Origin: a virus
Reading direction: 5' to 3' (one strand)
Virus record (IMG/VR): IMGVR_UViG_3300005329_000012
Coordinates: 1-64,000 of that record
DNA: 64,000 nucleotides
In this document: positions 1 to 64,000 of the stretch, piece after piece
How the letters are laid out: the number at the start of each line of letters is the position of its first letter
How positions within the stretch are numbered: the first letter of the stretch is position 1
Notes under the pieces: model-generated
What the model saw: only the letters and a program-made list of their open reading frames with translations
Database searches by the model: none
Told to the model about the DNA's origin: nothing
Made by a program: the position numbers and the translations under genes

Positions 1-123
1 GTCGAGGTACGCGTCGATCTGGTTGAGGAGCCAGCGGGTCGCGAAGGTCCAGGTACCCTCCTTGACCTCGTGCGGTCGCGGCCAGCACTCCCGGAGGTAC
101 CGCTCGGCGCGCTCACTTGCCAC
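1..123 (-). CDS. Hypothetical protein, runs off the left edge
   Basis: Manual translation from GTG at 123: MASERAERYLRECWPRPHEVKEGTWTF...; overlaps end of upstream gene. Confidence 0.55.
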   Translation of the reverse strand, partial: MASERAERYLRECWPRPHEVKEGTWTFATRWLLNQIDAYLD

Positions 124-532
124 TCAGGGACGCCTGCACGGCGCGGATGTCGTCCACCAGGCCGACGAGCAGCATTTCGAGCCCGTCGCGCTCCGAGATG
201 TGCGCGCCGCTCGCGAGGTCCGGCCGCTGGAGCAGCATGCGGAGGGCCTTGAGCTTGAGGGCGACGTTGTGGTACGTCATCTCGAAGTCCACGGTCAGGT
301 GGTAGGAGTCGCCGTCGCGCAGCTCGGGGACGGTGCCGCTGTCGGCGAGGGCGGCGATCCAGTCCCGGTCGCGCTCGACCTGCTCGGCGTCGAACCAGAG
401 GTCGATCTTGACGTTCTCGACGCGGTCGGCCATCGACCCGGGCACCCACACCGGCTCGCTCGTGGCGACCACGCGCTCCAGCGGGGCGGCGACCGCCTTG
501 CGCGCCTTCCGCTTCGCGAGGAAGCCCATCAT
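113..532 (-). CDS. Hypothetical protein
   Basis: 3' part of ORF 113..934; ATG at 532 overlaps stop of upstream gene (ATGA). Confidence 0.75.
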   Translation of the reverse strand: MMGFLAKRKARKAVAAPLERVVATSEPVWVPGSMADRVENVKIDLWFDAEQVERDRDWIAALADSGTVPELRDGDSYHLTVDFEMTYHNVALKLKALRMLLQRPDLASGAHISERDGLEMLLVGLVDDIRAVQASLSGK

Positions 533-1149
533 TCGGCGCTCGGCTCGGGCTTGTACATCGGCTGCGAGAGCAGGCGCTCCATGCCCTCGTACATGCCCGC
601 GATGACGTTCGCGGGCACGGCCCGGTCGCCGAGCCCCACCCGCTCCGACTGGCGCTCGATCGCGCGCGCGAGGCCGCAGTCGACCGACACGACCTGGACC
701 TCGTAGCCGTAGATGTCGGCCAGGACGAGGTACGGGTGGGCCTGCCACTCCTGGATGTTCGTGTTGTCCACGATGATCGCGGGCACGCCGTTGATCATGT
801 GGCGCGCGCAGTCGCGCTGCGTCGCCTTGTGGAAGCGCGCGTTGTCGGCGGCGTCGAAGACGTAGACGCGCGCGTTGTCGGCGGCGTCGAAGACGTAGAC
901 GTCGGTTTCCGTGACGCTGACCGCGTTGCCGCACTCGGGGCAGGACGTGTTCGCGCCGATGTGCCCGTGGATCGAGCAGACCCGCTGCGACTCCAGGCGG
1001 TGGTCGTCGGTGCTGATCGTCACCACGACCGGGAGCAGTTCGTCCGGGCGCGAGCCGTGCGCCCGCTCGTACTCCTCGATCATCCGGGCGATCGTGCTCT
1101 TGCCCGAGCCCGGGACGCCCTGCATCACGTAGAGGACCTTCTCGGTCAT
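529..1149 (-). CDS. AAA_33/polynucleotide-kinase-like P-loop kinase with Zn-ribbon insertion
   Basis: Walker A GVPGSGKS, ISTDD, IIVDNTN, lid R-x3-R; CxxH...CxxC insert. Confidence 0.85.
   Translation of the reverse strand: MTEKVLYVMQGVPGSGKSTIARMIEEYERAHGSRPDELLPVVVTISTDDHRLESQRVCSIHGHIGANTSCPECGNAVSVTETDVYVFDAADNARVYVFDAADNARFHKATQRDCARHMINGVPAIIVDNTNIQEWQAHPYLVLADIYGYEVQVVSVDCGLARAIERQSERVGLGDRAVPANVIAGMYEGMERLLSQPMYKPEPSAE
835..900. repeat. Exact 33-bp tandem duplication (in frame)
   Basis: gcgcgcgttgtcggcggcgtcgaagacgtagac at 835-867 and 868-900; gives VYVFDAADNAR twice. Confidence 0.95.
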
Positions 1150-1364
1150 GCGAGCCTCCTCAGCTGGTCGGACCAGAAGCACGTCCTGACACCGTTCGGC
1201 AGCGCGAGCACGACCATGCTCCCGACGCCGGACGTGAGCCCGTCGACCGTCGCCGTGCGGCCGTCGCCCGAGCGCACGATGCGCACCGCGTCGCCCGCCT
1301 TGAGGCGCCTGCCGCCGCGGTCGCGCGCGAGAGTGGGCCGGAGGAAGCGGGGCCTAGTCGCCAT
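1146..1364 (-). CDS. Small basic hypothetical protein (SH3/KOW-like)
   Basis: LKAGDAVRI...ATV pattern; overlaps both neighbours. Confidence 0.65.
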   Translation of the reverse strand: MATRPRFLRPTLARDRGGRRLKAGDAVRIVRSGDGRTATVDGLTSGVGSMVVLALPNGVRTCFWSDQLRRLA

Positions 1365-1752
1365 CGTTCATGTACTCCTCGTACCGCGGGTCTGTCTCGA
1401 CGGCCGTCCGGCCCTCGGGCGTGAGCCCCCACGCGACCTCCAGCTCCCCGGCGTCGTCCACGACCACGTCGGGCTTCGCCAGCCCGCGGAAGCACATGTC
1501 GATCAGGGTCATGAAGGTCGTCGTCTGCCGGTAGTGGTTGATGAGGGTCTGGACCTCCTCGGTGGTCGGCATCGGCTTCTCGTCGCGCTCGCGCGCCTGG
1601 ATGAACCGGACCATCATGAAGTCCTCGTCGCCCTGCGCCTCGTCGCCGCCGTTGAGCAGCGCCAGCCACCCCCGGAAGCCCTCCGGGTCCTCGGCCAGCC
1701 GGGCCGCCGACTCGGGCGTCAGCTTGTAAGCCTCGGTGTCGAAGTCATCCAC
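1354..1752 (-). CDS. Acidic hypothetical protein
   Basis: ORF track, typical codon usage, operon-like overlap. Confidence 0.75.
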   Translation of the reverse strand: MDDFDTEAYKLTPESAARLAEDPEGFRGWLALLNGGDEAQGDEDFMMVRFIQARERDEKPMPTTEEVQTLINHYRQTTTFMTLIDMCFRGLAKPDVVVDDAGELEVAWGLTPEGRTAVETDPRYEEYMNDGD

Positions 1753-2113
1753 TGGGCGCCGACCTCAGGATCGTCTTGAGGGCCTCGGTCTCGTGCTTCT
1801 CCAGAAGGTGGAAGCGCGGGTCGGCCTTGGAGGACGTGCGGACCTCGCCGGGGTAGTCGCGCTTGACGGCCGACCAGAGCACGACCGTCTCGACGCCCTC
1901 GCTCAGCGCGCGCGCGGCGACCTCGTCGCCGTCCGGGCCGAAGCCCAGGTCGTAGTCGGTCACGACGACGTCCCACGGCCCCTCGTTGGCGACCGAGTAC
2001 ACGGCCTCGTGGCCGTTCGTCGCGGTCCGCCCGACGCGGAAGCCCGCGTCGGCGATCTCGTCCTCGGCGATGGCTGCGAAGGACGGGTAGTCCTCGCAGA
2101 GCAGAATCCTCAT
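1745..2113 (-). CDS. Stand-alone response-regulator receiver (CheY-like) protein
   Basis: RILLCED acidic pair, DVVVTDYDL phosphoacceptor Asp, DG, WSA (S/T site), LEK; leaderless start 6 nt after TATACT. Confidence 0.85.
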   Translation of the reverse strand: MRILLCEDYPSFAAIAEDEIADAGFRVGRTATNGHEAVYSVANEGPWDVVVTDYDLGFGPDGDEVAARALSEGVETVVLWSAVKRDYPGEVRTSSKADPRFHLLEKHETEALKTILRSAPSG

Positions 2114-2125
2114 GCACTCAGTATA
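2111..2125 (-). promoter_or_regulatory. Sigma-70-type -10 box with leaderless ATG
   Basis: Minus strand TATACT-GAGTGC-ATG; near-identical CATAAT-GAGTGC-ATG at 33973-33959. Confidence 0.65.
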
Positions 2126-2159
2126 CGCGTTTCGGAGGGGAACGAACACGTAAGGTGCG

Positions 2160-4118
2160 ATGGCGACCCTTGTCACCCCGCAGAACGAGGTCTACCAGCG
2201 GCTCCTCGCGCTCGGGTGGGACCTCAAGCGGATCGACTTCAAGGGCGGCCAGTACGTCGCCCGCGGCTCAAACGACGACGCCGGGCTGGAGGTCGAGCGC
2301 ACGGGCAAGACGCCCGAGCAGGCGCTCCTCGGCGTGTTCACCTACGCCCAGCGCGCCGCGGAGATCAGGCGGTTCGCCGCTCTGAGGAGGCTCGGCGCCT
2401 GGCAGGCCGACTTCACCTCGCAGAAGTCGGAGATCGCCAAGGCGTACCGCGCGCTCCCCGCGTTCGACGCGGGCGCGATCGACGCCTGGACGGCGCTCGC
2501 GGCCGAGAGCAAGGCGCAGGCCGACGCCGTGCGCAAGCAGATCCAGGTCTCCTACGAGGACGACCCCGAGCCGTACGACAGCGCGCGCGAGATGGCCGAC
2601 GACGTGAAGCTGCGGCAGAAGCTCACCGTCTCCCGCTTCGGGCTCGACCACCCGGTCTGGACGCCCGAGCAGGTGCTCGACTTCAGGACCGTGCACGACG
2701 CGGTCGGCCATGTGCAGAGCGGCGGCGACTTCACCTGGCGCGGCGAGAACATGGCCTTCGCGACCCACGCCCCGCTCGTGTCCCCGCTCGCGCAGGAGGC
2801 GCTGTTCGTGGAGGTCCTCGGCAGGGCCGCCTACAACGACGACTTCCGCGGCGTCGGCCCCGAGAAGGTCGGCCTCATGACCGAGTTCCTCAGGCCCGCG
2901 CAGGCGGCCGAGGGGCACCACGTCGGCGTCCCGCACGGCACCATGGCCGTCCCCTACCAGGACGAGCAGGCCCAGCGCGAGGCGGACGAGAACGCCCGCC
3001 AGCGCGCGGTCTACGACCAGCAGGTGCTCAAGGACCTGCCGAAGGGTCCGTTCGACCTCCCCTCCGTCTCGGACGGTTGGAAGGCGAAGCCGCGCCCGGC
3101 GTTCAAGCCGCGCCGCGGCGTCTACGACTGGGCCGCCGACCCGGGCTGGAGGACCGCCGACACCGCCGTCGACCGCCTGAGGGAGATCCACGGCGACCTC
3201 CCGGCCGACCCCGACTACGGCGACCTCGCGTACCAGCCGGACGAGCGCAAGGTGTACTGGAACGTGGGCGACGGCTACCCGCAGGACGCGATCGACGAGG
3301 GCACGCGCCGCTTCGAGGCCGACCCGGGCGTCGACTCGGTCGAGGTCGCCGACGAGGGGCCGCACGTCCCCGGCGGCTGGGTCAGCGTCGCCATGCCGGT
3401 CGTGCGCCCGCAGTACGTGGACCAGGCCCTCCAGGCCATCCACCCGGACGAGCTGCACCAGGGCGAGTGGAAGGCGGCCGAGGGCACGCACTGCCCGAAC
3501 CCGAAGTGCCCGCACGTGCTCACGCCGGACGAGGAGGCGCAGATCCAGCAGACCGGGTACTTCACCTGCCCGGAGTGCCACGGCGAGTTCAACATGATGG
3601 AGGACGAGGGCTGGACCCGCGCCGGGCTCGGCCTGACGCAGATGGGCTGGATCGGCGAGCAGGCGGTCCTCGACCAGGGGACGATCCCCGGCCTCGGGAC
3701 CTTCCGCGCCGCCCACTCGGGCGGGAAGTGGCCCATCGACGCGATCCTCGACGGCGAGGACGGCGTGGCCTACGGCTGCGAGATCAAGAGCAACCACTCA
3801 CAGGCGCAGGAGCGGTTCAAGGTCGGCAAGAAGGAGGAGCGCGACAGGAAGATCGCCTACTGCCTCGCACACGGGCTCCAGCCCGCGCTGGTGGGCGTCC
3901 GCCTCAACTTCTACACCGACGCGGCCGACGTGTTCTTCCGGCCCGGCCTGACCGACACCTGGATCGGCAACAGCCAGATGCGCCACGTGGCGACGCTCGA
4001 CTTCTCGAAGCTGAACCCGTTCCTCGCCCCGACGCCGCAGGCCCAGGCCGAGGCCGTCGAGGGCGCCGACATCCCCGACCAGTCGCTCCAGACGGAGGAC
4101 GACGACATCCCGTTTTGA
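2160..4118 (+). CDS. Multidomain protein: HDxxGH domain, Zn ribbon, PD-(D/E)xK nuclease, SSB-like acidic tail
   Basis: FRTVHDAVGH...GE...E; CPNPKC...CPEC; GWIGE...PIDA...EIKS; ends EDDDIPF. Confidence 0.75.
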   Translation: MATLVTPQNEVYQRLLALGWDLKRIDFKGGQYVARGSNDDAGLEVERTGKTPEQALLGVFTYAQRAAEIRRFAALRRLGAWQADFTSQKSEIAKAYRALPAFDAGAIDAWTALAAESKAQADAVRKQIQVSYEDDPEPYDSAREMADDVKLRQKLTVSRFGLDHPVWTPEQVLDFRTVHDAVGHVQSGGDFTWRGENMAFATHAPLVSPLAQEALFVEVLGRAAYNDDFRGVGPEKVGLMTEFLRPAQAAEGHHVGVPHGTMAVPYQDEQAQREADENARQRAVYDQQVLKDLPKGPFDLPSVSDGWKAKPRPAFKPRRGVYDWAADPGWRTADTAVDRLREIHGDLPADPDYGDLAYQPDERKVYWNVGDGYPQDAIDEGTRRFEADPGVDSVEVADEGPHVPGGWVSVAMPVVRPQYVDQALQAIHPDELHQGEWKAAEGTHCPNPKCPHVLTPDEEAQIQQTGYFTCPECHGEFNMMEDEGWTRAGLGLTQMGWIGEQAVLDQGTIPGLGTFRAAHSGGKWPIDAILDGEDGVAYGCEIKSNHSQAQERFKVGKKEERDRKIAYCLAHGLQPALVGVRLNFYTDAADVFFRPGLTDTWIGNSQMRHVATLDFSKLNPFLAPTPQAQAEAVEGADIPDQSLQTEDDDIPF

Positions 4119-4123
4119 CCGCT

Positions 4124-4780
4124 ATGATCGAGGACATGTTCGACGGCGGCCACAGGCGCGTCTCGCGCCAGGTCGAGGCCCTCGGCTGGAAGGACCTCGC
4201 GGTCCCGGCCGCCGGGCTCGCGCTCATGGCGCCGTTCGCCAACCCGCCCTCGGCCCAGGCCGCGCCGTCCGCCAAGGCCCCGATCCACCGCGTGGCCCCG
4301 AAGAAGAAGGTCGCCCCCAAGCCGAAGCCCGTCACGGCGCAGCAGGCGTGGGCGCAGATGAGCGCCGCCGCGGCCTACATCGCGGGCCGCCCGGTGGAGC
4401 TGCGCCGGGAGACGCCCGAGTTCATCCGCGACAACGTGGGCTGGGCCAACGCCTACGTCGTGCTCGACGGGACGACCACGGTCCATGTCGGCCCGACCAT
4501 CGCGGGCTACATGGACTACCCCAACTCGGGGACGTTCTCGATGGGCGTCGCGGAGCTGATCCACGAGGCCACGCACCTGAAGCTGTTCTTCGAGGACGGC
4601 GGCCCGCAGGCGGCGCCGAACTCCTACACTCGCGCGGCCGACGAGTCCGTGACCAACCGCGCGGCCATCGCCATGGCGCCCGACATCTTCAAGCGGTTCT
4701 TCCCGTGGGTCAACCCGACCGCGGTCCAGTACGGCATCAACCGCGGCCTGCTCGAACTGACGCCGCCGCAGTACCACTAG
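4124..4780 (+). CDS. Putative zincin metallopeptidase with internal signal-peptide-like segment
   Basis: ELIHEATH plus downstream DE; hydrophobic stretch ending SAQA; 3' part of ORF 1736..4780. Confidence 0.7.
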   Translation: MIEDMFDGGHRRVSRQVEALGWKDLAVPAAGLALMAPFANPPSAQAAPSAKAPIHRVAPKKKVAPKPKPVTAQQAWAQMSAAAAYIAGRPVELRRETPEFIRDNVGWANAYVVLDGTTTVHVGPTIAGYMDYPNSGTFSMGVAELIHEATHLKLFFEDGGPQAAPNSYTRAADESVTNRAAIAMAPDIFKRFFPWVNPTAVQYGINRGLLELTPPQYH

Positions 4781-4828
4781 CGTTCATGACGTTCCGCCCC
4801 CGTCGGTAACGGCCGAAGATTAATCTTA

Positions 4829-5326
4829 ATGGCGGACGAGCCGATCATCCTGGAGGAGACTAGGCTTCCGGGCGGCATGACCCGCTGGGCGCCCGCGGGC
4901 GTCGAGAGGCCGCGGGAGCTAACGCCGCAGGAGAAGATCGCGCTGGAGCGCAGGGACGCGCTCCTCACGCAGAAGGCCGAGAGTCGCGAGCCGACGTGCT
5001 GGCGGCACGACTGCGACAGGCCCGCGACGGTCTGGGTCCGGGAGGTCTCGTTCGACTTCAAGGGCGAGAGGGCCGAGCCCCTGCACCACACGGCCGTGTC
5101 GAGCGCCGACTACTCCGGCCCCGTGCCGGGCTTCTGCCGCTTCCACCTGGGGACCGGCCCCTCCGAGCTGGCGCAGGCCGTGTACTTCTCGCGCCCCGAG
5201 ATGTACTGGGGCGTCCGGCCGAACAGGTGGTTCGTGAGCTTCACCGACGGCACCAAGCAGGGCGGCGCGGCCGTCAGCATCGACCCGAAGCAGGAGTCGC
5301 CGAAGATCGTACAGGAGTCGCTATGA
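4829..5326 (+). CDS. Hypothetical protein, possible Zn finger
   Basis: CWRHDC...FCRFH. Confidence 0.7.
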   Translation: MADEPIILEETRLPGGMTRWAPAGVERPRELTPQEKIALERRDALLTQKAESREPTCWRHDCDRPATVWVREVSFDFKGERAEPLHHTAVSSADYSGPVPGFCRFHLGTGPSELAQAVYFSRPEMYWGVRPNRWFVSFTDGTKQGGAAVSIDPKQESPKIVQESL

Positions 5327-5502
5327 CCGAGAAGCACTGGACCCACGTCACCGGCCTGAACCAGAGCGCCCCGCAGCCCGCGTCGCACCTGTGCAACTGC
5401 ATCGGCTGCTGCCGCGAGTGCGGCATGTGCCGCACCGACCCGAGGCACACGCCCGACCTGTGCAAGCGCACGGTCGCGTGGCTCCAGGAGCGGCCCAGGT
5501 GA
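5323..5502 (+). CDS. Small Cys-rich protein
   Basis: HLCNCIGCCRECGMC...H...C; ATGA overlap. Confidence 0.65.
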   Translation: MTEKHWTHVTGLNQSAPQPASHLCNCIGCCRECGMCRTDPRHTPDLCKRTVAWLQERPR

Positions 5503-5747
5503 GGCGCCTGCTCTACGGGCCGCCGAACTGGCTCGTCAACAAGTTCAGCTCGGAGGACCGGCGCGCCTTCGGCTTCTGGTCGGTCGTCTTCGCCATCGCC
5601 GGGACGCCGTTCCTCGGCTCGCAGGTCCTCTGGGTCTCCCTCCTGAGCGTGATCGCCCTGGTGCCCAACTTCACCAGCGAGACGCCGGTCGAGGTCGAGG
5701 AGAAGGACAAGCGCGAGATCAAGAAAGCGGCCGGATCAAGCGCGTAA
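5499..5747 (+). CDS. Small membrane protein
   Basis: Two hydrophobic segments, charged C-terminus; GTGA overlap. Confidence 0.7.
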   Translation: MRRLLYGPPNWLVNKFSSEDRRAFGFWSVVFAIAGTPFLGSQVLWVSLLSVIALVPNFTSETPVEVEEKDKREIKKAAGSSA

Positions 5748-5753
5748 AGGGCA

Positions 5754-6038
5754 ATGGCCGAGAAGAAGACAGCCAAGAAGAAGGACCAGAGCGGCCGTGT
5801 CGCGGTGCTCCTGACGCACGTCAACATCCCGCTCGTGCTCAGGGCCAACCCGACCGAGGAGGAGGTCCTCGGCTTCGTGAAGGAGCAGAACCGGCGCTAC
5901 CACAACGGCGACCCCGGCGGCCCGAGCGGCCTCCCGGCGGTCCTGGTGCGCGAGGCCGCGTTCTTCGACGAGGAGTCCCCGACGGACGAGTACGACTTCG
6001 AGAAGGGCGAGCGGATCGACCTGGAGTCGGCCCTCTAA
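5754..6038 (+). CDS. Hypothetical protein
   Basis: ORF track; promoter-like motif immediately upstream. Confidence 0.75.
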   Translation: MAEKKTAKKKDQSGRVAVLLTHVNIPLVLRANPTEEEVLGFVKEQNRRYHNGDPGGPSGLPAVLVREAAFFDEESPTDEYDFEKGERIDLESAL

Positions 6039-6067
6039 AGGGCCGCCCTTCCGCGCGGTAACAGGCG

Positions 6068-6541
6068 ATGGCCAGCATCATCTGGAACAAGGGCGAGCGC
6101 AGCGTCGTAGACGGCTGGCTCGGCGGGCAGAGCAACTACCTCACCCCCGCGATCGTCCCCACGGCGGGCGCGAACTGGGGCCTCGGCCTCGGCTCCCGGG
6201 TGGGCGGCGTCGGCGCGACCAAGGCCGACGTCATGGCGCAGATCCTGGAGATCGGCACCGCGACCCCGGCCGGGTACGCGCGCGCGTCCATCTCCCGCGA
6301 CCAGACCGCTGGCGGCTGGCCCGCCTCGACCCTCCAGAGCGGCAGCTACGCCTCCACGACGGCCCAGAAGTCCTTCAACTTCTCCGGCGCCCCGAGCCCG
6401 AACGGCGCGACCCTCTGGTTCGTCGCTGGCTCGACGACGACCAACCAGGACAACGCGCTGTTCGGCGCCGACACGGCGGCCACCCGCACGTTCGGCAACG
6501 GCGACATCGAGCGCGTCACGCCCACCTACAAGCAGACCTAG
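6068..6541 (+). CDS. Putative virion structural protein (fibre-associated)
   Basis: G/A/T/S-rich, GYARASI...W...F pattern, precedes fibre gene. Confidence 0.65.
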   Translation: MASIIWNKGERSVVDGWLGGQSNYLTPAIVPTAGANWGLGLGSRVGGVGATKADVMAQILEIGTATPAGYARASISRDQTAGGWPASTLQSGSYASTTAQKSFNFSGAPSPNGATLWFVAGSTTTNQDNALFGADTAATRTFGNGDIERVTPTYKQT

Positions 6542-6580
6542 TCCCCGCTTCCGGGCGGTATCGACCGCGTAAGTGGCGAG

Positions 6581-7741
6581 ATGACGACGAACTACCCCGG
6601 CGCGCTCGACACCACGGCCGTCCTCAAGAACGACGCGACGGACGGCACCGTCACCCAGGTCACGCACGCGCAGCAGCACAACAACGTCGCCGACGCGATC
6701 ATCGCCGTCGAGACGGAGCTGGGCGCGAACCCCAGCGGCGGCTTCGCCACCGTCGCCGCAGCGATCGCGACGCTGGACCCGAGCAGCGGCGGCTTCGTCG
6801 CCAGGAGCCCCGGCGCCGGGCAGGTGGTCCTCCCGACCGCCGACGTGCTCGCGCTGGCCGTGCGCGCCTTCAACGCGGGCCAGACGTCGCTCCTGTTCGA
6901 GGCGCAGAACGCCGCGGGCTCGACCGTCCTCTACATCGACAAGCTCGGCAACTTCAGCGCCACGAGCCTGGCGGTCGGCGGCACCCCGCTCGCCTCGACC
7001 CACCTTAGCGACTCGGCCGCGCTCGCGCGCCTCGCCTCGCCGACCCTCACGGGCGACCCGAAGGCGCCGACCCCCGCGACCTCGGACAACGACACGTCCA
7101 TCGCCACGACCGCCTACGTCAAGGCGCAGGCGTACGCGACGCTCAACAGCCCCACGTTCACCGGCACCCCGGCCGCGCCGACGGCCGCGGGCGGCACGAA
7201 CACGACGCAGATCGCCACGACGGCGTTCGTCCAGGCCGCGCTCTCTGGCGTCGTGTCGGTGCGGACGTCTTCGTTCCCGGTCGACCTCCGCAACCCGGAC
7301 AACACGGGCAACGCCTGGCCGCGGGTCGAGACCATGACGGCGTGGGAGTCGTACTACTGGGGGCTCACCAACGACGTGGTCGGCTCGGTCTACGGCCTCG
7401 TCCGGGTCCCCGAGAACCTGGCGGGCACCCCGGCCGCCAAGATCGCCATCGAGATCAGCTCCAGCGCCACGACCGGCGTCACCAGCATGGCGGTCGCGAC
7501 GGCGTCCGTCCCGGACGGCTCGTCGCTCAACCCGGCGTCGCTCGCCTTCGAGACCACGCAGAACGTCACCACGCCCGCGACGGCCCACGCTCGCAAGAAG
7601 GTCACGTTCACGCTGACCACGCCCCCGGCCGCCGGGGACCTGATGATCGTGCGCGTCTACCACGCGGGCACGGACGGCTCCGACACGCTGGCCGTCCCCA
7701 CGAGGCTGCACGGCGCCTGGCTCGTCTGTGACGTGACGTAA
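6581..7741 (+). CDS. Tail/head fibre protein with fibre repeats
   Basis: Two copies of SPTxTGxPxAPT...TxIATTAxV. Confidence 0.8.
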   Translation: MTTNYPGALDTTAVLKNDATDGTVTQVTHAQQHNNVADAIIAVETELGANPSGGFATVAAAIATLDPSSGGFVARSPGAGQVVLPTADVLALAVRAFNAGQTSLLFEAQNAAGSTVLYIDKLGNFSATSLAVGGTPLASTHLSDSAALARLASPTLTGDPKAPTPATSDNDTSIATTAYVKAQAYATLNSPTFTGTPAAPTAAGGTNTTQIATTAFVQAALSGVVSVRTSSFPVDLRNPDNTGNAWPRVETMTAWESYYWGLTNDVVGSVYGLVRVPENLAGTPAAKIAIEISSSATTGVTSMAVATASVPDGSSLNPASLAFETTQNVTTPATAHARKKVTFTLTTPPAAGDLMIVRVYHAGTDGSDTLAVPTRLHGAWLVCDVT

Positions 7742-7750
7742 GGAGGCGGC

Positions 7751-8431
7751 ATGGCTTTTCAGGTGAGCGGAACGGGCGGCGGCTACGCGGGCGGCGACAT
7801 CCTGCGCCTGAACGTCTTCACCATCTCGGCCTGGCTCTACGGCTCGAACGGCAACCCGCTGTCGAACGGCTTTGTCGCGGGGCGCCAGGCCACCACCGCC
7901 AGCGGCTCGATGCAGTACGCGCTCGCGACGCCCGGCGGCCTCCAGTGCATCGTCGCGAACCACGAGCTGTCCCAGAACTGGGGCACGGCCTTCCAGTCGT
8001 GGGGCGGCAGCGCGGGCGCCTGGTACCACGTGTACGGGTGGCACGACGGGAGCACCATCTTCGCCAGCCTGAAGCAGCTGGGCGGGTCGCAGGGCACGGC
8101 CAGCGCCTCGCACGGCACCGCCGCGCTGGACGTCTCGGGCGAGTTCACGATCGGCGACAACGGCGGCAACTCCTGGACCTACTCGCCCGGCGCGATCGCG
8201 GAGGTCGCGGTCTGGAACGTGGTCCTGAACGCGAACGAGCTGGCGTCGCTCGACGCGAAGATCCCGCCCACGAAGATCAGGCCGCAGAGCCTCGTCGGCT
8301 ACTGGCCGTGCTACGGGCGCACGTCCGAGTCGAACCAGGCGACCTCCTCGTCGCGCGAGGGCACGGCCATGAACCAGCGGTTCGGCGGCGCGGTGGTCGA
8401 CATCGGGCGCCACGCCCCCGTCGGCCGCTAG
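7751..8431 (+). CDS. LamG/concanavalin-A-like domain protein
   Basis: FTISAW, WYHV, FTIG, GAIAEVAVWN.VL, LVGYW; SD aggagg. Confidence 0.8.
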   Translation: MAFQVSGTGGGYAGGDILRLNVFTISAWLYGSNGNPLSNGFVAGRQATTASGSMQYALATPGGLQCIVANHELSQNWGTAFQSWGGSAGAWYHVYGWHDGSTIFASLKQLGGSQGTASASHGTAALDVSGEFTIGDNGGNSWTYSPGAIAEVAVWNVVLNANELASLDAKIPPTKIRPQSLVGYWPCYGRTSESNQATSSSREGTAMNQRFGGAVVDIGRHAPVGR

Positions 8432-8625
8432 TGGCCGAGGTCTACAACATGGTCGCGCGCGTCCGCCGCGACGACCTCGCGGGCGCGGACATCCGCGTCT
8501 CCAGCGCGTACCAGGGCCGCGAGCTACAGATCACGTTCCAGGACGAGAGCCCGGCCAACGTGGCCCGGGCCATCGACGCCATGATCAGGGCGCTCGTCGT
8601 GGCCCGCCGGGCCGTCAAGTCCTAG
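8431..8625 (+). CDS. Small hypothetical protein
   Basis: GTG overlapping TAG of upstream gene. Confidence 0.55.
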   Translation: MAEVYNMVARVRRDDLAGADIRVSSAYQGRELQITFQDESPANVARAIDAMIRALVVARRAVKS

Positions 8626-8940
8626 CTAGGACCAGAACCCGAAGCGGTCCGTCTCCTTCTGGCCGCACCGCTTGCAGGTGCGCTGCCGGATCTTCACGGC
8701 GCGGTGGCCCGTGTGCGCCCACGAGCGGCCCCACACGCGGCGGACCTCCTCGCGGAGCACGACGGGCTCGCCCCACCTGTGCACGTGCTTCTTCCTGCGC
8801 CTGCGCGCGCCGCGCCGGGGGACCTCCTCCTCCGGCGCGAGCGGCATCTGGCGGTAGGCCCTGCGGGCGATGCCGTCCTGGGACCAGGACGACGGGTCGC
8901 TCTTGAGGGCCTTCGCCTCGCGGTCGGACCGGCGGATCAC
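8626..8940 (-). CDS. Basic hypothetical protein with HxH...CxxC
   Basis: HVHRW...CKRCG; GTGA overlap with upstream small gene. Confidence 0.65.
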   Translation of the reverse strand: MIRRSDREAKALKSDPSSWSQDGIARRAYRQMPLAPEEEVPRRGARRRRKKHVHRWGEPVVLREEVRRVWGRSWAHTGHRAVKIRQRTCKRCGQKETDRFGFWS

Positions 8941-9113
8941 CGCCAGCACCTTCCGATGTGGGAGTTGCGCGAGCGCGACGACTCGCACGTGACGATCTTG
9001 TAGCAGTTGGGGCAGCGCCCCGTGGTCCGCTCGACGCCGTCCCGCTTCATCGTGGCGGCGCGTTCACGGTCCCTCTGCGCGCGGCGCTTCGCAGCGCCCT
9101 GCTCGCTGGACAT
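8937..9113 (-). CDS. 58-aa Zn-finger protein (not in ORF track)
   Basis: Manual translation MSSEQGAAKRRAQRDRERAATMKRDGVERTTGRCPNCYKIVTCESSRSRNSHIGRCWR; SD aaaggag. Confidence 0.7.
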   Translation of the reverse strand: MSSEQGAAKRRAQRDRERAATMKRDGVERTTGRCPNCYKIVTCESSRSRNSHIGRCWR

Positions 9114-9225
9114 GCATGGCTCCTTTCCAGGCTAGGGTATCTAGCCTATCTGGTAGTCACGCATGTCACCTCCCTCGGGTCGCATCGCACCCATTATCGG
9201 GACCGAAGCGGGGATGTAAAGAGCG

Positions 9226-12200
9226 ATGGAACTCTGGTGGGGACGGGTGGCGGCGGGCGACATGCCCCAGTTCCGCGACCCCGGCGGCGAGGTCTGGACG
9301 TGGGACCCGACCACGCATACGTACGTCAAGCGGCCCGAGAAGGCCATCCCCGACCGCTCGCACGCCTCGGGCGGCGACAACGAGCTGTTTGACCCGGCGA
9401 CGCAGACCGAGCTGCCGAAGAACCCCCTCATGGAGGGTTACATGGCGCGCACGGCCGACTTCGACTTCGGCGGTGAGGCTCCCGAGCCCGACGTCGTGTA
9501 CATGCTCCCGCCCGGCACCGACTGGGTCGTGTGGGAGGACGTGAACGGCGCGCTCAGGACCATGACCGACGAGGAGGTCGTGGAGATGGCCCGGGAGAAC
9601 CTGCGCCAGTTCGGCGGCTCCGACGTCGACCTGCTGCGCCACGACCCCCAGACGCCCGAGCAGGCGTGGGAGGTCATCAACGAGATCTGGGAGGGCGACC
9701 CGGGCGGCCGGGGCTGGCAGCTCCGCGTGCCGCAGGGCGCCCAGTGGGTCCAGATCGAGTTCCCTGGCGAGGACGACCCGCGCTGGGGCGGCGCCGACCC
9801 CCGCGTCGCGCACTTCGGCTCCGGGCAGCCGCCCGCGGGCCTGGAGGTCCGCCAGCCGGACACGGCCGTCTTCGGCGACGAGCAGATGACGGACGCCCTC
9901 AAGGAGATCGACCGCCACCTGAACCCGGACGACAGGCCCGGCGACACGACGTTCCCCGAGCACTGGGGAGCGGCCTTCGCCGAGCCCGGCCAGGTCCTCT
10001 GCCCGAACTGCCAGACGTCGACCGAGTTGCCCCAGTGCCCCCAGTGCGGCAAGGGGCTCAAGCCCGAGTGGGACAAGCGCGGGGAGACCGACCCGAACGA
10101 GACCGACTTCGCGGGCCAGGTCGTGAGGCACCCAGACGGCATGCCCGACCGCGCGCCCAAGCGCAACCGCATGAAGACGGACGACACGTACCCGAGCATG
10201 CTGTCGTCCTGGAGGCCGCGCCCCGGCGAGAAGGTGCACCTGCTCGGCCAGGAGACCGTGACCGGGACGTACATGGGTCCTGCGAACCTCGGCGGCGGCA
10301 CGATGGCGTCCGTCCTCTGGGACTCGGGCGACCGGAGCCCGGTGGCGTACGCCCAGCTGACGTCCGGCCCCGCCGCGCCGGACAGCATGGGCGTATACCC
10401 GGTCGCCAAGCAGGCGGCCGACGACTGGGGCCTCGACGCCTTCAGCGACCGGACCGAGGTCGGCAAGTGGATCCAGGACGTCACCGGCCAGCTCCACGCG
10501 ACCGCGGACTACGGCGGCGAGAACCACGAGCAGCTCGCGCAGGAGTGGGGCCTGGACTGGAACAGCGACATCGGCGCGCTCGGCTCGGTCTTCGACGACG
10601 GCTCGGCCGACACGCAGTGGGTCAAGCAGGGCTTCCAGTTCGACCCGAAGGCGGTCGAGCCCAACCTCCAGTCGATCTTCCAGCAGCCGCTCGGAGGCAA
10701 GCTCGTGCACCTGAACCCGCCCGCGGGCGAGGCGCAGCAGAAGGAGGACGCCTTCCAGCCGTTCGAGATCAGGGCGGGCCAGTGGATCTTCCCGCCCGGC
10801 GTCCCCGCGGCGACCGGCGTCGCGTGGGTCAAGGAGCGCAGCGACGGCGTCCAGTTCCGGCCCGGCATGGTCCTGGTCGCGGAGCACCTTCAGCCCGACG
10901 ACTTCCACCTGTACTCGCAGCGCCCGGCCGCGATCATCACCGCCACGGGCGGCTCGACCTCGCACGCCGCGCTCATCGCGCGCGAGCAGGGGTGGCCGGT
11001 CGTGATCGGCATCGGCGGCGACGCCTACAGCAAAATCGAGACCGGCAACTACGTAAAGGTTGACAACGCGGGGCAGACGACGAACCCGCGAACAATCACA
11101 GTGATGCCCACGCCAAACCAGCAGAACTCACAGTCGGTCTGGGACTCCATCCTGAGGTACCGCCAGGACCAGGAGCGAAACCAGCCCTCCCTCAGGCCGT
11201 CCCTCCCGGGCGCCTTCGGGGGCCTCGTCCAGGCCGTCGCGGCCCGGGTGGCCGCCGCCCCCTCCCTCGACTCGTGCCCCGACTGCGGCGGCCCGCTGAC
11301 GGAGCGCGGCGACGAGAAGATCTGCCACGACTGCGGCACCAGGCAGCCGATCATCGCGCTCAGGGCGGCCACGGCCGCCGTCAAGGCGCCGATGGTCAAC
11401 AGCGCGACCGGCGAGCCCTTCGAGGGTCTCCTGGTCGTCGCGTCCGTGCACGGCCAGGGCGTCGGCTACCTCGTGGGCGAGCCGTACGGCGAGGGCTACC
11501 GCACCGACTACATCTACGTCGACCCGTCCTTCCGGCGCGGCGGCATCGGCAAGCAGCTCGCCGCCACCGCGCGCGAGAACGGCCTCATCCCCTACGTCAC
11601 CCAGCCCGACCAGGTCTACAGCGACTCCGGCGCGGCCCTCGCGGGCGCGCTCTACGGCCACCACTCGCTCTCGCGCACCGCGCGCAGGGCGGTCGGCGGA
11701 CCGGCGCTCGCCGTACCGGCCGAGGCGCTCCTCGGCGGCGGTGCCGCCGCTGGCGGCGCTGCGGGCGGCGGCGGCCTCATGGCCGGTCTCATGGGCGGCG
11801 GCGAGGGCGTCAGTGGCATCGGCGGCCTGATGCGCGGCGCGATGAACCCCGGCAGCTTCCTCCAGGGCCAGGGCCTCAGGAGCCTCATCCCGGGCCAGGG
11901 AGGCCCGGCAGGCCCGAGCCCGAACGCGAGCGTCCCGCCGGAGGGTCCGACGGGCGCGGGCACGTTCGCGCACTTCCTCTACGCCGACACGTTCGGCGAG
12001 GAGGAGACCGGCAGGGCCACCAAGAACCGCGGGGAGAACAGCGACCCCGACACCGCTTCGAGCACCGGCATCGAGGGCGAGAAGGAGCACGGCGACTCGC
12101 CCGAGCAGCTCAAGGACGTGGACGGCGGCCCCGCGAAGGGCATGTCCGACGCCACGGACCCGTACGGCGACCCCGACCACTGGAGCGACGAGCAGAAGGA

Positions 12201-14052
12201 CGCCGTCCGCGCCTTCGAGGTCAACCTCCCGCTCATCCAGGACTTCGCGGAGAGCGAGGACTCGGGCGCCGACCACCCGATCATCCAGGCGATCGACGCG
12301 ATGCTGGAGGACGCTTTCCCCGGCTACAAGGAGCTGGGAGACGGAGGAGAGGAGCCGGATGGTGAACAGGTGGAGTCGCTTGAGGAGCTTTCAGGAAAGG
12401 ATCTCGACGGCGACGACGAGGCTGGAGAGGGCGAGGAGCACAAGGACGCCGTACAGGAAGGTCCCGATGAGGATGAGGACGAGGAAGACGAGCTGAGCAA
12501 GCTCGGCGGCGCCCCGGTCGTGGACATGGGCGGCTACGGGATCATCGACCCGTACTCGCGCCCCGGCCAGGGCGGCGGGCAGCTCGGCGAGATGGGCCTG
12601 GTGACGGACGCCCAGGGCAACGTCGTCGGGCAGTTCATCCGCCACAACGACAACGGCACGATCAAGATCCTGACCGGCGAGGGCTACAAGGACGTGGACC
12701 CGCGCTCGGTCACGGTCCAGAAGGCCGCGAGCGAGCTGTTCCGGCACGCCGACTTCGCCCCGCCGTTCGGCAACGACGCGCAGCAGACGCCTCCCGTCAC
12801 GGGAGTGCCGACCTGCCCGACGTGCGGCCAGAACCACATGCCGGGCACGCCGTGCCCGACGGGCGGCGTCCAGCAGCCCCAGGCGCAGCCGATGGTCGGC
12901 ATGCAGCCGATGGTGCAGCCGGGCGTCCAGCCCAAGGTCGTGACGCACGCGACCGAGTCGCACATCGCCAAGTGGGCCGACACGGAGGGCAACCCCCTCA
13001 AGGTCGGCGCCGACTACGAGCTTCGCTCCCCCGGCTACGCTGTCCCCGACTACGTCGTCGTGGACCACGTCCTGCCGGACAAGCTGGTCTACACGATCAC
13101 GTCCGGCGACATGAAGTACCGGGACAGCCTCACGGCGAAGGAGGTCCGCACCCAGGGCCTTGAGTTCGCCCCGAAGGTCGAGGGGCCGACCTCGAAGGAC
13201 GGCTTCGAGGCAACCGCGGCGCACGGGGACTTCCCCGACGACGGCGGCTTCGCCCCGGGCCTCGGCCCCGACGCCGACCTGCCGATGGAGCTTCCCGAGG
13301 ACTTCCCGCTCGTCTGCCCGAACTGCGGCGGCGGCGCCAGGGCTGGCGCCACGGCCTGCCCGCACTGCGGCTCGCGCGACATCAAGCCCGGCATCGAGAG
13401 CCCGATCTACGACGAGGCCCCGGTCAGGCCCGGAGCCGACCCGATCCCCCAGGTGGACGACCTGACCGAGCCCCCGACCAGGGTGAGCACGGCGATCATC
13501 CCGGGCCAGGGGCAGGGCGGCGCCTACCCCGACGCGGGCCATCTCGCGGAGTGGGAGGCGGCGACCCGCAACCAGAGCGACGCCGAGCTGAGGCAGATGA
13601 TCTCCTCGGGCAAGCTCAGTCCCGAGGCCGTGGCCTTCGTGCAGCAGAAGCTCCAGGAGCGCGCGCGCATGCAGCCGCAGCGCCCGAGCTACCGCGAGAC
13701 GCTCCAGGACCAGGCGGGCCGCGGCCTGCCGATGGGCCAGTACTACCCGCCCGGCGACCCGCGCAGGACGCAGGGCTCCGCCGAGCCCGAGGCGTTCGAG
13801 GGCCTGGAGGACTACACCGGCTCGTTCAAGGGCGACAGCCCGGACGACCGCTCGTGGCTCATGGAGGGCTCGCCCGGGCAGGGCGTGGACGTGGACCCGG
13901 CCCTGATGGCGAAGCTGGCGGGCAAGGACTTCTCGCCGCGCGAGCAGCGCGAGTTCATCGACGAGAGCGGCGAAGCCCGCAACCTGGGCAAGCTCGACCT
14001 CGACGGCACGCACTACATCGCTGACGAGACCGACAGCGCCTTCAACTGGTAG
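9226..14052 (+). CDS. 1608-aa multidomain polyprotein (Zn ribbons, PEP-utiliser phosphohistidine domain, GNAT)
   Basis: GGSTSHAALIARE.G.PVVIG; YVDPSFRRGGIGKQL; several CxxC pairs; C-terminal FSPREQREFIDE...ARNL..LDL.GTHY. Confidence 0.85.
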   Translation: MELWWGRVAAGDMPQFRDPGGEVWTWDPTTHTYVKRPEKAIPDRSHASGGDNELFDPATQTELPKNPLMEGYMARTADFDFGGEAPEPDVVYMLPPGTDWVVWEDVNGALRTMTDEEVVEMARENLRQFGGSDVDLLRHDPQTPEQAWEVINEIWEGDPGGRGWQLRVPQGAQWVQIEFPGEDDPRWGGADPRVAHFGSGQPPAGLEVRQPDTAVFGDEQMTDALKEIDRHLNPDDRPGDTTFPEHWGAAFAEPGQVLCPNCQTSTELPQCPQCGKGLKPEWDKRGETDPNETDFAGQVVRHPDGMPDRAPKRNRMKTDDTYPSMLSSWRPRPGEKVHLLGQETVTGTYMGPANLGGGTMASVLWDSGDRSPVAYAQLTSGPAAPDSMGVYPVAKQAADDWGLDAFSDRTEVGKWIQDVTGQLHATADYGGENHEQLAQEWGLDWNSDIGALGSVFDDGSADTQWVKQGFQFDPKAVEPNLQSIFQQPLGGKLVHLNPPAGEAQQKEDAFQPFEIRAGQWIFPPGVPAATGVAWVKERSDGVQFRPGMVLVAEHLQPDDFHLYSQRPAAIITATGGSTSHAALIAREQGWPVVIGIGGDAYSKIETGNYVKVDNAGQTTNPRTITVMPTPNQQNSQSVWDSILRYRQDQERNQPSLRPSLPGAFGGLVQAVAARVAAAPSLDSCPDCGGPLTERGDEKICHDCGTRQPIIALRAATAAVKAPMVNSATGEPFEGLLVVASVHGQGVGYLVGEPYGEGYRTDYIYVDPSFRRGGIGKQLAATARENGLIPYVTQPDQVYSDSGAALAGALYGHHSLSRTARRAVGGPALAVPAEALLGGGAAAGGAAGGGGLMAGLMGGGEGVSGIGGLMRGAMNPGSFLQGQGLRSLIPGQGGPAGPSPNASVPPEGPTGAGTFAHFLYADTFGEEETGRATKNRGENSDPDTASSTGIEGEKEHGDSPEQLKDVDGGPAKGMSDATDPYGDPDHWSDEQKDAVRAFEVNLPLIQDFAESEDSGADHPIIQAIDAMLEDAFPGYKELGDGGEEPDGEQVESLEELSGKDLDGDDEAGEGEEHKDAVQEGPDEDEDEEDELSKLGGAPVVDMGGYGIIDPYSRPGQGGGQLGEMGLVTDAQGNVVGQFIRHNDNGTIKILTGEGYKDVDPRSVTVQKAASELFRHADFAPPFGNDAQQTPPVTGVPTCPTCGQNHMPGTPCPTGGVQQPQAQPMVGMQPMVQPGVQPKVVTHATESHIAKWADTEGNPLKVGADYELRSPGYAVPDYVVVDHVLPDKLVYTITSGDMKYRDSLTAKEVRTQGLEFAPKVEGPTSKDGFEATAAHGDFPDDGGFAPGLGPDADLPMELPEDFPLVCPNCGGGARAGATACPHCGSRDIKPGIESPIYDEAPVRPGADPIPQVDDLTEPPTRVSTAIIPGQGQGGAYPDAGHLAEWEAATRNQSDAELRQMISSGKLSPEAVAFVQQKLQERARMQPQRPSYRETLQDQAGRGLPMGQYYPPGDPRRTQGSAEPEAFEGLEDYTGSFKGDSPDDRSWLMEGSPGQGVDVDPALMAKLAGKDFSPREQREFIDESGEARNLGKLDLDGTHYIADETDSAFNW

Positions 14053-14075
14053 CGTCCTAGCCCCTAAGGGGTGAC

Positions 14076-14861
14076 ATGGCGCCCCGTTGGAGCAACCCGT
14101 CCGGAGAGCGAGGCGGCCGGAGGTTCAGGGTCTGGCCCGACGGGGCGGACCACTACAACCACTCCGAGCACACCGCGAACTGGGACATGATCGACGCCAT
14201 CATCGGCGTCCCCGAGGACGGCTCCGAGTGGCCGACGACGACAGGCGTCGACGGCGGCATCTACCAGGAGGTCCAGGCGCTCCAGCTCACGACCCTGCCG
14301 CTCGGCATGGTCATCCCGTGGTTCAGGGTCTCCGCAGGCGTGCCGGTCCCCGGCGCGTTCGAGGTATGCGACGGCCGGACCATCACCCAGGCCAGCCACG
14401 ACTTCGGCGCCATCGGCTCCATCACCCTCCCCGACATGAGGAACCGCTTCGCGCTCGGGGCCTCGGCGGCCAAGTCGATCGGCGACCCCGCCGTCGCGTA
14501 CGACCACGCCGACGTCAACACCGCGGCGGGCGCGCCCGGCCCGCAGGGGCTCGGCGGCTCGAACACGCAGACCCTCACGGTGGCCCAGATGGCCGCCCAC
14601 ACCCACTCGGGCAGCAAGACCGGCTGGGGGCCGCACGGGCTGTACTACGGGTACCAGACGCCGCTCAACACGGCCGACTACGACATCGTGCGGGGACCCG
14701 GCGGCGGCATGCAGCCCGACTCGGGCGACGGCGGCTGGGAGGTCGGGCGGCACCGGCACATCATCAACAGCCTCACGCCGGTCGGCGCGGGGACCGCGCA
14801 CGAGAACCGGCCGAGGCACTACGGCCTGATCTTCCTGGCGAAGGTGAGGCACGGTGGCTGA
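14076..14861 (+). CDS. Tail-collar domain fibre protein, paralogue 1
   Basis: PLGMVIPW...CDG...LPDMRNRF..GA; HxH motifs; HENRP. Confidence 0.85.
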   Translation: MAPRWSNPSGERGGRRFRVWPDGADHYNHSEHTANWDMIDAIIGVPEDGSEWPTTTGVDGGIYQEVQALQLTTLPLGMVIPWFRVSAGVPVPGAFEVCDGRTITQASHDFGAIGSITLPDMRNRFALGASAAKSIGDPAVAYDHADVNTAAGAPGPQGLGGSNTQTLTVAQMAAHTHSGSKTGWGPHGLYYGYQTPLNTADYDIVRGPGGGMQPDSGDGGWEVGRHRHIINSLTPVGAGTAHENRPRHYGLIFLAKVRHGG

Positions 14862-15759
14862 CCGCTGGAGCAACCCGTCCGCGGGCGAGGGCGTCAACAG
14901 GTTCCGCGTCTGGCCGCTGGCGACCGACAGCTACGACAGCGACGAGTTCGCGGCCAACTGGGACAAGCTGGACGCGATCCTCGGCTACCCGCTGGAGGGC
15001 ACCTGGCCGCCCACGCTCGGCGTCGGCGGCGGCATCTACCGCGAGATCGAGATCGCCAAGGACGCGGCGGTCCCGCTCGGCGTCGTCTTCCCGTGGTACC
15101 GCCCGCACTCGTCCATCGCCCTGCCCTCGGGCGCGGTCCCGTGCGACGGCTCGGCCATCACGGCCGCGAACCACAGCTTCCCCGGCGGCGGCACCATCAC
15201 CGTCCCGGACCTCCGCAACGCCTTCGTGCTCGGCGCCGACGCCAGCAAGGCCGCCGGGGCCGCGGCGGCCGCGGCGGGCACCCCGGCCGCGGACACGGCC
15301 GCTGGCGCCCCCGGCCCGCAGGCGACGGGCGGCTCCAACGCGGTCGCCATGACCAAGGACTCGCTCCCGCTGCACAAGCACACGGGGAGCCTCACCGGCT
15401 GGTCGCCGAGGCTCCTGGACTACTTCAACCAGGGCGGCTGGAACGGCGCGACCTACGCGGAGCAGACCGCCAACAACTACCAGGTGCTCGACAACCGCGA
15501 CGAGGCCATCGCGCAGTGCGGCCCGCCGGGCTGCTACTGGTCCCCCGACAACTTCGGCCCGGTGATCACCGCGGTCGGCAACTTCGAGTACCAGGGCGCG
15601 GGCGGCTCCAACGCCTCCGCGGGCGCGGGCGGCTGGGACGACGGCCAGGACCGCCACTCCCTCGGCGCGCTGTCGAGCGAGGGGTCGGGCGCCGCGCACG
15701 AGAACCGGCCGCAGTACGTCGGCCTGATCTGGCTCGTGAAGGTGAAGGTGAGCGACTGA
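14854..15759 (+). CDS. Tail-collar domain fibre protein, paralogue 2
   Basis: Same motifs as paralogue 1, longer tip segment. Confidence 0.85.
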   Translation: MADRWSNPSAGEGVNRFRVWPLATDSYDSDEFAANWDKLDAILGYPLEGTWPPTLGVGGGIYREIEIAKDAAVPLGVVFPWYRPHSSIALPSGAVPCDGSAITAANHSFPGGGTITVPDLRNAFVLGADASKAAGAAAAAAGTPAADTAAGAPGPQATGGSNAVAMTKDSLPLHKHTGSLTGWSPRLLDYFNQGGWNGATYAEQTANNYQVLDNRDEAIAQCGPPGCYWSPDNFGPVITAVGNFEYQGAGGSNASAGAGGWDDGQDRHSLGALSSEGSGAAHENRPQYVGLIWLVKVKVSD

Positions 15760-16532
15760 TGGCCGACCGCTGGAGCAACCCCTCCGGGGCGCACGACATC
15801 GAGCGGTTCCGCGTCTGGCCCGCCGGGACGGACTCGTACGACCACGCCGAGCTGGCCGACAACTGGGACAAGCTCGACGCCATCATCGGCATCCCGTCCA
15901 CGGGCATCTGGCCCTCGTCCGAGGGCCTGGGCGGCGGCATCTACGGCGAGATCACCAGCGCCAAGGCGGCGGCCATCCCCGTCGGCGCCTGCTTCCCCTG
16001 GTTCCGCCCGAGCACGAGCATGGCGGTCCCCGAGGGCTACGTCATCTGCGACGGCCAGACCGTCAGCGACCACGAGGTACTGAACGTGACCGGCTCGTTC
16101 AGCGCGCCGGACCTGCGCAACCGCTTCATCATCGGCGCGTCGGCGACCACGCCGGTCGGCACCGCGAGCGCGGACGCCGCGTCGGCCAACGTCAACATCA
16201 CCCTCGGCGCCCCCGGCCCGGGCGGCGTCGGCGGCCTCAACTCCGTCGTCCTGACGGCGGACAACCTGGCCCCGCACCAGCACGCGGGCAGCGTCACCGG
16301 CTGGTCCCCGCCCAAGAAGACCTGGTACCAGGACGTCGGCGAGGCGGGCCAGTACGAGGTCCAGAAGGCCGGGCCGGGCAAGACCGTCGGCCAGGGCGGC
16401 GGCGGCTACGGCGCCGGGCGGCACCGCCACTACCTGAACGACCTGGCGGCCGACGGCGGCGGCAAGCCGCACGAGAACCGGCCCCGCTGGGTCGGCCTGA
16501 TCTGGATCATGAAGGTCCGGAACGCCAGGTAG
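15759..16532 (+). CDS. Tail-collar domain fibre protein, paralogue 3
   Basis: MADRWSNPS...; 3' part of ORF 15093..16532; TGATG overlap. Confidence 0.85.
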   Translation: MADRWSNPSGAHDIERFRVWPAGTDSYDHAELADNWDKLDAIIGIPSTGIWPSSEGLGGGIYGEITSAKAAAIPVGACFPWFRPSTSMAVPEGYVICDGQTVSDHEVLNVTGSFSAPDLRNRFIIGASATTPVGTASADAASANVNITLGAPGPGGVGGLNSVVLTADNLAPHQHAGSVTGWSPPKKTWYQDVGEAGQYEVQKAGPGKTVGQGGGGYGAGRHRHYLNDLAADGGGKPHENRPRWVGLIWIMKVRNAR

Positions 16533-16563
16533 GCGAACACTAGTTTCGCGCGGCCCGCGAGCC

Positions 16564-16576
16564 GTAAGTAGCGACA
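16564..16576 (+). promoter_or_regulatory. Phage-specific promoter-like motif
   Basis: GTAAGTAGCGACA, identical at 52471-52483; member of the TAA-N3-GYGA family. Confidence 0.7.
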
Positions 16577-16601
16577 CTCCCTCCCACGAGACTGAGAGAC
16601 G

Positions 16602-17465
16602 ATGACAGAGAAGACGTTCTACCGAAGCGCGGACATCGACAAGGGCGAGGCCGTGAAGAGCCTGCTCGAAGCGAATCCGGGCGCCACGATCGTCCGGGTG
16701 GACACCAAGAGGGCCACGCCGAGCGAGGCCCGCTTCGCGAGCGTCCGAACCGGCACCGAGATCTACGCCGCGACCATCCGCGTCGCGGAGGACGACGACA
16801 GCTCCGACGACAAGCCGAGCGACGACTCGTCCGGCGACGGCGGGGAGAAGAAGAACCCGTTCGCCGACAAGGGCGACGGCGGCTCCGACGACGGCGGCAG
16901 CGACGACAAGGGCTCCGACGACAAGGGCGGCGACGCCCTCGACCTGACCGGAGACGGAGACGGCGACGGCGGCGACAAGCCCGAGAAGCTCACGGGCGAC
17001 GCCGGGATCATCGACCTGCTCCAGCAGCTCGTGGACGCCGTCAAGGGCGGCGCGAGCCTCGGAGCGCCGGACGACGGCGCGCTCCCCGGCGACGACCTCG
17101 GACCCGTCGGCGGCGACCTGCCGCCCGGCGGCGACGCATCGGTCCTCCCCGACGCCCCGACGGCGGACGTCGGCGCGCCGGTACCCGGCACCCCGCTCCC
17201 CCCGCCCGTCAAGCCGAAGCCCGGCCCCGGCGGCCCCGCCTTCGCGAGCGTGCAGTCGCGCGTCGCGTCGTCCGGGACGGCCGAGCTGGTGCTCCGCGAC
17301 GTGACGTCGGCGGTCAAGACGAAGGACATCCTGGACCAGGCGGCCCAGGACTTCCCGGACCACAAGGTCACGAAGGTCCGCCGCAACGGCACAGAGAAGA
17401 TCAAGGGCGTCGAGGTCAACCTCCCGGCGAACGAGATCGCCCTGGTCACGCTCGTCAGGAAGTAG
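16602..17465 (+). CDS. Head-associated protein with acidic low-complexity linker
   Basis: First gene of head operon; D/G-rich centre. Confidence 0.7.
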   Translation: MTEKTFYRSADIDKGEAVKSLLEANPGATIVRVDTKRATPSEARFASVRTGTEIYAATIRVAEDDDSSDDKPSDDSSGDGGEKKNPFADKGDGGSDDGGSDDKGSDDKGGDALDLTGDGDGDGGDKPEKLTGDAGIIDLLQQLVDAVKGGASLGAPDDGALPGDDLGPVGGDLPPGGDASVLPDAPTADVGAPVPGTPLPPPVKPKPGPGGPAFASVQSRVASSGTAELVLRDVTSAVKTKDILDQAAQDFPDHKVTKVRRNGTEKIKGVEVNLPANEIALVTLVRK

Positions 17466-17472
17466 GCGAGCG

Positions 17473-19920
17473 GTGGCGCACCGCAAGTACGCAAGGTCGG
17501 AGGTACTCGGGGTCAAGTCGTCCGCCGAGCGGGCGGCGGCCCCGAGCCTCTCGGCCTTCTCGTCGTTCGACGACTACAAGACGGACGACGGCTTCCTGTA
17601 CGTGCGCGTGCGCGCGATCAGCTCGCGCGTCAACAAGAACCACGACGGCTGGCCCAGCGAGGAGCTGAGCAAGGCGTACCGGACGTTCGTCGGCAAGCCG
17701 ATCTTCGTCGACCACCACAACACGGACCCGAAGAAGGCCCGCGGCGTGGTCGTGGACGCGGCCCTGCACGTCGAGGACGACCTCGACAAGACGGCGAGCC
17801 TCGACCCGTACTACGCGTCGGCCCCCGAGAACCACCTGCCGCCCACCTGGATCGAGCTTCTGCTCGAAGTGGACGCCAAGCGGTACCCGAAGCTGGCGAA
17901 GGCGATCGTGGCGGGCGACATCGACGGCGTCTCCATGGGCGCCAACGTCGAGCGGAGCATCTGCTCGCACTGCGCGAACGTCGCGCGCTCGCCGGAGGAG
18001 TACTGCACCCACGTCCGGTCCAAGGGCGCGTACTTCGACTACTACGGCCCGGACGGCACCAAGACCTCGAAGAAGGCGTACGAGGACTGCTACGACATCG
18101 GCTTCTTCGAGCTGAGCTTCGTGTTCGACCCGGCCGACGAGACCGCGCTCAAGATCGACCACAAGATGGCCGCCAGGCGGCAGGCCATGGTGGACGTCTA
18201 CGCCGAGACCGACGGCCCGAGGACCGCGATGGCGAAGGTCGCCGCGGCCCTGGAGCCCGTCCCCGAGTGGGAGGGCGAGCCCGCCGAGCTGGGCGAGCCG
18301 TACAACCCCGAGAACCTCGCGGAGGCGCCCGCGGGCGACGACGAGGCCGCCACGGCGAGGGCCTGGAGGGTCGAGCAGTACATCCGCGCGGGCTACACGC
18401 CCGAGGAGGCCGAGGCCCTGGCCGACGCCACCGCCGGGCACCCCGGCCAGACCGGCGAGGGCAACGTCTACCCCGACGTCATGCGCACGATCGAGCAGGG
18501 CGCCACGCCGGACCAGGCCCGGAGGATCTGGGCCAGGACGCACGGCCTGGAGATCGACACCGCGGTCGCGGACGACGAGTTCCTCTGGAGCAAGACCGCC
18601 GAGCAGAACCCGCCGCCCCAGAGCGACATGACGACCGCCCCCGAGGACGTCGACACGCTCAGGCAGGACAAGACGTGCCCGATCTGCGGCTCGGACATGG
18701 AGGACGGCATCTGCGAGGTCTGCAACTACGAGGAGCCCCCGGAGGGCTTCGACAACCCGGACCTGGAGAAGGCGAAGGAGACCGACCTGCGCGAGGAGCA
18801 GCAGGCGGGCGAGGAGGCCCTCCAGCAGACGCAGGCCCAGACGCCCGGCGCCGCGACGCCCGGCGAGGGCTCGCAGATGGGTCCCGAGGGCGCGCCCGGC
18901 ATGACGCAGCCCATCCAGGCCAGCACAGCTTTCCCCGCCGCTGCGGACCCTGTAACTGATGACAAGACCTCCGAGCGCACCGCCGCCCGGACCAACACGC
19001 AGGAGAGGCCCATCCTCCCTGCGACTCGGAAGCTGACGGACAAGCCCAAGAACCCCAAGACGGTCAAGGACTCGAAGCAGCCGGTAGAGAGCAACCGAAA
19101 GGACAAGATGACAGAGACCACCCAGAAGGTTGCCGACGGAGCCACCCCCGTGGGGGAGGGCGTCCAGGCGGACAAGCGCGTGGACGTCGAGGGCGTGGGC
19201 GCCACCAGCCCGGACCCGCTGTCGGGAATCGAGCACCAGAACGTCGAGACCGAGACCGCCGACTTCACCGCGCCGAAGACCGACACGTGGTCCGGCGAGG
19301 AGGGCGACTCGCTCCAGAGCGCCGACGCCGTGACGTCGGACACCGGCGACTTCGCCACCGTCTCCTCCACCGAGAAGACGGCCGACGAGAAGACAGCCGA
19401 CATCGAGGTCATCGAGACCATCCCGTCGGGGAACGGCTTCCCCGACCACGACCCGTCCCACGTGGACCTGGAGGCCCTCCTGGCCGAGGAGGTCGGCGAC
19501 CGGACGGAGACCGACTCCACCGGCACGGCGTTCCGCTCCCTGGAGCAGGCCCCGGCCGTCACGAAGGGCGAGTCGGGCAACGACCTCGGGGGACCCGTGG
19601 GCGTCGCGCTCGCGAAGGCCCAGCTCCTCAAGGCCGTCAAGGTCGCGGAGGCGGAAGTGGACCTCGGGCTCATCGAGGCCGAGGCCAAGTTCGACCGCGT
19701 GGCCGAGCTGGAGGAGACCCCCGCGGAGGCGCTGGACGCCACCCTGGAAGCCCTCGCGAAGGTCAAGACGGCCGGACTCCGCAGGCCGAAGGCCGCCTCG
19801 CAGCGCACCGCCTCGGCGGGGCGCATGCCGAGCTTCCGCGCGCCGGGCGAGGGCTTCCTCGTCGAGGCCGCGGCCACCGACGCCGAGATCGACCGGCAGG
19901 TGGAGGACGCGATCTTCTAG
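17473..19920 (+). CDS. Capsid maturation protease fused to scaffold-like region
   Basis: NKNHDGW, FVDHHN, GVSMG, CSHC..CTH, FFELSFVFDPADETA; acidic C-terminal half; upstream of capsid genes. Confidence 0.85.
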   Translation: MAHRKYARSEVLGVKSSAERAAAPSLSAFSSFDDYKTDDGFLYVRVRAISSRVNKNHDGWPSEELSKAYRTFVGKPIFVDHHNTDPKKARGVVVDAALHVEDDLDKTASLDPYYASAPENHLPPTWIELLLEVDAKRYPKLAKAIVAGDIDGVSMGANVERSICSHCANVARSPEEYCTHVRSKGAYFDYYGPDGTKTSKKAYEDCYDIGFFELSFVFDPADETALKIDHKMAARRQAMVDVYAETDGPRTAMAKVAAALEPVPEWEGEPAELGEPYNPENLAEAPAGDDEAATARAWRVEQYIRAGYTPEEAEALADATAGHPGQTGEGNVYPDVMRTIEQGATPDQARRIWARTHGLEIDTAVADDEFLWSKTAEQNPPPQSDMTTAPEDVDTLRQDKTCPICGSDMEDGICEVCNYEEPPEGFDNPDLEKAKETDLREEQQAGEEALQQTQAQTPGAATPGEGSQMGPEGAPGMTQPIQASTAFPAAADPVTDDKTSERTAARTNTQERPILPATRKLTDKPKNPKTVKDSKQPVESNRKDKMTETTQKVADGATPVGEGVQADKRVDVEGVGATSPDPLSGIEHQNVETETADFTAPKTDTWSGEEGDSLQSADAVTSDTGDFATVSSTEKTADEKTADIEVIETIPSGNGFPDHDPSHVDLEALLAEEVGDRTETDSTGTAFRSLEQAPAVTKGESGNDLGGPVGVALAKAQLLKAVKVAEAEVDLGLIEAEAKFDRVAELEETPAEALDATLEALAKVKTAGLRRPKAASQRTASAGRMPSFRAPGEGFLVEAAATDAEIDRQVEDAIF

Positions 19921-19943
19921 ATCCGTCTGTTCATGACGAACTT

Positions 19944-19967
19944 CGAGGGGGCCGGGAGGCCCCCTCG
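19944..19967 (+). terminator. GC hairpin, terminator-like
   Basis: cgagggggcc-ggga-ggccccctcg; weak U tract. Confidence 0.6.
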
Positions 19968-20075
19968 TTGTCTGGCCAGAAGAACCGACTGTCCATGACC
20001 CTCTTTTTCCGGGGACGGCGACAGGTAAGGAATGCAAGCACCACCACCCCTGAGACCAAAGGACACACTGAAACC

Positions 20076-20624
20076 ATGCTCCGACTGACGAACCTGGCGA
20101 ACAAGTACCAGCGCCGGACGCTCAGGCCCCTGTACGCGCAGACGCAGGCTTACCCCTACGACGCGCAGCTGGACGCCTCGTTCGACCGCTCGGTCATGTT
20201 CGACTCCGCGACCCCTGCGGTTGCCGCCTCCAAGGCCGCAATCCTCCCGGGTCTCGTCGCGTCGAAGCTCGCCGGGGAGGTCGTGACCCTCTCGACTTCC
20301 GGCGCGGGCACCGACCGCGACTTCGGCCTGTTCGCCAACTTCGTTGGCGGCGAGCTGAGCGACATCCCCTCCGACTTCGACCGGGTTGGCGTCTGGCGCG
20401 GCGCTGGCGGCGTGTTCGAGGTCCTGGCCCCGGTCTTCTCCGACGCGGCTTCGCTCTCGACCATCGCTGGCCAGGAGGCTGGCGCGGCGGCGAACGAGGT
20501 CTACGGCATCGCCAACGCGAAGGGGCAGCTGGAGTTCTCGCAGGGCGCCTCCGACACCGAGGACACGGCGCGCCTCATCAAGTACCTGTCGGCCAACGCG
20601 ATCATCGTGGAGCTGCTGGTCTAG
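20076..20624 (+). CDS. Capsid decoration/minor capsid protein
   Basis: RTLRPLYAQTQA, ILPGLV, FGLFANF, VGVW; directly upstream of MCP. Confidence 0.75.
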   Translation: MLRLTNLANKYQRRTLRPLYAQTQAYPYDAQLDASFDRSVMFDSATPAVAASKAAILPGLVASKLAGEVVTLSTSGAGTDRDFGLFANFVGGELSDIPSDFDRVGVWRGAGGVFEVLAPVFSDAASLSTIAGQEAGAAANEVYGIANAKGQLEFSQGASDTEDTARLIKYLSANAIIVELLV

Positions 20625-20661
20625 GGCTTCCTGAGCCAACGACCACAGAAAGAGACAGAAG

Positions 20662-21717
20662 ATGACTCTCACAGCACGCACCGCGAAGTCCTCCGAGGAC
20701 TACGTCGAGAAGCTCGCCTCGCTGCCGAAGCTCACCAAGGCCGAGAAGCAGCAGCGCCTCGCGACGATCCTCGCCGACAAGGCCAGCGGCATGCACCGCC
20801 TCGGCCAGGGCATGATCGGCCCCATCCAGATCCGCCTGCGGTACGAGGGCATGGTCCGCAACGTCCTCCTGGAGGACACGCTGGAGCGCGGCCCGCTCAT
20901 GCCGTACGACATCCTCGACGACCTGGGAATGGCCTACATCCTGAACTCCACGGATGCCGAGGTCAAGATCCAGATGTTCGAGGGCAAGCAGGCGTTCCCC
21001 GCCCTGTTCCGCATCGCGTCGTTCCCGAAGATCCGCAAGGAGGATCTGTACTACCTTCGGGTCAACGCCGTCGAGTACGCGCAGGACGAGTCCCGCCAGG
21101 CCATCCAGAAGCAGGAGGACTACAAGCTCATCCAGCTCCTGGAGACCGCGATCGTCGAGCATGGCGCTGCCGGGCAGACCCCGGTCGGCGGCATCGCGAC
21201 GGGCATCTCGGCCGGTCCTTCCACGGACCTCACCGAGAAGACCGTCCTCGTCGGCGCGAACAACCCGCTGGAGCCGGTGGACTTCTACAGCGCGGTCTCG
21301 ATGATCGAGATCGAGCAGCTGGAGGCGTCCAGGGTTCTCGCTCACCCGCAGGACATCCGCGACCTCTACACCTGGGACATCAACGTCACGGGCTGGAGCT
21401 TCAAGGACAAGGTCTTCGCGGGCGAGAAGATCACCAGCTTCGGTGAGTTCCAGGTCCAGAAGTCGGTCATGGTCCCGCAGGGCGAGACCTTCCTGACCGC
21501 GGACCCGGAGTTCGTGGGCGTCTTCCCGGTGATGTACTCCCTCGACGTCGAGGAGAACCACCAGGTCGAGCAGTTCCACAAGGGCTGGGTCATGGACGAG
21601 CTGGTCGGCATGATGATCCTGAACGCCAGGGGCATCGCGCGAGTCCGCAAGGACGACGACAACAGCCCGGACAGCGGCATCGTCACCAACATCGCGGAGC
21701 GCGGCCTCTACACCTAG
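20662..21717 (+). CDS. Major capsid protein
   Basis: LGQGMIGPIQIRLRYEG, FRIASFPKI, AIQKQED, GWVMDE; size, position, strong terminator after. Confidence 0.9.
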   Translation: MTLTARTAKSSEDYVEKLASLPKLTKAEKQQRLATILADKASGMHRLGQGMIGPIQIRLRYEGMVRNVLLEDTLERGPLMPYDILDDLGMAYILNSTDAEVKIQMFEGKQAFPALFRIASFPKIRKEDLYYLRVNAVEYAQDESRQAIQKQEDYKLIQLLETAIVEHGAAGQTPVGGIATGISAGPSTDLTEKTVLVGANNPLEPVDFYSAVSMIEIEQLEASRVLAHPQDIRDLYTWDINVTGWSFKDKVFAGEKITSFGEFQVQKSVMVPQGETFLTADPEFVGVFPVMYSLDVEENHQVEQFHKGWVMDELVGMMILNARGIARVRKDDDNSPDSGIVTNIAERGLYT

Positions 21718-21745
21718 GCCCCGCGCCTCACCCCCAACAGGTGCC

Positions 21746-21775
21746 GAAGGCCCCCGCAAGGGGGCCTTCTTCTTT
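21746..21775 (+). terminator. Intrinsic terminator after MCP
   Basis: gaaggccccc-gcaa-gggggccttc then ttcttt. Confidence 0.85.
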
Positions 21776-21790
21776 GGCCGAATAGCAAGC

Positions 21791-22168
21791 ATGGAACCCG
21801 AAGCGAAGCAGACCGACTACGCGCCCGTGGCGCTCGTCCTCGGGCTCGCGCTCGTGGGCCTGCTGGCGGTCACGGCGGTCCTCGGCTGGGCGCTGCTGGC
21901 CCAGGACCCGGAGGTCAGGACCGTCGTCAAGACGGTGCAGGCCAAGCCCAAGCCCGGGAGCGTCCTGATCGGCCTCCCGCGCCGGGCCGACTTCGACAGC
22001 GTGCAGGCCAACCCGGCGGTCCCGTTCGCCATCGTCTGCACGGCGTACTCGAACCGGCCGACCCAGGCCACGACCGGCCCGGACACCTACACCAAGAAGA
22101 TGATCGGCTTCCGGGTCGTCACCGACTGCGTGACGGTGCCCGCGGACCCGAAGGCGCCGAAGTCCTGA
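21791..22168 (+). CDS. Membrane-anchored protein
   Basis: N-terminal TM helix, Cys pair. Confidence 0.7.
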   Translation: MEPEAKQTDYAPVALVLGLALVGLLAVTAVLGWALLAQDPEVRTVVKTVQAKPKPGSVLIGLPRRADFDSVQANPAVPFAIVCTAYSNRPTQATTGPDTYTKKMIGFRVVTDCVTVPADPKAPKS

Positions 22169-22174
22169 CAAGCG

Positions 22175-22196
22175 GAGGGGGCCTCCCGGCCCCCTC
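22175..22196. terminator. GC hairpin, inverted copy of the 19944 hairpin
   Basis: gagggggcc-tccc-ggccccctc. Confidence 0.6.
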
Positions 22197-22348
22197 GCTA
22201 GATCCGGCCACCTCCTTTCGTTCCGAAGGCTGTGTCCTCGCACATTATGCGCTTGGGCGCGGGAAAACACAGGGCTGCGCCCGAATAAGGTACGCAGCAC
22301 CGGCCCGGGGCAATCACGCCCCGGTAGAGCAGCCCAAGGAGGCTAGCT

Positions 22349-23011
22349 ATGACAGAAAGGCAGAGGGGCAAGGGCGGCAAGTTCGTCGCCAAGGAGGCCC
22401 CGGCCCAGGCAGAGCAGGTCGACGCCGCCGAGCTGGCGGAGTTCCGCGCGTGGCAGGAGAGCCAGAAGGCGGGCGCCGTGGAGACGGAGAAGGCCCCCGA
22501 GGTCCCCGAGGCCGAGCAGGTCGAGACCGGGGGTCGGCAGGCCAAGACGATCCGCAACCTCACGAACGCGCTGGTCCACCTGCGCCTGCACGGCGCGGAC
22601 ATGGAGAAGCCGTACAGGATCGAGCTGGCGCAGCGCGGCAGGCGCGGCGACTGGGCGACGGTCCCGGCCAAGCTCACCGCGAGCGGCACGTTCATCTCGG
22701 GCGCCGACAGGCTGTTCGAGATCATCCCGCTCAGCGAGGCGCGGGCGATCCAGTACGGACCGAGGCCCGGCTCGTCCGACCAGCCGGTCACGGTGGTCAG
22801 GCACGACGAGCACATCGTCAGCCGCCGGGCCAACTGGGACGGCCAGGGCAAGGCCCCGGCCCAGGAGCGCGGCGGCGGGGCGGGACCGCAGCTCGTGGAC
22901 GCCCTCGGGGCGGACGCGGACGTGCACGCGAACATCCGCGCGGGCGAGTCGGCCCTGCCGGACGGCGCCTTCCCGACGAAGGTGACGACCGAGCGCGTCA
23001 GGGAGGGCTAG
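22349..23011 (+). CDS. Hypothetical protein
   Basis: SD aaggagg; ORF track. Confidence 0.75.
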   Translation: MTERQRGKGGKFVAKEAPAQAEQVDAAELAEFRAWQESQKAGAVETEKAPEVPEAEQVETGGRQAKTIRNLTNALVHLRLHGADMEKPYRIELAQRGRRGDWATVPAKLTASGTFISGADRLFEIIPLSEARAIQYGPRPGSSDQPVTVVRHDEHIVSRRANWDGQGKAPAQERGGGAGPQLVDALGADADVHANIRAGESALPDGAFPTKVTTERVREG

Positions 23012-23043
23012 CAAAGCGGGGCGGTCCTCGCGCGTAAATGGCG

Positions 23044-23937
23044 ATGGCCGTCCCCTTCTACCCCTGCAAGACCGGCACGAAGGGTCCTCACGTCGAGGGC
23101 TACGGGCGCGCGATGGCGCGCGCGCTGGAGAAGCTCCCCTGGTGGAAGCGGGTCCCGGTCAAGCGCCGCTGGGGCTGGTGGCACCGGCACCTGGCGAACG
23201 AGCTGAAGAAGGGCGAGGGCTGGAAGCAGGACGGCGCATACGACAAGAAGCTGCACGCGCTCCTGCTCGACCACGGCGCCTTCGACGCCTACGCCGAGGC
23301 GCTGGTCCGGCAGCACCACCCGGCCAAGCCGAAGCCCAAGCCGAAGCCGCCGGTCGGCGACGACCTCTCCCGCGTCAAGGCCGCCCTCGTGGCGTTCTGC
23401 CGCACCGGCCTGGCGCACCCCTGGAACTGGAACTACACGCAGAACCGCCCGGTGGACGTCACCGTCGACCCCGCGGGGCACGTGAACTCGGACTGCTCGG
23501 GCTCGATCATCCAGGCGTTCCGCTGGGCGCGCGACAAGACCGGCGTCAACTTCCGCGACCCGGGCGGCTTCAACTGGAGCGGCTACGGGAACACGAACTG
23601 GTACCTCAGGAGCCACCCGCGCGTCAGCGGCCAGTACTTCGTGGGCGACTGCGCCTTCTACGGGCACGGCTCGACCACGACGCACGTGACGATGTGCATC
23701 CGGGCGGGCGACGCGCGGACCTCGCGCTGGTGGAGCTTCGGCTCCGAGCCGCCGCAGGAGCGCGCGCTCTACTACCGCACGGACTTCATGTTCGTGGTCA
23801 GGCCCCTCGCCGACATCGGCGTGGTCCGCAGGGCGATCAACGTCGTCCGCGGCCTGTTCTCCGTGGCGGCCGAGCCGCCCCCGGAGGCGTTCCTGGGCGA
23901 CCCGGGCGACGGCGAAGCGGCACCGCCCGCGGAGTAG
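23044..23937 (+). CDS. Endolysin (PG-binding-like N-terminus, NlpC/P60 peptidase)
   Basis: SDCSG...GD...HV; KP linker; start placed at second ATG from promoter spacing. Confidence 0.8.
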   Translation: MAVPFYPCKTGTKGPHVEGYGRAMARALEKLPWWKRVPVKRRWGWWHRHLANELKKGEGWKQDGAYDKKLHALLLDHGAFDAYAEALVRQHHPAKPKPKPKPPVGDDLSRVKAALVAFCRTGLAHPWNWNYTQNRPVDVTVDPAGHVNSDCSGSIIQAFRWARDKTGVNFRDPGGFNWSGYGNTNWYLRSHPRVSGQYFVGDCAFYGHGSTTTHVTMCIRAGDARTSRWWSFGSEPPQERALYYRTDFMFVVRPLADIGVVRRAINVVRGLFSVAAEPPPEAFLGDPGDGEAAPPAE

Positions 23938-24041
23938 CCCCTCCCTGGCCCCCTCTGGCCCCCTCTGGGCCGCCGCGGGCTCGCCCGGGCGGTTTCATCC
24001 AGGCGGACCCGCGGGGCCAGAGGTTGCCACTCAGGCCCGCG

Positions 24042-24446
24042 CTACCAGGCGAGCCCGCCCGACGGCCTGCACTGCCACGGCGACCAGTCCCGGCCGCTCG
24101 CGACGAAGTAGCGGTGCGCGGCGCGGGCCTGGGCGTACGCGCCCCTGCCGTGGCCGTACCTCGCCCTCTCGGACCGCCCCATCTGGAAGATCCCGAGGTA
24201 CTGGCCGTTGCTGGCCCACGTCCTGAGGTTGCTCTCGCACCTGGCGACGCGGACGGCCTCCGGGCCGTACCTCGGCCCGAACACGTCCATGATCGCTCTC
24301 CGCACCTGCTGCTGTCCTGCCTGCGCGCTGTCGTAGCCTGCCGCGGCGCCCAGCGCGAGCGCCGCCATCGTGACCGTGATGAATCTCCTCATACGCGCTT
24401 CCGGCCCTTCCCGCCGCTCGCTGTCGGCGCCTGGGGCCGGGGGCAT
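24042..24446 (-). CDS. Secreted lysozyme-like/transglycosylase protein
   Basis: Signal-like segment, VARCES, YLGIFQM, WSPWQC; SD aggagg. Confidence 0.8.
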   Translation of the reverse strand: MPPAPGADSERREGPEARMRRFITVTMAALALGAAAGYDSAQAGQQQVRRAIMDVFGPRYGPEAVRVARCESNLRTWASNGQYLGIFQMGRSERARYGHGRGAYAQARAAHRYFVASGRDWSPWQCRPSGGLAW

Positions 24447-24532
24447 CTGCCCGTCCTCCTTCTGTACGTAGCGAGGCCCCGGCGAACCGGGGCCTCTGGT
24501 CTACGTGTTATGTTGCCGGTCGGCGCGGGGAC

Positions 24533-24940
24533 CTAGCTGTACGCGTCCAGGTACGACGTCGCCAGGTTGACCTTGGCGATCCCGAGCCGGGTGTACGCCG
24601 TGGCCGCCGCGTAGCTGCCCGACCTGGCGTAGGTGAACGCCGTGGCGTAGGCCGCGAGGCCCTGGCGGTAGGCGGTCGCCGCCTTGCGGAGCACCGTCGC
24701 GCACGGGGCGGGCGCCGACTGGATCACGACCAGCGCGCTGACGACCTTGGCCCTGGCGGGCGACCAGAGGTCGGCCTGGGCCAGGCCGATCCCGGACGAG
24801 GCCAGCTTGTTCGCCTTGATCAGCGCGTTGATGGAGCCGAGGTTGGAGCAGGCGCTCCGGGACTGCGCGGCGGGCGCGGCCTGGGCCGTGGGGACCGCCA
24901 GCGCGGCGGCGAGCGCCGCCAGTACGATGAGCTTCTTCAT
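24533..24940 (-). CDS. Secreted helical protein
   Basis: MKKLIVLAALAAALAVPTAQA signal peptide; Cys pair. Confidence 0.75.
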   Translation of the reverse strand: MKKLIVLAALAAALAVPTAQAAPAAQSRSACSNLGSINALIKANKLASSGIGLAQADLWSPARAKVVSALVVIQSAPAPCATVLRKAATAYRQGLAAYATAFTYARSGSYAAATAYTRLGIAKVNLATSYLDAYS

Positions 24941-24942
24941 GC

Positions 24943-25215
24943 CTATCCTTTCTCGCAGGCCCAGCCGTCCTTGTCGGCGTCGAGCCTCCTGTTGTACTTC
25001 ATGGCCAGGGCGTACGCCCTGCTCCCGCGCTTGACCCCGTTCGGGTACTTCCTCGTGAGGGACGCGCAGTTCTTGTAGAGGGACGGGCCGGTCGCAGCCT
25101 GGGCCGTGTCGGTCAGCCACAGCGCGAGCAGCGTCATCAGGGTGCCGACGACGTAGCCCGCGATCAGGCCGACTCGGACAGAGAGCGACATGAGGCGGTG
25201 CTCCCGGTCGGTCAC
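24943..25215 (-). CDS. Excalibur calcium-binding domain membrane protein
   Basis: TM helix, YKNC...YNRRLDADKDGWACE. Confidence 0.85.
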   Translation of the reverse strand: MTDREHRLMSLSVRVGLIAGYVVGTLMTLLALWLTDTAQAATGPSLYKNCASLTRKYPNGVKRGSRAYALAMKYNRRLDADKDGWACEKG

Positions 25216-25502
25216 GCCGGGACCTTCGGCGGGATGATCTCGCCCGTGTAGAGGAACACCGACGCGATGACCACGCGGTCGGCGATCGCGGCCTCGACGT
25301 CGAAGTCGTCGTCGTCCGCGCCCTCGGCGTACGCCTCGACGCCCCACTCGGCGTTGGCCCACATGCCCGCGAGCATCTGGCTGTCCTGCCGGTCGATGCA
25401 GTCGGTGATGTTGTGGAGCCCGTAGGCGTTCCACGCGTCGAACCGGCCCTCGGCCGCCTCCAGCGCCGCCCACTGCTCCTCGGTCAGGATGAAGTCGCTC
25501 AC
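25212..25502 (-). CDS. Small acidic protein
   Basis: GTGA overlaps; 3' part of ORF 25212..26489. Confidence 0.7.
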   Translation of the reverse strand: MSDFILTEEQWAALEAAEGRFDAWNAYGLHNITDCIDRQDSQMLAGMWANAEWGVEAYAEGADDDDFDVEAAIADRVVIASVFLYTGEIIPPKVPA

Positions 25503-26833
25503 GCGGTTGCCTCCTCGGCCAGCTTCGGCCTGTTGATGGTGGTCTCCTTGACGCCCTTGTACTCGCCGTGGCCCTTGACGGTCCACTTGCCGGTGACGGT
25601 CGCGCCGACCTCCAGCGAGTAGGAGCCGAACCACTTGAAGACGTTGCCGTCGGCGTCCTTGAGCTTCGTGATGAAGGTGGTGCCGTAGTCGCCGGGGTGC
25701 TCGAAGACCGAGGCGACGGTCAGGGTCAGCTCCAGCCGGTCCTTGGGCTGGCCGACGTGCTCGCTCGCGGCGTCGTCCTTCGCGCGCTCGGCCCGCTCGA
25801 CCTCGCGCTCCAGGAAGCGCGTGTGGGCGACGGGGAGGTAGGCGAGGACGCCGAGGCCGCGCGACGGGGCGAAGTCCCCGGCGCAGGCGACGAGCATGTT
25901 GTGGTCGAAGTCGCTGGCCTTGCCCTCGTCCACGAGGCGGGCGAAGTGCTCGCGGCCCCAGGCCAGCGCCTCGGCCGCGCGCTCGCCGTCCGCGGGGACC
26001 AGCTCGAAGTAGAGCGGCTTGCCGTCCCACGTCTTGCCGTAGTCCTCCCAGTTCTGGAGCGCCTGCGCCTTCGTGGCGGGGTGGTTCGGGTTGTAGTCGC
26101 TCGCGGCGACCCAGCCGACGGTGCGGAGGCACCCGGCGACGTGCGCGAGGAACTCCTCGGTGCCGACCTGCTGCTTCGCGCGCGGGCCGTAGGACTCCTC
26201 CTCGGAGAGCGCCTCGGTCGCGTCGCTGATGTAGGTGAGCCAGCGGGCGATGTCGTGGGGGTCGGCGCCCAGGAAGTCGCGGAGGCAGTTGGCGCCCACC
26301 TGCTTGATCTCGCCGCCCGCGCGGGAGACGAGGTAGGTCTTCGCGCGGTCGCGGTCGAGGTTGCAGTGGTCGCAGCGCGTCGCGGTCTCCACCTTCGCGA
26401 AGGACTGGAGGTTGAGCGCGTCCGCGGCGGGCGTCTTGCTGATCATGACGCCGCCCGGCTCGACCGTGAGGGTGGCGACGAACGTCCACCCCTCCAGGAC
26501 GACCGTCTCGGCGTCGAGGACGAAGTAGTAGTACTTGGACTTCGCGGGCGGGACGTAGCCCAGCTCGACCGCGGCGATCATCGGGTCGATCGTCCGCTCG
26601 ACGACCTCGACCTCGTTGTCCACGCGGTAGCTGACCTTCCCGGCCTTGAGCTTCGCGGCCCGCTTCGCGAGCTTGTCGAGCTTCTCGCGGAGCGACTCGG
26701 CGTTGCCCGCGGGGATGCGGTAGACGACGCCGCCGACGGCGGACTGTGCCTCGCGCACCTGCAACGCGAGCGCCTCGTTCTCGGGCGCGTCGCGGAGGGC
26801 GAGTTGGAGCTGGTGTACCTCTCTCGCTGTCAT
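25499..26833 (-). CDS. Conserved-type phage protein with Zn finger and C-terminal OB-fold
   Basis: RCDHC...QVGANC; HVG...LTV...YG...G.VK.H.EY.GVKET; leaderless after TACACT. Confidence 0.7.
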   Translation of the reverse strand: MTAREVHQLQLALRDAPENEALALQVREAQSAVGGVVYRIPAGNAESLREKLDKLAKRAAKLKAGKVSYRVDNEVEVVERTIDPMIAAVELGYVPPAKSKYYYFVLDAETVVLEGWTFVATLTVEPGGVMISKTPAADALNLQSFAKVETATRCDHCNLDRDRAKTYLVSRAGGEIKQVGANCLRDFLGADPHDIARWLTYISDATEALSEEESYGPRAKQQVGTEEFLAHVAGCLRTVGWVAASDYNPNHPATKAQALQNWEDYGKTWDGKPLYFELVPADGERAAEALAWGREHFARLVDEGKASDFDHNMLVACAGDFAPSRGLGVLAYLPVAHTRFLEREVERAERAKDDAASEHVGQPKDRLELTLTVASVFEHPGDYGTTFITKLKDADGNVFKWFGSYSLEVGATVTGKWTVKGHGEYKGVKETTINRPKLAEEATA

Positions 26834-26869
26834 TGACCTAAGTGTAGCCGCCGCTGGAGCCCGCCGCCT

Positions 26870-26883
26870 CCCCCGTTTGGGGG
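26870..26883. promoter_or_regulatory. Operator-like inverted repeat CCCCC-GTTT-GGGGG
   Basis: Identical 14-mer at 59504-59517; both lie just upstream of -10 boxes. Confidence 0.5.
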
Positions 26884-27038
26884 GTCTGCCAGTTTCGGCC
26901 TCCGTCCGTCACGTAAGGGGTAGACAAAGAGACCGCGACGGCGCAGCCGCACATCGAGGGTTCCAGGGCGAGTCCCCGGCATGACGATCAGGCGAAGCCT
27001 AGCGGTGAACGAGGGGCAACCGAGGAGAGAGGAGACAG

Positions 27039-27902
27039 ATGGCATTCGGATACGAGCGCGTCGGGCGCATCTTCCTCAACAACTCCATGGTCCTGAACGC
27101 GTACCTGTACACGACAGACGACCAGACCCTCGTCCCGCAGGCCAGCATCAGCGGCGTCAAGTTCACCGTCCTCAAGCCCACGGACGAGCCGGACACGCCG
27201 ACGGTCCTCGACGACGACGGCGACGTGGTCGCCGACGGCGCGGGCCAGTACGTGGTCAGCGCTGCCGTCAACGACACCGAGGGCGAGTACCGCGCCTTCG
27301 CGACCTTCACGTACGACGACGGGACCCTCACCGGCCTCACCAAGAGCGTCCCGGTCTTCTACGACGTCATCGACGTCTTCGAGCGCGCGGGCGAGAGCCC
27401 GCTCGACCCGGCCGTGGACATGGCCTGGCTCAAGCTGGAGGACTGCTTCGACTCCGAGTTCGGCGGCCCCTGGCTCCGCGACATGACCCTCCGCGTCTTC
27501 GACAAGACCAAGATCCGCGAGCTGGCCCCGTCGGTCATGCTCCAGATCAACTCGCAGATGCCCTTCACCGACTACACGATCGACGGCTACCCGTGGGCGT
27601 CCGGCGACTCCACCGCGCTGTTCGGCCAGGGGCTCCTGGTCGAGGCGATCCGGCACCTAATCCGCTCCTACACGGAGCAGCCGGACATCGTGTCGAGCCC
27701 GGTCGCGTTCATGGACCGCAAGCGGTACGCCGACGCCTGGAAAGCCGTCCTCGACATCGAGACGCCCCTCTGGGAGCGGTGGCTCACGCGCTACAAGCTG
27801 CGGAGCTACGACCTCACGCACGCGTCGCTCCTCCTCGGCTCGAAGGCCGGGCGCATGCTGCCCGCGCCGCTGCGGTCGAGGAACGTCGGCAGAGGCTACT
27901 AA
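27039..27902 (+). CDS. Head-to-tail adaptor/neck protein
   Basis: Position; EDCFDSEFGGPWL, MDRKRY..W. Confidence 0.65.
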   Translation: MAFGYERVGRIFLNNSMVLNAYLYTTDDQTLVPQASISGVKFTVLKPTDEPDTPTVLDDDGDVVADGAGQYVVSAAVNDTEGEYRAFATFTYDDGTLTGLTKSVPVFYDVIDVFERAGESPLDPAVDMAWLKLEDCFDSEFGGPWLRDMTLRVFDKTKIRELAPSVMLQINSQMPFTDYTIDGYPWASGDSTALFGQGLLVEAIRHLIRSYTEQPDIVSSPVAFMDRKRYADAWKAVLDIETPLWERWLTRYKLRSYDLTHASLLLGSKAGRMLPAPLRSRNVGRGY

Positions 27903-27908
27903 CCTCCC

Positions 27909-28619
27909 GTGTACATCAACTCTGTCAAGGAGGTCGGCCCCCCGTACACCCCGCAGGAGATCAAGCGCCTGCGCCGGGAGAACATGGACATGTGCCGCAA
28001 GATGGGCCAGCCGGTCGTGCTCCGGCACATGTGGAACGAGGCCGACGCCGACGCGGGCTTCGCCGAGCGGTGCCCGGCCTGCTTCGACGCCGCCTACGAC
28101 CAGCCCCGCAACGACTGCCCGGTCTGCTTCGGCTTCATGTTCGTGAGCGCCGAGAAGACGATCGACCCCGACGTGTACATCGACCGCAACGGCCAGCTCG
28201 TGACGACCCCGACGCCGCCCGCCGACTACGTGCGGGCGCCCAGGTACGGCGGCTTCGCCGAGAGCGTCCTCACCTGGCTCATGGAGCCGGACGTGGCCGT
28301 GGACGTCTTCCGCATCAGCGACCAGGGCACCATGATCAGGACCTACGACGCGACCGGCGTCGCGCCGTGGTTCCCGATGCTGTCGGACAACGACCTCTGC
28401 GTCAACGTGCAGCTCGCCGAGAACGACTACTCGATCATCGGCCAGGGCGACGACCGCTTCCAGCTCAAGATGGTCCAGCCGATCACCGTCCGCGGCTTCG
28501 GCAAGCGCGGCAGGCCCCCGGGCGCGGGCGGCCAGGCGTACCGCGTCGCCCAGAGCTTCCAGATGGCGAAGGCGCCCGCGAAGAACTCCCTCTACGACGT
28601 GCCCCTGGACGTGGCGTGA
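27909..28619 (+). CDS. Neck/head closure protein
   Basis: RCPAC...CPVCFG, position. Confidence 0.6.
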   Translation: MYINSVKEVGPPYTPQEIKRLRRENMDMCRKMGQPVVLRHMWNEADADAGFAERCPACFDAAYDQPRNDCPVCFGFMFVSAEKTIDPDVYIDRNGQLVTTPTPPADYVRAPRYGGFAESVLTWLMEPDVAVDVFRISDQGTMIRTYDATGVAPWFPMLSDNDLCVNVQLAENDYSIIGQGDDRFQLKMVQPITVRGFGKRGRPPGAGGQAYRVAQSFQMAKAPAKNSLYDVPLDVA

Positions 28620-29011
28620 GGGCCGCCGCCGCGGAGAGCCAGCGCAAGGTCAAGCGGCACGCCGTCCAGGCGGCGAACGCCCGCATGCGCTCGGAGGTCC
28701 TGGAGGACGCCCTGCGGTCGCTCCTGAAGAACGACGCGGCCACCGCCGACGGCGAGCTGGCGGGCGGCTGGAACCCGTGGGTGCTCGACGCGACCGACGG
28801 CTTCGGCGCCACCCTGCGCGTCGAGGACCCGATCGCCATGGAGGTCCTGAGGACCCCGGCGCTGCTCACGCGCGCGCGGGAGATCATGACGGAGGAGTTC
28901 GGCCGCGCGCTGTTCGAGTCCGACGAGACCGCGGGCTTCTACCAGGCGCTCCTGGAGGACATCGTCGAGCGCCCCGAGGGTGCCATCTACGTAGCGGAGA
29001 CGGTGCACTAG
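28616..29011 (+). CDS. Hypothetical protein (neck region)
   Basis: GTGA overlap; 3' part of ORF 26981..29011. Confidence 0.65.
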   Translation: MRAAAAESQRKVKRHAVQAANARMRSEVLEDALRSLLKNDAATADGELAGGWNPWVLDATDGFGATLRVEDPIAMEVLRTPALLTRAREIMTEEFGRALFESDETAGFYQALLEDIVERPEGAIYVAETVH

Positions 29012-29796
29012 TGGCGCTCAGGACCACCGACCTCGGCGTAGCGAGTCACAAGCGGCTCGTCTACCGCAACGTCGTCGCGGCCCTGAAGGCCGCGTTCGAC
29101 GGCAGCTACGACCGCGAGCGCCAGCTCGCCGGGATCAAGGTCACGCAGACGTACCCGAACAAGGAGCTGGACTTCCCGGCGATCGTCGTGGACTACCAGC
29201 CGCAGAAGGTCGTCGCCGCGGGCGTCGGCCACCTGGAGATCTTCCCGGACCCGCAGGGCAACCTCCGCAAGTGGAAGCACAGCCGCTTCGAGGGCTCGCT
29301 CGCGCTCCACATCTACGCCCTCTCGACGCTCGACCGCGACATCATCGAGGACGCGGTGGCCGAGCTGGTCAGGTTCGGCAGCCTGGACGACCAGCTGAAC
29401 AGGTTCTACGAGGTCGTCTACCCGTCGGACGAGGAGATGGAGGCCACGAAGGACGTCGAGGACGCCTACAGCTTCGGCCTGTTCGACCAGCTCATGCTCG
29501 ACTCCGACCAGCTGTTCGCCGTCGGCAACTCGGCCACGATCGCGCCGTGGAGCCCGGAGGACGTGCTCGTCTACGCGGGCGGCTGGACCGTCAACCTCCA
29601 CGGCGGCTACTACAACTGCTTCCCGCGCCACGACTGGTCCCTGGTGCGCCGCGTGGACATCCAGGCGTTCGAGGGCACGTTCGACTCGCCGCCCGTCGCG
29701 ACGGCGGCGTTCAGCTGGGACTCGGAGGACGAGGGCGCCGCGAGCGGCTCGGGCTACGCGTCCTCTGAGGAGTCGTATACCGACGCCAGCCCGTGA
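29011..29796 (+). CDS. Tail completion/terminator-like protein
   Basis: YP....FPAIVV, ALSTLDRD; immediately before sheath. Confidence 0.6.
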   Translation: MALRTTDLGVASHKRLVYRNVVAALKAAFDGSYDRERQLAGIKVTQTYPNKELDFPAIVVDYQPQKVVAAGVGHLEIFPDPQGNLRKWKHSRFEGSLALHIYALSTLDRDIIEDAVAELVRFGSLDDQLNRFYEVVYPSDEEMEATKDVEDAYSFGLFDQLMLDSDQLFAVGNSATIAPWSPEDVLVYAGGWTVNLHGGYYNCFPRHDWSLVRRVDIQAFEGTFDSPPVATAAFSWDSEDEGAASGSGYASSEESYTDASP

Positions 29797-29855
29797 TCGG
29801 GACTAAGAAACCGCGGGCTGCGGCCCGCTAAGATACGAGACCGCAAAGGAGCATC

Positions 29856-31895
29856 TTGGCCCTTCCCTACACAAAGCCCGGAGTCAGCATCAGCGAGGTC
29901 GTCTCGCCCCAGCTGGCGCCGGTTCTGCTCGATCCGAACGTCATCGCCATCGTCGGTCCCGGGCGGGGCTACGAGGAGCACGTCGAGGTCTTCGTTCTGG
30001 ACGACAACACGGCGGTCGCGCTCGCGGCCACGGGCGTCGACCCCTCCACCGTGGTAGTCCGCGACGCCGCGGACGTCACCCTCACCCCCTTCACCCCCTC
30101 CGTCTACGGCGTCACGCCCGGCGTGGACGTCCTGGCGGACTACGACGTCGACACGACCGCGCTGGCCACGACCGGCCTGGTGAAGGTCGTGCGCTCCATG
30201 CAGACGGCGATCGCCAACGGCGAGCGCGTCACGGTCTACTACGAGACGAGCGGCACGCCGACCCAGGCGGACGGCGAGACCGTCCAGTTCGCCCTCTCGG
30301 CCCTCGACTCCTTCACCTTCACCCAGGGCACCGTCTCGGGCATCCAGGACGGCACGATCTTCGTCGTCAGCGACGGCCTGCTCGTCAAGGCCACCGACTA
30401 CAACCTGGACGACCCCGACGACCCGACGACCCTCGTGTGGATCAACACGTCCGCGCGCTCGAAGAAGTACCAGACCGTCTGGCTCGACTTCTCCGTGACG
30501 GGCGGCGCGACCTACACGGACGTCGCCCTCCAGCTCAACAACCTGACGCCGGTCGCGCTCCCCGCGAGCGTCGTCGGCGCCTCGCTCGTGGTCAAGACCG
30601 CGCCCGGCAACGGCGCAGCGGCCCCGGCCTCGAACGCCGTCGCCTACGACCGCTCGACGACCGAGGAGGACGACTACACGATCACCGGCACGGGCGCCGC
30701 GACGGCCATCCGCCGCTCGCAGGGCTCGACCACGATCGGCGGCCAGAGCGACAGGCTCACGGTGCGCGTCTCCTACCGGGCGACGCCGACCGACTACTTC
30801 CTCCCGACGCGCTGCTTCTCGCAGAACGACGTCGAGCAGAAGTTCGGCCCGGCCTTCGACTCGGCTGGCAACGTCCAGAACCCGCTCGCGCTCGGCACGC
30901 TGTTCGCGTTCCAGAACGGCGCGACGCAGATCGTGGCCCAGGCCCTTTTCTCGGGCACGCTCGACTCCCCGGCCGCGCCCACGGGCGCCGTCGGCGACTG
31001 GTCGGTCTCGCTGGAGCGCCTGCGCTCCGTGCAGGACATCAGCGTGATCGTCCCGATCCTGGCCTCCGGCCTCTCGACCCAGCTGAGCGACTCGCTCGCC
31101 CTCTCGGTCTTCCAGGCGGTGCAGTCGCACCTGCGCTACATGGCGGCCCAGGAGAACCAGTTCATCGTCGCCGTGCTCGGCGAGGACGGCACGGACAGCG
31201 TGCTCGCCACCCCGGCCACCCTCCAGGCGCACGCCGAGGGGCTCGGGCAGGGCTTCAGCTCGGAGGCGGTCTCGCTCGTCTCCCCGAGCGTCTACACCTA
31301 CGCGAACCCGGTCACGGGCGCGACCAACGACATCGGCGGCCAGTACGTCGCCGCCGCGATCGCGGGCATGGCGGCCCGGTACCCGGTGCAGATGCCGCTC
31401 ACGCGCAAGCGCGTCAACGGCGTCACGTCGCTCAAGACGGTCCGCACCGAGACCCAGAAGGACCAGGACGCCCAGAGCGGCCTCATGGTCGTGGAGAACA
31501 AGCGCGGGCGCATCCAGGTCCGCCACTCCATCACCACCAACCAGGACACGCGCGCGCAGCAGGAGTTCTCGGTCGTCCGGGCCAAGTACTGGATGATGAA
31601 GAACCTCGTCGAGGCGCTCGACACGCAGGCCGTCGGCCAGCTGATCCTCGACGCGGAGAGCAACTTCCTCGTCCAGGTGCTCGTCTCGGCCGAGCTGGAG
31701 CTGCTCATCCAGCAGGGCGCGATCGTCTCCTACGACGGCGTGTCGGTCAGGCAGGACCCGTCCGACGCGACGGCCCTCCAGGTGCGGTTCTCGTACCTCC
31801 CGGCCTACCCGCTCAACCACATCAACATCAGCTTCTCGATCAGCGCCGCGCAGGGCGTCGAGTTCGAGCAGTCCACCGCGACGCAGGGCTTCTAA
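29856..31895 (+). CDS. Tail sheath protein
   Basis: YTKPGVSISE, AIVG, KFGPAFD, AAAIAG, EFSVVRA, YLPAYPLNHI; TTG start with SD aaggag. Confidence 0.9.
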   Translation: MALPYTKPGVSISEVVSPQLAPVLLDPNVIAIVGPGRGYEEHVEVFVLDDNTAVALAATGVDPSTVVVRDAADVTLTPFTPSVYGVTPGVDVLADYDVDTTALATTGLVKVVRSMQTAIANGERVTVYYETSGTPTQADGETVQFALSALDSFTFTQGTVSGIQDGTIFVVSDGLLVKATDYNLDDPDDPTTLVWINTSARSKKYQTVWLDFSVTGGATYTDVALQLNNLTPVALPASVVGASLVVKTAPGNGAAAPASNAVAYDRSTTEEDDYTITGTGAATAIRRSQGSTTIGGQSDRLTVRVSYRATPTDYFLPTRCFSQNDVEQKFGPAFDSAGNVQNPLALGTLFAFQNGATQIVAQALFSGTLDSPAAPTGAVGDWSVSLERLRSVQDISVIVPILASGLSTQLSDSLALSVFQAVQSHLRYMAAQENQFIVAVLGEDGTDSVLATPATLQAHAEGLGQGFSSEAVSLVSPSVYTYANPVTGATNDIGGQYVAAAIAGMAARYPVQMPLTRKRVNGVTSLKTVRTETQKDQDAQSGLMVVENKRGRIQVRHSITTNQDTRAQQEFSVVRAKYWMMKNLVEALDTQAVGQLILDAESNFLVQVLVSAELELLIQQGAIVSYDGVSVRQDPSDATALQVRFSYLPAYPLNHINISFSISAAQGVEFEQSTATQGF

Positions 31896-31906
31896 GGGGC
31901 TAACGA

Positions 31907-32482
31907 ATGGCAACCAGCACCACCGCACTCGACACACTCCCCCGGCAGTTCCGCGTCGGCGGCTCCGGCTTCACGGCCTTCCAGTGGAAGGGCCACGTGA
32001 TCGGGTTCGCCCAGAGCGTCCAGCACACGGCGCCGCAGCCCGTCGCCCCGCCGTCGCCGGTCCAGCCGCTCGACCAGCAGTACCCGATGCAGATCCTCGT
32101 CCCGGCCGCCATCGGCGCCGGAACGCTCCGCGTCCAGCTGTTCGAGATGTACAACAAGAAGGTCTGGGACCAGATCATGAAGATCACGGACACCCTCGAC
32201 CCCTCGACGGCTGGCGTCAAGGACGTCTACAACGACCTCTCGGAGATCTTCCTGCGCCTCAGCGCGCTGGCCTCGCCGGTCACGTGCACCAAGATCGTCT
32301 ACCCGCCCGGCACGGGCGTGCGCGGAGGCCCCGGCGTCCGCCACTACGCCGACGTGTACTTCAACTGCATGATCACCGACGTCCGCGACGACGAGACGAT
32401 CGAGATCGGCACCATGGAGGTCATCAAGAACATGACCATCATGTACACGCACTCCAGGCGCATCTTCGACAACAACGCCTAG
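31907..32482 (+). CDS. Tail tube protein
   Basis: RVGGSGFT, follows sheath, about 190 aa. Confidence 0.8.
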   Translation: MATSTTALDTLPRQFRVGGSGFTAFQWKGHVIGFAQSVQHTAPQPVAPPSPVQPLDQQYPMQILVPAAIGAGTLRVQLFEMYNKKVWDQIMKITDTLDPSTAGVKDVYNDLSEIFLRLSALASPVTCTKIVYPPGTGVRGGPGVRHYADVYFNCMITDVRDDETIEIGTMEVIKNMTIMYTHSRRIFDNNA

Positions 32483-32507
32483 CAGGCGCATTACACCCCC
32501 GCCGCTG

Positions 32508-32535
32508 CGAGGCCCCTCACGGGGCCTCGTTCATT
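32508..32535 (+). terminator. Intrinsic terminator after tail tube
   Basis: cgaggcccc-tcac-ggggcctcg then ttcatt. Confidence 0.7.
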
Positions 32536-32550
32536 CGAATAAGGGGTGTG

Positions 32551-33054
32551 ATGACTACAGCACCCGAAGCAGACCAGGACTACGGGGCCGCCGAGGGTCC
32601 GCCCGGGTTCGAGTTCGGCCACGACGGGACGGGCGCCCCGGTGCTCAACGCCGTCGAGGCCGACAGGTTCCCGGACCGCTCGCAGGAGGCCGTCAGCGGG
32701 CTCCTCTGGCTCGGCTACCTCACGGAGGAGGCCCACCTGTTCGGGCACTCCTTCACGCTCAAGACGCTCACGCGCGGCGACCGCCTCTCCGTCTCCCTGA
32801 TCACCAAGGAGTGGGACGAGACGCTCGGCATGAACGACGCCTACCAGGCGGCGGTCGTGGCCGCCAGCCTGCTCGCGTACGACGGCAAGCCCGTCGCCGA
32901 CCTCGACAAGCGGGCCGACCGGCAGCAGCAGATCCGCGCGACGTTCGACGTCGTGCGCGGCTGGTACGACCCCGTGCTGGAGGCCCTGTACGAGCGGGCC
33001 GTCCTGCTCAACAACCGCCAGGCCGCGGCCTTCGTAGCCCTCCAGGGAAAATAG
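32551..33054 (+). CDS. Tail assembly chaperone (G-like)
   Basis: GLLWLGYL...FGHSF.LKTL; between tube and tape measure. Confidence 0.8.
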   Translation: MTTAPEADQDYGAAEGPPGFEFGHDGTGAPVLNAVEADRFPDRSQEAVSGLLWLGYLTEEAHLFGHSFTLKTLTRGDRLSVSLITKEWDETLGMNDAYQAAVVAASLLAYDGKPVADLDKRADRQQQIRATFDVVRGWYDPVLEALYERAVLLNNRQAAAFVALQGK

Positions 33055-33090
33055 ACGGCGGCTCAGAGAGCGCCCTCGCTCTTTGCCGCC
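33045..33090 (+). other. Programmed -1 ribosomal frameshift site with downstream stem-loop
   Basis: G GGA AAA at 33045-33051 before TAG; hairpin 33057-33090; -1 frame open to 33413. Confidence 0.85.
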
Positions 33091-33413
33091 TAGCGTTCGA
33101 GCAGGGGGTTCTCGTCGGCGACCTCAACGAGGTCCAGCAGCTCGCGCTCGTCGCCGTCCTCAGCAGGCAGGGCGAGGAGAGGTTCGAGGAGCGTTGGCGC
33201 GACTTCATCATGAGCGCGATCGCGGCGCACCCGGAGAACGCGCGCAGGTACGTCAGGCTCCTGGGCGGCGAGCCCGAGGCCGAGGGCGAGTTCGCGCCCG
33301 AGCTGACCGACGACGAGATGCAGGAGTACGTGCCGCTCCAGGAGCGCGAGGACTTCGCCGAGACGATGCGCGACCTGTCGAAGTTCGGCTTCGCCGTCGT
33401 GGACGACGACTAG
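33051..33413 (+). CDS. Tail assembly chaperone frameshift extension (T-like)
   Basis: -1 frame IDGGSESALAL...VVDDD. Confidence 0.8.
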   Translation: MDGGSESALALCRLAFEQGVLVGDLNEVQQLALVAVLSRQGEERFEERWRDFIMSAIAAHPENARRYVRLLGGEPEAEGEFAPELTDDEMQEYVPLQEREDFAETMRDLSKFGFAVVDDD

Positions 33414-33961
33414 ACGGCGCCGTGTTCGCGGTCGTAGAGCCCGCGGGCGGCGTGCGCCCTGGTCGGCGAGGTCGAGACGGTGGCGCCGCGGCTCGCCGGG
33501 CGGACGGTCGTCTTCCTGACCGGCGCCTTTCGCTCCGGCCTGAGACGGGGAGGCCCGACCGGAGCCGGGGGTCCGGTCCTGGCGGGCGGCCTGGTCGGCG
33601 CGGGGCCGTGGGCGACGGGCTGGTAGCCGCCGCGCTTGGGCATGGGCACCGGCATGAGCGCGCGGCCCTCGCTCTGGAGCTTCGGGCGCGGCCGGTTGTA
33701 CGGGCGCCAGATCCAGCCCATGATGCCCAGGCAGACGGCGCCCCAGGCGACCGCGATCGGCGGCGCCGCGAGCGTGACGAGCCAGCTAACCACGACCGGC
33801 ACGGAGGCGGCGACCCGCCACAGGACCGGGAGCGCGCGGCGCTTCGGCTCGGCGGGCTCGGGGGCGGCCACCTTCGTCATGACGAGCGTCGGCTGCTCGC
33901 GCTCGCGCTTGCGGGCGATGTACTCCTCGTAGGAGTCGAGCGGGCGGTGGTAGTCCTCCAT
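33410..33961 (-). CDS. Membrane protein inserted antisense in tail operon
   Basis: Two TM segments, Pro/Arg-rich tail; leaderless after CATAAT. Confidence 0.7.
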   Translation of the reverse strand: MEDYHRPLDSYEEYIARKREREQPTLVMTKVAAPEPAEPKRRALPVLWRVAASVPVVVSWLVTLAAPPIAVAWGAVCLGIMGWIWRPYNRPRPKLQSEGRALMPVPMPKRGGYQPVAHGPAPTRPPARTGPPAPVGPPRLRPERKAPVRKTTVRPASRGATVSTSPTRAHAARGLYDREHGAV

Positions 33962-34045
33962 GCACTCATTATGCCCCGCGGGGCGGGCGAACGGGGGATA
34001 GAGCGACCTGTCCAAAGGACTAGATCAAGCCTGTAAGGGGTGACG

Positions 34046-36187
34046 ATGGCGCCGGACGACAACAGGATCCAGATCGACCTCAAGCTGCTCCAGGACAAGA
34101 ACCTGGAGCTGCTCAGGGACTTCTCGGACAAGTTCGAGCAGTCCGTCACCAACCTGGTGAAGCGGATCGACGACCTGGAGGCGGGTCGCAAGCCGACGAC
34201 GACGGGCGCCGCGGGCCAGCTGAGCGGGCGCCAGTCCGACGCGCGCGACGTCGGCGAGGCGATGGAGAGCGGCACCACCAGGGGCCTCTGGCGCCCGGGC
34301 ATGCCGGTCAACAGCGCGTGGGAGTTCGCGGCCCTCCCGGCGGCCCAGCGTTGGGAGCTGGAGCGCCAGGCGCAGCGGTACGGCGGGCCTCCCGGCTCGG
34401 TCCCCGGCGGCCCGTCCGGCCCCCTCGGCCCGCAGCCGAACCCGCAGGCGAGCGTGGCCCCGCGGCCGGGCATCGGCGGCGCGCGGTACGGCTTCGACAC
34501 GCCGGACATGAACGACTACGAGCGCGCGAGCTTCCGCCTCGGCCAGGTCGGCGAGGGCGGCCTCGCGACGACTCGGTACATGTCGCACCTGTTCCAGCGC
34601 ATGGGCCAGAGCGGCAGGCTCGGCTTCCGCGGCCAGATGGTGCAGAACCCGGAGACGGGCGAGCTGGAGTTCGGCGAGGACACGAACACCCTCGGCCGCG
34701 CGATGACCCGCTTCGGCGGTCGCGTCGGCCAGGCGGCCCTCATCGGCACGTACGGGATGCAGTCGCTCCAGACCGCGCAGGGCATGGTCCCGATGCTCGG
34801 CGACCTCATGCCGGGCCAGATGGGCGAGCTGGCCGGTTACGGCACGGAGGTCGGCCGGAGCCGCGCGGGCCTCCTCGGGACGCCCTACCTGAGCCCGGCG
34901 TGGCGCACCGGCCTCTCGGCGCAGTACGAGGCGTTCCGCCGGTCGCGCTGGGGCAGCTTCAACTGGAACCCGCTCAAGGGCTTCGGCCTCATCTCCGACC
35001 CGAACTACTCGCGCCAGCAGGCCGAGGAGGCGCTGAACATCACCAACCAGTTCGGCTGGACCGGCGGGCAGCAGGACCGCGCCCTCGACATGATGCAGCA
35101 CTACACCAGGCGGTACGGCGGCGCGATCCCGCAGGAGACGATCATGCGCCTGATGGAGCCGGTCCTCAGGTACGGGACGTCGTCGCAGACGGAGGTCGCC
35201 AACTCCCTCGACCAGATGGCCGAGGCGGCCAAGAGCGCCCACATGAGCCTGACCGAGTTCTCGCAGCGCGCCACCGCGGCGGCCGAGGAGCTTTCGACCG
35301 CCCTCGGCATCAGCGGCCCGGCCGCGCTGAACCAGGTGTCGGCCTACGTCGGGGCGACCGGCCAGACACCGGAGAACGCCGCCGCCGTGCTCGGCAACAC
35401 GCGCAACCTCGTCATCGGCGCCGCCATGAGCGGCAAGGGCCTCTACGCCACGGCCCACAGCGGCCCCGGCGCGCTCGTGCAGGCCCAGAACGCGATCCTC
35501 GGCCCGCTCGCCGACCCGAACCACTGGCGCGGCATGAACAAGGCCGAGCGGGCGCAGGCGATGGAGCAGCTCCAGATCTACTACATGAGCGACCCGTCGC
35601 TGCTGGGCGGCAAGACGCCCGACCAGTTCGTGCGGCAGATCAACCTCCAGCAGGAGACCGGCGTCACCGAGGCGCAGGGCTCGCAGGCCCGGTGGCTCAT
35701 CGACCAGGGGCGGGCGTTCAGCGGCCCCGACTTCGCGCTGAGCGGCGACCGGATGCAGAGCATCCTCAGGATGGGCGGCGCGTCCGCCAACGACATCCAG
35801 GGCTTCATGGAGGCCGCGCGGACCGGCCACACCGGCAACGCCAAGATCAGCGGGCTCATCAAGGACCTCGACCTCGGCGAGGTCAGCGGCAAGCGCGAGA
35901 TCAGCCTCCTCGCGAAGCGCCTGCTCGGCGCCAACGTCGAGGCGGCCGGGAAGGACGCCAACAACAGGACCCGCGTGGACATCAAGGTCGCGCCGCCGTA
36001 CGACGAGATCTTCAAGGCGCTCGTCAACGGCGACGACGCGTCCAGCCGCAACTCGCGCAAGGGCTTCGGCCGCGCGGCGTCGGGCGCGGGCGACATGCTC
36101 CTCGACCTCGGCAAGGGCCTCGGCCCGATGGGCCTCCCGGTGGACGCGGCTGGCCTGGCGGCGAAGGGCCTGGGCTCGATCTTCTAG
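34046..36187 (+). CDS. Tape measure protein
   Basis: Follows chaperones; A/G/Q-rich helical; start could be GTG 34040. Confidence 0.75.
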   Translation: MAPDDNRIQIDLKLLQDKNLELLRDFSDKFEQSVTNLVKRIDDLEAGRKPTTTGAAGQLSGRQSDARDVGEAMESGTTRGLWRPGMPVNSAWEFAALPAAQRWELERQAQRYGGPPGSVPGGPSGPLGPQPNPQASVAPRPGIGGARYGFDTPDMNDYERASFRLGQVGEGGLATTRYMSHLFQRMGQSGRLGFRGQMVQNPETGELEFGEDTNTLGRAMTRFGGRVGQAALIGTYGMQSLQTAQGMVPMLGDLMPGQMGELAGYGTEVGRSRAGLLGTPYLSPAWRTGLSAQYEAFRRSRWGSFNWNPLKGFGLISDPNYSRQQAEEALNITNQFGWTGGQQDRALDMMQHYTRRYGGAIPQETIMRLMEPVLRYGTSSQTEVANSLDQMAEAAKSAHMSLTEFSQRATAAAEELSTALGISGPAALNQVSAYVGATGQTPENAAAVLGNTRNLVIGAAMSGKGLYATAHSGPGALVQAQNAILGPLADPNHWRGMNKAERAQAMEQLQIYYMSDPSLLGGKTPDQFVRQINLQQETGVTEAQGSQARWLIDQGRAFSGPDFALSGDRMQSILRMGGASANDIQGFMEAARTGHTGNAKISGLIKDLDLGEVSGKREISLLAKRLLGANVEAAGKDANNRTRVDIKVAPPYDEIFKALVNGDDASSRNSRKGFGRAASGAGDMLLDLGKGLGPMGLPVDAAGLAAKGLGSIF

Positions 36188-36188
36188 C

Positions 36189-38009
36189 ATGGCGCTCGAA
36201 CTCGTAGGGCAGCAGTCGATCGCGGTCGACCAGGCGGTCGAGCCCGCGCTGCGCTTCAGCCACCCGCAGATGGACACGGACCTCGTGATCCGGTCCGGCG
36301 CGAACTCCATCAAGTGGAGCTACGAGCTGAACACGCAGAGCACGCCGACCCTCGGCGGCGAGGTCGTGCAGATCCTCTCGTGCTTCGTCGGCCCGATCAC
36401 GATCGAGGGGATGGCCGCGGGCCTCCCGACCGACGGCTCGAAGGCGCGCTCGACCGGCTGGGCTGGGGGCTACACGCCCGCCGACGAGGCCCAGGACATC
36501 GTGCGCTGGTTCCTCCGCTACATGCACATGGCGGGCGGCGTGCAGGATCCGGGCGACTCCGACCGCAACCAGGCCGCGGTCCGGTTCACCTACGTCGCGC
36601 GCGGGTGGAGCTTCTTCATCATGCCGACGCAGCTCAGCGGCTTCGACTTCTCGGCCGACCAGGCGGGCGTCCCGTGGTCGATCACGGCCGAGATCGTGTC
36701 CGACGCCGGGCTCGACTACTTCCAGGCGGCGACGATGAACACCTTCACCGACTCGCTGACGGACCACGCCCTGCTCCAGACGGCCATCACGCCGGGCTTC
36801 GACTTCTCGCAGAACCCGTTCATCAACCCGACCCTGGCGGCGCCGGGCCTGGACAGCCTGGCCCAGCGGCTCGGCGACAACTTCCAGACGCTCGTGGCCT
36901 CGTGGGCGGGCTCGAACTTCATGACCTGGGGCTTCAACCCGCTCGGCGACCCGGGCGACATCAACAAGACCGACCCGTACTCGGTCTGGAACCAGCTCCT
37001 CGGCGGCGAGTACCTCGGCCAGATCCCGTCCGGCGGCTACACCGACTACCTCGGCAGCGCCTTCAACTCGTCGGTCTCGTCGGACGGCACCGACGGCGGC
37101 TCGGCGGTAACGATCGGCGGCGCCCAGGCCCCGCAGTGGGTGTCCGACGTGCTCAGCGGCCTCGGCTACCAGGCGACGCAGGAGAACGTCTGCTTCATGA
37201 AGTCCTGGTGGTCCGCCGAGGGCGGGGGCACCGGGTCGAGCAAGGCGAAGTTCAACTGGCTCAACGTCAACGCGGGGCCGCCGTCGCCCCCGGGCACGGA
37301 CTTCTTCGTGTCCTCGAACGGCGTGCACATCGCCATCTTCCCCGACTACAAGACGGGCGTCGAGACGACCATTAAGTTCATCCGGGACACGGGGAACTAC
37401 AACGACATCCTGGAGGCGCTCAAGAGCGGCAACCCGCTCCTGAACTGGCCGACCACCGGGCTCGTGAAGTGGGTCGGCCCGGGCGGCGGGAACTACGGCG
37501 GCAACATCTACCAGGCGACCAAGCGGTGCGTCCAGGCGGCGCTCGACGCGGCGGACGCGCAGGTCGGCGACCAGGGCGGCAAGCGCGGCAAGATCCTGGA
37601 GTACATCCTCGCGGCCGAGGGCAACAAGGCGAACTGGCACTACGCGTTCGGCGGCCCGGCGGGCAGGAGCGAGTTCGGCGTGGACCCGTCCAGGCGGACG
37701 CCGATCTACACCGACTGCTCGGGCTACACGGCCCTCTGCTACGACGCCATCGGCATCCGCATCCCGGCCCAGAGCGACTCGCAGGGCCAGCTCTCGACCG
37801 CGCGCCACGTGACGGAGAACTACAAGTGCGGCGACCTCTGCATCTACCCCGGCCACGTCACGATCGTCGCCACGGCGGGCAGCGCGTCCTCGGCCACGGT
37901 GTCGAGCTTCGGCGGCGACCCGCCGAGCTACGACGACCAGCCCGCCAGGCGGCAGGGCGTCAACTACCGCGGCGACCTGGAGTACGTCGTGAGGATCCTG
38001 GCGGACTGA
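36189..38009 (+). CDS. Tail/baseplate protein with lysozyme-like and NlpC/P60 domains
   Basis: TLGGEVVQILS; WWSAEG...FNWLN; TDCSG...GD...GHV. Confidence 0.75.
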   Translation: MALELVGQQSIAVDQAVEPALRFSHPQMDTDLVIRSGANSIKWSYELNTQSTPTLGGEVVQILSCFVGPITIEGMAAGLPTDGSKARSTGWAGGYTPADEAQDIVRWFLRYMHMAGGVQDPGDSDRNQAAVRFTYVARGWSFFIMPTQLSGFDFSADQAGVPWSITAEIVSDAGLDYFQAATMNTFTDSLTDHALLQTAITPGFDFSQNPFINPTLAAPGLDSLAQRLGDNFQTLVASWAGSNFMTWGFNPLGDPGDINKTDPYSVWNQLLGGEYLGQIPSGGYTDYLGSAFNSSVSSDGTDGGSAVTIGGAQAPQWVSDVLSGLGYQATQENVCFMKSWWSAEGGGTGSSKAKFNWLNVNAGPPSPPGTDFFVSSNGVHIAIFPDYKTGVETTIKFIRDTGNYNDILEALKSGNPLLNWPTTGLVKWVGPGGGNYGGNIYQATKRCVQAALDAADAQVGDQGGKRGKILEYILAAEGNKANWHYAFGGPAGRSEFGVDPSRRTPIYTDCSGYTALCYDAIGIRIPAQSDSQGQLSTARHVTENYKCGDLCIYPGHVTIVATAGSASSATVSSFGGDPPSYDDQPARRQGVNYRGDLEYVVRILAD

Positions 38010-39061
38010 TGGCCTTCCGCCGACCCACCGACGACGACCGCCTCCCGTTCTACGCGAAGGGGACCGTCGACCGCAAGCCGCCGTTCCGGGCGACCGGCCA
38101 GGGGCTCAGCGTCGTGGACCCGGGGGCCAAGGCGGCCAGCGAGATCACGTCCAACGCGTCGCTCAGCGCTAACGTCACGGCCGCGAACGGCTCGAAGTAC
38201 CTGGAGAAGATCTACCTCTACGTCGCGCGCGTCTCCACCGGCTGGTCGCTCTCGGGCGACTTCGCCCAGGCGCTCAAGTCCCGCAGCTTCTACCCGCGCA
38301 ACCTGAGCCAGGGCGACTTCGTGATCGAGGGCATCTGCCCGAGCCAGGACGAGTACGACAAGCTCGTGGAGTTCGTCCAGGCGCACCACCTGCGCATCGT
38401 GGACGACAGCACCGACCAGGACTTCTCCGAGTCGGCGGACCAGACCGAGAGCGTCAAGTTCCGCATGGCGCCGTCCGGCCGCCCCGGCACGTACCGCCAC
38501 GCGCCGAAGATCAGCTGGGACGTGGCCGTCACCAACATCGCCGCCGGGCACGAGCGGTTCAAGTTCCAGCCCGCGTTCACCCTCACCTGCAAGGTGCTGA
38601 ACGACGACCTCCAGGGCGACGACGACGTCGAGTTCGACATCATGACCAACCTGGAGTACAAGCAGGTGTTCACCGACGCCTTCGGCGACCTGTACCACCC
38701 GACGGCCACAGGCCCGGCCTTCTCGGCCGCGCTCGCGCCCGACACCCAGACCAAGTGGGACTTCACGGGCGGCGGCAACGGGGAAGCCGGGACCGGCGGG
38801 GGCGGGGGCGGCGGGTGCGACCGCGCGGCCGTCTTCGGCGACCACGGCGACGGGAAGTGGGGCTACAGCAGCGACACGGAGTACATGGAGAAGAACAACC
38901 CCATGACGGGCTCGAACTTCGCGCCCGGCGTGGCCGCCCCGGTGAAGTTCCCCGGCGGCTGCCGCGGCCCCGGCTCGGACAACGCCTACGACGGGTCGTA
39001 CATCAGGGACGGCGTGGACGGCGCGGGCAACCGCTACGACGACAAGGGGCTCAAGCGGTGA
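38009..39061 (+). CDS. Tail/baseplate protein
   Basis: TGATG overlap; 3' part of ORF 37469..39061. Confidence 0.7.
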   Translation: MAFRRPTDDDRLPFYAKGTVDRKPPFRATGQGLSVVDPGAKAASEITSNASLSANVTAANGSKYLEKIYLYVARVSTGWSLSGDFAQALKSRSFYPRNLSQGDFVIEGICPSQDEYDKLVEFVQAHHLRIVDDSTDQDFSESADQTESVKFRMAPSGRPGTYRHAPKISWDVAVTNIAAGHERFKFQPAFTLTCKVLNDDLQGDDDVEFDIMTNLEYKQVFTDAFGDLYHPTATGPAFSAALAPDTQTKWDFTGGGNGEAGTGGGGGGGCDRAAVFGDHGDGKWGYSSDTEYMEKNNPMTGSNFAPGVAAPVKFPGGCRGPGSDNAYDGSYIRDGVDGAGNRYDDKGLKR

Positions 39062-41661
39062 GGAGGCTCGTCTACGCCCCCAAGGTCTGGGTCTTCATCC
39101 GGTCCTCGAACATCCTCGACGAGAAGGGCGACCCGAGGATCTACGACGTGTCCAGCGACATCGTGCGCGGCTCCGTCACGCAGAACCTCGGCGACCTCTC
39201 GAAGGCGCGCTTCGAGCTGCGCAACCGCTTCCGCAAGTGGATCAGGAGCCCGAGCGACGGCTCGAAGCAGATCTTCCTGCCGATGGACCTCGTCACGATC
39301 TGGATGCAGCGCATCCCGGGCCACCCGGTCCAGGTCTTCACCGGCTACCTCGACTCGGTCCCGTACTACCAGGCGTACCCGGGCAACGCGATCTTCGAGG
39401 CGTCCTGCACGCTCAAGAAGCTGGCGTTCAACTGGTTCGACCCGGGCCTGCCGGTGTTCCGCAACTGGATGCAGGCGAACGGCTGGGCCTACGACCCGAC
39501 GACCGGGAACGTGCTCGCCCAGACGCAGGGGAACACGAACTCCCCGAAGATCGCCTCGGACGCGAGCTTCGCCGACCTGCTCGGCCGGTTCCTGGTGGAC
39601 ATCGCCGGGTGGTCGCCGAAGGACATCGTGATCAGCAACATGCCGGTCGGCATCGCGGCCAAGGCGACCGAGCTGTACACGTCGGTCGAGGACGCGACCG
39701 AGCAGACCCTCCAGGACCTCAGCGGCCTGATGGGCAAGCTCCTCGGCGTGAGCGGCGTGACCGGCGTGGACAACAGCCCCGACGCCGCCCCGGACGACGA
39801 CAGCGTGGCCGAGGCGGTCAAGAACTCCCTGCCGTCGGCGACCCTGGCCGAGGTCAGGAAGGTCTCGGCGGCGGCCACCGCCAGCAGCCTGCCGCCGTGG
39901 CTCCTCATCTTCGCGGGCCTGCTCGCAACCCACTTCCGCCCCGACTACCACGTCACCGACACCAGCAACCCGGCGTGGGGCTACGGGCTCTACGCCCTGC
40001 GGCCCAACTCGGGCGGCCTCCTCAGCGGCGTGCCGATCATCGGCAGCGGCAACGACCAGATCGACGGCGTGGCCCCCGAGCGGGTGATGGACCCGACCCT
40101 CTCGGCGACCCTGTTCGCCAAGCGGCTCAACAAGAACAGGACCGACAAGGCCGACAAGGCCCTCGGCGGCGACGTGCAGGCCGCGCGCGAGTGGGTCGAG
40201 GCGGCGCTGGGCCGGAACGTCAGCCCGCCGGACACGCTCGACAACCTCTACAAGGTCGCGCTCCAGGCGTCCGGCACGCAGAAGACCGACGTCGGCAAGC
40301 CGTCGGCGACGATCAGCGTGGACGTGAAGAACACGCCGCTCACGGGCGACTTCGTCAAGGCACGCGTCACCCCGGCCGACTTCAAGGTCATCCAGTCGGG
40401 CAGCCTCAAGGACGCCGTGCCCGAGCTAGGCGCCGCGCTCATCCAGGCCAAGTCGATCGCGCCGAACATCCAGGTCCGCGGCGGCACGACCAACCCGCTC
40501 GACCTCGTGCTCACCGGCAGCGAGAAGGACCTCGCGCGCCTCTGGAGCTTCTACAAGGGGAAGCCCGAGTACCAGCGGATCGAGCTGCTCACCGCGAGCA
40601 CGCACGTCGCCCTGGACAACGGTGTCACGAGCGGCATCCCGCTCACGATCGGCAACCCGCCCGCGATGCTCGTCAAGGTCAACGTGCCGCTGTTCGACAA
40701 GCTCGGGACGCTCACGCTCACCGACCCGCTCCTCGGCGGCGACGCGGTGGACGCCGCGGGCGTCGAGGGAGGCATCACCTTCAAGCAGCTGGCCGCCTTC
40801 AGCGCCAACGCCGCGTTCGCGTCCAACTTCGCGTTCCCGGCCGACTTCATCGCGTCGAACGTCCTGGTCGGCGACAAGGCGCTGATGAACGACGTGTCGT
40901 GCCTGAAGGGCGTGCAGCAGTTCTGCGCCGCCAGCCTCCGCACCTTCCGCTCGCTCCCGGACGGCCGCTTCATGGCCTTCTACCCCGACTACTTCGGCGC
41001 GAGCCGCGACCCGTACTGGAAGATCTACGACATCGAGATCGTGGACTTCGGCATCCAGCTCAACGACGACGCCCTGGCGACGCACGTCTACGTCATCGGC
41101 GACTCGTTCGCGGGCGTCGGGGAGATGCAGGAGGCGTTCCAGCAGGCCGCCTCGCGCGGGCTCGCGACCCTGACCCAGCCGGGGATGCTCGACGCCTTCA
41201 TCGTGCCGCTGAACATGACGAACGACGCGCAGGCGCGCGAGGGCGGCGACTCGGACTCGAACGTGACGATGGAGGAGGCGCGGCTCTCCAACGCCTTCAA
41301 CTTCCTGGAGCACTACGGGGCCAGGCCGCACAAGGAGGACCAGCCGCTCATCCGCAACCCGTTCTACGAGTTCCTCATGGCCTGGCAGCGGTTCATGCAG
41401 CTCTGGGCGCAGCAGTTCGCGACGACGGTCCAGTTCTCCTTCCAGCCCGAGGTCATGGCGGGCGGCCTGATCGAGTTCCCGCAGCACCACATCCAGATGT
41501 TCTGCGACTCGGTCACGCACTCGTTCGACTACCAGGGCGGCTTCACCACGCAGGCGACGCTCACCGCGCCGTCCGTCTCGAAGGGCAAGGCGAACGCCTC
41601 GGCGACCGACCTGCCCGGCTTCGCGCTCGGCGGCACGATCAACACGGTGGGCGCGGCGTGA
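39058..41661 (+). CDS. Baseplate hub protein
   Basis: LVYAPKV, FTGYLDSVP, SCTLKKL, FRSLPDG.F.AFYPDYFG, VTHSFD...GF.T. Confidence 0.75.
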   Translation: MRRLVYAPKVWVFIRSSNILDEKGDPRIYDVSSDIVRGSVTQNLGDLSKARFELRNRFRKWIRSPSDGSKQIFLPMDLVTIWMQRIPGHPVQVFTGYLDSVPYYQAYPGNAIFEASCTLKKLAFNWFDPGLPVFRNWMQANGWAYDPTTGNVLAQTQGNTNSPKIASDASFADLLGRFLVDIAGWSPKDIVISNMPVGIAAKATELYTSVEDATEQTLQDLSGLMGKLLGVSGVTGVDNSPDAAPDDDSVAEAVKNSLPSATLAEVRKVSAAATASSLPPWLLIFAGLLATHFRPDYHVTDTSNPAWGYGLYALRPNSGGLLSGVPIIGSGNDQIDGVAPERVMDPTLSATLFAKRLNKNRTDKADKALGGDVQAAREWVEAALGRNVSPPDTLDNLYKVALQASGTQKTDVGKPSATISVDVKNTPLTGDFVKARVTPADFKVIQSGSLKDAVPELGAALIQAKSIAPNIQVRGGTTNPLDLVLTGSEKDLARLWSFYKGKPEYQRIELLTASTHVALDNGVTSGIPLTIGNPPAMLVKVNVPLFDKLGTLTLTDPLLGGDAVDAAGVEGGITFKQLAAFSANAAFASNFAFPADFIASNVLVGDKALMNDVSCLKGVQQFCAASLRTFRSLPDGRFMAFYPDYFGASRDPYWKIYDIEIVDFGIQLNDDALATHVYVIGDSFAGVGEMQEAFQQAASRGLATLTQPGMLDAFIVPLNMTNDAQAREGGDSDSNVTMEEARLSNAFNFLEHYGARPHKEDQPLIRNPFYEFLMAWQRFMQLWAQQFATTVQFSFQPEVMAGGLIEFPQHHIQMFCDSVTHSFDYQGGFTTQATLTAPSVSKGKANASATDLPGFALGGTINTVGAA

Positions 41662-42224
41662 GCAGCGTCTTCTCCACCGCGCCGCAGCAGCAGTACGAGT
41701 ACGCGGCGGTCCTGATCGACGACGTCGACATCGAGGTCATGCAGGCGCACGCGCGCGACCGCACGGGCGCGATCATCCAGTGCTCGTACCGCGACCAGCC
41801 CGCCGGGCTCATGGCGATCCCGGCCCCGGGCGAGCGGTGGATCGCCATCCGCAAGGGGTACACGTGGTACCTCGAAAGCAGGATGGCGACGCCGGAGGAG
41901 ATGGCGGGCCTCCAGCAGGGCGACCTCTCGATCGACGCCCCCGGGGACATCTACATCCAGGGCAAGAAGCTCTCGGCGATCGGCGGCAACGTCGTCCAGG
42001 ACTTCGTCGAGCACCCGCTCGTCGGCGACGGGGGCTTCGCCACCGCCGTCCTCACCCACGCGCCCCTGGGCGCCTCCAGCATCACGGTCTTCCTGAACGG
42101 CCTCCTCCTCTGGCCGGACCTGTGGACGTACGACGACGCGACGAAGACGATCACGTTCGACGCGACCATGGGGGAGATCGGCGCTCTCCTCGTCCGCTAC
42201 GAGACCGCGGACGAGGTTAGCTAA
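41658..42224 (+). CDS. Putative baseplate spike protein
   Basis: PAPGERW OB-like N-terminus; VFLNGLL domain; position. Confidence 0.55.
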   Translation: MSSVFSTAPQQQYEYAAVLIDDVDIEVMQAHARDRTGAIIQCSYRDQPAGLMAIPAPGERWIAIRKGYTWYLESRMATPEEMAGLQQGDLSIDAPGDIYIQGKKLSAIGGNVVQDFVEHPLVGDGGFATAVLTHAPLGASSITVFLNGLLLWPDLWTYDDATKTITFDATMGEIGALLVRYETADEVS

Positions 42225-42248
42225 CGCGCCCTCTCAAGCGCGTAAGGG

Positions 42249-42722
42249 GTGAGCATGACCTGGAGTCTACAGATCAGGAACGGGGACCTCAACTTCGCTG
42301 GCCCGGGCGGCTTCGCCGTCGTCTCGGGGACGCAGAAGCTCGTCCAGGACATCCGCCACTGGCTGCTTGAGCCGCGCGGCACCGACCCGATGCACGCCGA
42401 CTACGGCTCGACGCTCGACGGCGGGCAGCTCTCCGACGGCTCGATCGTCGGCTCCTCGATCGGCGGCGTCTTTTCGGCCGAGGACACCCTCGTCATCGAG
42501 GCCGAGATCAGGCGGGTGCTCAACGCCTACCAGCTGCGCCAGGCCCAGCGCCTCCAGACGGAGGTCACGAGGTTCGGCGGCAAGAACACCTTCTCCACCG
42601 GGGAGATCCTCCGCACCGTCAACGCCGTCGAGGTTAAGCAGCTCGGCGACACGGCCGTCGTGACGATCTCCATCACCACCGCCAACGGCGACAACGTCAA
42701 GTTCGTCCAGCCCCTCGCGTAG
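42249..42722 (+). CDS. Baseplate wedge protein (gp25/GpW-like)
   Basis: NGDL, KLVQD, EPRGTDPMHADYGS.L. Confidence 0.8.
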   Translation: MSMTWSLQIRNGDLNFAGPGGFAVVSGTQKLVQDIRHWLLEPRGTDPMHADYGSTLDGGQLSDGSIVGSSIGGVFSAEDTLVIEAEIRRVLNAYQLRQAQRLQTEVTRFGGKNTFSTGEILRTVNAVEVKQLGDTAVVTISITTANGDNVKFVQPLA

Positions 42723-42725
42723 CCC

Positions 42726-45122
42726 ATGTTCACAGTCGAGCAGATCACCCAGAACATCATCAACCAGCTCCAGCTGCTCGACCCGTCGGTCAGCGCGGAG
42801 GTCGGCACCCCGGAGCGGAAGCTCATCGAGGCCACGGCCGAGATGGCCGCCAGCTCGCAGGTCGACTTCACGGTCCTCAACCAGCAGCACGACCTCGACG
42901 CGATGGCGGGCGGCAGGCTCGACGCCTACCTCTCGGTCTTCAACTTCTCCCGCCAGTCGGCCGTCCCGGCGTACGGCTCGGTCACGTTCAGCAGGACGAC
43001 GGCGGCCACCAACGCCATCACCATCCCGCTCGGGACGCAGGTGCAGGCCCTCATCGACGACCTCCTGTTCCCGACCGTCACCTACGTCACGGTCCAGCAG
43101 GCGGTCCTGGAGGCCGGGCAGCTCAGCGTGGTCGTGCCGGTCCAGGCGACCGTCGCGGGCACGATCGGCAACGTGGACGCGGGCCAGGTCACGGGCTTTG
43201 GCGGCCTGAGGTCGATCAACGGCATCACGAACGTCACCAACGCGGCCCCGCTCGTCGGCGGCCTCGACGCCGAGAACGACGCGGCCTACAAGACGCGCTT
43301 CCAGAACACCTTCCTCCGCAACATCAGCGGCACGACGGACATGTTCCTCGCGCTCGCGGTCGCGATGAGCGGCGTCACCAAGGCGAACGTCGTCGGCCCG
43401 ATGAGCCGGTACCAGGAGTACGTCCAGGTGCCCGCCGCGCGCGACGTGGCGCTGGAGACGCAGGCTGGCGGCTACGACGACGACGGCACGCTGTTCCCGC
43501 ACAAGCGGACGACGGCCCAGAGCACGGTCCCGTACTCGAAGTACACCTGGCCGACCAACTTCTACCTCACCAACTCGACGCTCGACCCGGCGACCGCGGT
43601 GTTCTTCCGGCCGGACGTGGACTTCGTGTTCAACTCGCCGCCGGTCGACGCGTCGGCCGCGGGCACGAACGAGGTCCAGACCATCACCAGGACCGCCACG
43701 GGCGGCACCTTCACGATCTCGTTCAACGGCGTCGAGACGGGCGTGATCGGCGCGGGCGCCGCGGCCCCGACGGCGGCGGCCCTCCAGACGGCCCTCCGGG
43801 CGCTGGCCACGGTCGGCGACGGCAACGTGAACGTCACGGGCTCCGACGGCGGCCCGTTCACCGTCACCTTCGTCAACGAGCTGGGCGGTGCGGACGTGCC
43901 GACCCTGGTCATCGACGCCGCGCTCGCGACCGGCGGCACCGTCACGGTCGGCGTCACCACGCCGGGCGCCGCGGGCGCGCAGGCGGACGACACCCCGGCC
44001 ACGAGCCCGAACGTGACCCTGCTCAACCCGTACGACGCGGAGGCGAACCCCTTCGGCAACGCGCTGGCGGCCACGGGCGAGATCCTGCTCCTGGAGCACG
44101 CCTACATGAGCGTCAACTCCAGGAACGACATCGAGTTCGGCATCCTCAACTGCGTGGACATCTTCGTGGACGGCCAGAACATCGCCGCGGCCAGCTCGAC
44201 CGAGGTCCTCCCGGGCGACACGCACAACGTCCAGAACACCAACGCGCTCCTCTGGACGTACCAGAAGCTGACGGCCCCGAAGGTCGTCAACTTCCGGCGC
44301 AAGATCGACTCGGCGCCGTGCGGCATCGGCAACCGCCTCCAGCCGCTCTACTGGCAGCCGGTCGTGGACCTCCCCGACACGATCCAGGTCGGCGCGGCCC
44401 TGTTCTTCCGGGCGAACTACTACAACCCCGGCGACGCGACGTACTACAACCAGTACGACCCCGCGACGGGGACGTACAGCTACAAGGCGCACTACGCGAC
44501 CGCGGTCGAGGTCAACTCGCACCACGGCTCCGTGCGCGCGCGCAACGGGATCGAGTGGTTCCTGGCCGGGAACAACTACCTCCCGGGCCAGCTCCCGGAG
44601 GACGGCGAGGTCTACTCGGGCAACAAGATCGACGAGCTGTTCGGGACGGCGTTCACGGTGGACTCGTACCTCTACGACCAGAACGTCAGCGACCTCCAGG
44701 CGATCACGGAGAAGAACAAGCAGGTCACGCAGGACGTGCTCGTGCACCGCGCCAAGCTCCGCTACTTCCGCCCGATCGTGACGGTCATGTACACGCTCGG
44801 CGCGACCCGGTCGACGGTCGACGCCTCGATCAGCGCCGCGCTCTCGACGTACTACCGGAACCAGTACTTCGGCAGCGCCGTGCAGCTCAGCGACATCCTC
44901 CAGGTCATCCACAACGTGCCCGGCGTGGACAACGTGCGGTGGACGAACGACACGCCGAGCGGGAACAAGCTGGAGGAGGTCGGCGCCGACGGCTCGACCC
45001 TCGACGGCGGCCCGTACTACGTGACGACCGACTTCTTCCTCCAGGACAACGAGCTTCCGGCCGTCCCGAGCCGGAACCAGATCACCATCTCGGTCAGGGC
45101 TCAGAACACCTGGGGAACCTAG
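42726..45122 (+). CDS. Baseplate J-like protein
   Basis: AYGSVTF, IPLGT, AGTIGNV, VTN...GGLDAEND..YK.R, VPGVDNV. Confidence 0.9.
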   Translation: MFTVEQITQNIINQLQLLDPSVSAEVGTPERKLIEATAEMAASSQVDFTVLNQQHDLDAMAGGRLDAYLSVFNFSRQSAVPAYGSVTFSRTTAATNAITIPLGTQVQALIDDLLFPTVTYVTVQQAVLEAGQLSVVVPVQATVAGTIGNVDAGQVTGFGGLRSINGITNVTNAAPLVGGLDAENDAAYKTRFQNTFLRNISGTTDMFLALAVAMSGVTKANVVGPMSRYQEYVQVPAARDVALETQAGGYDDDGTLFPHKRTTAQSTVPYSKYTWPTNFYLTNSTLDPATAVFFRPDVDFVFNSPPVDASAAGTNEVQTITRTATGGTFTISFNGVETGVIGAGAAAPTAAALQTALRALATVGDGNVNVTGSDGGPFTVTFVNELGGADVPTLVIDAALATGGTVTVGVTTPGAAGAQADDTPATSPNVTLLNPYDAEANPFGNALAATGEILLLEHAYMSVNSRNDIEFGILNCVDIFVDGQNIAAASSTEVLPGDTHNVQNTNALLWTYQKLTAPKVVNFRRKIDSAPCGIGNRLQPLYWQPVVDLPDTIQVGAALFFRANYYNPGDATYYNQYDPATGTYSYKAHYATAVEVNSHHGSVRARNGIEWFLAGNNYLPGQLPEDGEVYSGNKIDELFGTAFTVDSYLYDQNVSDLQAITEKNKQVTQDVLVHRAKLRYFRPIVTVMYTLGATRSTVDASISAALSTYYRNQYFGSAVQLSDILQVIHNVPGVDNVRWTNDTPSGNKLEEVGADGSTLDGGPYYVTTDFFLQDNELPAVPSRNQITISVRAQNTWGT

Positions 45123-45139
45123 TGAGGGGCAGGTAGCAG

Positions 45140-47185
45140 GTGCCCACCCTGACGGAGATCGCGAGCGGCAACGCGAGCCTGACGCAGACCGTCTTCACGA
45201 CGGACAACCTCGTCGTGGAGCCGCTGAACGGCCCGCAGTCCGTCGAGGACCTGATGGACCGCTTCCCGGAGGAGGTCTACCACCAGGGCCGCGACACGCA
45301 CCTGTTCCGCCTGCTCCAGGCGCTCTGCGGCGACTCGGGCGCGGGGCTCGCGAAGAAGCAGGCGTACGCCGCGCGGCTCAAGTACGAGGCCGAGTTCGTC
45401 AGCTTCGACATCCTGAACGACGTCTACGTCGCCCAGTTCCAGTTCCAGCGCCTCCGCAGCGAGACGTACACGTACAACGCCGACGCCGACGCGCTCACGC
45501 CGACGCAGTGGAACCTCGTCGAGCTGGCCGACCAGCGGTACTACCAGCGCGTGGCGAAGTTCTGGACCGCGGTCCGGTACGGCAACAACGGCGAGGGCAT
45601 CCGCCTGGCCGCCGAGAGCGGCACGGGCGTCACGTGCGACATCAGCCCGCAGTACCGCTTCATCTTCGACCAGTACAGCGACCTCGCGCTCGGGCTCAAG
45701 CCCGACGGCATCACGCCAGCGTGCGAGGAGGTCGCGGTGCTCCCGCGCTTCGACCCGGGCAACGACGTCTCGTACGTCACGCCCTACGAGCGCGTCTGGG
45801 AGTTCACGTCCCCGACCCTGGACGGCGGCGTCAGCCGCCCGGTGCCCGCGCCGGTCGCGCAGTTCGCGGCCGAGCTGTCCTACGTCCCGCCGCCCCAGGC
45901 GAAGATCGACGTCGTCGGCTCCGCGACCGGCGCGGGCGAGACGATCGCCATCCCGCCGCACCTGCCCGGCGACCTGATCCTGATCGTGGCGGCCAACAAG
46001 AACCGGCAGCCGACCATCCCCGCCGCGGGCGGGACCGTCCCGGCGTTCTCCTCCCCGAACCCCACGGAGACGTCCTCGCAGACGATGGGCCTCTACCTCC
46101 TGGTGGGCACGGCGGTCGCGACCGACTCCGGCCACACGTCCGGCACCTGGGCTGGCGCCGCGGGCCTGAACGCGCTCGTGCTCCGGCCGACCAACGGCAC
46201 CATCGCCCCCGGCAACTTCAGCGTCTACCGCTGGAACGAGCGCGGCGAGCCGCAGAGCCCGTACGTGACCTGGCCGTCGCTGGACCTCGACAACGAGAAC
46301 GGCACGTCCGCGGTCGTCCGCATGGTGACCCAGTCGGAGACGACGGACAGCAACCTCGACGCCCCGCCGGTCGGCTACACGTGGGCCGCGGGCGTCGGCC
46401 TGCCGTTCGCCAAGCCGTACGGGCTGGCGACGCACTACCGCGCGGCCGTGCTCGACGACCCGCCCGAGGAGCGCACCCGCGGCACCAGCTCGAACGGGCC
46501 GCTCGGCTTCGTCGCCTACAGCTTCGAGGTCAAGATCGCGCCGAACCCCGGCGCCTACGTCGAGACCAAGCCCGCGCGCGAGGAGCGGTACACGGTCGAG
46601 AGCGACCAGCTGCTCGTCAAGGATCCGTTCTTCCGCCTGCTTCCCGAGATCGAGCGCAACGCCGTCGAGCTGATCGACCGCCTGCGGCCGGTCTCGTCGG
46701 CCGTCACCTTCAAGCCCGAGACCGCCAGGTACGACATCGTGCCGATCGAGACGCCGCCCGTCGCCTCCTCCGAGAGGATGAACGTGACGCGGTTCGTCAC
46801 CGGCAACGCCTCGGTGCCGTGGCCCGACACGGACCCGGAGAGCAACCTGTTCATGGTCGCGGGCGTCGAGACCGAGCCCGGCAACTACTACGGGATGAAC
46901 CGCGACCTCCCGGTGGTCTTCCTGGACGTCGAGAGCGAGCACGCCTACACGGGCGAGGCCCTGCTCGACCCGACGTACGGCAGCAACAGCTTCTACACCG
47001 CGGTCAACAACGTGTCGCCCTACGAGCAGTACCGCTCGGAGCACACGGGCGCGTTCTTCCCGGTCATCGGGGCGATCTTCCCGTTCCTGCTCAACGTCCT
47101 GCCGTCGGCGGGCTTCACCGCCGAGCAGGCCGTCGCCAGCCAGAACACCCCGCTCGTCTTCGAGGGGAGCTTCCTTGACAGCTAA
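45140..47185 (+). CDS. Baseplate wedge/minor tail protein
   Basis: FPEEVY, ALCGDSG, IDRLRP; follows J. Confidence 0.7.
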   Translation: MPTLTEIASGNASLTQTVFTTDNLVVEPLNGPQSVEDLMDRFPEEVYHQGRDTHLFRLLQALCGDSGAGLAKKQAYAARLKYEAEFVSFDILNDVYVAQFQFQRLRSETYTYNADADALTPTQWNLVELADQRYYQRVAKFWTAVRYGNNGEGIRLAAESGTGVTCDISPQYRFIFDQYSDLALGLKPDGITPACEEVAVLPRFDPGNDVSYVTPYERVWEFTSPTLDGGVSRPVPAPVAQFAAELSYVPPPQAKIDVVGSATGAGETIAIPPHLPGDLILIVAANKNRQPTIPAAGGTVPAFSSPNPTETSSQTMGLYLLVGTAVATDSGHTSGTWAGAAGLNALVLRPTNGTIAPGNFSVYRWNERGEPQSPYVTWPSLDLDNENGTSAVVRMVTQSETTDSNLDAPPVGYTWAAGVGLPFAKPYGLATHYRAAVLDDPPEERTRGTSSNGPLGFVAYSFEVKIAPNPGAYVETKPAREERYTVESDQLLVKDPFFRLLPEIERNAVELIDRLRPVSSAVTFKPETARYDIVPIETPPVASSERMNVTRFVTGNASVPWPDTDPESNLFMVAGVETEPGNYYGMNRDLPVVFLDVESEHAYTGEALLDPTYGSNSFYTAVNNVSPYEQYRSEHTGAFFPVIGAIFPFLLNVLPSAGFTAEQAVASQNTPLVFEGSFLDS

Positions 47186-50100
47186 CCTGCTCGTCAACGC
47201 GGTCTACCCGATCGAGTACTTCACGCTCCCGGGCGTGGACGAGGTCCAGTACCCGGACAAGTTCTGGTGGGCCAGCAAGCAGCGGTTCGCCGCGCTGTTC
47301 CCGGGCTCGGACGGCTCCGTCTACACCCCGCCCGACCAGGGCGGCCAGTACACCAAGGAGGTCCTGGAGATCGACCTCGGCCGCATCCGCGAGGTCAACT
47401 ACGTCAACATGGACGTGCTCCGGGTGCCGGTCGACGTCACCATCGAGTACGACGCGATCTCCGCGCCGGACCGCACGTCGCTCTGGACGCCGGTCGCCCC
47501 GGTCGAGGGCCAGCCCTTCGACGACCGGGTGTTCTTCGACGCCGGGAACCGGGCGGCGTGGCTCAACGCCGACTACGTGTTCGCTACCAAGCGCGGGAAC
47601 ATGGTCCACACGCGGTACCTCCGCTTCACGTTCACCCGGCGCACGGACGCCTGGCCGGTCGCGACCAGCTCGCAGTTCAAGTGGGCGGTCATGGTCAAGC
47701 ACATGCGGATCGGCCGCTTCATCTCGTCGGCCAAGGACACCGTGGGGCCGCTGCTCGCGCAGGACACCCCGGCCGACCTGGAGGCGTACGTCGTCCCCTC
47801 GACGGACAACGCGCTCACGCGCGAGGTCAAGCAGCAGTTCCGCGTCCCGGCCTCGGCCGCGCGCGGCGGCGACGTGTGGCCCAACATCCTCGGCTTCGGC
47901 CTCCTGGCGCAGGTCGAGCCGGTGCTGACGGAGGGGACCGAGATGCCGACCGAGTCGGACGTCAGCCTGTCGTGGTCGCTGTGGGACGTGTCCGACGGCC
48001 TCGCCCCGAACCGGCTCCTCACCGGCATCCACGAGGGCAGCTACGACGTCGGGCTCAACTGGATCAACTGGTACCTGGAGGACCAGGACGCGATCCCGAC
48101 CAACCCGGACACGCTCTACGAGTTCCGCGTCCTCAGCCTGAACGACACGACGGTCAACCAGGTCTCGCTGACCCAGCAGTTCCTCTCCAGCACCCCGCTC
48201 CCGGGCACGCTCGCGTTCGTCAGCGGCGACGCCACGGTGGCCGCCACCGCCCCGCAGGACCTCGTGCTGACCGAGGGCGCGTGGGTCCAGACGCCCGCGA
48301 CCGGCGTGGCGCTCCAGGTGGACTCCATGACGAGCGACGTCGAGTTCGAGCTGACGACCGGCTTCCCGAGCGCGAGCGCGCCGACCGCGACCGCGAGCCG
48401 CGTCTACCCGGTCTCGAAGTACGACCCGGTGGTCGGCGACTACGTGCAGGACGGCTCGCGCAACCTCGTGATGCGCGTCTGGGCGGACGTGGCCGACGAG
48501 GGCCGCGACTTCCTCGGCAACTCGTACCGCTACGGCGTCCGGCGCGAGAAGGCGCAGTACGTCGTGGACGGCAACAAGGCGGGCTGGATGAGCGACCCGG
48601 TCCCGAGCCCGGACGGCGTCGAGAGCCTCTACTTCGACCTCCGCGAGTGGAGCACGGACGACAACGAGTACCTGCTGCGCCTGATCGACGGCGTGCTCAT
48701 CTCGGCCCGCACCCCGGGCGTCAAGATGAACGCCTACTACTCGCGCGAGAACGTGCAGGGCGACAAGCCGGTGCTGCCGGACGAGTGGGACCACCTGCTC
48801 TGGACGCCGGTCGCGCAGACGTCGTGGACGCTCCGCTCCAACGAGCACATCGAGTTCCCGCAGCCGGTCCGGTGCGCCTACGTCAAGCTGGAGTTCACGA
48901 GCCTGAACCCGCTCCCGTGGCGCGTGCCGACCTTCCCGCCGCTCCCGCCGAAGGTCTACCGCCGCTTCCCGACGTGGGTCGAGGACCAGTTCACCAACTC
49001 GCAGCTCCGCAACGTGGTCGAGGACTGGTGGCTCCGCTCGAAGACGCCGGTCCAGACGCAGGTCCTCGACGACCTCACCGACCCGGTGCTGGAGTTCGAG
49101 TACAAGGAGCGCGAGTTCTTCTCCGCGCTGGCGCTCGGCGAGGTCAAGGAGTCGCAGCTCATCAACACGAACCTCGTGAACACCGACGAGCGCAGCGTCT
49201 TCGACCCGGTGACGGGCTCGAAGATCTTCCTGTCCTACTCGGACAAGTACAAGTCGACCCTGCTCGCGAGCGTCGACCAGGACTCCGTGCTCGGCCGGAT
49301 GGTCGTGCAGCGGTTCGACCCGTTCGCCTCGGGCACCACCGAGCGGCAGGTGAACCCCGTGCCGCTCGACGCCATCCCGACGGTCTCCAGCACCAACAAC
49401 CGCGTCTCCGAGGCGTACTCCCACCTGGTCGGCGTCCCGATGCGGTTCAACCGCACCTGCCGCCACGTGTACCGCGAGGACGCCGCGGAGTTCAACCGCA
49501 AGGCGTACTTCGTCGGCATCGACGAGGTACAGTTCATCCGCAACCGCTACACGGTCAAGCACGACGACGACATCATCAAGGACGTGCTCGCCGACGACGT
49601 GCTGCTGGAGGACAACACCTGGGAGCGCGAGACCGGCACGCAGATCGAGGACGGCCAGACGGTCTACGTCACCTACCAGAACGACACGCAGTACACCGAC
49701 GAGGCCGTGACCCTGACGGGCACCCTCCCGGTCAAGCTGGAGGGCCAGGGCGGCACCCTCGCGAACGTCCTCGTCTACAGCAGCCCCTCGAAGCTCGGCG
49801 TCCAGTACTGGCAGAACGACGACTGGGTCGTGGACCACAAGCGCGACGAGGACGGCGTGCTCACCCACTGGATCTCCCGCTCGGTCTACACCCAGCGCAT
49901 GGGCGTCCCGGAGCAGCCGACGGTCTACGCGGACGCGGCCGTGGTCGTCGGGCGCGCGGCCATCCCGGCCCCGCCGACCGAGGACTCGGGCGTGGTCGTG
50001 GGCGCGGGCACCGTCCTGGCGGACGAGGGTCCGTACGCCCCGAGCTACGGCACCGGCACCTACGGCGGCCCCGGCCCGGCGCCGGGCGGCCAGTACGACA

Positions 50101-50246
50101 ACATGGCGAGCGCCTACGCGGACGCCGCGACCTCGGTCGGCGACGGCGACGCCTCCGTCACCGACGAGGGCATCCAGCACGACGACGGCGCGACCGCGAC
50201 CGGCGTGGCGGTCCTCTCTGGCGCCGAGGACTTCACGGACGTATAA
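47175..50246 (+). CDS. Large minor tail protein (beta-sandwich domains)
   Basis: EVLEIDLG, TRYLRF, YVKLEFTSL; TTG start. Confidence 0.7.
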   Translation: MTANLLVNAVYPIEYFTLPGVDEVQYPDKFWWASKQRFAALFPGSDGSVYTPPDQGGQYTKEVLEIDLGRIREVNYVNMDVLRVPVDVTIEYDAISAPDRTSLWTPVAPVEGQPFDDRVFFDAGNRAAWLNADYVFATKRGNMVHTRYLRFTFTRRTDAWPVATSSQFKWAVMVKHMRIGRFISSAKDTVGPLLAQDTPADLEAYVVPSTDNALTREVKQQFRVPASAARGGDVWPNILGFGLLAQVEPVLTEGTEMPTESDVSLSWSLWDVSDGLAPNRLLTGIHEGSYDVGLNWINWYLEDQDAIPTNPDTLYEFRVLSLNDTTVNQVSLTQQFLSSTPLPGTLAFVSGDATVAATAPQDLVLTEGAWVQTPATGVALQVDSMTSDVEFELTTGFPSASAPTATASRVYPVSKYDPVVGDYVQDGSRNLVMRVWADVADEGRDFLGNSYRYGVRREKAQYVVDGNKAGWMSDPVPSPDGVESLYFDLREWSTDDNEYLLRLIDGVLISARTPGVKMNAYYSRENVQGDKPVLPDEWDHLLWTPVAQTSWTLRSNEHIEFPQPVRCAYVKLEFTSLNPLPWRVPTFPPLPPKVYRRFPTWVEDQFTNSQLRNVVEDWWLRSKTPVQTQVLDDLTDPVLEFEYKEREFFSALALGEVKESQLINTNLVNTDERSVFDPVTGSKIFLSYSDKYKSTLLASVDQDSVLGRMVVQRFDPFASGTTERQVNPVPLDAIPTVSSTNNRVSEAYSHLVGVPMRFNRTCRHVYREDAAEFNRKAYFVGIDEVQFIRNRYTVKHDDDIIKDVLADDVLLEDNTWERETGTQIEDGQTVYVTYQNDTQYTDEAVTLTGTLPVKLEGQGGTLANVLVYSSPSKLGVQYWQNDDWVVDHKRDEDGVLTHWISRSVYTQRMGVPEQPTVYADAAVVVGRAAIPAPPTEDSGVVVGAGTVLADEGPYAPSYGTGTYGGPGPAPGGQYDNMASAYADAATSVGDGDASVTDEGIQHDDGATATGVAVLSGAEDFTDV

Positions 50247-50252
50247 CAGGCG

Positions 50253-52460
50253 ATGCCCTTCCCCGTAGGAGACACCTTCGACGACCCGCGCGGGCGCTGG
50301 AACGTCCCGACCCCGTGGGACGACTCCATCACGGAGGAGGTCGCCAACCCCTCGGCGGCCGACTTCCTGGCGACGCAGGAGCACGTCGACCTGCGCTCGT
50401 TCCGCGTCGCGGCGGACTCCCTCGCGGTGCCGCAGTACCCCGACCTGGACACGGTGCCCCAGGACCCGTACCTGGACGACGTCTTCCAGACGAACCTTGA
50501 GGTCAAGCTCGGCGACATCTTCTCCGAGGACTGGCTGACCGACACCCACAGCGGCCTGACGCACTCGTACAGGGGCGCGTGGGACGTGACGGTCGCCTAC
50601 TCGTCGGGGGACGTGGTGGAGTACAAGGGGAAGCACTACTCCGCGACCGGCAGCACGACCGGCGAGGCGCCGACCGGCATCGGCGCGCCGTGGAGCGAGA
50701 CGTTCTTCTACGGGAAGATCGCGTCGCGCGGCGGCTGGTACGGCCTCCAGGTCACGACCGACGGCTCGGCGCTGGACACCGCGCTCCGCAGCTCGATCCC
50801 CGGCGACGCGGTCGACATCTCGAACGAGGACAAGCTCTCGATCGTCTTCCCGGACTGGCACACGTTCACGGCCGCGACGAGCACGGTCCAGCTCACGTCG
50901 AGCCCCGACGGCTCGTTCGGGACGGCGGCCTTCAACTCGGCCGCGGTCGCGTTCACCGGCAACACCGCGACCCTCCCGGAGCTGAGGCTGGCCCTGTCCG
51001 GCTTCACGTCCGGCGCGGGCACGGGCTTCACCCTGTCGTCCGTCTCGGGCATCAAGATCACGCTGAAGGGCTCGCCCGGCGCGGCCCAGACGATCACCGT
51101 CATGGCCGTCAGGGCCGTGAAGGACTCCTGGGTGCCGAGCGCGCTCGACTTCGACACGCGCTGGGGCATCATCACCCCGCCGGTCACGCTCGACGGCGCC
51201 GCCTACGCGGGCAGCGTCGCCAGGGCGTTCGAGTTCATCCGCGGCAACGGCACGCCGGACGACCCGTTCCCGGTGGACGGCGCCTACACGCTGTTCTTCA
51301 GCGGCGGGGGCGGGACCTCCCCGGCCGACGCCGTGCCGCCGCTGGTCAACACGCTCGCGATCATCCTCCGCGAGACCAAGATCTCCGACTCCGACGACGG
51401 CTCCGCGATCGTGGTCAGGCTCAAGTGGAACGAGGACACGCTGGAGTTCGAGGCGCAGCGGCGCGACACGGCCGCGGGCGTCACGAGCTACACGACGCTC
51501 TACCAGGAGACGATCAGCGCGCAGGGGCCGGACCCCAACTCCCTGTACGCCTGGAACGTCAAGCTGGTCGGCAAGAGCCTCGACTCGCGCGTGCTCCAGG
51601 TCAACCGCTCGCACGACACCGTAAGCACGGTCTGGACGCTCGACACGCAGAGCAGCGACGACTGGACCTTCCGCAACGGCCGCGTCGGCTTCATGGCCGA
51701 CCTGCTCAACCGGGACGCCTACGTCTCCGAGCTGACGCAGGCGCCGGTCGGCTACGCCACCCTGACGACGCGCGTCTACGAGGCCAGGACGCCCGTGGAC
51801 GGGGCGCGCCTCCAGGCGGTCTTCGCGCCGGACGGCGACCTGTTCCAGACGCTCGACGGCCCGGACGCCTTCCGCGACCAGACCAAGACCGTCTCGGGCG
51901 CGGGCGGCATCCGCACGCTCTCCGGGCTCGACACGAACCAGTTCGTCGTGGACGACTGGTACGAGACGTACCTGGAGGCGCAGATCTGGGTGCCCGCCAA
52001 CGTCTCCCGGGCCAACCAGCCCACCATCTCGCTCCAGTCGGGCGGCTCCTCGTACCCGCTCGTGATGCCGAGCCTCCAGCCGTCGCAGTGGAACTCGCTC
52101 CGCTTCGAGCTGCGCCGCTTCAAGGACCTCATCACCGGCCTGCCGTACAGCTTCAACTTCGGCCCCGGCGAGGCGCCGGACACCCCGCTCGGCTTCTTCT
52201 GGGTCGACTCGGTCGTCATCGGCCGCCGCCGGGTCTCCTGGAGCGTTCGCGCGGTCGAGAACGGCCCGTGGCGGCGCTTCTACGGCCTGGTCAACGACCC
52301 GAAGGGCGCGGTCCACTTCAACCCCGACGAGAGGGGCCGGTTCCTCCAGCTGAGGGCCGAGGCGCTGACCAACGACGCCTGGGTCAGCGAGTTCACCCTG
52401 TTCCCGCACTACGCCGAGCTGGGCCTGCCGCTGTACGACCGCGGGTTCGAAACCCGCTAG
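50253..52460 (+). CDS. Minor tail protein with CBM5/12-like carbohydrate-binding module
   Basis: AWDVTVAYSSGDVVEYKGKHYSA...PW. Confidence 0.7.
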   Translation: MPFPVGDTFDDPRGRWNVPTPWDDSITEEVANPSAADFLATQEHVDLRSFRVAADSLAVPQYPDLDTVPQDPYLDDVFQTNLEVKLGDIFSEDWLTDTHSGLTHSYRGAWDVTVAYSSGDVVEYKGKHYSATGSTTGEAPTGIGAPWSETFFYGKIASRGGWYGLQVTTDGSALDTALRSSIPGDAVDISNEDKLSIVFPDWHTFTAATSTVQLTSSPDGSFGTAAFNSAAVAFTGNTATLPELRLALSGFTSGAGTGFTLSSVSGIKITLKGSPGAAQTITVMAVRAVKDSWVPSALDFDTRWGIITPPVTLDGAAYAGSVARAFEFIRGNGTPDDPFPVDGAYTLFFSGGGGTSPADAVPPLVNTLAIILRETKISDSDDGSAIVVRLKWNEDTLEFEAQRRDTAAGVTSYTTLYQETISAQGPDPNSLYAWNVKLVGKSLDSRVLQVNRSHDTVSTVWTLDTQSSDDWTFRNGRVGFMADLLNRDAYVSELTQAPVGYATLTTRVYEARTPVDGARLQAVFAPDGDLFQTLDGPDAFRDQTKTVSGAGGIRTLSGLDTNQFVVDDWYETYLEAQIWVPANVSRANQPTISLQSGGSSYPLVMPSLQPSQWNSLRFELRRFKDLITGLPYSFNFGPGEAPDTPLGFFWVDSVVIGRRRVSWSVRAVENGPWRRFYGLVNDPKGAVHFNPDERGRFLQLRAEALTNDAWVSEFTLFPHYAELGLPLYDRGFETR

Positions 52461-52541
52461 CTCCGAGCGGGTAAGTAGCGACATCAGTGGTTCCCGCGCC
52501 GCGGTGGCGCGGACGAAACTGGGCAGGAGGACAACACTGAC

Positions 52542-53462
52542 ATGGCAACGAACGTATACATCCGAGGGCTGAGCAGGCGCGGCTTCCGCGTGAAGTCCGT
52601 CGGCGGCACCATCAAGACCGTCAAGTTCGTCAAGGACGCGACGGCGGTCAACAACGTCCAGGTCGACATCGACGACCCGGCCACGCAGCAGGTCCTCTCG
52701 CGCGAGCGGGACAACTTCATCCGCGTGGCGAGCGCCACCGCCAACACGACGTCGATCATCGGCCTCGACCGACGCGGCTTCCGCCTCACGAGCGGCGGCA
52801 CGACCTCGAAGGTCAAGGTCGGCAACGTCGCCGTGACGACCGTGGACCTCGGCGACTACCGCGTCGCCCGCGTCCTGAGGCGCGAGAAGCGCGACTGGCT
52901 CCGCAGCACGTCGGTCTCGTCCGTGGCCATCCGCGGCCTGACCGAGGCGCAGGCGAGCTTCAACCTCTCCCGCGAGGCCGCCGCGACGGCGGTCCTCAAC
53001 TCGACCGGCACGGCCCCGGCCGACGGCGCGACCGTCACCATCAACGACCGCACCTACACCTGGAAGACCGCCCTCACCCCGACGGCGGGCCAGGTGCTCA
53101 TCGGCGTGTCCTCGGACACGGCGCTCGACAACCTCGTGGCCGCCGTCAACGGCGCCGCGGGCTCGGGCACCACGTACGCGGCGGGCACCCTCAAGCCGAC
53201 CGGCGTCACCGCTGGCGCGCGGGCGGGCACGGGGGCGACCGGCACCGTGACCTTCACGGCCGCCGTCACCGGCTCGACCGGCAACACGTTCGCCTCGACC
53301 GAGACGTCGGCGCAGAACGCCTTCACCAACGGGGCCACCTTCACGGGCGGCAGCTCGGTGGACAAGGTGCGCAAGAGCGCCACGGTCACGGTGGACCCGC
53401 GGCTCGCCAAGAACTACCAGCAGCTCCGCAGGCACTACCGGAGCTGGGTCGAGTCCGCGTAG
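52542..53462 (+). CDS. Putative structural protein with three internal repeats
   Basis: IRGLSRRGF / IIGLDRRGF / IRGL repeats; SD aggagg; own promoter motif. Confidence 0.75.
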   Translation: MATNVYIRGLSRRGFRVKSVGGTIKTVKFVKDATAVNNVQVDIDDPATQQVLSRERDNFIRVASATANTTSIIGLDRRGFRLTSGGTTSKVKVGNVAVTTVDLGDYRVARVLRREKRDWLRSTSVSSVAIRGLTEAQASFNLSREAAATAVLNSTGTAPADGATVTINDRTYTWKTALTPTAGQVLIGVSSDTALDNLVAAVNGAAGSGTTYAAGTLKPTGVTAGARAGTGATGTVTFTAAVTGSTGNTFASTETSAQNAFTNGATFTGGSSVDKVRKSATVTVDPRLAKNYQQLRRHYRSWVESA

Positions 53463-53505
53463 ACCAGTTTCCCCACCATACCTCACAGGAAACGGAGGAA
53501 AGCTG

Positions 53506-53760
53506 ATGAAGAAGCTGTTCGCACTGCTCGCCGTCGTCGGCACTCTCCTGGTGGCAGGCTTCACCGGAGCGACGGCAGCGGCACCGGCCGCGTCCAACGT
53601 CGGCGCGATCGCGTACAACGTCGACCCAGGGGGCGGGTCCCCGACCTCGTTCTTCTACTACTCGCGCGTGTACACGTTCTACGACGGGTACTGGCACTGG
53701 CTCAACTGCGAGTGGGTCATCTACTCGGACGGCAGCGCGATCCTGAACCGCTGCTGGTAA
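53506..53760 (+). CDS. Small secreted aromatic-rich protein
   Basis: MKKLFALL signal peptide; Cys pair; SD ggagg. Confidence 0.75.
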   Translation: MKKLFALLAVVGTLLVAGFTGATAAAPAASNVGAIAYNVDPGGGSPTSFFYYSRVYTFYDGYWHWLNCEWVIYSDGSAILNRCW

Positions 53761-53785
53761 GCGCCTAGCAAGCAGACCGGCGAAA

Positions 53786-53809
53786 GAGAGGCCCCGGAAG
53801 GGGCCTCTC
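53786..53809. terminator. GC hairpin, terminator-like
   Basis: gagaggcccc-ggaa-ggggcctctc. Confidence 0.65.
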
Positions 53810-53828
53810 ACTCGTCGAAAACCCGTTC

Positions 53829-54392
53829 ATGACGAAGATGTGGCGCCGCTGGGCTAGGGCCAGGTCCCGGATGGGCCAGAGCCGAGCGCACTCAGGCGGC
53901 CGGGTGCTGGGGATGGTGGCGTTCGCCGCCGTGGTCCTGGCGGACGGCCTCACGAAGCTCCTCCTCCCGAGCGAGACGCAGGTCGAGGACCACGGCCGCT
54001 GGAGCATGGTCCTGCACGGGGACCACGCCGGGAGCCTGTGGCCGGGCTGGGTCCCGCTCGCGGGCTACCTGTGCTTCCTCGCCTTCGCCCTCTGGCCGCC
54101 GACGCGCGTCGCCGGGTGCGCGGTCCTCGCGGCCTCGCTCTCGAACCGGCTCTGGACTCTCGCGCCGGGCGGCGTGCCCAACCCGTTCGTGGCCGACGGC
54201 CGCGACGGCGCTGGTGCGCTCGACCGCCTCGTCGGCGCCGGGTGGGTCTCCTACAACGTGGCCGACGTGGTCATCATCGTCGGCTGCTGGGCCATCGTCG
54301 CCCTGGTGGCCGTCTACACCGCGCGGGCCGCGCTCCGGGTCGGCGCAGAGTGGCGTTCTCTGCGCGCCGCGGAGGCGGGCGGGAAAGGGTAA
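53829..54392 (+). CDS. Divergent signal peptidase II (LspA)-like membrane protein
   Basis: DGLTK, SN, YNVAD; four TM segments; start uncertain. Confidence 0.65.
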   Translation: MTKMWRRWARARSRMGQSRAHSGGRVLGMVAFAAVVLADGLTKLLLPSETQVEDHGRWSMVLHGDHAGSLWPGWVPLAGYLCFLAFALWPPTRVAGCAVLAASLSNRLWTLAPGGVPNPFVADGRDGAGALDRLVGAGWVSYNVADVVIIVGCWAIVALVAVYTARAALRVGAEWRSLRAAEAGGKG

Positions 54393-54446
54393 GGGCGCGG
54401 GCGACCGCGCCCCACAGGTGCCCAGAGGCGGCCGGAGAGGGGCCTT

Positions 54447-54725
54447 CTAGCCGACGCGCTCGGTCGGCTTGAGCCCGAGGTCGCGCTCGGCCGCCGCGAA
54501 CATGCGGGCGCCGGTCGTCCGGGCCAGCTCCTCGCCGTCGTGGTCCTCCAGGACGACGGTCGGCAGGCCGCGCACCCCGGCGGCCTCGGCCTGGTCGGGG
54601 TGCTCGTCCACGTCCACGTGCACCAGCTCCAGGCCGTAGCTCTCGGCGAGCCTCTGGATCACCGGCTCCCACGCGCGGCACGGGCCGCACCAGGACGCCT
54701 CGTACTTCACCAGCTTGCGGGTCAC
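54447..54725 (-). CDS. Thioredoxin
   Basis: ASWCGPC, VDVDE, GVRGLPT. Confidence 0.9.
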   Translation of the reverse strand: MTRKLVKYEASWCGPCRAWEPVIQRLAESYGLELVHVDVDEHPDQAEAAGVRGLPTVVLEDHDGEELARTTGARMFAAAERDLGLKPTERVG

Positions 54726-54910
54726 GCGATCCTCCTCGCGGCGAAGGCGGGCTTCCTGCCCTCGGCGGCCATGTCCGCCCGGATCTTCTCGATGGCCCGG
54801 GCGGTCAGCGGGTTCGTCGACGCGGCCTTGTCCAGGCAGATGCTCGGCGAGATCCAGGGGAGCGCCTGGAGCATCAGGCCGCAGTGCTCGTGGCCGCACT
54901 CAGCTCCCAC
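54722..54910 (-). CDS. Small hypothetical protein
   Basis: Fills gap between RNR and thioredoxin with overlaps. Confidence 0.45.
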   Translation of the reverse strand: MGAECGHEHCGLMLQALPWISPSICLDKAASTNPLTARAIEKIRADMAAEGRKPAFAARRIA

Positions 54911-56627
54911 AGACGCCCCCGACGCACGACTCCTCGTTCTCCTCGAACACGACGCCGGTCTGGCCGAGCGCGACCTCGTACGGCACGACGCTGAGCGGCT
55001 GGCCGCCGCGGGCGCCGTCCGGGTAGACGGTGATGCCGCGGAGCCTCGGCAGGTAGCGGATCAGCATGTCGCCGAAGTCGCGCTGGTCCCGCCCGTCCGT
55101 GAGCGGGTGCGGGAGGTTGATCGTGCTGCTGATGCCGTGGTCCACGTACCGCTGGACCCACGCCTGGAACGCCACGCGCCGCTCGACGTCGAGCGAGAGC
55201 GAGTAGGCGTCCTCGATGTCCGCCGGGTCTCCCCCGCGGGCGACGTGCCGCTCGGCGGCCGGGTCGATGACGTACTGGAACTGCGTCACGTCGTTGCCGT
55301 CGGACTTCGCCGTCTTGTACCGGCGCTTGTAGGCGACGCAGAACACCGGCTCGATGCCGGTCGTGGTCTCGGCGATGATGCCGATGGTGCCGGTCGGCGC
55401 GATCGCGCGCGTCTTCACCGGGACGGTCAGGCCGTGCTCGCCCGCGTACTCGCGCGCGTAGAGGTCGGCCTCCTCGTAGACCTCCAGCCACTCGGCCAGC
55501 TCGCCGTCCGGGCCGTAGGGCTTCCCGCGCATGACGAGCCACTCGGCGACGCCCATGAGGCCGAGGCCGAGGCGCCGGTTCTTCGAGCGGACCGCGTGGA
55601 CCTCCTCGTACGGCAGGTGCGAGTACACCGTGCCCGCCAGGAGGAACAGCGTCCCGAGGCGGACGGCCTCGCGCATCTCGTCCTTGTCGCCGATGCGGCT
55701 CAGGTTGATGCTCCCGAGGTTGCAGATGTCGTCGCCGTCGGCCGACGTGACCTCCGTGCAGGCGTTCCGCAGGGTCTCGCCCGCGTTGCCGCCCGTGTCG
55801 ACCGAGAAGCCGGGCTCGGCGGTCGTGAGCATGCGGTCGAGCGTGCCCCAGTAGACGGCCTGCGCCAGCTTGTGCCGGATGTGGTCCTCGTTGCCGAACG
55901 CCTCGAAGAACTCGTCGTCGAGGATGACGGACACGTTCGTCATGTCCATCGGGGCGCCGAAGTTGAAGTCGCGCTCCTTGATCGAGCGCACGTCCTCGCT
56001 CCAGTCCTTGACGCGGATGAAGTCCATCACGTCGTCGTGCTTCCAGCTGAGCCCGGCCCAGATCGCCGAGCGGCGCGAGCCGCCCTGCATGACGTTCCGG
56101 CCGATCTCGTTGACGATCTTCATGAGCGCGATCGGGCCGCTCGCGAGGCCGCCGGTCTTGTGGATCGGCTGGCCGCTCGCCCGGACGTCGCTGTAGTCGA
56201 CGCCGATCCCGGCGCCGGTCATCAGGGCCATCCCCGCCTTCCGCATCAGGTCGCTCCAGCCCTCGCGCGAGTCGTCCGCGCGCAGCAGGAGGCAGTTCTG
56301 CGTCTGGTGCAGGGGTCGGCCGGAGGCGTAGAGGTAGCGCCCTCCCGGGAGGAACTTGCGCTGCTCGACCAGGCGCAGGACGCCGTCGAACTCCTCGTCG
56401 CCGGGGCTGTAGCCGAGCGCGCCCATCACGTTCGAGACGACCCTGTGGGCCGTCTCCCGCCACGTCTCCACCGCGCCCGCCTCGTCCCTCATGGCGTACT
56501 TGGCCCGGAACTGCGTCTCCGCCCAGGCCGAAAACTGGTCGGGGTCGGGGGCTTCGGTGTCTGTGTCGGTCGCGTCGTGGAGGTGGCTCGTTTCCTTTGT
56601 TTCTGTCAAAACTTCCGCTGCGGACAT
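54900..56627 (-). CDS. nrdJ: Ribonucleotide reductase, probably class II (B12-dependent)
   Basis: FLPGGR, NC, RRSA, NACTE, CNLGSINL, APTGT, ISSTINLP, C-terminal CxxxxC; no beta subunit nearby. Confidence 0.85.
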   Translation of the reverse strand: MSAAEVLTETKETSHLHDATDTDTEAPDPDQFSAWAETQFRAKYAMRDEAGAVETWRETAHRVVSNVMGALGYSPGDEEFDGVLRLVEQRKFLPGGRYLYASGRPLHQTQNCLLLRADDSREGWSDLMRKAGMALMTGAGIGVDYSDVRASGQPIHKTGGLASGPIALMKIVNEIGRNVMQGGSRRSAIWAGLSWKHDDVMDFIRVKDWSEDVRSIKERDFNFGAPMDMTNVSVILDDEFFEAFGNEDHIRHKLAQAVYWGTLDRMLTTAEPGFSVDTGGNAGETLRNACTEVTSADGDDICNLGSINLSRIGDKDEMREAVRLGTLFLLAGTVYSHLPYEEVHAVRSKNRRLGLGLMGVAEWLVMRGKPYGPDGELAEWLEVYEEADLYAREYAGEHGLTVPVKTRAIAPTGTIGIIAETTTGIEPVFCVAYKRRYKTAKSDGNDVTQFQYVIDPAAERHVARGGDPADIEDAYSLSLDVERRVAFQAWVQRYVDHGISSTINLPHPLTDGRDQRDFGDMLIRYLPRLRGITVYPDGARGGQPLSVVPYEVALGQTGVVFEENEESCVGGVCGS

Positions 56628-56792
56628 CTTCTCTTTCGGTCGTCGGGATGGGGGAACAGCCCCCCTTATGCGCCGCACCCCGGCGGAAGCATGGGCCGCC
56701 GCCGGGCCGGGCTCCGCAACGTGCGCGCGCGCCCGAAAACGGATTGTAGCGACCCCGTAAGGGGCGAGAGGTACCCTTCGAAGGAGGTACGA

Positions 56793-57218
56793 GTGAGCAA
56801 GTTCAAGGAAGTGTTCAGTTCGGCGGCCAGGGCGTTCGCGATCGCCTTCGGCTCGTCCGCGCTGATCCTGGCTGGCCCGGTGCTGGACGCCGCGGACGTG
56901 AAGACGGCCGTGGCCCTCGGCATCGCGGCGCTGATCGCGTCCATCGCGGCAGGCGTCAAGGCCCTCCAGGAGTACATCCCGCAGATCTCGGTCGGCAGCT
57001 ACGTCAAGCAGCCGTTCGGGGCGTGGATCGACGCGTTCCTCCAGGGCGGCATCGGCGCGTTCGCCGTGCTGCTGTTCAACTGGCTGAGCGCGGGAGACGT
57101 GACCGACTGGAAGAACTGGATCGCCGCAGCCGCGATCGGCGCTCTCCAGGCGGGCCTCCGTGCCCTCCAGGGCGCGGTCACGAAGGGCGAGGACCCCGCC
57201 CCCGCGACGGGCTTCTAG
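56793..57218 (+). CDS. Putative holin, four TM segments (internally duplicated)
   Basis: Two similar TM hairpins ending GVKALQ / GLRALQ; SD aaggagg. Confidence 0.6.
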   Translation: MSKFKEVFSSAARAFAIAFGSSALILAGPVLDAADVKTAVALGIAALIASIAAGVKALQEYIPQISVGSYVKQPFGAWIDAFLQGGIGAFAVLLFNWLSAGDVTDWKNWIAAAAIGALQAGLRALQGAVTKGEDPAPATGF

Positions 57219-57263
57219 GTCGGCAACAGGCCGACTCAAGCTCCGAGCGAGGCAGGGAACGAA

Positions 57264-57293
57264 CGAGGGGGCCGGAAGGCCCCCTCGCCCTTT
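57264..57293 (+). terminator. GC hairpin terminator
   Basis: cgagggggcc-ggaa-ggccccctcg then cccttt. Confidence 0.7.
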
Positions 57294-57339
57294 CAAGGCT
57301 CAAGGCTCGAAACCCTAGGGGACCGAGCCTTGAGCCTTG
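57294..57339. repeat. Perfect 16-bp inverted repeat
   Basis: caaggctcaaggctcg-14nt-cgagccttgagccttg. Confidence 0.9.
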
Positions 57340-57340
57340 G

Positions 57341-58282
57341 CTACGCGCCGACGGCCTCCAGGACCGAGCGCGGCACGAGGACGCCCTCGGTCATGATCTG
57401 CTTAACGGTGGCGACCGCCACCGCGACGCGCTCCTCGGTCGTCCCGTCGAGGCGCTGGAAGTTCATCCCGAACCCGTCGAGCACCTGCCGGAGGGCGTTG
57501 TCCACCCGCGCGGCGTGGCGCTTGGCCGCGTCGGCCTCCTCGCCGGGGACCTCGATCGCCGGGGCCAGCGGGAGGTAGAACGCGAACTTCACGCCCATGT
57601 GCTCCAGCAGGAACGTCAGCGTCGAGAGCGTGGCCTGGAGCTGCTGCATCCTGACCTGCGTGTCCGGCGTGACCAGACCGCTCTGCTGGAGGCCGAGCAT
57701 CACCATCTCGAAGTTCGCGCCCGCGTGGGCGATGTTGCCCAGGGCGGTCCCGTTGACGATGTAGCTCGCGCCGTCGCGGCGCGCCTCGGCCTCGCGGGCC
57801 TGCGAGATCCCCCACGCGAGCAGGTGCTCGCGGTAGCCGCCGAACATGCCGACGGCGTCCCCGAGGGCCTCGACCTCCAGGCCGGGGTTGCCGATCTGCT
57901 GGAGGGCCTCCCGGCCCAGGAACTCGTCCTCGGCCCAGGCCGCGGCGAACCCCTCGACGAACGGGGCCTTGCCCGAGCCCGGCGCGCCGACGACGGCCAC
58001 GCTGACCGGGAACTCCGGTACGACCAGCACGGGGTCGTCGCCGCCCTGCTCGGGCTGCTCGGGCTCCTCGCCTCCGGGCACGACGCCCGCCAGCTCGGCG
58101 TGCGCCTCGCCCGTGTGCGTCACCGGGTCGCGGACCTCGCCCGTCTCCGGGTCGAGGACCTTGCCCGTCGGCACGAAGACCTCGGTGCCGTCGAACGTCT
58201 TCCGCATCTCTCCGGTCATCGCGTAGTCGGCCTGCGGCTGGCCGCCCTCGCCCTCGAACCTCTCCAGGTCCTCCGCACTCAT
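57341..58282 (-). CDS. P-loop nucleotide-kinase-like protein with acidic N-terminus
   Basis: VAVVGAPGSGK; FYLP; LDGTTEERV. Confidence 0.7.
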   Translation of the reverse strand: MSAEDLERFEGEGGQPQADYAMTGEMRKTFDGTEVFVPTGKVLDPETGEVRDPVTHTGEAHAELAGVVPGGEEPEQPEQGGDDPVLVVPEFPVSVAVVGAPGSGKAPFVEGFAAAWAEDEFLGREALQQIGNPGLEVEALGDAVGMFGGYREHLLAWGISQAREAEARRDGASYIVNGTALGNIAHAGANFEMVMLGLQQSGLVTPDTQVRMQQLQATLSTLTFLLEHMGVKFAFYLPLAPAIEVPGEEADAAKRHAARVDNALRQVLDGFGMNFQRLDGTTEERVAVAVATVKQIMTEGVLVPRSVLEAVGA

Positions 58283-59040
58283 GCGTCCTCCTTGAGCTGG
58301 CTGAACGGGAGGAGCCGCGCCGACACCTTGCCGGGGGTCGTGTGCCTGGCGAACACCGTGGCGCTCTCCGGGTTGGCGACCATGAAGCGTGTCGCGGCCT
58401 TCTCGTCCAGCTCGTAGATCGTGTGCTCCACGACTACATCTTCGGCGCCGAGGGCCTGGAACTGCTCGTCCTCGCGCAGGGCTCCCGCGTCGATCGTGGG
58501 CGCCGACGTGCTCGTGGTGCGGCCGAACTTGTAGTCGCCGACCGCGAACTCGAACTTGACCAGGGAGTCATTCTCCTGGATCTCCAGAGTGAACGTCTCG
58601 CCGTCGGTCGTCGCGTTCAGGAGCGTCCACTCCGGGTGGTGCATGGCCAGCCAGGCCCGGACGTCGCCGCCGTAGACGTCGTCGACCTCGGCCTTGTCGG
58701 CCGGGACGACCTTCGTCGCCAGCGGTACCTCGTCGCGGACGACCTCGCTGATCAGCTCCATGATCGGGCCGCGCAGCAGCTCCTTCTGCTGCTTCGCCGC
58801 CTTCTCCTTGATGTCGGCCTCCAGGTACAGCTCGGCAAGCTCCGTAAGCTCCTCGCGGGCCGTGGCGGTCTCGACCTCGGCCAGGACGACCGTCCCCTCG
58901 GGGACCGACTCGTCCTCGACCACCGGGATGCCCGCGACCTCGCCGACCTTCCTCCGCTTCAGGTTCGCCATCGTCTCCTCTCTCGTAGCCGCCAGCCAAG
59001 CCTCGTCCAGCTCGCCGTGCAGCCGCTCCGTCCTGTTCAC
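58279..59040 (-). CDS. Hypothetical protein
   Basis: GTGA overlap; acidic with coiled-coil segment; start could be ATG 58971. Confidence 0.7.
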   Translation of the reverse strand: MNRTERLHGELDEAWLAATREETMANLKRRKVGEVAGIPVVEDESVPEGTVVLAEVETATAREELTELAELYLEADIKEKAAKQQKELLRGPIMELISEVVRDEVPLATKVVPADKAEVDDVYGGDVRAWLAMHHPEWTLLNATTDGETFTLEIQENDSLVKFEFAVGDYKFGRTTSTSAPTIDAGALREDEQFQALGAEDVVVEHTIYELDEKAATRFMVANPESATVFARHTTPGKVSARLLPFSQLKEDA

Positions 59041-59333
59041 TCCTCGACCAGGACCGTGTTCCGCCCGCACCGCGGGCAGACGTGGTTCCTCCGCTGCTCC
59101 TCGCTCTGGGGCACCGGGTCGTTCGACGTCCAGTTGCAGATCTTCCGCATCGCCTCCCGCGTGTGGCGGCAGTACCCGCGGTACGTCCAGCTCGGGCAGT
59201 CGCAGGTGATGTCCTCCGTCCCCTCCCACGGCGGGATCGACACGGAGTAGGTCTTCTTCGGGTCGGTCGACGACCTGACCTCGACCTCCTGCCACTCCAG
59301 GTTGGACTCGCACTCCTGAGCGAACTGCGTCAC
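59037..59333 (-). CDS. SWIM zinc-finger protein
   Basis: Y.V...CDCP......CRH; C-terminal CPRCG; leaderless after TACAAT. Confidence 0.8.
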   Translation of the reverse strand: MTQFAQECESNLEWQEVEVRSSTDPKKTYSVSIPPWEGTEDITCDCPSWTYRGYCRHTREAMRKICNWTSNDPVPQSEEQRRNHVCPRCGRNTVLVEE

Positions 59334-59548
59334 GCGCCCATTGTAACCGACGGTTGGGGGACCAAAGGACCTCATTTCCCTCGCGCGCGCGAGAAGGTTC
59401 TTAGCAGTTTTCATGCACCAGTGGTAGGTGTTGAAGGACCAAACTGCTGGACACCACAGGTGTTCGTCGTTCCGGCGCGCTTTCCCCACGTCCGGCCCCG
59501 AACCCCCCGTTTGGGGGACGTCCCCTCCGCGCCGGTCACTATCCGGCC

Positions 59549-60139
59549 GTGGACCACTGGCTCAACCTTGAGACGTGGGTCGTCGCCGACAACCACTGGG
59601 GCCACGGCAACATCAGGGCCTACGGCGCGCGGCCGGACAACCACTACGAGCTGATGCGGAGCCTCTGGCTCGAACGGGTCGGCGGGCGCGAGTCCGTCCT
59701 GCACCTGGGCGACCTGCTCTGGGGCGGCTTCACCGAGGACCCGCCCTGGTGGGTGCTCGACCTTCCCGGCATGAAGCGGCTGGTGCGCGGCAACCACGAC
59801 AAGTACTCCGCGAAGTGGTACCGGGCCATCGGCTTCGAGGTCATCGGCCGGGGCGACAAGGCCGTCCGGCGCCTGCACCTGCCCGAGCACGACCTGGTGG
59901 TCGCGTTCTCCCACGAGCCCCTGGTCGCCGACCGGGACGACGGCGGCTGGGACGTGAACGTCCACGGCCACGTGCACCAGAACCCGGTGAGGTACGTCAC
60001 GGCCCCGCGCAGCCCCGCCGACTACGTGAACGCCTGCGTCGAGGCCATCGGCTACGGGCCGGTGCGGCTCCGCGAGCTGCTTGAGCGCGCGGGCGCCCTC
60101 GGGAAGCCCGGCGAAACGCCGAATAAGGGCGGCTCATGA
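59549..60139 (+). CDS. Calcineurin-like metallophosphoesterase
   Basis: DNHWGH, LGD, GNHD, SHEP, HGHVH. Confidence 0.9.
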   Translation: MDHWLNLETWVVADNHWGHGNIRAYGARPDNHYELMRSLWLERVGGRESVLHLGDLLWGGFTEDPPWWVLDLPGMKRLVRGNHDKYSAKWYRAIGFEVIGRGDKAVRRLHLPEHDLVVAFSHEPLVADRDDGGWDVNVHGHVHQNPVRYVTAPRSPADYVNACVEAIGYGPVRLRELLERAGALGKPGETPNKGGS

Positions 60140-61023
60140 CACCACCGCGACTCCGGCCTCCCGGCAAGGTTGAGGCCACAGCACTACGGGACCTCTGGGC
60201 AGAACGAGGCTACAGGGTCCCCCACACGCTCACCCCGTCCCAGGAGGCCGTCCTGGAGAGCAACACGCAGTACCGCAAGTCGCGCCGCGACGACGGCGGC
60301 TGCGTGGTCTGCGAGGGGCAGGGCGAACACTACTGGCTCGGCGAGCGGCTGGAGTGCCCCGACGACTCCTTCGGGCACCCCGCGCAGCGCCTCGCGGAGT
60401 GGTACTGGGTGCACAACATCCCGCTCCAGTACCAGCTCCTCGACTGGCGCGACTGGCCGACGGACACCGGCGTCAAGCTCCAGGCGAAGGCGATCGCCGA
60501 GGCGTACCTGGACTCGTACAAGGGGCTGTCCTTCTACGGCCAGGGGCTCAACATCTACTCGAAGACGCAGGGCACCGGCAAGACGTGGGTCGCCACCGCG
60601 ATCCAGAAGGACCTGACCAAGTCCGGCGTGGACACGTGGTTCGTCCGCTTCCTGGACGTCGTCTCCTTGTACGACTGGGAGGACAAGGCGAAGAAGGCCC
60701 TGTACACGGACCGCATCAAGGGCGCGTCGTTCCTGGTGCTGGACGAGGTACAGCCCGGCTGGACGCCGAAGCAGGCGTCGCTCTACCGCGAGAAGCTGGA
60801 GGAGCTGATCCGGCCGCGCGAGAGCGACAACCTCGTGACCGTCCTGACCACCAACATGACCCGCGACGAGCTGGCCGACGAGTACGGCCGCGTGTTCTCC
60901 CTGCTGAGCGCCAAGAACGAGTGGATCAGCCTGGAGGGCGCGGTCGACGCGCGCATCAGCTCCGACCTCTGGCGCCAACAGGCCGAGGCGGGGGAGAACA
61001 ACGAGAGGCCGCCGATCACATGA
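60136..61023 (+). CDS. DnaC/IstB-like helicase loader
   Basis: CxxC..C Zn region, GTGKT, LVLDE, LTTN. Confidence 0.85.
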   Translation: MTPPRLRPPGKVEATALRDLWAERGYRVPHTLTPSQEAVLESNTQYRKSRRDDGGCVVCEGQGEHYWLGERLECPDDSFGHPAQRLAEWYWVHNIPLQYQLLDWRDWPTDTGVKLQAKAIAEAYLDSYKGLSFYGQGLNIYSKTQGTGKTWVATAIQKDLTKSGVDTWFVRFLDVVSLYDWEDKAKKALYTDRIKGASFLVLDEVQPGWTPKQASLYREKLEELIRPRESDNLVTVLTTNMTRDELADEYGRVFSLLSAKNEWISLEGAVDARISSDLWRQQAEAGENNERPPIT

Positions 61024-62285
61024 CAGAGCTGTACGTGGGGCTGGACATCGACGAGCAGATCGTCGCCCACCTGGCGACGCCGGGCGGCGCGAAGATCGCC
61101 GAGGAACTCGACCCGGAGTTCCTGAGCGACGACGCCGCGGAGGCGCTGACGCGCTGGCGCGAGTACAAGGACCAGTACGGCGGGGTCATCCCGCCCGACA
61201 TCCTCGCCGACGAGATGGACTGGGACGGCGAGTTCCCCGAGGCCCTCGGCGAGCCCGAGTACTGGCTCAACGAGGCCCGCACCCGGCAGCTGCGCCGCGA
61301 GGGCGCCGCGGCCATCAAGCGCGCGGGCGCGATGGGGAAGGAGGACCCGGTCGAGGCGTTCACCTGGCTCGGGAAGGAGTCCGTGCGGCTGGTCGAGCTG
61401 GCCGCGCCGCCCACCCGCGCCGTCCGCAGCCTCGGCACCGAGGGCGGCGCCGAGTGGTACCGCCAGCAGACGACCGAGGCGGCCAAGGGCCTCTCGTGGG
61501 GCTTCAAGGACATCGACGAGGCCGTCGGCGGGCTCCGCAACGGCACGCTGAACGTCATCGTCGCCCGGCTCAAGCGGTACAAGAGCTGGCTGGCGCAGAA
61601 GTCGGCCATGGAGACGTTCTACAACGGCAAGCGGGTCACGTTCGCCCCGCTGGAGCTGCCGGTGGGCGAGTTCAAGACGCGGCTCAACTGCATGATCGGC
61701 GACGTGCCGTGGTCGGTCGTCGGCCGCTACGTCGCCGGACCGGAGCACGTCGAGCGGATGGAGGAGGTCGAGGCTTGGATGCGCGAGCAGGCCAACCCGA
61801 TCAACATCGTCAAGCCCGCGCCGGGCGCCGTCACGGCGGCCACCCTGGCGGCCGAGGCGAAGCGGTACGAGAGCGACATCCTCTACGTGGACCAGCTCGA
61901 CTTCATGGAGCGCGACCGCTCCCTCCCGGAGTGGGTCGAGTACGGCCGCATCGCCACGGAGCTGAAGCAGGTGGCGATGGAGCTGGACATCCCGGTCGTC
62001 CTGGTCGTCCAGTTCAACCGGCAGGCCACCGTCAAGAAGTTCGTCGACCTGGGCGCGGAGTTCGTCGGCCACGCCGACAAGATCCCGCAGGTGCTCGACG
62101 TCCTGATGGCGAGCTTCGCCACCGGCCGGATGAAGGACAACGGCATCATCCACTACGGCATCCTGGAGTCCCGGTCGGCCACCGCTCCCCGCGCGTGGGA
62201 GATCAAGGTCGAGCTGGACGACAGAGCCGACTTCGTCCTCTCGCGCGAGCACGACCTCCACGCGGACGACGAGAGTGACGACTAG
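61020..62285 (+). CDS. dnaB: DnaB-like replicative helicase
   Basis: IDEAVGGL, atypical Walker A ARLKRYKS, LEL, YVDQL, LKQVAMELDIPVVLVVQFNR. Confidence 0.85.
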   Translation: MTELYVGLDIDEQIVAHLATPGGAKIAEELDPEFLSDDAAEALTRWREYKDQYGGVIPPDILADEMDWDGEFPEALGEPEYWLNEARTRQLRREGAAAIKRAGAMGKEDPVEAFTWLGKESVRLVELAAPPTRAVRSLGTEGGAEWYRQQTTEAAKGLSWGFKDIDEAVGGLRNGTLNVIVARLKRYKSWLAQKSAMETFYNGKRVTFAPLELPVGEFKTRLNCMIGDVPWSVVGRYVAGPEHVERMEEVEAWMREQANPINIVKPAPGAVTAATLAAEAKRYESDILYVDQLDFMERDRSLPEWVEYGRIATELKQVAMELDIPVVLVVQFNRQATVKKFVDLGAEFVGHADKIPQVLDVLMASFATGRMKDNGIIHYGILESRSATAPRAWEIKVELDDRADFVLSREHDLHADDESDD

Positions 62286-63399
62286 CTTCCGACGCGGCAA
62301 GCAGGGCCTCCCACGGGAGGCCCGCCGCCCGCGGCTGGACTGGGACGAGGTACGCGAGTCCCTGGCCGCGGACGAGGCCCTGGCGGCGCTCGACGTGGAC
62401 GTGGCCCGGGAGTCGCGCGGCGAGATGTGGGCGTTCTGCCCGCTCCCCGACCACCCCGGCGCCGACCGCTCCGGGAGCAACTTCTCGATCCACGAGGGCT
62501 CCCTCGTCTGGAAGTGCTTCACCTGCGACGAGGGTGGGGCGTTCCCCGAGCTGGTGATCAAGCTCCGCGGCCTGGAGGACGGCCCCGAGGGCTCGGCGTG
62601 GCAGCAGGCGCTCCGGTTCCTGGCCGAGTACTCCGACGTGGCGCTCGACGGCACGGTGGACGAGGTCTACAACAAGCAGGTCGAGCGCGCCGCGAAGGCG
62701 GCCGACTCGTGGGGCGCCCGCCGCCAGCGCGACCGGCGGCAGATGCCCGCGTTCGCGCCCGGCGTCCTCGACCGCATGGGCGGCCCGGCGCCGCTCTCCG
62801 TCCTGGCGAAGTGGCACGTCGACGACGAGGAAGTGGTCGAGGCGTACGGCGTCAGGTACAGCGCGGAGAGCGAGCACCACGGCTACGTCGCCCCGGCGAT
62901 CACGATCCCGCACTTCTTCGGCGGCAGGCTGGTCGGCTACCAGCGCCGCTGGCTCGCCGACGACCGTCCCGACTGGGTCCCGAAGTACACGAACACGGAG
63001 GACTTTCCGAAGGCCGACACCCTGTACGGCTGGGACGTCGCCCTCCCGTTCGCGCGCGCGGGCCACACGACGGCGGTGGTCGAGTCGGCCATGACCGTCC
63101 TGCGGCTGGCGTGCCTCGGAATCCCGGCCGTCGGCACCTTCGGCGCCAGCGTGACGGACGAGCAGATCCGGCTCCTCGGGACGCTGCGCCCCGGGCTGGC
63201 GCTCGCGTACGACAACGACCGGCCCGGCAGGAAGGCCACCCGGCGCATCGCCGACGAGCTGAGCTACCTGCCGCTCGACGTCGTCCCGCCGCCCCGCGGG
63301 GCCAAGGCCGACCTGGCCGACGCCGACGAGGCGGGCGTCCGCGACGCGTTCGCGAGGGCCTATCCTGCGTACGACTCCGACCGAATAAAGGGTGAGTAA
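62275..63399 (+). CDS. dnaG: DNA primase
   Basis: CP..DH...CFTC Zn finger; PKY.N, LYG; TOPRIM VVE...YDND..G; KAD. Confidence 0.9.
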   Translation: MTTSFRRGKQGLPREARRPRLDWDEVRESLAADEALAALDVDVARESRGEMWAFCPLPDHPGADRSGSNFSIHEGSLVWKCFTCDEGGAFPELVIKLRGLEDGPEGSAWQQALRFLAEYSDVALDGTVDEVYNKQVERAAKAADSWGARRQRDRRQMPAFAPGVLDRMGGPAPLSVLAKWHVDDEEVVEAYGVRYSAESEHHGYVAPAITIPHFFGGRLVGYQRRWLADDRPDWVPKYTNTEDFPKADTLYGWDVALPFARAGHTTAVVESAMTVLRLACLGIPAVGTFGASVTDEQIRLLGTLRPGLALAYDNDRPGRKATRRIADELSYLPLDVVPPPRGAKADLADADEAGVRDAFARAYPAYDSDRIKGE

Positions 63400-63400
63400 G

Positions 63401-63523
63401 ATGGCATTCGTGAAGCGAACCCGAGCCGAGTCCTACGAGCCCGTCCAGAAGGACGAGCCCGAGGCCACGCAGAAGGAGATCAAGGAGCCGGAGCCCAAGG
63501 CCCCGGCGTCCCCCGCGAAGTAG
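63401..63523 (+). CDS. 40-aa hypothetical protein
   Basis: Manual translation MAFVKRTRAESYEPVQKDEPEATQKEIKEPEPKAPASPAK; promoter motif upstream. Confidence 0.5.
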   Translation: MAFVKRTRAESYEPVQKDEPEATQKEIKEPEPKAPASPAK

Positions 63524-63572
63524 CTACAATCTTACCGCAAAGCCACAACACTCAACGTACAGGAGGCATTAG

Positions 63573-64000
63573 GTGGCACAGTTCCGTAGGGGCGCCGACG
63601 CGATCGCGCAGGCGGCCAAGCGCAAGGGAGGCGGCAAGTTCGCCCCGGTCTTCAAGTTCGAGGCCGACGAGACGAAGTACCTCCAGTTCCTCGTCCCGAT
63701 GGAGGACATCCCGACGGTGCTCATGCACCAGTTCATCATCATCGGCTCCCGCGAGGACGGGTCGCCGAAGTACGAGCGGTTCATCTCGCGCCGCGACCCG
63801 GGCCTCGACGGGCCGGACGGGTACGACGAGATCATCGACCGCTTCGGCCTGACGCCGACGGAGCGCAGCGTCGCCCTCGCGGTCGAGGTCGAGCCCGTCT
63901 ACGGCGAGGGCACCGGCCGACGCAAGAAGATCGAGGGCTTCGACCTGGCCATGCGCCAGTTCGAGAAGGACGGCGAGACCGTGGAGGTCCCGGCGTTCCA
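63573..64000 (+). CDS. Probable ssDNA-binding protein, runs off the right edge
   Basis: GTG with SD aggagg; GGGKFAPVFKF...KYLQFL...HQF; follows primase. Confidence 0.55.
   Translation, partial: MAQFRRGADAIAQAAKRKGGGKFAPVFKFEADETKYLQFLVPMEDIPTVLMHQFIIIGSREDGSPKYERFISRRDPGLDGPDGYDEIIDRFGLTPTERSVALAVEVEPVYGEGTGRRKKIEGFDLAMRQFEKDGETVEVPAF

Follow-up and report, generated by a model that had tools for sequence, protein, structure and literature searches.

A family of predicted zinc-ribbon nucleases from uncultured soil phages that ends in an SSB-type C-terminal tip

Our main finding is a family of predicted nucleases, encoded by uncultured phages, many of whose members end in a tip like that of bacterial SSBs. 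The member described here comes from an uncultured soil phage represented by a partial 89.5 kb record, and the window that we analysed is the first 64,000 nt of that record. As the tail is conserved across the family, it probably docks the nuclease onto proteins that read SSB, and the explanation that we prefer, with about an even chance of being right, is a structure-specific nuclease docked through a mimic of the SSB tip. The enzyme would be metal-dependent and is probably a structure-specific DNA endonuclease acting on branched or forked DNA. Its SSB-Ct-like tip would enter the SSB-reading pockets of genome-maintenance proteins with the terminal Pro-Phe-carboxylate and the acidic run, and could either tether the nuclease to SSB readers where replication and repair take place or occupy these readers in competition with SSB. 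Candidate readers are host exonucleases, helicases of the RecQ, RecG and PriA type, the chi subunit of the clamp loader, primase, or the phage's own replisome.

According to the ORF list and its translation, the protein is encoded by one uninterrupted ORF (P0001) with a GC3 of 0.98 (Table 1). The preliminary description had singled out 3480-4118. This stretch does not form a separate gene but belongs to the C-terminal part of a 652-aa protein, whose conserved module starts not at 3480 but near 3390 (AMPVVRPQYVD). The elements that had been read from the letters are all there, in frame within 2160-4118 (+), namely the zinc ribbon, the G-E, P-I-D and E-I-K motifs, a linker of about 25 residues and the terminal DDDIPF. 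Over its C-terminal ~240 residues the protein has, in this order, a zinc ribbon, a predicted nuclease core, an acidic and disordered linker, and the tip. The next gene downstream is at 4124-4780. No sigma-70-like promoter and no intrinsic terminator were found at 1900-4900.

Table 1. Features of the nuclease gene and of other genes of the record discussed in the text.
Feature	Position	Strand	Basis
Whole gene, 652 aa: N-terminal module, spacer, zinc-ribbon nuclease module, SSB-type tail	2160..4118	+	ORF list, translation, GC3
aa 9-71, alpha-beta-beta-beta-alpha module, dsRNA-binding-domain-like fold (predicted)	2184..2372	+	AF2 model, VIA-align
aa 86-250, conserved helical domain	2415..2909	+	phrog_3170, tblastn, alignment
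Start of nuclease module with four-Cys zinc ribbon (C445, C450, C470, C473; codons 3492, 3507, 3567, 3576)	3390..3632	+	Family alignment; weak zinc-finger matches in Pfam, PDB
Predicted PD-(D/E)xK core, aa 492-621, ending in conserved NPF	3633..4022	+	AF2, VIA-align, Foldseek, alignment
Pro/Gln/Ala/acidic flexible linker, aa 622-646	4023..4097	+	pLDDT 46-58
DDDIPF tip (4098-4115) and stop codon (4116-4118)	4098..4118	+	Read from sequence
Tail fibre gene	6581-7741		
Head protease-scaffold gene	17473-19920		
MCP gene	20662-21717		
Phage gp32-like SSB candidate, ends ...RDSVKA, without tip	63573..64472 (window holds 63573..64000)	+	phrog_1607, atlas

The last six residues of the protein are identical to the SSB-Ct hexapeptide of E. 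coli (PMC5872125, PMC3575820). The preliminary description had made its case hang on whether homologues keep this tail. They do: the family is not a tail-less one, as 41 of the 49 distinct homologues that have the nuclease as their last domain end in [ILVMF]-P-[FY], with the consensus D-D-D-I-P-F, and the tail is kept even in homologues that are less than 30% identical. Over these 41 tails, Pro at position -1 and Phe or Tyr at position 0 are found without exception (41/41 each), followed by Ile at -2 (31/41) and Asp at -3 (24/41), and positions -12 to -4 hold on average 3.3 acidic and 0.4 basic residues. A further set of IMG/VR loci gives a similar picture, with 11 of 12 ending in Phe and 10 of those in x-P-F. 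The linker sequence is poorly conserved, and the distance from the NPF motif to the end of the protein ranges from 8 to 39 residues in homologues with a median of 23.

The tail goes beyond what chance would produce, since no other ORF of the 89.5 kb record has an acidic ending in ...PF and since most homologues share it. In G002, a relative whose genome is 100% complete, the nuclease tail is again the sole one of its kind among the large proteins. A beta-clamp-binding motif is a pentapeptide of the Q-L-[SD]-L-F type. We rejected this identity for the tail: the most frequent residue at positions -5 to -3 is Asp, Pro occupies position -1 in every case, and where the motif needs Gln and Leu, neither is among the commonest residues.

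By its modelled fold and its catalytic pattern, the nuclease core is a predicted member of the PD-(D/E)xK superfamily, and the fold searches and motif conservation bear out the earlier assignment to it. The AF2 model of the nuclease module has a mean pLDDT of 83.9, with the core above 90. In VIA-align the core is nearest in fold to the archaeal Holliday-junction resolvase Hjc (1gef, Z 9.5; 2wcw, Z 8.9), followed by Hje (1ob8, Z 8.3) and I-Ssp6803I (Z 8.0), with an rmsd to 1gef of 3.0 Å over 105 of 120 residues, and Foldseek matched the core to the SPARDA nuclease domain, RecU and Hjc. Nearly all of the 50 best structural neighbours are PD-(D/E)xK nucleases or relatives of the tRNA-splicing endonuclease. 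A Pfam scan of the whole protein with E-values up to 1 returned zinc-finger noise only, with no match to Hjc (PF01870), and when PDB sequences were searched with phmmer and with a profile, the same kind of noise was all that came back.

The predicted catalytic residues are E500 (codon 3657-3659), D527 (3738-3740), E541 (3780-3782) and K543 (3786-3788), which are E75, D102, E116 and K118 in domain numbering. In an alignment of 24 sequences with identity down to 26%, each of these positions is either invariant or conserved to 90% or more. By the numbering of the model, E500 lies within helix 67-81, D527 precedes strand 103-107, and strand 112-121 contains E541-I-K543. Conservation extends to both ends of the module: C20, C25 and C45 of the zinc ribbon (domain numbering) are invariant in the family alignment, all four ribbon Cys (C-x4-C ... 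C-P-x-C) are present in the alignment consensus as well as in the 652-aa protein, and the Asn and Pro of the NPF motif at the end of the core are invariant. One homologue has a LAGLIDADG intein three residues past the catalytic Lys. Intein sites of this kind are typical of conserved, functionally important enzymes. Given an intein at the active site and predicted catalytic residues that are conserved like the tip, catalysis would seem to matter.

This conservation bears on a reading in which the nuclease activity is secondary and the tip is a decoy that saturates the pockets with which host nucleases, helicases or defence systems that sense SSB read its tip. What speaks for such a decoy is the identity of the tip to SSB-Ct, and phage SSBs are known to set off some defence systems, such as Retron-Eco8. 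We consider this highly unlikely, as the decoy would not call for an active site conserved as much as the tip and marked by an intein, and as a monomer or dimer would have to outcompete the abundant tetrameric SSB. In addition, no PADLOC or anti-defence family matched the protein.

A second alternative starts from the physical character of the tail. The linker and tail are disordered in the AF2 model, the tail with a pLDDT below 50. A linker that is acidic, disordered and variable in length with a conserved hydrophobic end could also suit an intramolecular DNA mimic, which would fold on the basic DNA-binding face of the nuclease and hold the enzyme inactive as long as neither a partner nor the substrate displaces it. 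E. coli SSB, T7 gp2.5 and T4 gp32 all have tails that act in this way on their own DNA-binding domains. However, AF2 does not place the tail with confidence, and autoinhibition alone leaves the residue-for-residue copy of D-D-D-I-P-F unexplained, which makes it improbable in our view as the whole explanation. It is compatible with docking through an SSB mimic and the two do not exclude each other.

The nuclease is not always the last domain. Extra domains follow the nuclease module on its C-terminal side in 19 homologues, and many of these have a D-I-D-A-I-F-G-P-like motif at the junction; in a 606-aa protein of the G001 type it reads ...DIDDVFGP. Such an internal motif could offer a free carboxylate only after cleavage of the chain, and that the motif of these 19 homologues is internal counts against SSB mimicry. 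More broadly, the module has been recombined with unrelated domains (GNAT, nucleotide cyclase, CCA-adding enzyme and a dsRBD-like module) in proteins of 250 to 2245 aa, and domain mixing of the polyvalent type is seen in the architectures of P0020, P0025, P0028, P0054, P0060, P0015 and P0001. In our preferred explanation the nuclease module is an autonomous, mobile unit. The fusions to CCA-adding enzymes, together with the dsRBD-like N-terminus, mean that the substrate may also be RNA, a point against our preferred explanation.

The position of the gene is a further point against the mimic. It lies between the tail-fibre genes and the head module, and its surroundings are late or structural and polyvalent-like genes outside the replication module. 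Its remoteness from that module, stated in the preliminary description, holds, with about 50 kb to the genes for RNR, a DnaC-like protein and primase at 54.9-63.4 kb. The primase gene is at 62275-63399, and a DnaE-type polymerase is encoded at 64522-68055. The late position of the nuclease gene fits the main rival. There, the tail would serve for docking to a phage partner (coat, portal, scaffold or terminase) or for encapsidation, and the capsid would deliver the nuclease as a 'polyvalent' effector that enters the cell together with the DNA. Fused forms cut after the Phe of D-I-D-A-I-F-G-P would expose the same kind of tail. The head protease-scaffold of these phages has an acidic, hydrophobic tail with Phe (VEDAIF here, EDSIF in G001 and EALFL in G002), and the DAIF motif inside the fused nucleases is similar to it. 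The module is also shuffled among giant GNAT, cyclase and CCA-adding enzyme proteins in the manner of polyvalent proteins, which are proposed to travel in the capsid and among which the GNATs of cluster C phages are cited (PMC5512222). We nevertheless regard this rival as unlikely. The x-P-F tip with its invariant Pro matches SSB-Ct exactly, whereas the protease tails have no Pro, and the tip is not shared by any other large protein of G002. Additionally, family members labelled Saccharimonadales/Patescibacteria, which come from MAG contigs of 94 and 495 kb and may be of prophage origin, carry IPF/LPF tips, and this argues against a capsid-specific signal.

The nuclease family is a marker of an uncultured clade of ~150-170 kb phages that are kin to cluster C mycobacteriophages. 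It occurs in every near-complete genome found of this clade, which is widespread in soil and rhizosphere. The MCP is 52-57% identical to those of cluster C mycobacteriophages, and this capsid kinship points to actinophages. If the host is an actinobacterium, a DDEPPF-like SSB tip would be expected and not DDDIPF, the tip of the M. smegmatis SSB being GADDEPPF (PMC3575820). Yet none of the ~50 tails ends in PPF, which is another count against the mimic. The tmRNA tag gave no host call and a scan of genome contigs with the homologue P0043 gave no match. A profile scan of genome contigs found one 3.3 kb contig in a Burkholderiales MAG, whose SSB ends in DDMDDDIPF. We do not count this MAG as a host link because the GC differs (46% vs 53%).

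The phage also has a probable SSB gene of its own, as had been supposed, and its product is gp32-like and without the tip (Table 1). It matches phrog_1607 'single strand DNA binding protein' with an E-value of 3.3e-7 and has an atlas feature score of 0.91 to an ssDNA-binding cluster, and its orthologues in G001 and G002 likewise have no IPF end. A PF00436 SSB was found neither in the nuclease protein or the 89.5 kb record nor in 7 relatives with a completeness of 90% or more, and the AF2 models of the protein contain no OB fold. With the tip missing from the SSB candidate, the nuclease is the only tip-bearing product in G001 and G002, which were scanned whole, and in the partial record studied here.

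The phages of the clade have other resolvase candidates (phrog_2002 in G000; RuvC-like in G002, G006 and G007; Endonuclease_7 in G000 and G001), the phrog_2002 one being a separate small protein of the phage studied here, and hhalign found no relation of the nuclease family to the phrog_2002 resolvase. The presence of these candidates weakens the reading of the nuclease as the phage's resolvase and, like the gene's late position, weighs against our preferred explanation. AF2 gave no docked pose for the tail, another point against it.

The N-terminal part of the protein adds two modules. The first (aa 9-71) aligns in VIA-align with the dsRBDs of Dicer, Staufen and RNase III (Z 8.7-6.0, rmsd 2-3 Å over ~60 residues) and has weak Foldseek support, so that a dsRBD-like module is predicted as a lead and not as proof. 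The second (aa 86-250) has the invariant motifs DPEPY, HP-W and FR-VHD--GH-SGGDF-W-GEN and matches phrog_3170 with an E-value of 6.7e-18, and its tblastn matches are hypothetical proteins in ~200 cluster C mycobacteriophages, for example Catera gp103. A separate 858-aa protein of the related phage G001 is 54% identical to the N-terminal 262 aa. VIA-align and Foldseek found no fold match for the helical domain, and a word-based search found no homologues of the N-terminal domain.

Megablast and tblastn against 50,697 GenBank phages found no match to the nuclease module, the N-terminal domain alone matching cluster C phages. The nuclease family is previously undescribed and fills an annotation gap, as Pfam, NCBIfam and PADLOC hold no model for it and PHROGs match only the N-terminal domain.

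The SSB C-terminal tip is a central hub that recruits more than 12 bacterial enzymes of replication, recombination and repair, and it is a drug target. We tentatively put forward a bolder form of the docking explanation, which we think possible but doubtful. Here the 'address label' of the bacterial SSB would have passed, in the phage clade, from a protein that binds ssDNA to a branched-DNA nuclease, and the host SSB interactome (for example clamp-loader chi, PriA, RecG or RecQ) would carry this nuclease to forks and gaps. Where the nuclease is part of a multi-domain protein, proteolysis after the Phe of the junction motif would unmask the label only once delivery has taken place. If true, phages would have a way of host takeover or anti-defence that is new, and no natural family of nucleases tagged with an SSB tip would precede this one. 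An enzyme family that bears the tip without being an SSB would mean that mobile elements use the SSB hub not just by binding to it but also by imitating it. The ~50 natural tip variants are also a ready set for probing the specificity of the pockets.

Comparison with known systems helps to place each part of the protein. With Hjc and Hje (1GEF, 2WCW, 1OB8) the predicted core shares the minimal alpha-beta-beta-beta-alpha-beta arrangement and the E ... D ... E-x-K pattern, at the Z-scores given above over ~105 residues and an rmsd of ~3 Å. There is no relation at the sequence level, as identity is 12-15% and the Pfam Hjc model is not matched, and the phage protein has three additions, namely the zinc ribbon on the N-terminal side, one more strand, with NPF, on the C-terminal side, and the tail. 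The likeness to Hjc is one of fold and catalytic pattern, and junction specificity is predicted at most. With the polyvalent proteins it shares the mixing of modules with unrelated enzymatic domains and a position near late genes. Those proteins are proposed to be delivered by the capsid, whereas for the present clade the link is gene position near head and tail genes alone, and a search of the paper's text found no mention of an REase or restriction endonuclease fold, SSB or a C-terminal tail (PMC5512222).

The tail is closest to the bacterial SSB-Ct (E. coli ...MDFDDDIPF), with which it has in common the last six residues, a free C-terminus, an acidic run and a variable disordered linker (PMC5872125, PMC3575820). 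In both, a drifting linker leads to a conserved tip. The proteins that carry it differ, the bacterial SSB being an OB-fold ssDNA binder and the phage protein a zinc-ribbon nuclease without a PF00436 match, and unlike SSB-Ct the motif of the fused homologues stands inside the chain, in the altered form D-I-D-A-I-F-G-P. A precedent for a mobile-element protein with a bacterial tip comes from the prophage DUF669 (gp2.5-like) SSBs, which end in DDDIPF and for which a connection to the host's SSB partners has been proposed (PMC13687109). They bind ssDNA, whereas the phage nuclease has no recognisable ssDNA-binding fold. In T7 the tails end in Phe, and that of gp2.5 uses the same polymerase patches as that of gp4. 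The acidic C-terminal tail of gp4, a replication enzyme that is not an SSB, docks on these basic patches (PMC12593628). The docking tail proposed here would follow the same design logic, but where the T7 tails are phage-specific and read by the phage polymerase, the nuclease carries the bacterial SSB consensus.

The nuclease with an SSB-like end, which a preliminary description had placed at positions 3480-4118, is present there with every element then listed (zinc ribbon, GE, PID, EIK, linker and DDDIPF) in frame. What did not stand is its extent, as it is only the C-terminal module of a 652-aa protein (P0001), and conservation begins about 30 codons earlier, near 3390. The single ORF of 652 codons (2160-4118, +) is a real gene, since the GC of its third codon positions is 0.98 in surrounding sequence of 70% GC. 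The window is the initial 64 kb of the 89.5 kb virus record (G000), whose completeness rating is about 56%, and near-identical DNA is present in rhizosphere and soil metagenomes.

Coordinates of the features discussed
Feature	Coordinates	Strand	Remark
Zinc-ribbon Cys (four)	codons 3492, 3507, 3567, 3576	+	in frame, sequence
G-E (E500)	3657-3659	+	in frame, sequence
P-I-D (D527)	3738-3740	+	in frame, sequence
E-I-K (E541, K543)	3780-3788	+	in frame, sequence
N-P-F	4014-4022	+	in frame, sequence
Linker	between N-P-F and tip	+	in frame, sequence
DDDIPF tip	4098-4115, then TGA	+	in frame, sequence
P0001 residues 9-71	2184-2372		modelled domain
Divergent operon	529-1182; 1745-2113	-	adjoins nuclease gene
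218-aa ORF	4124-4780	+	directly 3' of nuclease gene
Tail fibre	6581-7741
1608-aa ORF	9226-14052	+	multi-domain
Head protease-scaffold	17473-19920	+	tail VEDAIF
MCP	20662-21717
Probable gp32-like SSB	G000 63573-64472
phrog_2002 candidate	G000 69455-69838		127 aa
Cas4/RecB-like exonuclease	G000 69831-70601		locus L037, as are the two entries above
tmRNA	G000 75956-76330
Protease-scaffold of relative G001	L012 5303-8134	-	tail EDSIF
Protease-scaffold of relative G002	L018 251-2539		tail EALFL
CCA-adding enzyme gene	L027 10001-14293

The nuclease module has no family match in Pfam, NCBIfam or PADLOC, and the PHROGs match is limited to residues 89-285 of the 652-aa protein. Exhaustive searching of 1.84 billion cluster representatives with phmmer gave 60 relatives, 24 of which, with identity down to 26%, were aligned. 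Three of the zinc-ribbon cysteines are invariant in this alignment and the fourth is in the consensus, while the G-x-I-G-E glutamate, the Asp of P-x-D, E-x-K, and the N and P of N-P-F are invariant or at least 90% conserved. The AlphaFold2 model made from the alignment (mean pLDDT 83.9, pTM 0.78, core above 90) has as its best neighbours, in an all-against-representatives structural search, the archaeal Holliday-junction resolvases Hjc (1gef, Z 9.5, rmsd 3.0 A over 105 residues; 2wcw, Z 8.9) and Hje (1ob8, Z 8.3). These are followed by the PD-(D/E)xK homing endonuclease I-Ssp6803I, restriction enzymes, VRR-NUC, RecU and tRNA-splicing endonucleases, and Foldseek against the PDB and viral models gave the same result. 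The PD-(D/E)xK assignment is thus confirmed at the level of fold and motif, because in helix 1, at the beginning of strand 2 and in strand 3 the conserved residues occupy the catalytic positions of the superfamily. The likeness to Hjc is one of fold; the protein was not confirmed as a member of that sequence family.

The preliminary description had let its SSB-tail proposal depend on the tail being present in homologues, and they do keep it family-wide. When all relatives were pooled and the alignment profile mapped on them, 49 distinct proteins had the nuclease as their last domain, and 41 of these end in [ILVMF]-P-[FY]. The last residue is F in 39 (Y in the other two), preceded by P in all 41, I in 31, and D in 24, 17 and 12 at the next three positions. 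The consensus of the 41 is DDDIPF, which is the C-terminal hexapeptide of bacterial SSB (PMC5872125), given elsewhere as WMDFDDDIPF (PMC3575820). The eight exceptions are mostly near-variants or short add-ons, such as ETPFD and EEDPFQVAASV. Twelve further IMG/VR loci make up another, distant subfamily, which ends in F in all but L036, a short ORF without the tail; ten of these 11 tails are of the form x-P-F (DAPF, PVPF, DDLPF, EDLPF, EDMPF, VDLPF) and one is AINHF. Apart from the tailed nuclease, no ORF of the record ends in this way, and the same holds in one 100%-complete relative.

Between N-P-F and the C-terminus lie 8-39 residues (median 23) with little conservation, an acidic composition and low pLDDT, the same linker-plus-tip design as in SSB. 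The most likely reading, which we hold with about even confidence, is that the enzyme is an endonuclease that depends on metal and is probably structure-specific, and that its flexible tail would offer SSB-reading proteins a tip of the SSB type. The tip could then keep the nuclease bound at forks, in gaps or at sites of repair, or put it in competition with SSB at these places. Fold, catalytic residues, disorder and the identity and conservation of the tip are observed directly, and substrate, binding and partner are inferred. An acidic tail might also act as an autoinhibitory mimic of DNA, which we consider improbable and which is compatible with the tip presenting itself to SSB readers. That the protein is purely a decoy is less probable still, as the catalytic residues are conserved as strongly as the tip.

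The phage's own SSB is not the source of the tip. No PF00436 SSB was found in the record or in seven relatives at least 90% complete (G001, G002, G006, G007, G009, G010 and G011), although the first-pass filter used could overlook divergent SSBs. As had been proposed, the phage has a probable SSB gene of its own, in the form of a gp32-like candidate just before the DnaE-type polymerase (PHROG E 3.3e-7; Atlas 0.91). It ends in RDSVKA and its orthologues in AEDDE and ELNAY, none with the SSB tip. This candidate, a PD-(D/E)xK 'Holliday junction resolvase' candidate (phrog_2002) and the Cas4/RecB-like exonuclease next to the latter all adjoin the polymerase. The tailed nuclease is thus not simply 'the' resolvase of these phages, which have, besides that candidate, an Endonuclease_7 match in G000 and G001 and RuvC-like genes in G002, G006 and G007.

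The nuclease gene is located among late genes and, as first described, far from the replication module, about 50 kb from RNR, a DnaC-like protein and the primase. This late-gene, polyvalent-type context, together with the protease-scaffold fusion, whose tail in the window and two relatives is acidic, hydrophobic and Phe, points to another possibility, rather unlikely in our judgement, that the nuclease tail is a signal, read by a phage partner, for docking or encapsidation. The protease-scaffold tails also resemble the D-A-I-F found inside fused nucleases. In 19 relatives further domains follow the nuclease, and many carry at the junction a conserved motif with variable flanks, acidic, hydrophobic, Phe and then a small residue (D-L-D-A-I-F-G-P, D-I-D-A-I-F-G-P, D-I-D-A-A-F-G-K, D-I-D-A-M-F-G-P, E-L-D-E-I-F-S-K and, in one, D-D-I-P-F-G-K). 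Of the observations on the family itself, this one sits least easily with a strict SSB-tip reading; either the motif is linear and needs no free carboxylate, or the chains are cut after Phe.

The nuclease module is mobile, and both this shuffling and the location among late genes are in line with the 'polyvalent protein' theme (PMC5512222). Some proteins of about 240-290 aa consist of the module alone. It ends two GNAT-containing giants, P0025 and P0028, to which the 1608-aa ORF of the window is homologous, and this links that ORF to the nuclease gene by domain fusion; the ORF itself has a lone PEP-utiliser mobile (phosphohistidine) domain, GNAT and several zinc ribbons. It lies about 140 residues before the end of a 1257-aa protein with an adenylate/guanylate cyclase catalytic domain (P0020), and it begins P0054 and P0060, ahead of a complete CCA-adding enzyme with HD domain; in G006 the nuclease and the CCA-adding enzyme are encoded by neighbouring genes. 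A tRNA- or RNA-related role is possible. The CCA-adding enzyme (also at L027) has PolyA_pol head, RNA-binding, HD and tRNA_NucTran2_2 domains; the L027 gene has YunG-like and probably GNAT parts as well, and an AAA_33 kinase nearby. In the homologue P0015 a LAGLIDADG intein of about 350 aa (residues ~131-477) follows the catalytic Lys by three residues, between E-I-K-T-N-H and S-Q-A-Q-E-R-F-K; it begins with Ala and ends in H-N, the next residue being Ser. The N-terminal part of P0001 is a separate 858-aa protein in G001 (54% identity, 259 residues). Its residues 9-71 are modelled as alpha-beta-beta-beta-alpha with a dsRBD-like fold (Z 8.7-6.0), and residues 86-250 form a conserved helical domain, without a match in fold searches, common to hypothetical proteins of about 200 cluster C mycobacteriophages (e.g. 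Catera gp103), with invariant F-R-x-V-H-D-x-x-G-H and G-G-x-F-x-W-x-G-E-N. Beside the nuclease gene, the divergent operon encodes an AAA_33/zeta-toxin-like P-loop kinase and a stand-alone response-regulator receiver domain. In the 218-aa product of the gene downstream, the N-terminal segment is hydrophobic and there are a Lys/Pro-rich stretch and H-E-x-x-H (HEATH). It has no Pfam or PHROG match and is possibly a zinc protease, either secreted or in the membrane.

The window's MCP shares 52-57% identity with the capsids of cluster C mycobacteriophages and 57-87% with those of the seven relatives named above (IMG/VR genomes of 144-170 kb), which also bear the nuclease family; this kinship suggests an Actinomycetota host. 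GC around the gene in relatives' loci is 45%-63%. The model actinomycetote SSB tip is GADDEPPF, to which E. coli RecO binds about 25-fold more weakly than to DDDIPF (PMC3575820), and none of about 50 tails ends in P-P-F. The one bacterial-genome match is a 3.3 kb contig assigned to a Burkholderiales MAG that has an SSB ending in DDMDDDIPF; it is not trusted as a host link because the composition differs. Two members are named as from Patescibacteria/Saccharimonadales MAG contigs (495 and 94 kb). The phage tmRNA, whose 29-residue tag begins A-N-D-N-D and ends A-L-V-A-A, gives no clear host signal.

Full-text searches found no description of a nuclease bearing an SSB tip, and the family has no model in Pfam, NCBIfam, PADLOC or PHROGs and no member in GenBank phages. 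The PD-(D/E)xK fold, the SSB tip as a hub and acidic docking tails are each known already as separate parts; their combination, a PD-(D/E)xK nuclease with an SSB tip as a conserved family, appears to be new. Precedents for a docking tail of this kind are the acidic tail of T7 gp4, which binds the polymerase at basic patches (PMC12593628), and the prophage DUF669 SSBs, which carry DDDIPF (PMC13687109).

What the first reader, a model, noticed from the sequence alone, without database searches (positions are those of the whole stretch)
10760..11105. PEP-utiliser phosphohistidine swivel domain isolated inside a phage polyprotein
Seen: ATGVAW...GMVLVAEHLQPD...AAIITATGGSTSHAALIAREQGWPVVIG...GNYVKVD with His at 10963-10965. 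Established: this is the mobile domain of PPDK, PEP synthase and PTS enzyme I; the Thr two residues before the His is the regulatory phosphosite in PPDK/PEPS. No ATP-grasp or PEP-binding barrel is recognisable in this protein or window. Inference: a phosphoryl sink, decoy or relay that taps host PTS or PEP metabolism.
Basis: partly seen in the sequence, partly recalled or inferred. Interest (0 to 1): 0.75.

Follow-up and report, generated by a model that had tools for sequence, protein, structure and literature searches.

The report
Lone phosphohistidine carrier in giant phage protein
A soil phage related to the large mycobacteriophages carries, inside a 1608-residue modular protein encoded beside its head genes, a real and conserved copy of the phosphate-carrying "swivel" domain of PEP synthase/PTS enzyme I, with none of the partner domains that normally load or unload it, so it probably works with host enzymes, though this is untested.

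Summary
Residues 513-632 of the 1608-aa ORF at window 9226-14052 (+) are a true PEP-utiliser mobile domain: Pfam PF00391 E 4e-16, and fold Z 13.4 / 12.6 / 11.7 to the pyruvate kinase C-domain, rifampin phosphotransferase and enzyme I.

At least 27 giant proteins (1140-1691 aa) from uncultured phages share it. Ser579-His580-Ala581 are invariant in all of them. The PPDK-type regulatory Thr578 is kept in only 12 of 27.

No ATP-grasp, PEP-binding barrel, HPr or PSRP gene was found in this 89.5-kb record or in a 93%-complete 150-kb relative.

The swivel domain always follows a confidently folded ~90-residue alpha/beta domain with no detectable structural relative. The pair forms a cassette between two zinc ribbons. 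Backbone homologues with the same N- and C-terminal modules lack the cassette, so it is optional cargo on a modular carrier.

The carrier sits just upstream of the prohead protease and major capsid genes. Its last ~45 residues are shared with the "LysM" proteins in the same slot of 218 cluster-C-type actinophages.

Best reading: a late or virion-associated multi-effector whose phosphohistidine carrier acts with host PEP-dependent enzymes. Delivery and phosphotransfer are inferred only. I found no published description.

The parts
9226..14052 (+). Whole ORF, 1608 aa (P0001): modular giant protein of the head-gene block
   Evidence: Single open frame with GC3 0.96. About 27 full-length relatives of 1140-1691 aa.
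9259..9453 (+). Conserved N-terminal module (aa 12-76) of the carrier backbone
   Evidence: Conserved in alignment A1. Also present in swivel-less backbone proteins P0028, P0030, P0032 and P0033.
9466..9930 (+). Variable insert (aa 81-235), a mobile module
   Evidence: Occupancy below 0.35 in A1. 40% identical to the C-terminus of the otherwise unrelated P0034.
9973..10215 (+). Zinc ribbon 1 plus basic motif (aa 250-330)
   Evidence: Pfam DZR at aa 254-282. Invariant Cys259, 262, 271 and 274.
10438..10740 (+). Upstream alpha/beta domain of the cassette (aa 405-505); invariant E411, G413, W415, H434, G453, S454, A461, D462
   Evidence: Modelled alone: pLDDT 86.5, pTM 0.76. No convincing structural relative: best VIA Z 4.6, Foldseek PDB E 0.2 or worse, BFVD E 0.016 or worse.
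10762..11121 (+). PEP-utiliser phosphohistidine swivel domain (aa 513-632); His580 at 10963-10965
   Evidence: S579, H580 and A581 are invariant in 27 of 27.
11122..11370 (+). Two helices plus zinc ribbon 2 (aa 633-715)
   Evidence: Model helices and a beta ribbon. Invariant Cys684, 687, 700 and 703.
11398..11655 (+). GNAT acetyltransferase domain (aa ~725-810), optional module
   Evidence: Pfam PF13508 E 9.5e-7 and PF00583. Present in 4 of 27 relatives and in the swivel-less P0029.
11689..11865 (+). Gly/Ala/Met-rich mildly hydrophobic segment (aa 822-880)
   Evidence: Sequence and hydropathy. Conserved as composition in A1. Function unknown.
11968..12345 (+). Conserved acidic module (aa 915-1040) of the backbone
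   Evidence: A1 conservation 0.64-0.76. Present in 11 of the 13 swivel-less relatives tested.
12793..13185 (+). Zinc ribbon 3 plus small beta-rich module (aa 1190-1320)
   Evidence: A1 invariants. Present in 12 of the 13 swivel-less relatives tested.
13816..14049 (+). Conserved C-terminal module (aa 1531-1608); its last ~45 aa are shared with cluster-C 'LysM' proteins
   Evidence: The most conserved block of A1, 0.88. hhalign to Myrna gp96 gives prob 94%, and to Quasimodo gp97 prob 95%. My HMM hits the extreme C-termini of Myrna gp96 and E3 gp76. tblastn finds it in 218 phage records.
17473..19920 (+). Prohead protease fusion protein (context)
   Evidence: phrog_2774 E 1.5e-69 and phrog_18299 head maturation protease.
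20662..21717 (+). Major capsid protein (context)
   Evidence: phrog_2522 E 3e-97. 56% identical to Myrna, Phabba, Finch and E3.

Best explanation
The swivel domain is one half of a conserved two-domain cassette: a novel ~90-aa alpha/beta domain followed by a phosphohistidine carrier. The cassette is inserted between two zinc ribbons of a giant modular carrier protein. That carrier is encoded in the late head-gene block of a lytic, cluster-C-like actinophage. It has fixed N- and C-terminal modules and swaps internal modules (swivel cassette, GNAT, others), which is the pattern of phage 'polyvalent' multi-effector proteins. The phage encodes no ATP-grasp loader, no PEP/pyruvate barrel and no HPr. 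The carrier histidine (His580) must therefore be charged and discharged in trans by host PEP-dependent enzymes of the PEP synthase / PPDK / enzyme I type. It would act as a phosphoryl acceptor that diverts or relays phosphate, with the upstream domain possibly holding the target. Shown here: the domain identity, the invariant Ser-His, the absence of phage-encoded partners, the modularity and the synteny. Inferred only: phosphorylation, the host partner, and delivery with the virion.
For: Domain and fold. S579, H580 and A581 are invariant across 27 relatives that are only 40-55% identical to the window protein overall, which argues for selection on the phospho-acceptor site. No PPDK_N, PEP-utilizers_C, HPr or PSRP in the own record or in the 93%-complete 150-kb relative G001. 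The one weak ATP-grasp_4 hit in G001 lies in a baseplate-J-like protein. No other conserved module of the protein is long enough for an ATP-grasp or TIM barrel, and a profile of the whole family finds only swivel domains and zinc ribbons in the PDB. The cassette is optional: none of the 13 more distant relatives (P0028-P0040) has a swivel module, and P0028, P0030, P0032 and P0033 keep both the N- and C-terminal modules; in P0028 and P0030 zinc ribbon 1 runs straight into zinc ribbon 2. GNAT is also optional. The slot is syntenic in G001 and in Myrna, E3 and Quasimodo, where a large protein with the same C-terminal motif precedes the prohead protease and capsid genes. GNATs are recurrent domains of polyvalent proteins (PMC5512222).
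Against: There is no experimental or structural evidence that the protein is in the virion or enters the host. MuF and the other hallmark packaging domains of polyvalent proteins were not detected. The canonical Arg of the ...SHAAxxAR motif is kept in only 5 of 27 members, and family-specific invariant residues (H554, D559) appear, so the docking surface may not fit canonical PpsA/PPDK/EI partners. The host is unknown. The own record is only 56% complete and just one near-complete relative could be scanned. Free-standing swivel proteins and non-phosphotransfer uses of the fold are known.
Confidence: 0.4

Rival explanations
1. The swivel domain has a regulatory or protein-binding role rather than a phosphorelay role. 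It would act like the C-terminal PEPut domain of Bacillus pyruvate kinase, the best structural match. That domain has no loader of its own, modulates the enzyme it is attached to, and is reported to affect replication initiation. In this reading the Ser-His motif is a regulatory site or a binding surface on a host protein.
For: The top fold match is the pyruvate kinase extra C-terminal domain 2e28 (Z 13.4; Foldseek rank 1). PMC9009071 reports that PEPut acts as a nutrient-dependent inhibitor of replication initiation and regulates PykA activity. The family has lost the canonical Arg and gained its own invariant residues.
Against: The Z scores for PK, RPH and EI lie within about 2 units of each other, so the fold does not discriminate between them. 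By sequence the domain is closer to PEP synthases (E 6e-10) than to pyruvate kinase (E 2e-4). An invariant Ser-His across 27 divergent sequences is what a catalytic carrier predicts.
Confidence: 0.2
2. The cassette is the head of a split RPH-type dikinase. The upstream alpha/beta domain binds an acceptor (a small molecule or a protein) and the swivel histidine phosphorylates it. The ATP-grasp loader would be a separate protein, either a highly divergent phage gene or a host RPH/PpsA-type ATP-grasp subunit.
For: The 'acceptor domain followed by swivel' order is that of RPH and of two-component dikinases; this lead came from earlier scan notes and I did not verify it in the literature. Outside the phage family, the highest-scoring hits of the swivel query are multi-swivel proteins, and two of the three I scanned carry PPDK_N. 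The upstream domain always accompanies the swivel (27 of 27) and has an invariant His434.
Against: The upstream domain has ~90 residues against ~430 for the RPH acceptor domain, and it has no fold match to that domain. No ATP-grasp was found in either phage record. The cassette occurs only inside these giant phage proteins, never beside a loader gene.
Confidence: 0.15
3. The domain is a structural part of a virion or assembly protein (for example a head-internal, neck or fibre-associated protein) and no longer does phosphoryl chemistry.
For: The gene lies among fibre-like genes and head genes. The protein is mostly made of low-complexity linkers, zinc ribbons and small domains.
Against: Backbone homologues do without the cassette, so it is not needed for any core structural role. 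The phospho-acceptor motif is invariant.
Confidence: 0.1

Closest known systems
Central phosphohistidine (swivel) domain of PEP synthase / PPDK (PF00391; PDB 8a8e, 2ols, 1dik, 2fm4)
   Same: Significant sequence match with the GG-x-[TS]-S-H-A-A motif and the same fold.
   Different: No N-terminal ATP-grasp and no C-terminal PEP/pyruvate barrel in the protein or the phage. The regulatory Thr and the canonical Arg are not conserved in the family.
N-terminal alpha/beta subdomain of PTS enzyme I, and the EI-like domain of DhaM
   Same: Same fold (2wqd Z 11.7; NCBIfam DhaM and PtsI hits at E 7e-4 to 5e-3). From established knowledge, DhaM shows that a swivel domain can work without its own PEP-binding domain.
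   Different: No HPr-binding helical subdomain, HPr or EIIA module in the protein or the phage.
Extra C-terminal PEPut domain of Bacillus/Geobacillus pyruvate kinase (PDB 2e28)
   Same: Best structural match (Z 13.4, 29% identity). It too is a swivel domain without loader domains, and it has reported regulatory and moonlighting roles (PMC9009071).
   Different: PEPut is attached to a glycolytic enzyme in a cell, not to a phage carrier protein. Its sequence match to the phage domain is weaker (E 2e-4).
Rifampin phosphotransferase and split RPH-type dikinases
   Same: The swivel domain sits C-terminal to another domain (5hv1 Z 12.6).
   Different: No ATP-grasp. The upstream domain is about five times smaller and shows no detectable relation to the RPH acceptor domain.
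Phage 'polyvalent proteins' (Iyer et al. 2017, PMC5512222)
   Same: A large phage protein that combines unrelated domains (swivel, GNAT, zinc ribbons), varies in architecture between relatives, and is encoded among virion genes.
   Different: No MuF, zincin or other hub domain was detected. The paper never uses the words swivel, phosphohistidine, PPDK or pyruvate. Delivery to the host is unproven.
Cluster C mycobacteriophage 'LysM-like peptidoglycan-binding protein' (Quasimodo gp97, Myrna gp96, Rhodococcus phage E3 gp76)
   Same: Same genomic slot just upstream of the prohead-protease fusion and capsid genes, and the same ~45-aa C-terminal motif.
   Different: Nothing else is shared. The cultured phages carry LysM (Quasimodo) or no recognisable domain (Myrna, E3) instead of the swivel cassette.
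Phage 'pyruvate phosphate dikinase / kinase' genes (phrog_18609; for example Stenotrophomonas phage DLP_5, Vibrio and Rhizobium phages)
   Same: These were the only swivel domains found in cultured or deposited phage records: 41 records at 28-48% identity.
   Different: They are annotated as stand-alone enzymes (PHROG profile of 685 positions), not as modules of a structural-block giant. None of the 41 records is an actinophage.

Membership tests
PF00391 PEP-utilising enzyme mobile (swivel) domain | HMM score above the curated threshold | tested here: met
   58.8 bits against 23.1; 64.8 bits in the six-frame scan. All 27 relatives match.
PF00391 PEP-utilising enzyme mobile (swivel) domain | Swivelling beta/beta/alpha fold | tested here: met
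   Model pLDDT above 90. Z 13.4, 12.6, 11.7 and 9.6 to PK, RPH, EI and PPDK. Foldseek E 4e-6.
PF00391 PEP-utilising enzyme mobile (swivel) domain | Phospho-acceptor His in the GG-x-[TS]-[SC]-H-AA motif | tested here: met
   GGSTSHAA at aa 575-582, aligned to the motif of PEP synthases. S579, H580 and A581 are invariant in 27 of 27.
PF00391 PEP-utilising enzyme mobile (swivel) domain | His is actually phosphorylated | not testable with these tools
   Needs a biochemical assay.
PEP synthase / pyruvate phosphate dikinase | N-terminal ATP-grasp nucleotide-binding domain (PF01326) | tested here: not met
   Absent from the protein, from the own record and from the 93%-complete relative.
PEP synthase / pyruvate phosphate dikinase | C-terminal PEP/pyruvate TIM barrel (PF02896) | tested here: not met
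PEP synthase / pyruvate phosphate dikinase | Regulatory Thr two residues before the His, with a PSRP/PDRP kinase | tested here: not met
   T578 is present here but in only 12 of 27 relatives. No PF03618 in either phage record.
PTS enzyme I | HPr-binding helical subdomain, PEP-binding C-domain and an HPr partner | tested here: not met
   No such Pfam hits in the protein. No PF02896 or PF00381 in either record.
RPH-type / split small-molecule dikinase head | Acceptor-binding domain N-terminal to the swivel | tested here: inconclusive
   A conserved ~90-aa domain precedes the swivel but has no detectable relation to known acceptor domains.
RPH-type / split small-molecule dikinase head | Cognate ATP-grasp loader in the same protein or genome | tested here: not met
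   The single weak hit is a baseplate-J-like protein.
Phage polyvalent proteins (Iyer et al. 2017) | Two or more biochemically disparate domains in one phage polypeptide, with architecture varying among relatives | tested here: met
   Swivel, GNAT and zinc ribbons. The cassette and GNAT are each present or absent among backbone relatives.
Phage polyvalent proteins (Iyer et al. 2017) | Link to virion packaging (MuF or another head-incorporation domain, or a head-gene neighbourhood) | tested here: inconclusive
   The head-gene neighbourhood is conserved, but no MuF or known packaging domain was found.
Phage polyvalent proteins (Iyer et al. 2017) | Delivered into the host with the DNA | not testable with these tools
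   Needs virion proteomics and infection assays.

The most novel reading that the evidence does not exclude
A lineage of large lytic actinophages packages in its head, and ejects with its DNA, a giant carrier protein whose cargo includes a free phosphohistidine carrier. On entry this carrier plugs into the host's PEP-dependent phosphotransfer enzymes (PpsA / PPDK / enzyme I). It would drain or re-route phosphoryl groups at the first moment of infection. That would be a virion-delivered phosphorelay hijacker, a type of takeover effector not yet described.
Probability: 0.15. Interest if true: 0.8.

Novelty: new variant of a known kind. Interest (0 to 1): 0.55.

Why it matters
Phosphohistidine swivel domains are known as the moving arm inside complete enzymes (PEP synthase, PPDK, enzyme I, rifampin phosphotransferase). 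Here the arm alone is conserved, with its catalytic histidine, in at least 27 uncultured phages, and in the two records that could be scanned whole it has no loader or acceptor domain. If it is charged by host enzymes, it would be a new way for a phage to reach into central carbon and PTS signalling. It would also add a new domain class to the repertoire of phage multi-effector proteins. Separately, the work defines a modular carrier family and a ~45-residue C-terminal signature shared with the 'LysM' proteins of 218 cultured cluster-C-type actinophages. Those phages are culturable, so the role of that slot (virion incorporation or not) can be tested directly in Mycobacterium smegmatis phages.

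Tried and rejected
1. No cultured relative. megablast and tblastn of the whole protein against 50,697 deposited phage records found nothing at E 1e-5. Only the C-terminal motif and generic swivel hits appear at relaxed thresholds.

2. No copy in bacterial genomes. A scan of 185,579 species representatives found none, so there is no prophage copy and no host clue.

3. No stand-alone cassette. A search at 133-426 aa found only P0043, a 280-aa protein on a 6-kb contig that may be a fragment.

4. Upstream domain. Fold searches found nothing convincing in the PDB (Foldseek best E 0.2; VIA best Z 4.6) or in BFVD (best E 0.016). Human phosphohistidine phosphatase 2nmm appears at Z 3.9. That is within noise and I give it no weight. 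The ESM Atlas feature search gave no usable hit.

5. Defence link. PADLOC gave no match.

6. ATP-grasp_4. The sub-threshold hit in the relative G001 (12.9 bits) lies in a baseplate-J-like protein and I rejected it.

7. Complex prediction of the C-terminal module (aa 1525-1608) with the major capsid protein returned 'no answer' with score 0.00. This is not evidence either way.

8. Other ORFs of the own genome do not share any of the nine carrier modules.

The 157-223-kb contigs that carry P0004, P0011, P0014 and P0027 could therefore not be scanned for partner genes or synteny.

10. The last Pfam call failed on a coordinate error and I did not repeat it.

11. Literature. Searches for phage together with phosphohistidine, swivel or PEP-utilising enzyme found nothing relevant. 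I found no virion proteomics for the cluster C slot protein.

Full report
**Observation.** The window is the first 64 kb of an 89.5-kb IMG/VR virus record with about 70% G+C and a CheckV completeness of 56%. The finding lies in one long ORF, window 9226-14052 (+), 1608 aa, with a third-position GC of 0.96.
- Pfam places PF00391 (PEP-utilisers, mobile domain) at aa 545-613 with E 4e-16, 58.8 bits against a cut-off of 23.1.
- NCBIfam models for PEP synthase, PPDK, enzyme I, DhaM and RPH all match only this ~90-residue stretch.
- phmmer against PDB sequences aligns aa 524-615 to the central domain of PEP synthases (8a8e, E 6e-10), with the GG-x-T-S-H-A-A motif in register.
- An AlphaFold2 model of aa 240-715, built on a 27-sequence alignment, has pLDDT above 90 over aa 408-654.
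- Its swivel part matches pyruvate kinase 2e28 (Z 13.4, rmsd 2.7 over 107 residues), rifampin phosphotransferase 5hv1 (Z 12.6), enzyme I 2wqd (Z 11.7) and maize PPDK 1vbg (Z 9.6) (Foldseek agrees).

**Is the domain isolated?** Pfam finds four other things in the protein: a double zinc ribbon (aa 254-282), a GNAT domain (aa ~731-797), a further zinc ribbon (aa 1363-1383), and no ATP-grasp or PEP barrel.
- Six-frame searches with PF01326 (PPDK_N) and PF02896 (PEP-utilizers_C) found nothing at E 1 or below. This holds for the own record and for G001, a 150-kb relative that is 93% complete and encodes an orthologue.
- PTS-HPr (PF00381) and the PSRP kinase-phosphatase (PF03618) are also absent from both.
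- A 12.9-bit ATP-grasp_4 hit in G001 lies in a baseplate-J-like protein and is spurious.
- A profile of the whole family finds only swivel domains and zinc ribbons among PDB sequences.
- No other conserved block of the protein is long enough to hide an ATP-grasp or a TIM barrel.

**A conserved family.** The word-indexed protein search returned about 27 proteins of 1140-1691 aa, all with PF00391, from metagenomic contigs of up to 223 kb (Pfam re-check).
- They are 40-55% identical to the window protein in the full-length alignment.
- G575, S579, H580, A581, A585 and P591 are invariant, so the phospho-acceptor site is under selection.
- The canonical Arg of ...SHAAxxAR is kept in only 5 of 27.
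- The family has invariant residues of its own (H554, D559). Its docking surface may therefore differ from that of classical enzymes.

**The cassette.** The swivel domain is always preceded by a conserved block, aa ~405-505, with invariant E411, G413, W415, H434, G453, S454, A461 and D462.
- Modelled alone it folds confidently (pLDDT 86.5, pTM 0.76) as a beta-beta-alpha-beta-beta-alpha-beta domain.
- It has no convincing structural relative: VIA best Z 4.6, Foldseek PDB E 0.2 or worse, BFVD E 0.016 or worse.
- It is therefore not recognisable as HPr, an ATP-grasp or an RPH-type acceptor domain.
- The two-domain cassette occurs essentially only inside these giant phage proteins.

**A modular carrier.** Thirteen further relatives (P0028-P0040) share backbone modules but have no swivel module.
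- The shared modules include zinc ribbon 1, zinc ribbon 2, the acidic module, zinc ribbon 3 with a beta module, and above all the C-terminal module, found in 12 of the 13.
- The N-terminal module is kept in P0028, P0030, P0032 and P0033.
- In P0028 and P0030, zinc ribbon 1 is followed directly by zinc ribbon 2, exactly where the cassette sits in the window protein.
- The GNAT domain is likewise optional: 4 of 27, plus the swivel-less P0029.
- aa 81-235 of the window protein recur at the C-terminus of the otherwise unrelated P0034.

The swivel cassette is therefore dispensable cargo on a carrier, not a structural necessity. This is the architecture pattern described for phage 'polyvalent proteins', in which GNATs are common. 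That paper does not mention swivel or PEP-utiliser domains (PMC5512222).

**Genomic and phylogenetic context.** The window encodes a contractile-tail phage.
- Genes recognised: tail sheath, baseplate J, an NlpC/P60 protein, the major capsid protein and a prohead-protease fusion.
- The capsid protein is 52-57% identical to those of cluster C mycobacteriophages (Myrna, Phabba), Rhodococcus phages Finch and E3, and Gordonia phage Skog.
- The giant gene lies between fibre-like genes. It is three genes upstream of the protease fusion and is followed further on by the capsid gene. G001 has the same order.
- In Myrna (gp96, 1155 aa), E3 (gp76, 'LysM-like', 603 aa) and Quasimodo (gp97, 1271 aa, with a Pfam LysM domain), a large protein sits immediately upstream of the protease fusion.
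- These proteins share with the window family only the last ~45 residues (...AG..YSP.EQ......G.A.NLD.LDL.GTHY). hhalign gives probabilities of 94-95%, my C-terminal HMM gives E 8e-10 and 2e-8, and tblastn finds the motif in 218 phage records.

A conserved tail on an otherwise freely varying protein, next to the head-assembly genes, suggests an incorporation or docking signal. That is inference only. The one complex prediction I ran (tail against capsid protein) gave no verdict, and I found no virion proteomics for this slot.

**Mechanism.** What is shown:
- a catalytically intact-looking phosphohistidine carrier;
- its fusion to an unknown small domain;
- its conservation across the family;
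- its optional, cargo-like placement;
- a phage with no means of charging it.

The simplest reading is that it is charged and discharged in trans by host PEP-dependent enzymes. It would then act as a phosphoryl acceptor or relay, with the upstream domain possibly presenting a target. I give this reading 0.4.

Rivals:
- A regulatory or protein-binding role like the PEPut domain of Bacillus pyruvate kinase. That domain is the top fold match and is reported to regulate PykA and replication initiation (PMC9009071). Confidence 0.2.
- The head of a split RPH-type dikinase whose ATP-grasp loader is undetected or comes from the host. Confidence 0.15.
- A purely structural domain. Confidence 0.1; it is disfavoured because the cassette is dispensable and the Ser-His is invariant.

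**Novelty.** JGI's automatic annotation already labels some members 'phosphohistidine swiveling domain-containing protein', so the domain hit itself is not new.
- I found no paper describing a partner-less swivel domain in a phage structural-block protein.
- In deposited phage records, swivel domains appear only in stand-alone 'pyruvate phosphate dikinase / kinase' genes of Stenotrophomonas, Vibrio, Rhizobium and other phages, never in actinophages.
- Free-standing ~115-aa swivel proteins do exist in metagenomes, so isolation of the domain is not unique in itself.

I rate this a new variant of known kinds: an isolated swivel domain, and a polyvalent-type phage protein.

**Limits.**
- The host is unknown.
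- Model coordinates could not be inspected.
- Nothing about phosphorylation, processing or delivery has been tested.

Noticed in passing
window 13816-14049; L004 (Myrna) 6240-9707; L005 (E3) 6845-8656; L006 (Quasimodo) 3338-7153: A ~45-residue C-terminal motif (...NLD.LDL.GTHY...) is the only thing shared between this giant protein family and the 'LysM' or hypothetical proteins in the same slot of 218 cluster-C-type actinophage records. It may be a head-incorporation or docking signal.
   Followed up: partly
window 20662-21717 and L003 19321-20370: The major capsid proteins of this phage (70% GC) and of the relative G001 (58% GC) are 87% identical. tblastn aligns their giant swivel proteins at only 38% identity in the best segment. 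The carrier evolves much faster than the capsid, despite a 12-point shift in GC.
   Followed up: no
window 9466-9930 (aa 81-235): An insert found in few family members is 40% identical to the C-terminal 155 residues of an otherwise unrelated 1214-aa metagenomic protein (P0034). It looks like another mobile module of unknown function.
   Followed up: no
window 11689-11865 (aa 822-880): A conserved Gly/Ala/Met-rich, mildly hydrophobic segment with a glycine-zipper-like look sits between the effector half and the acidic module. It could be a membrane-active segment or just a linker.
   Followed up: no
window 6581-8431 and 14076-15759: The giant gene is flanked by fibre-type genes. Upstream lie a collagen-like tail-fibre protein and a ConA-like lectin/glucanase-fold protein; downstream lie two paralogous tail-fibre/collar-like proteins. 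All of these sit inside what is otherwise the head-gene block.
   Followed up: no
L004 9743-13378 (Myrna gp97): Myrna gp97 carries a 'tape measure' note in RefSeq. I did not scan gp97 itself.
   Followed up: no
L003 13477-14265: In the relative G001 an endolysin-like gene (phrog_21825, E 8e-26) directly follows the giant swivel gene. The window phage has a fibre-like gene there instead.
   Followed up: no
proteins P0041, P0044, P0047 (metagenomic): Outside the phage family, the highest-scoring hits of the swivel query are proteins with 3-6 tandem swivel domains. P0041 and P0044 also carry a PPDK_N ATP-grasp. They are probably multi-headed dikinases of the kind earlier scan notes described.
   Followed up: partly
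window 54900-57296 (-): A B12-dependent (class II) ribonucleotide reductase with the RNR-II insertion domain is encoded on the opposite strand.
   Followed up: no
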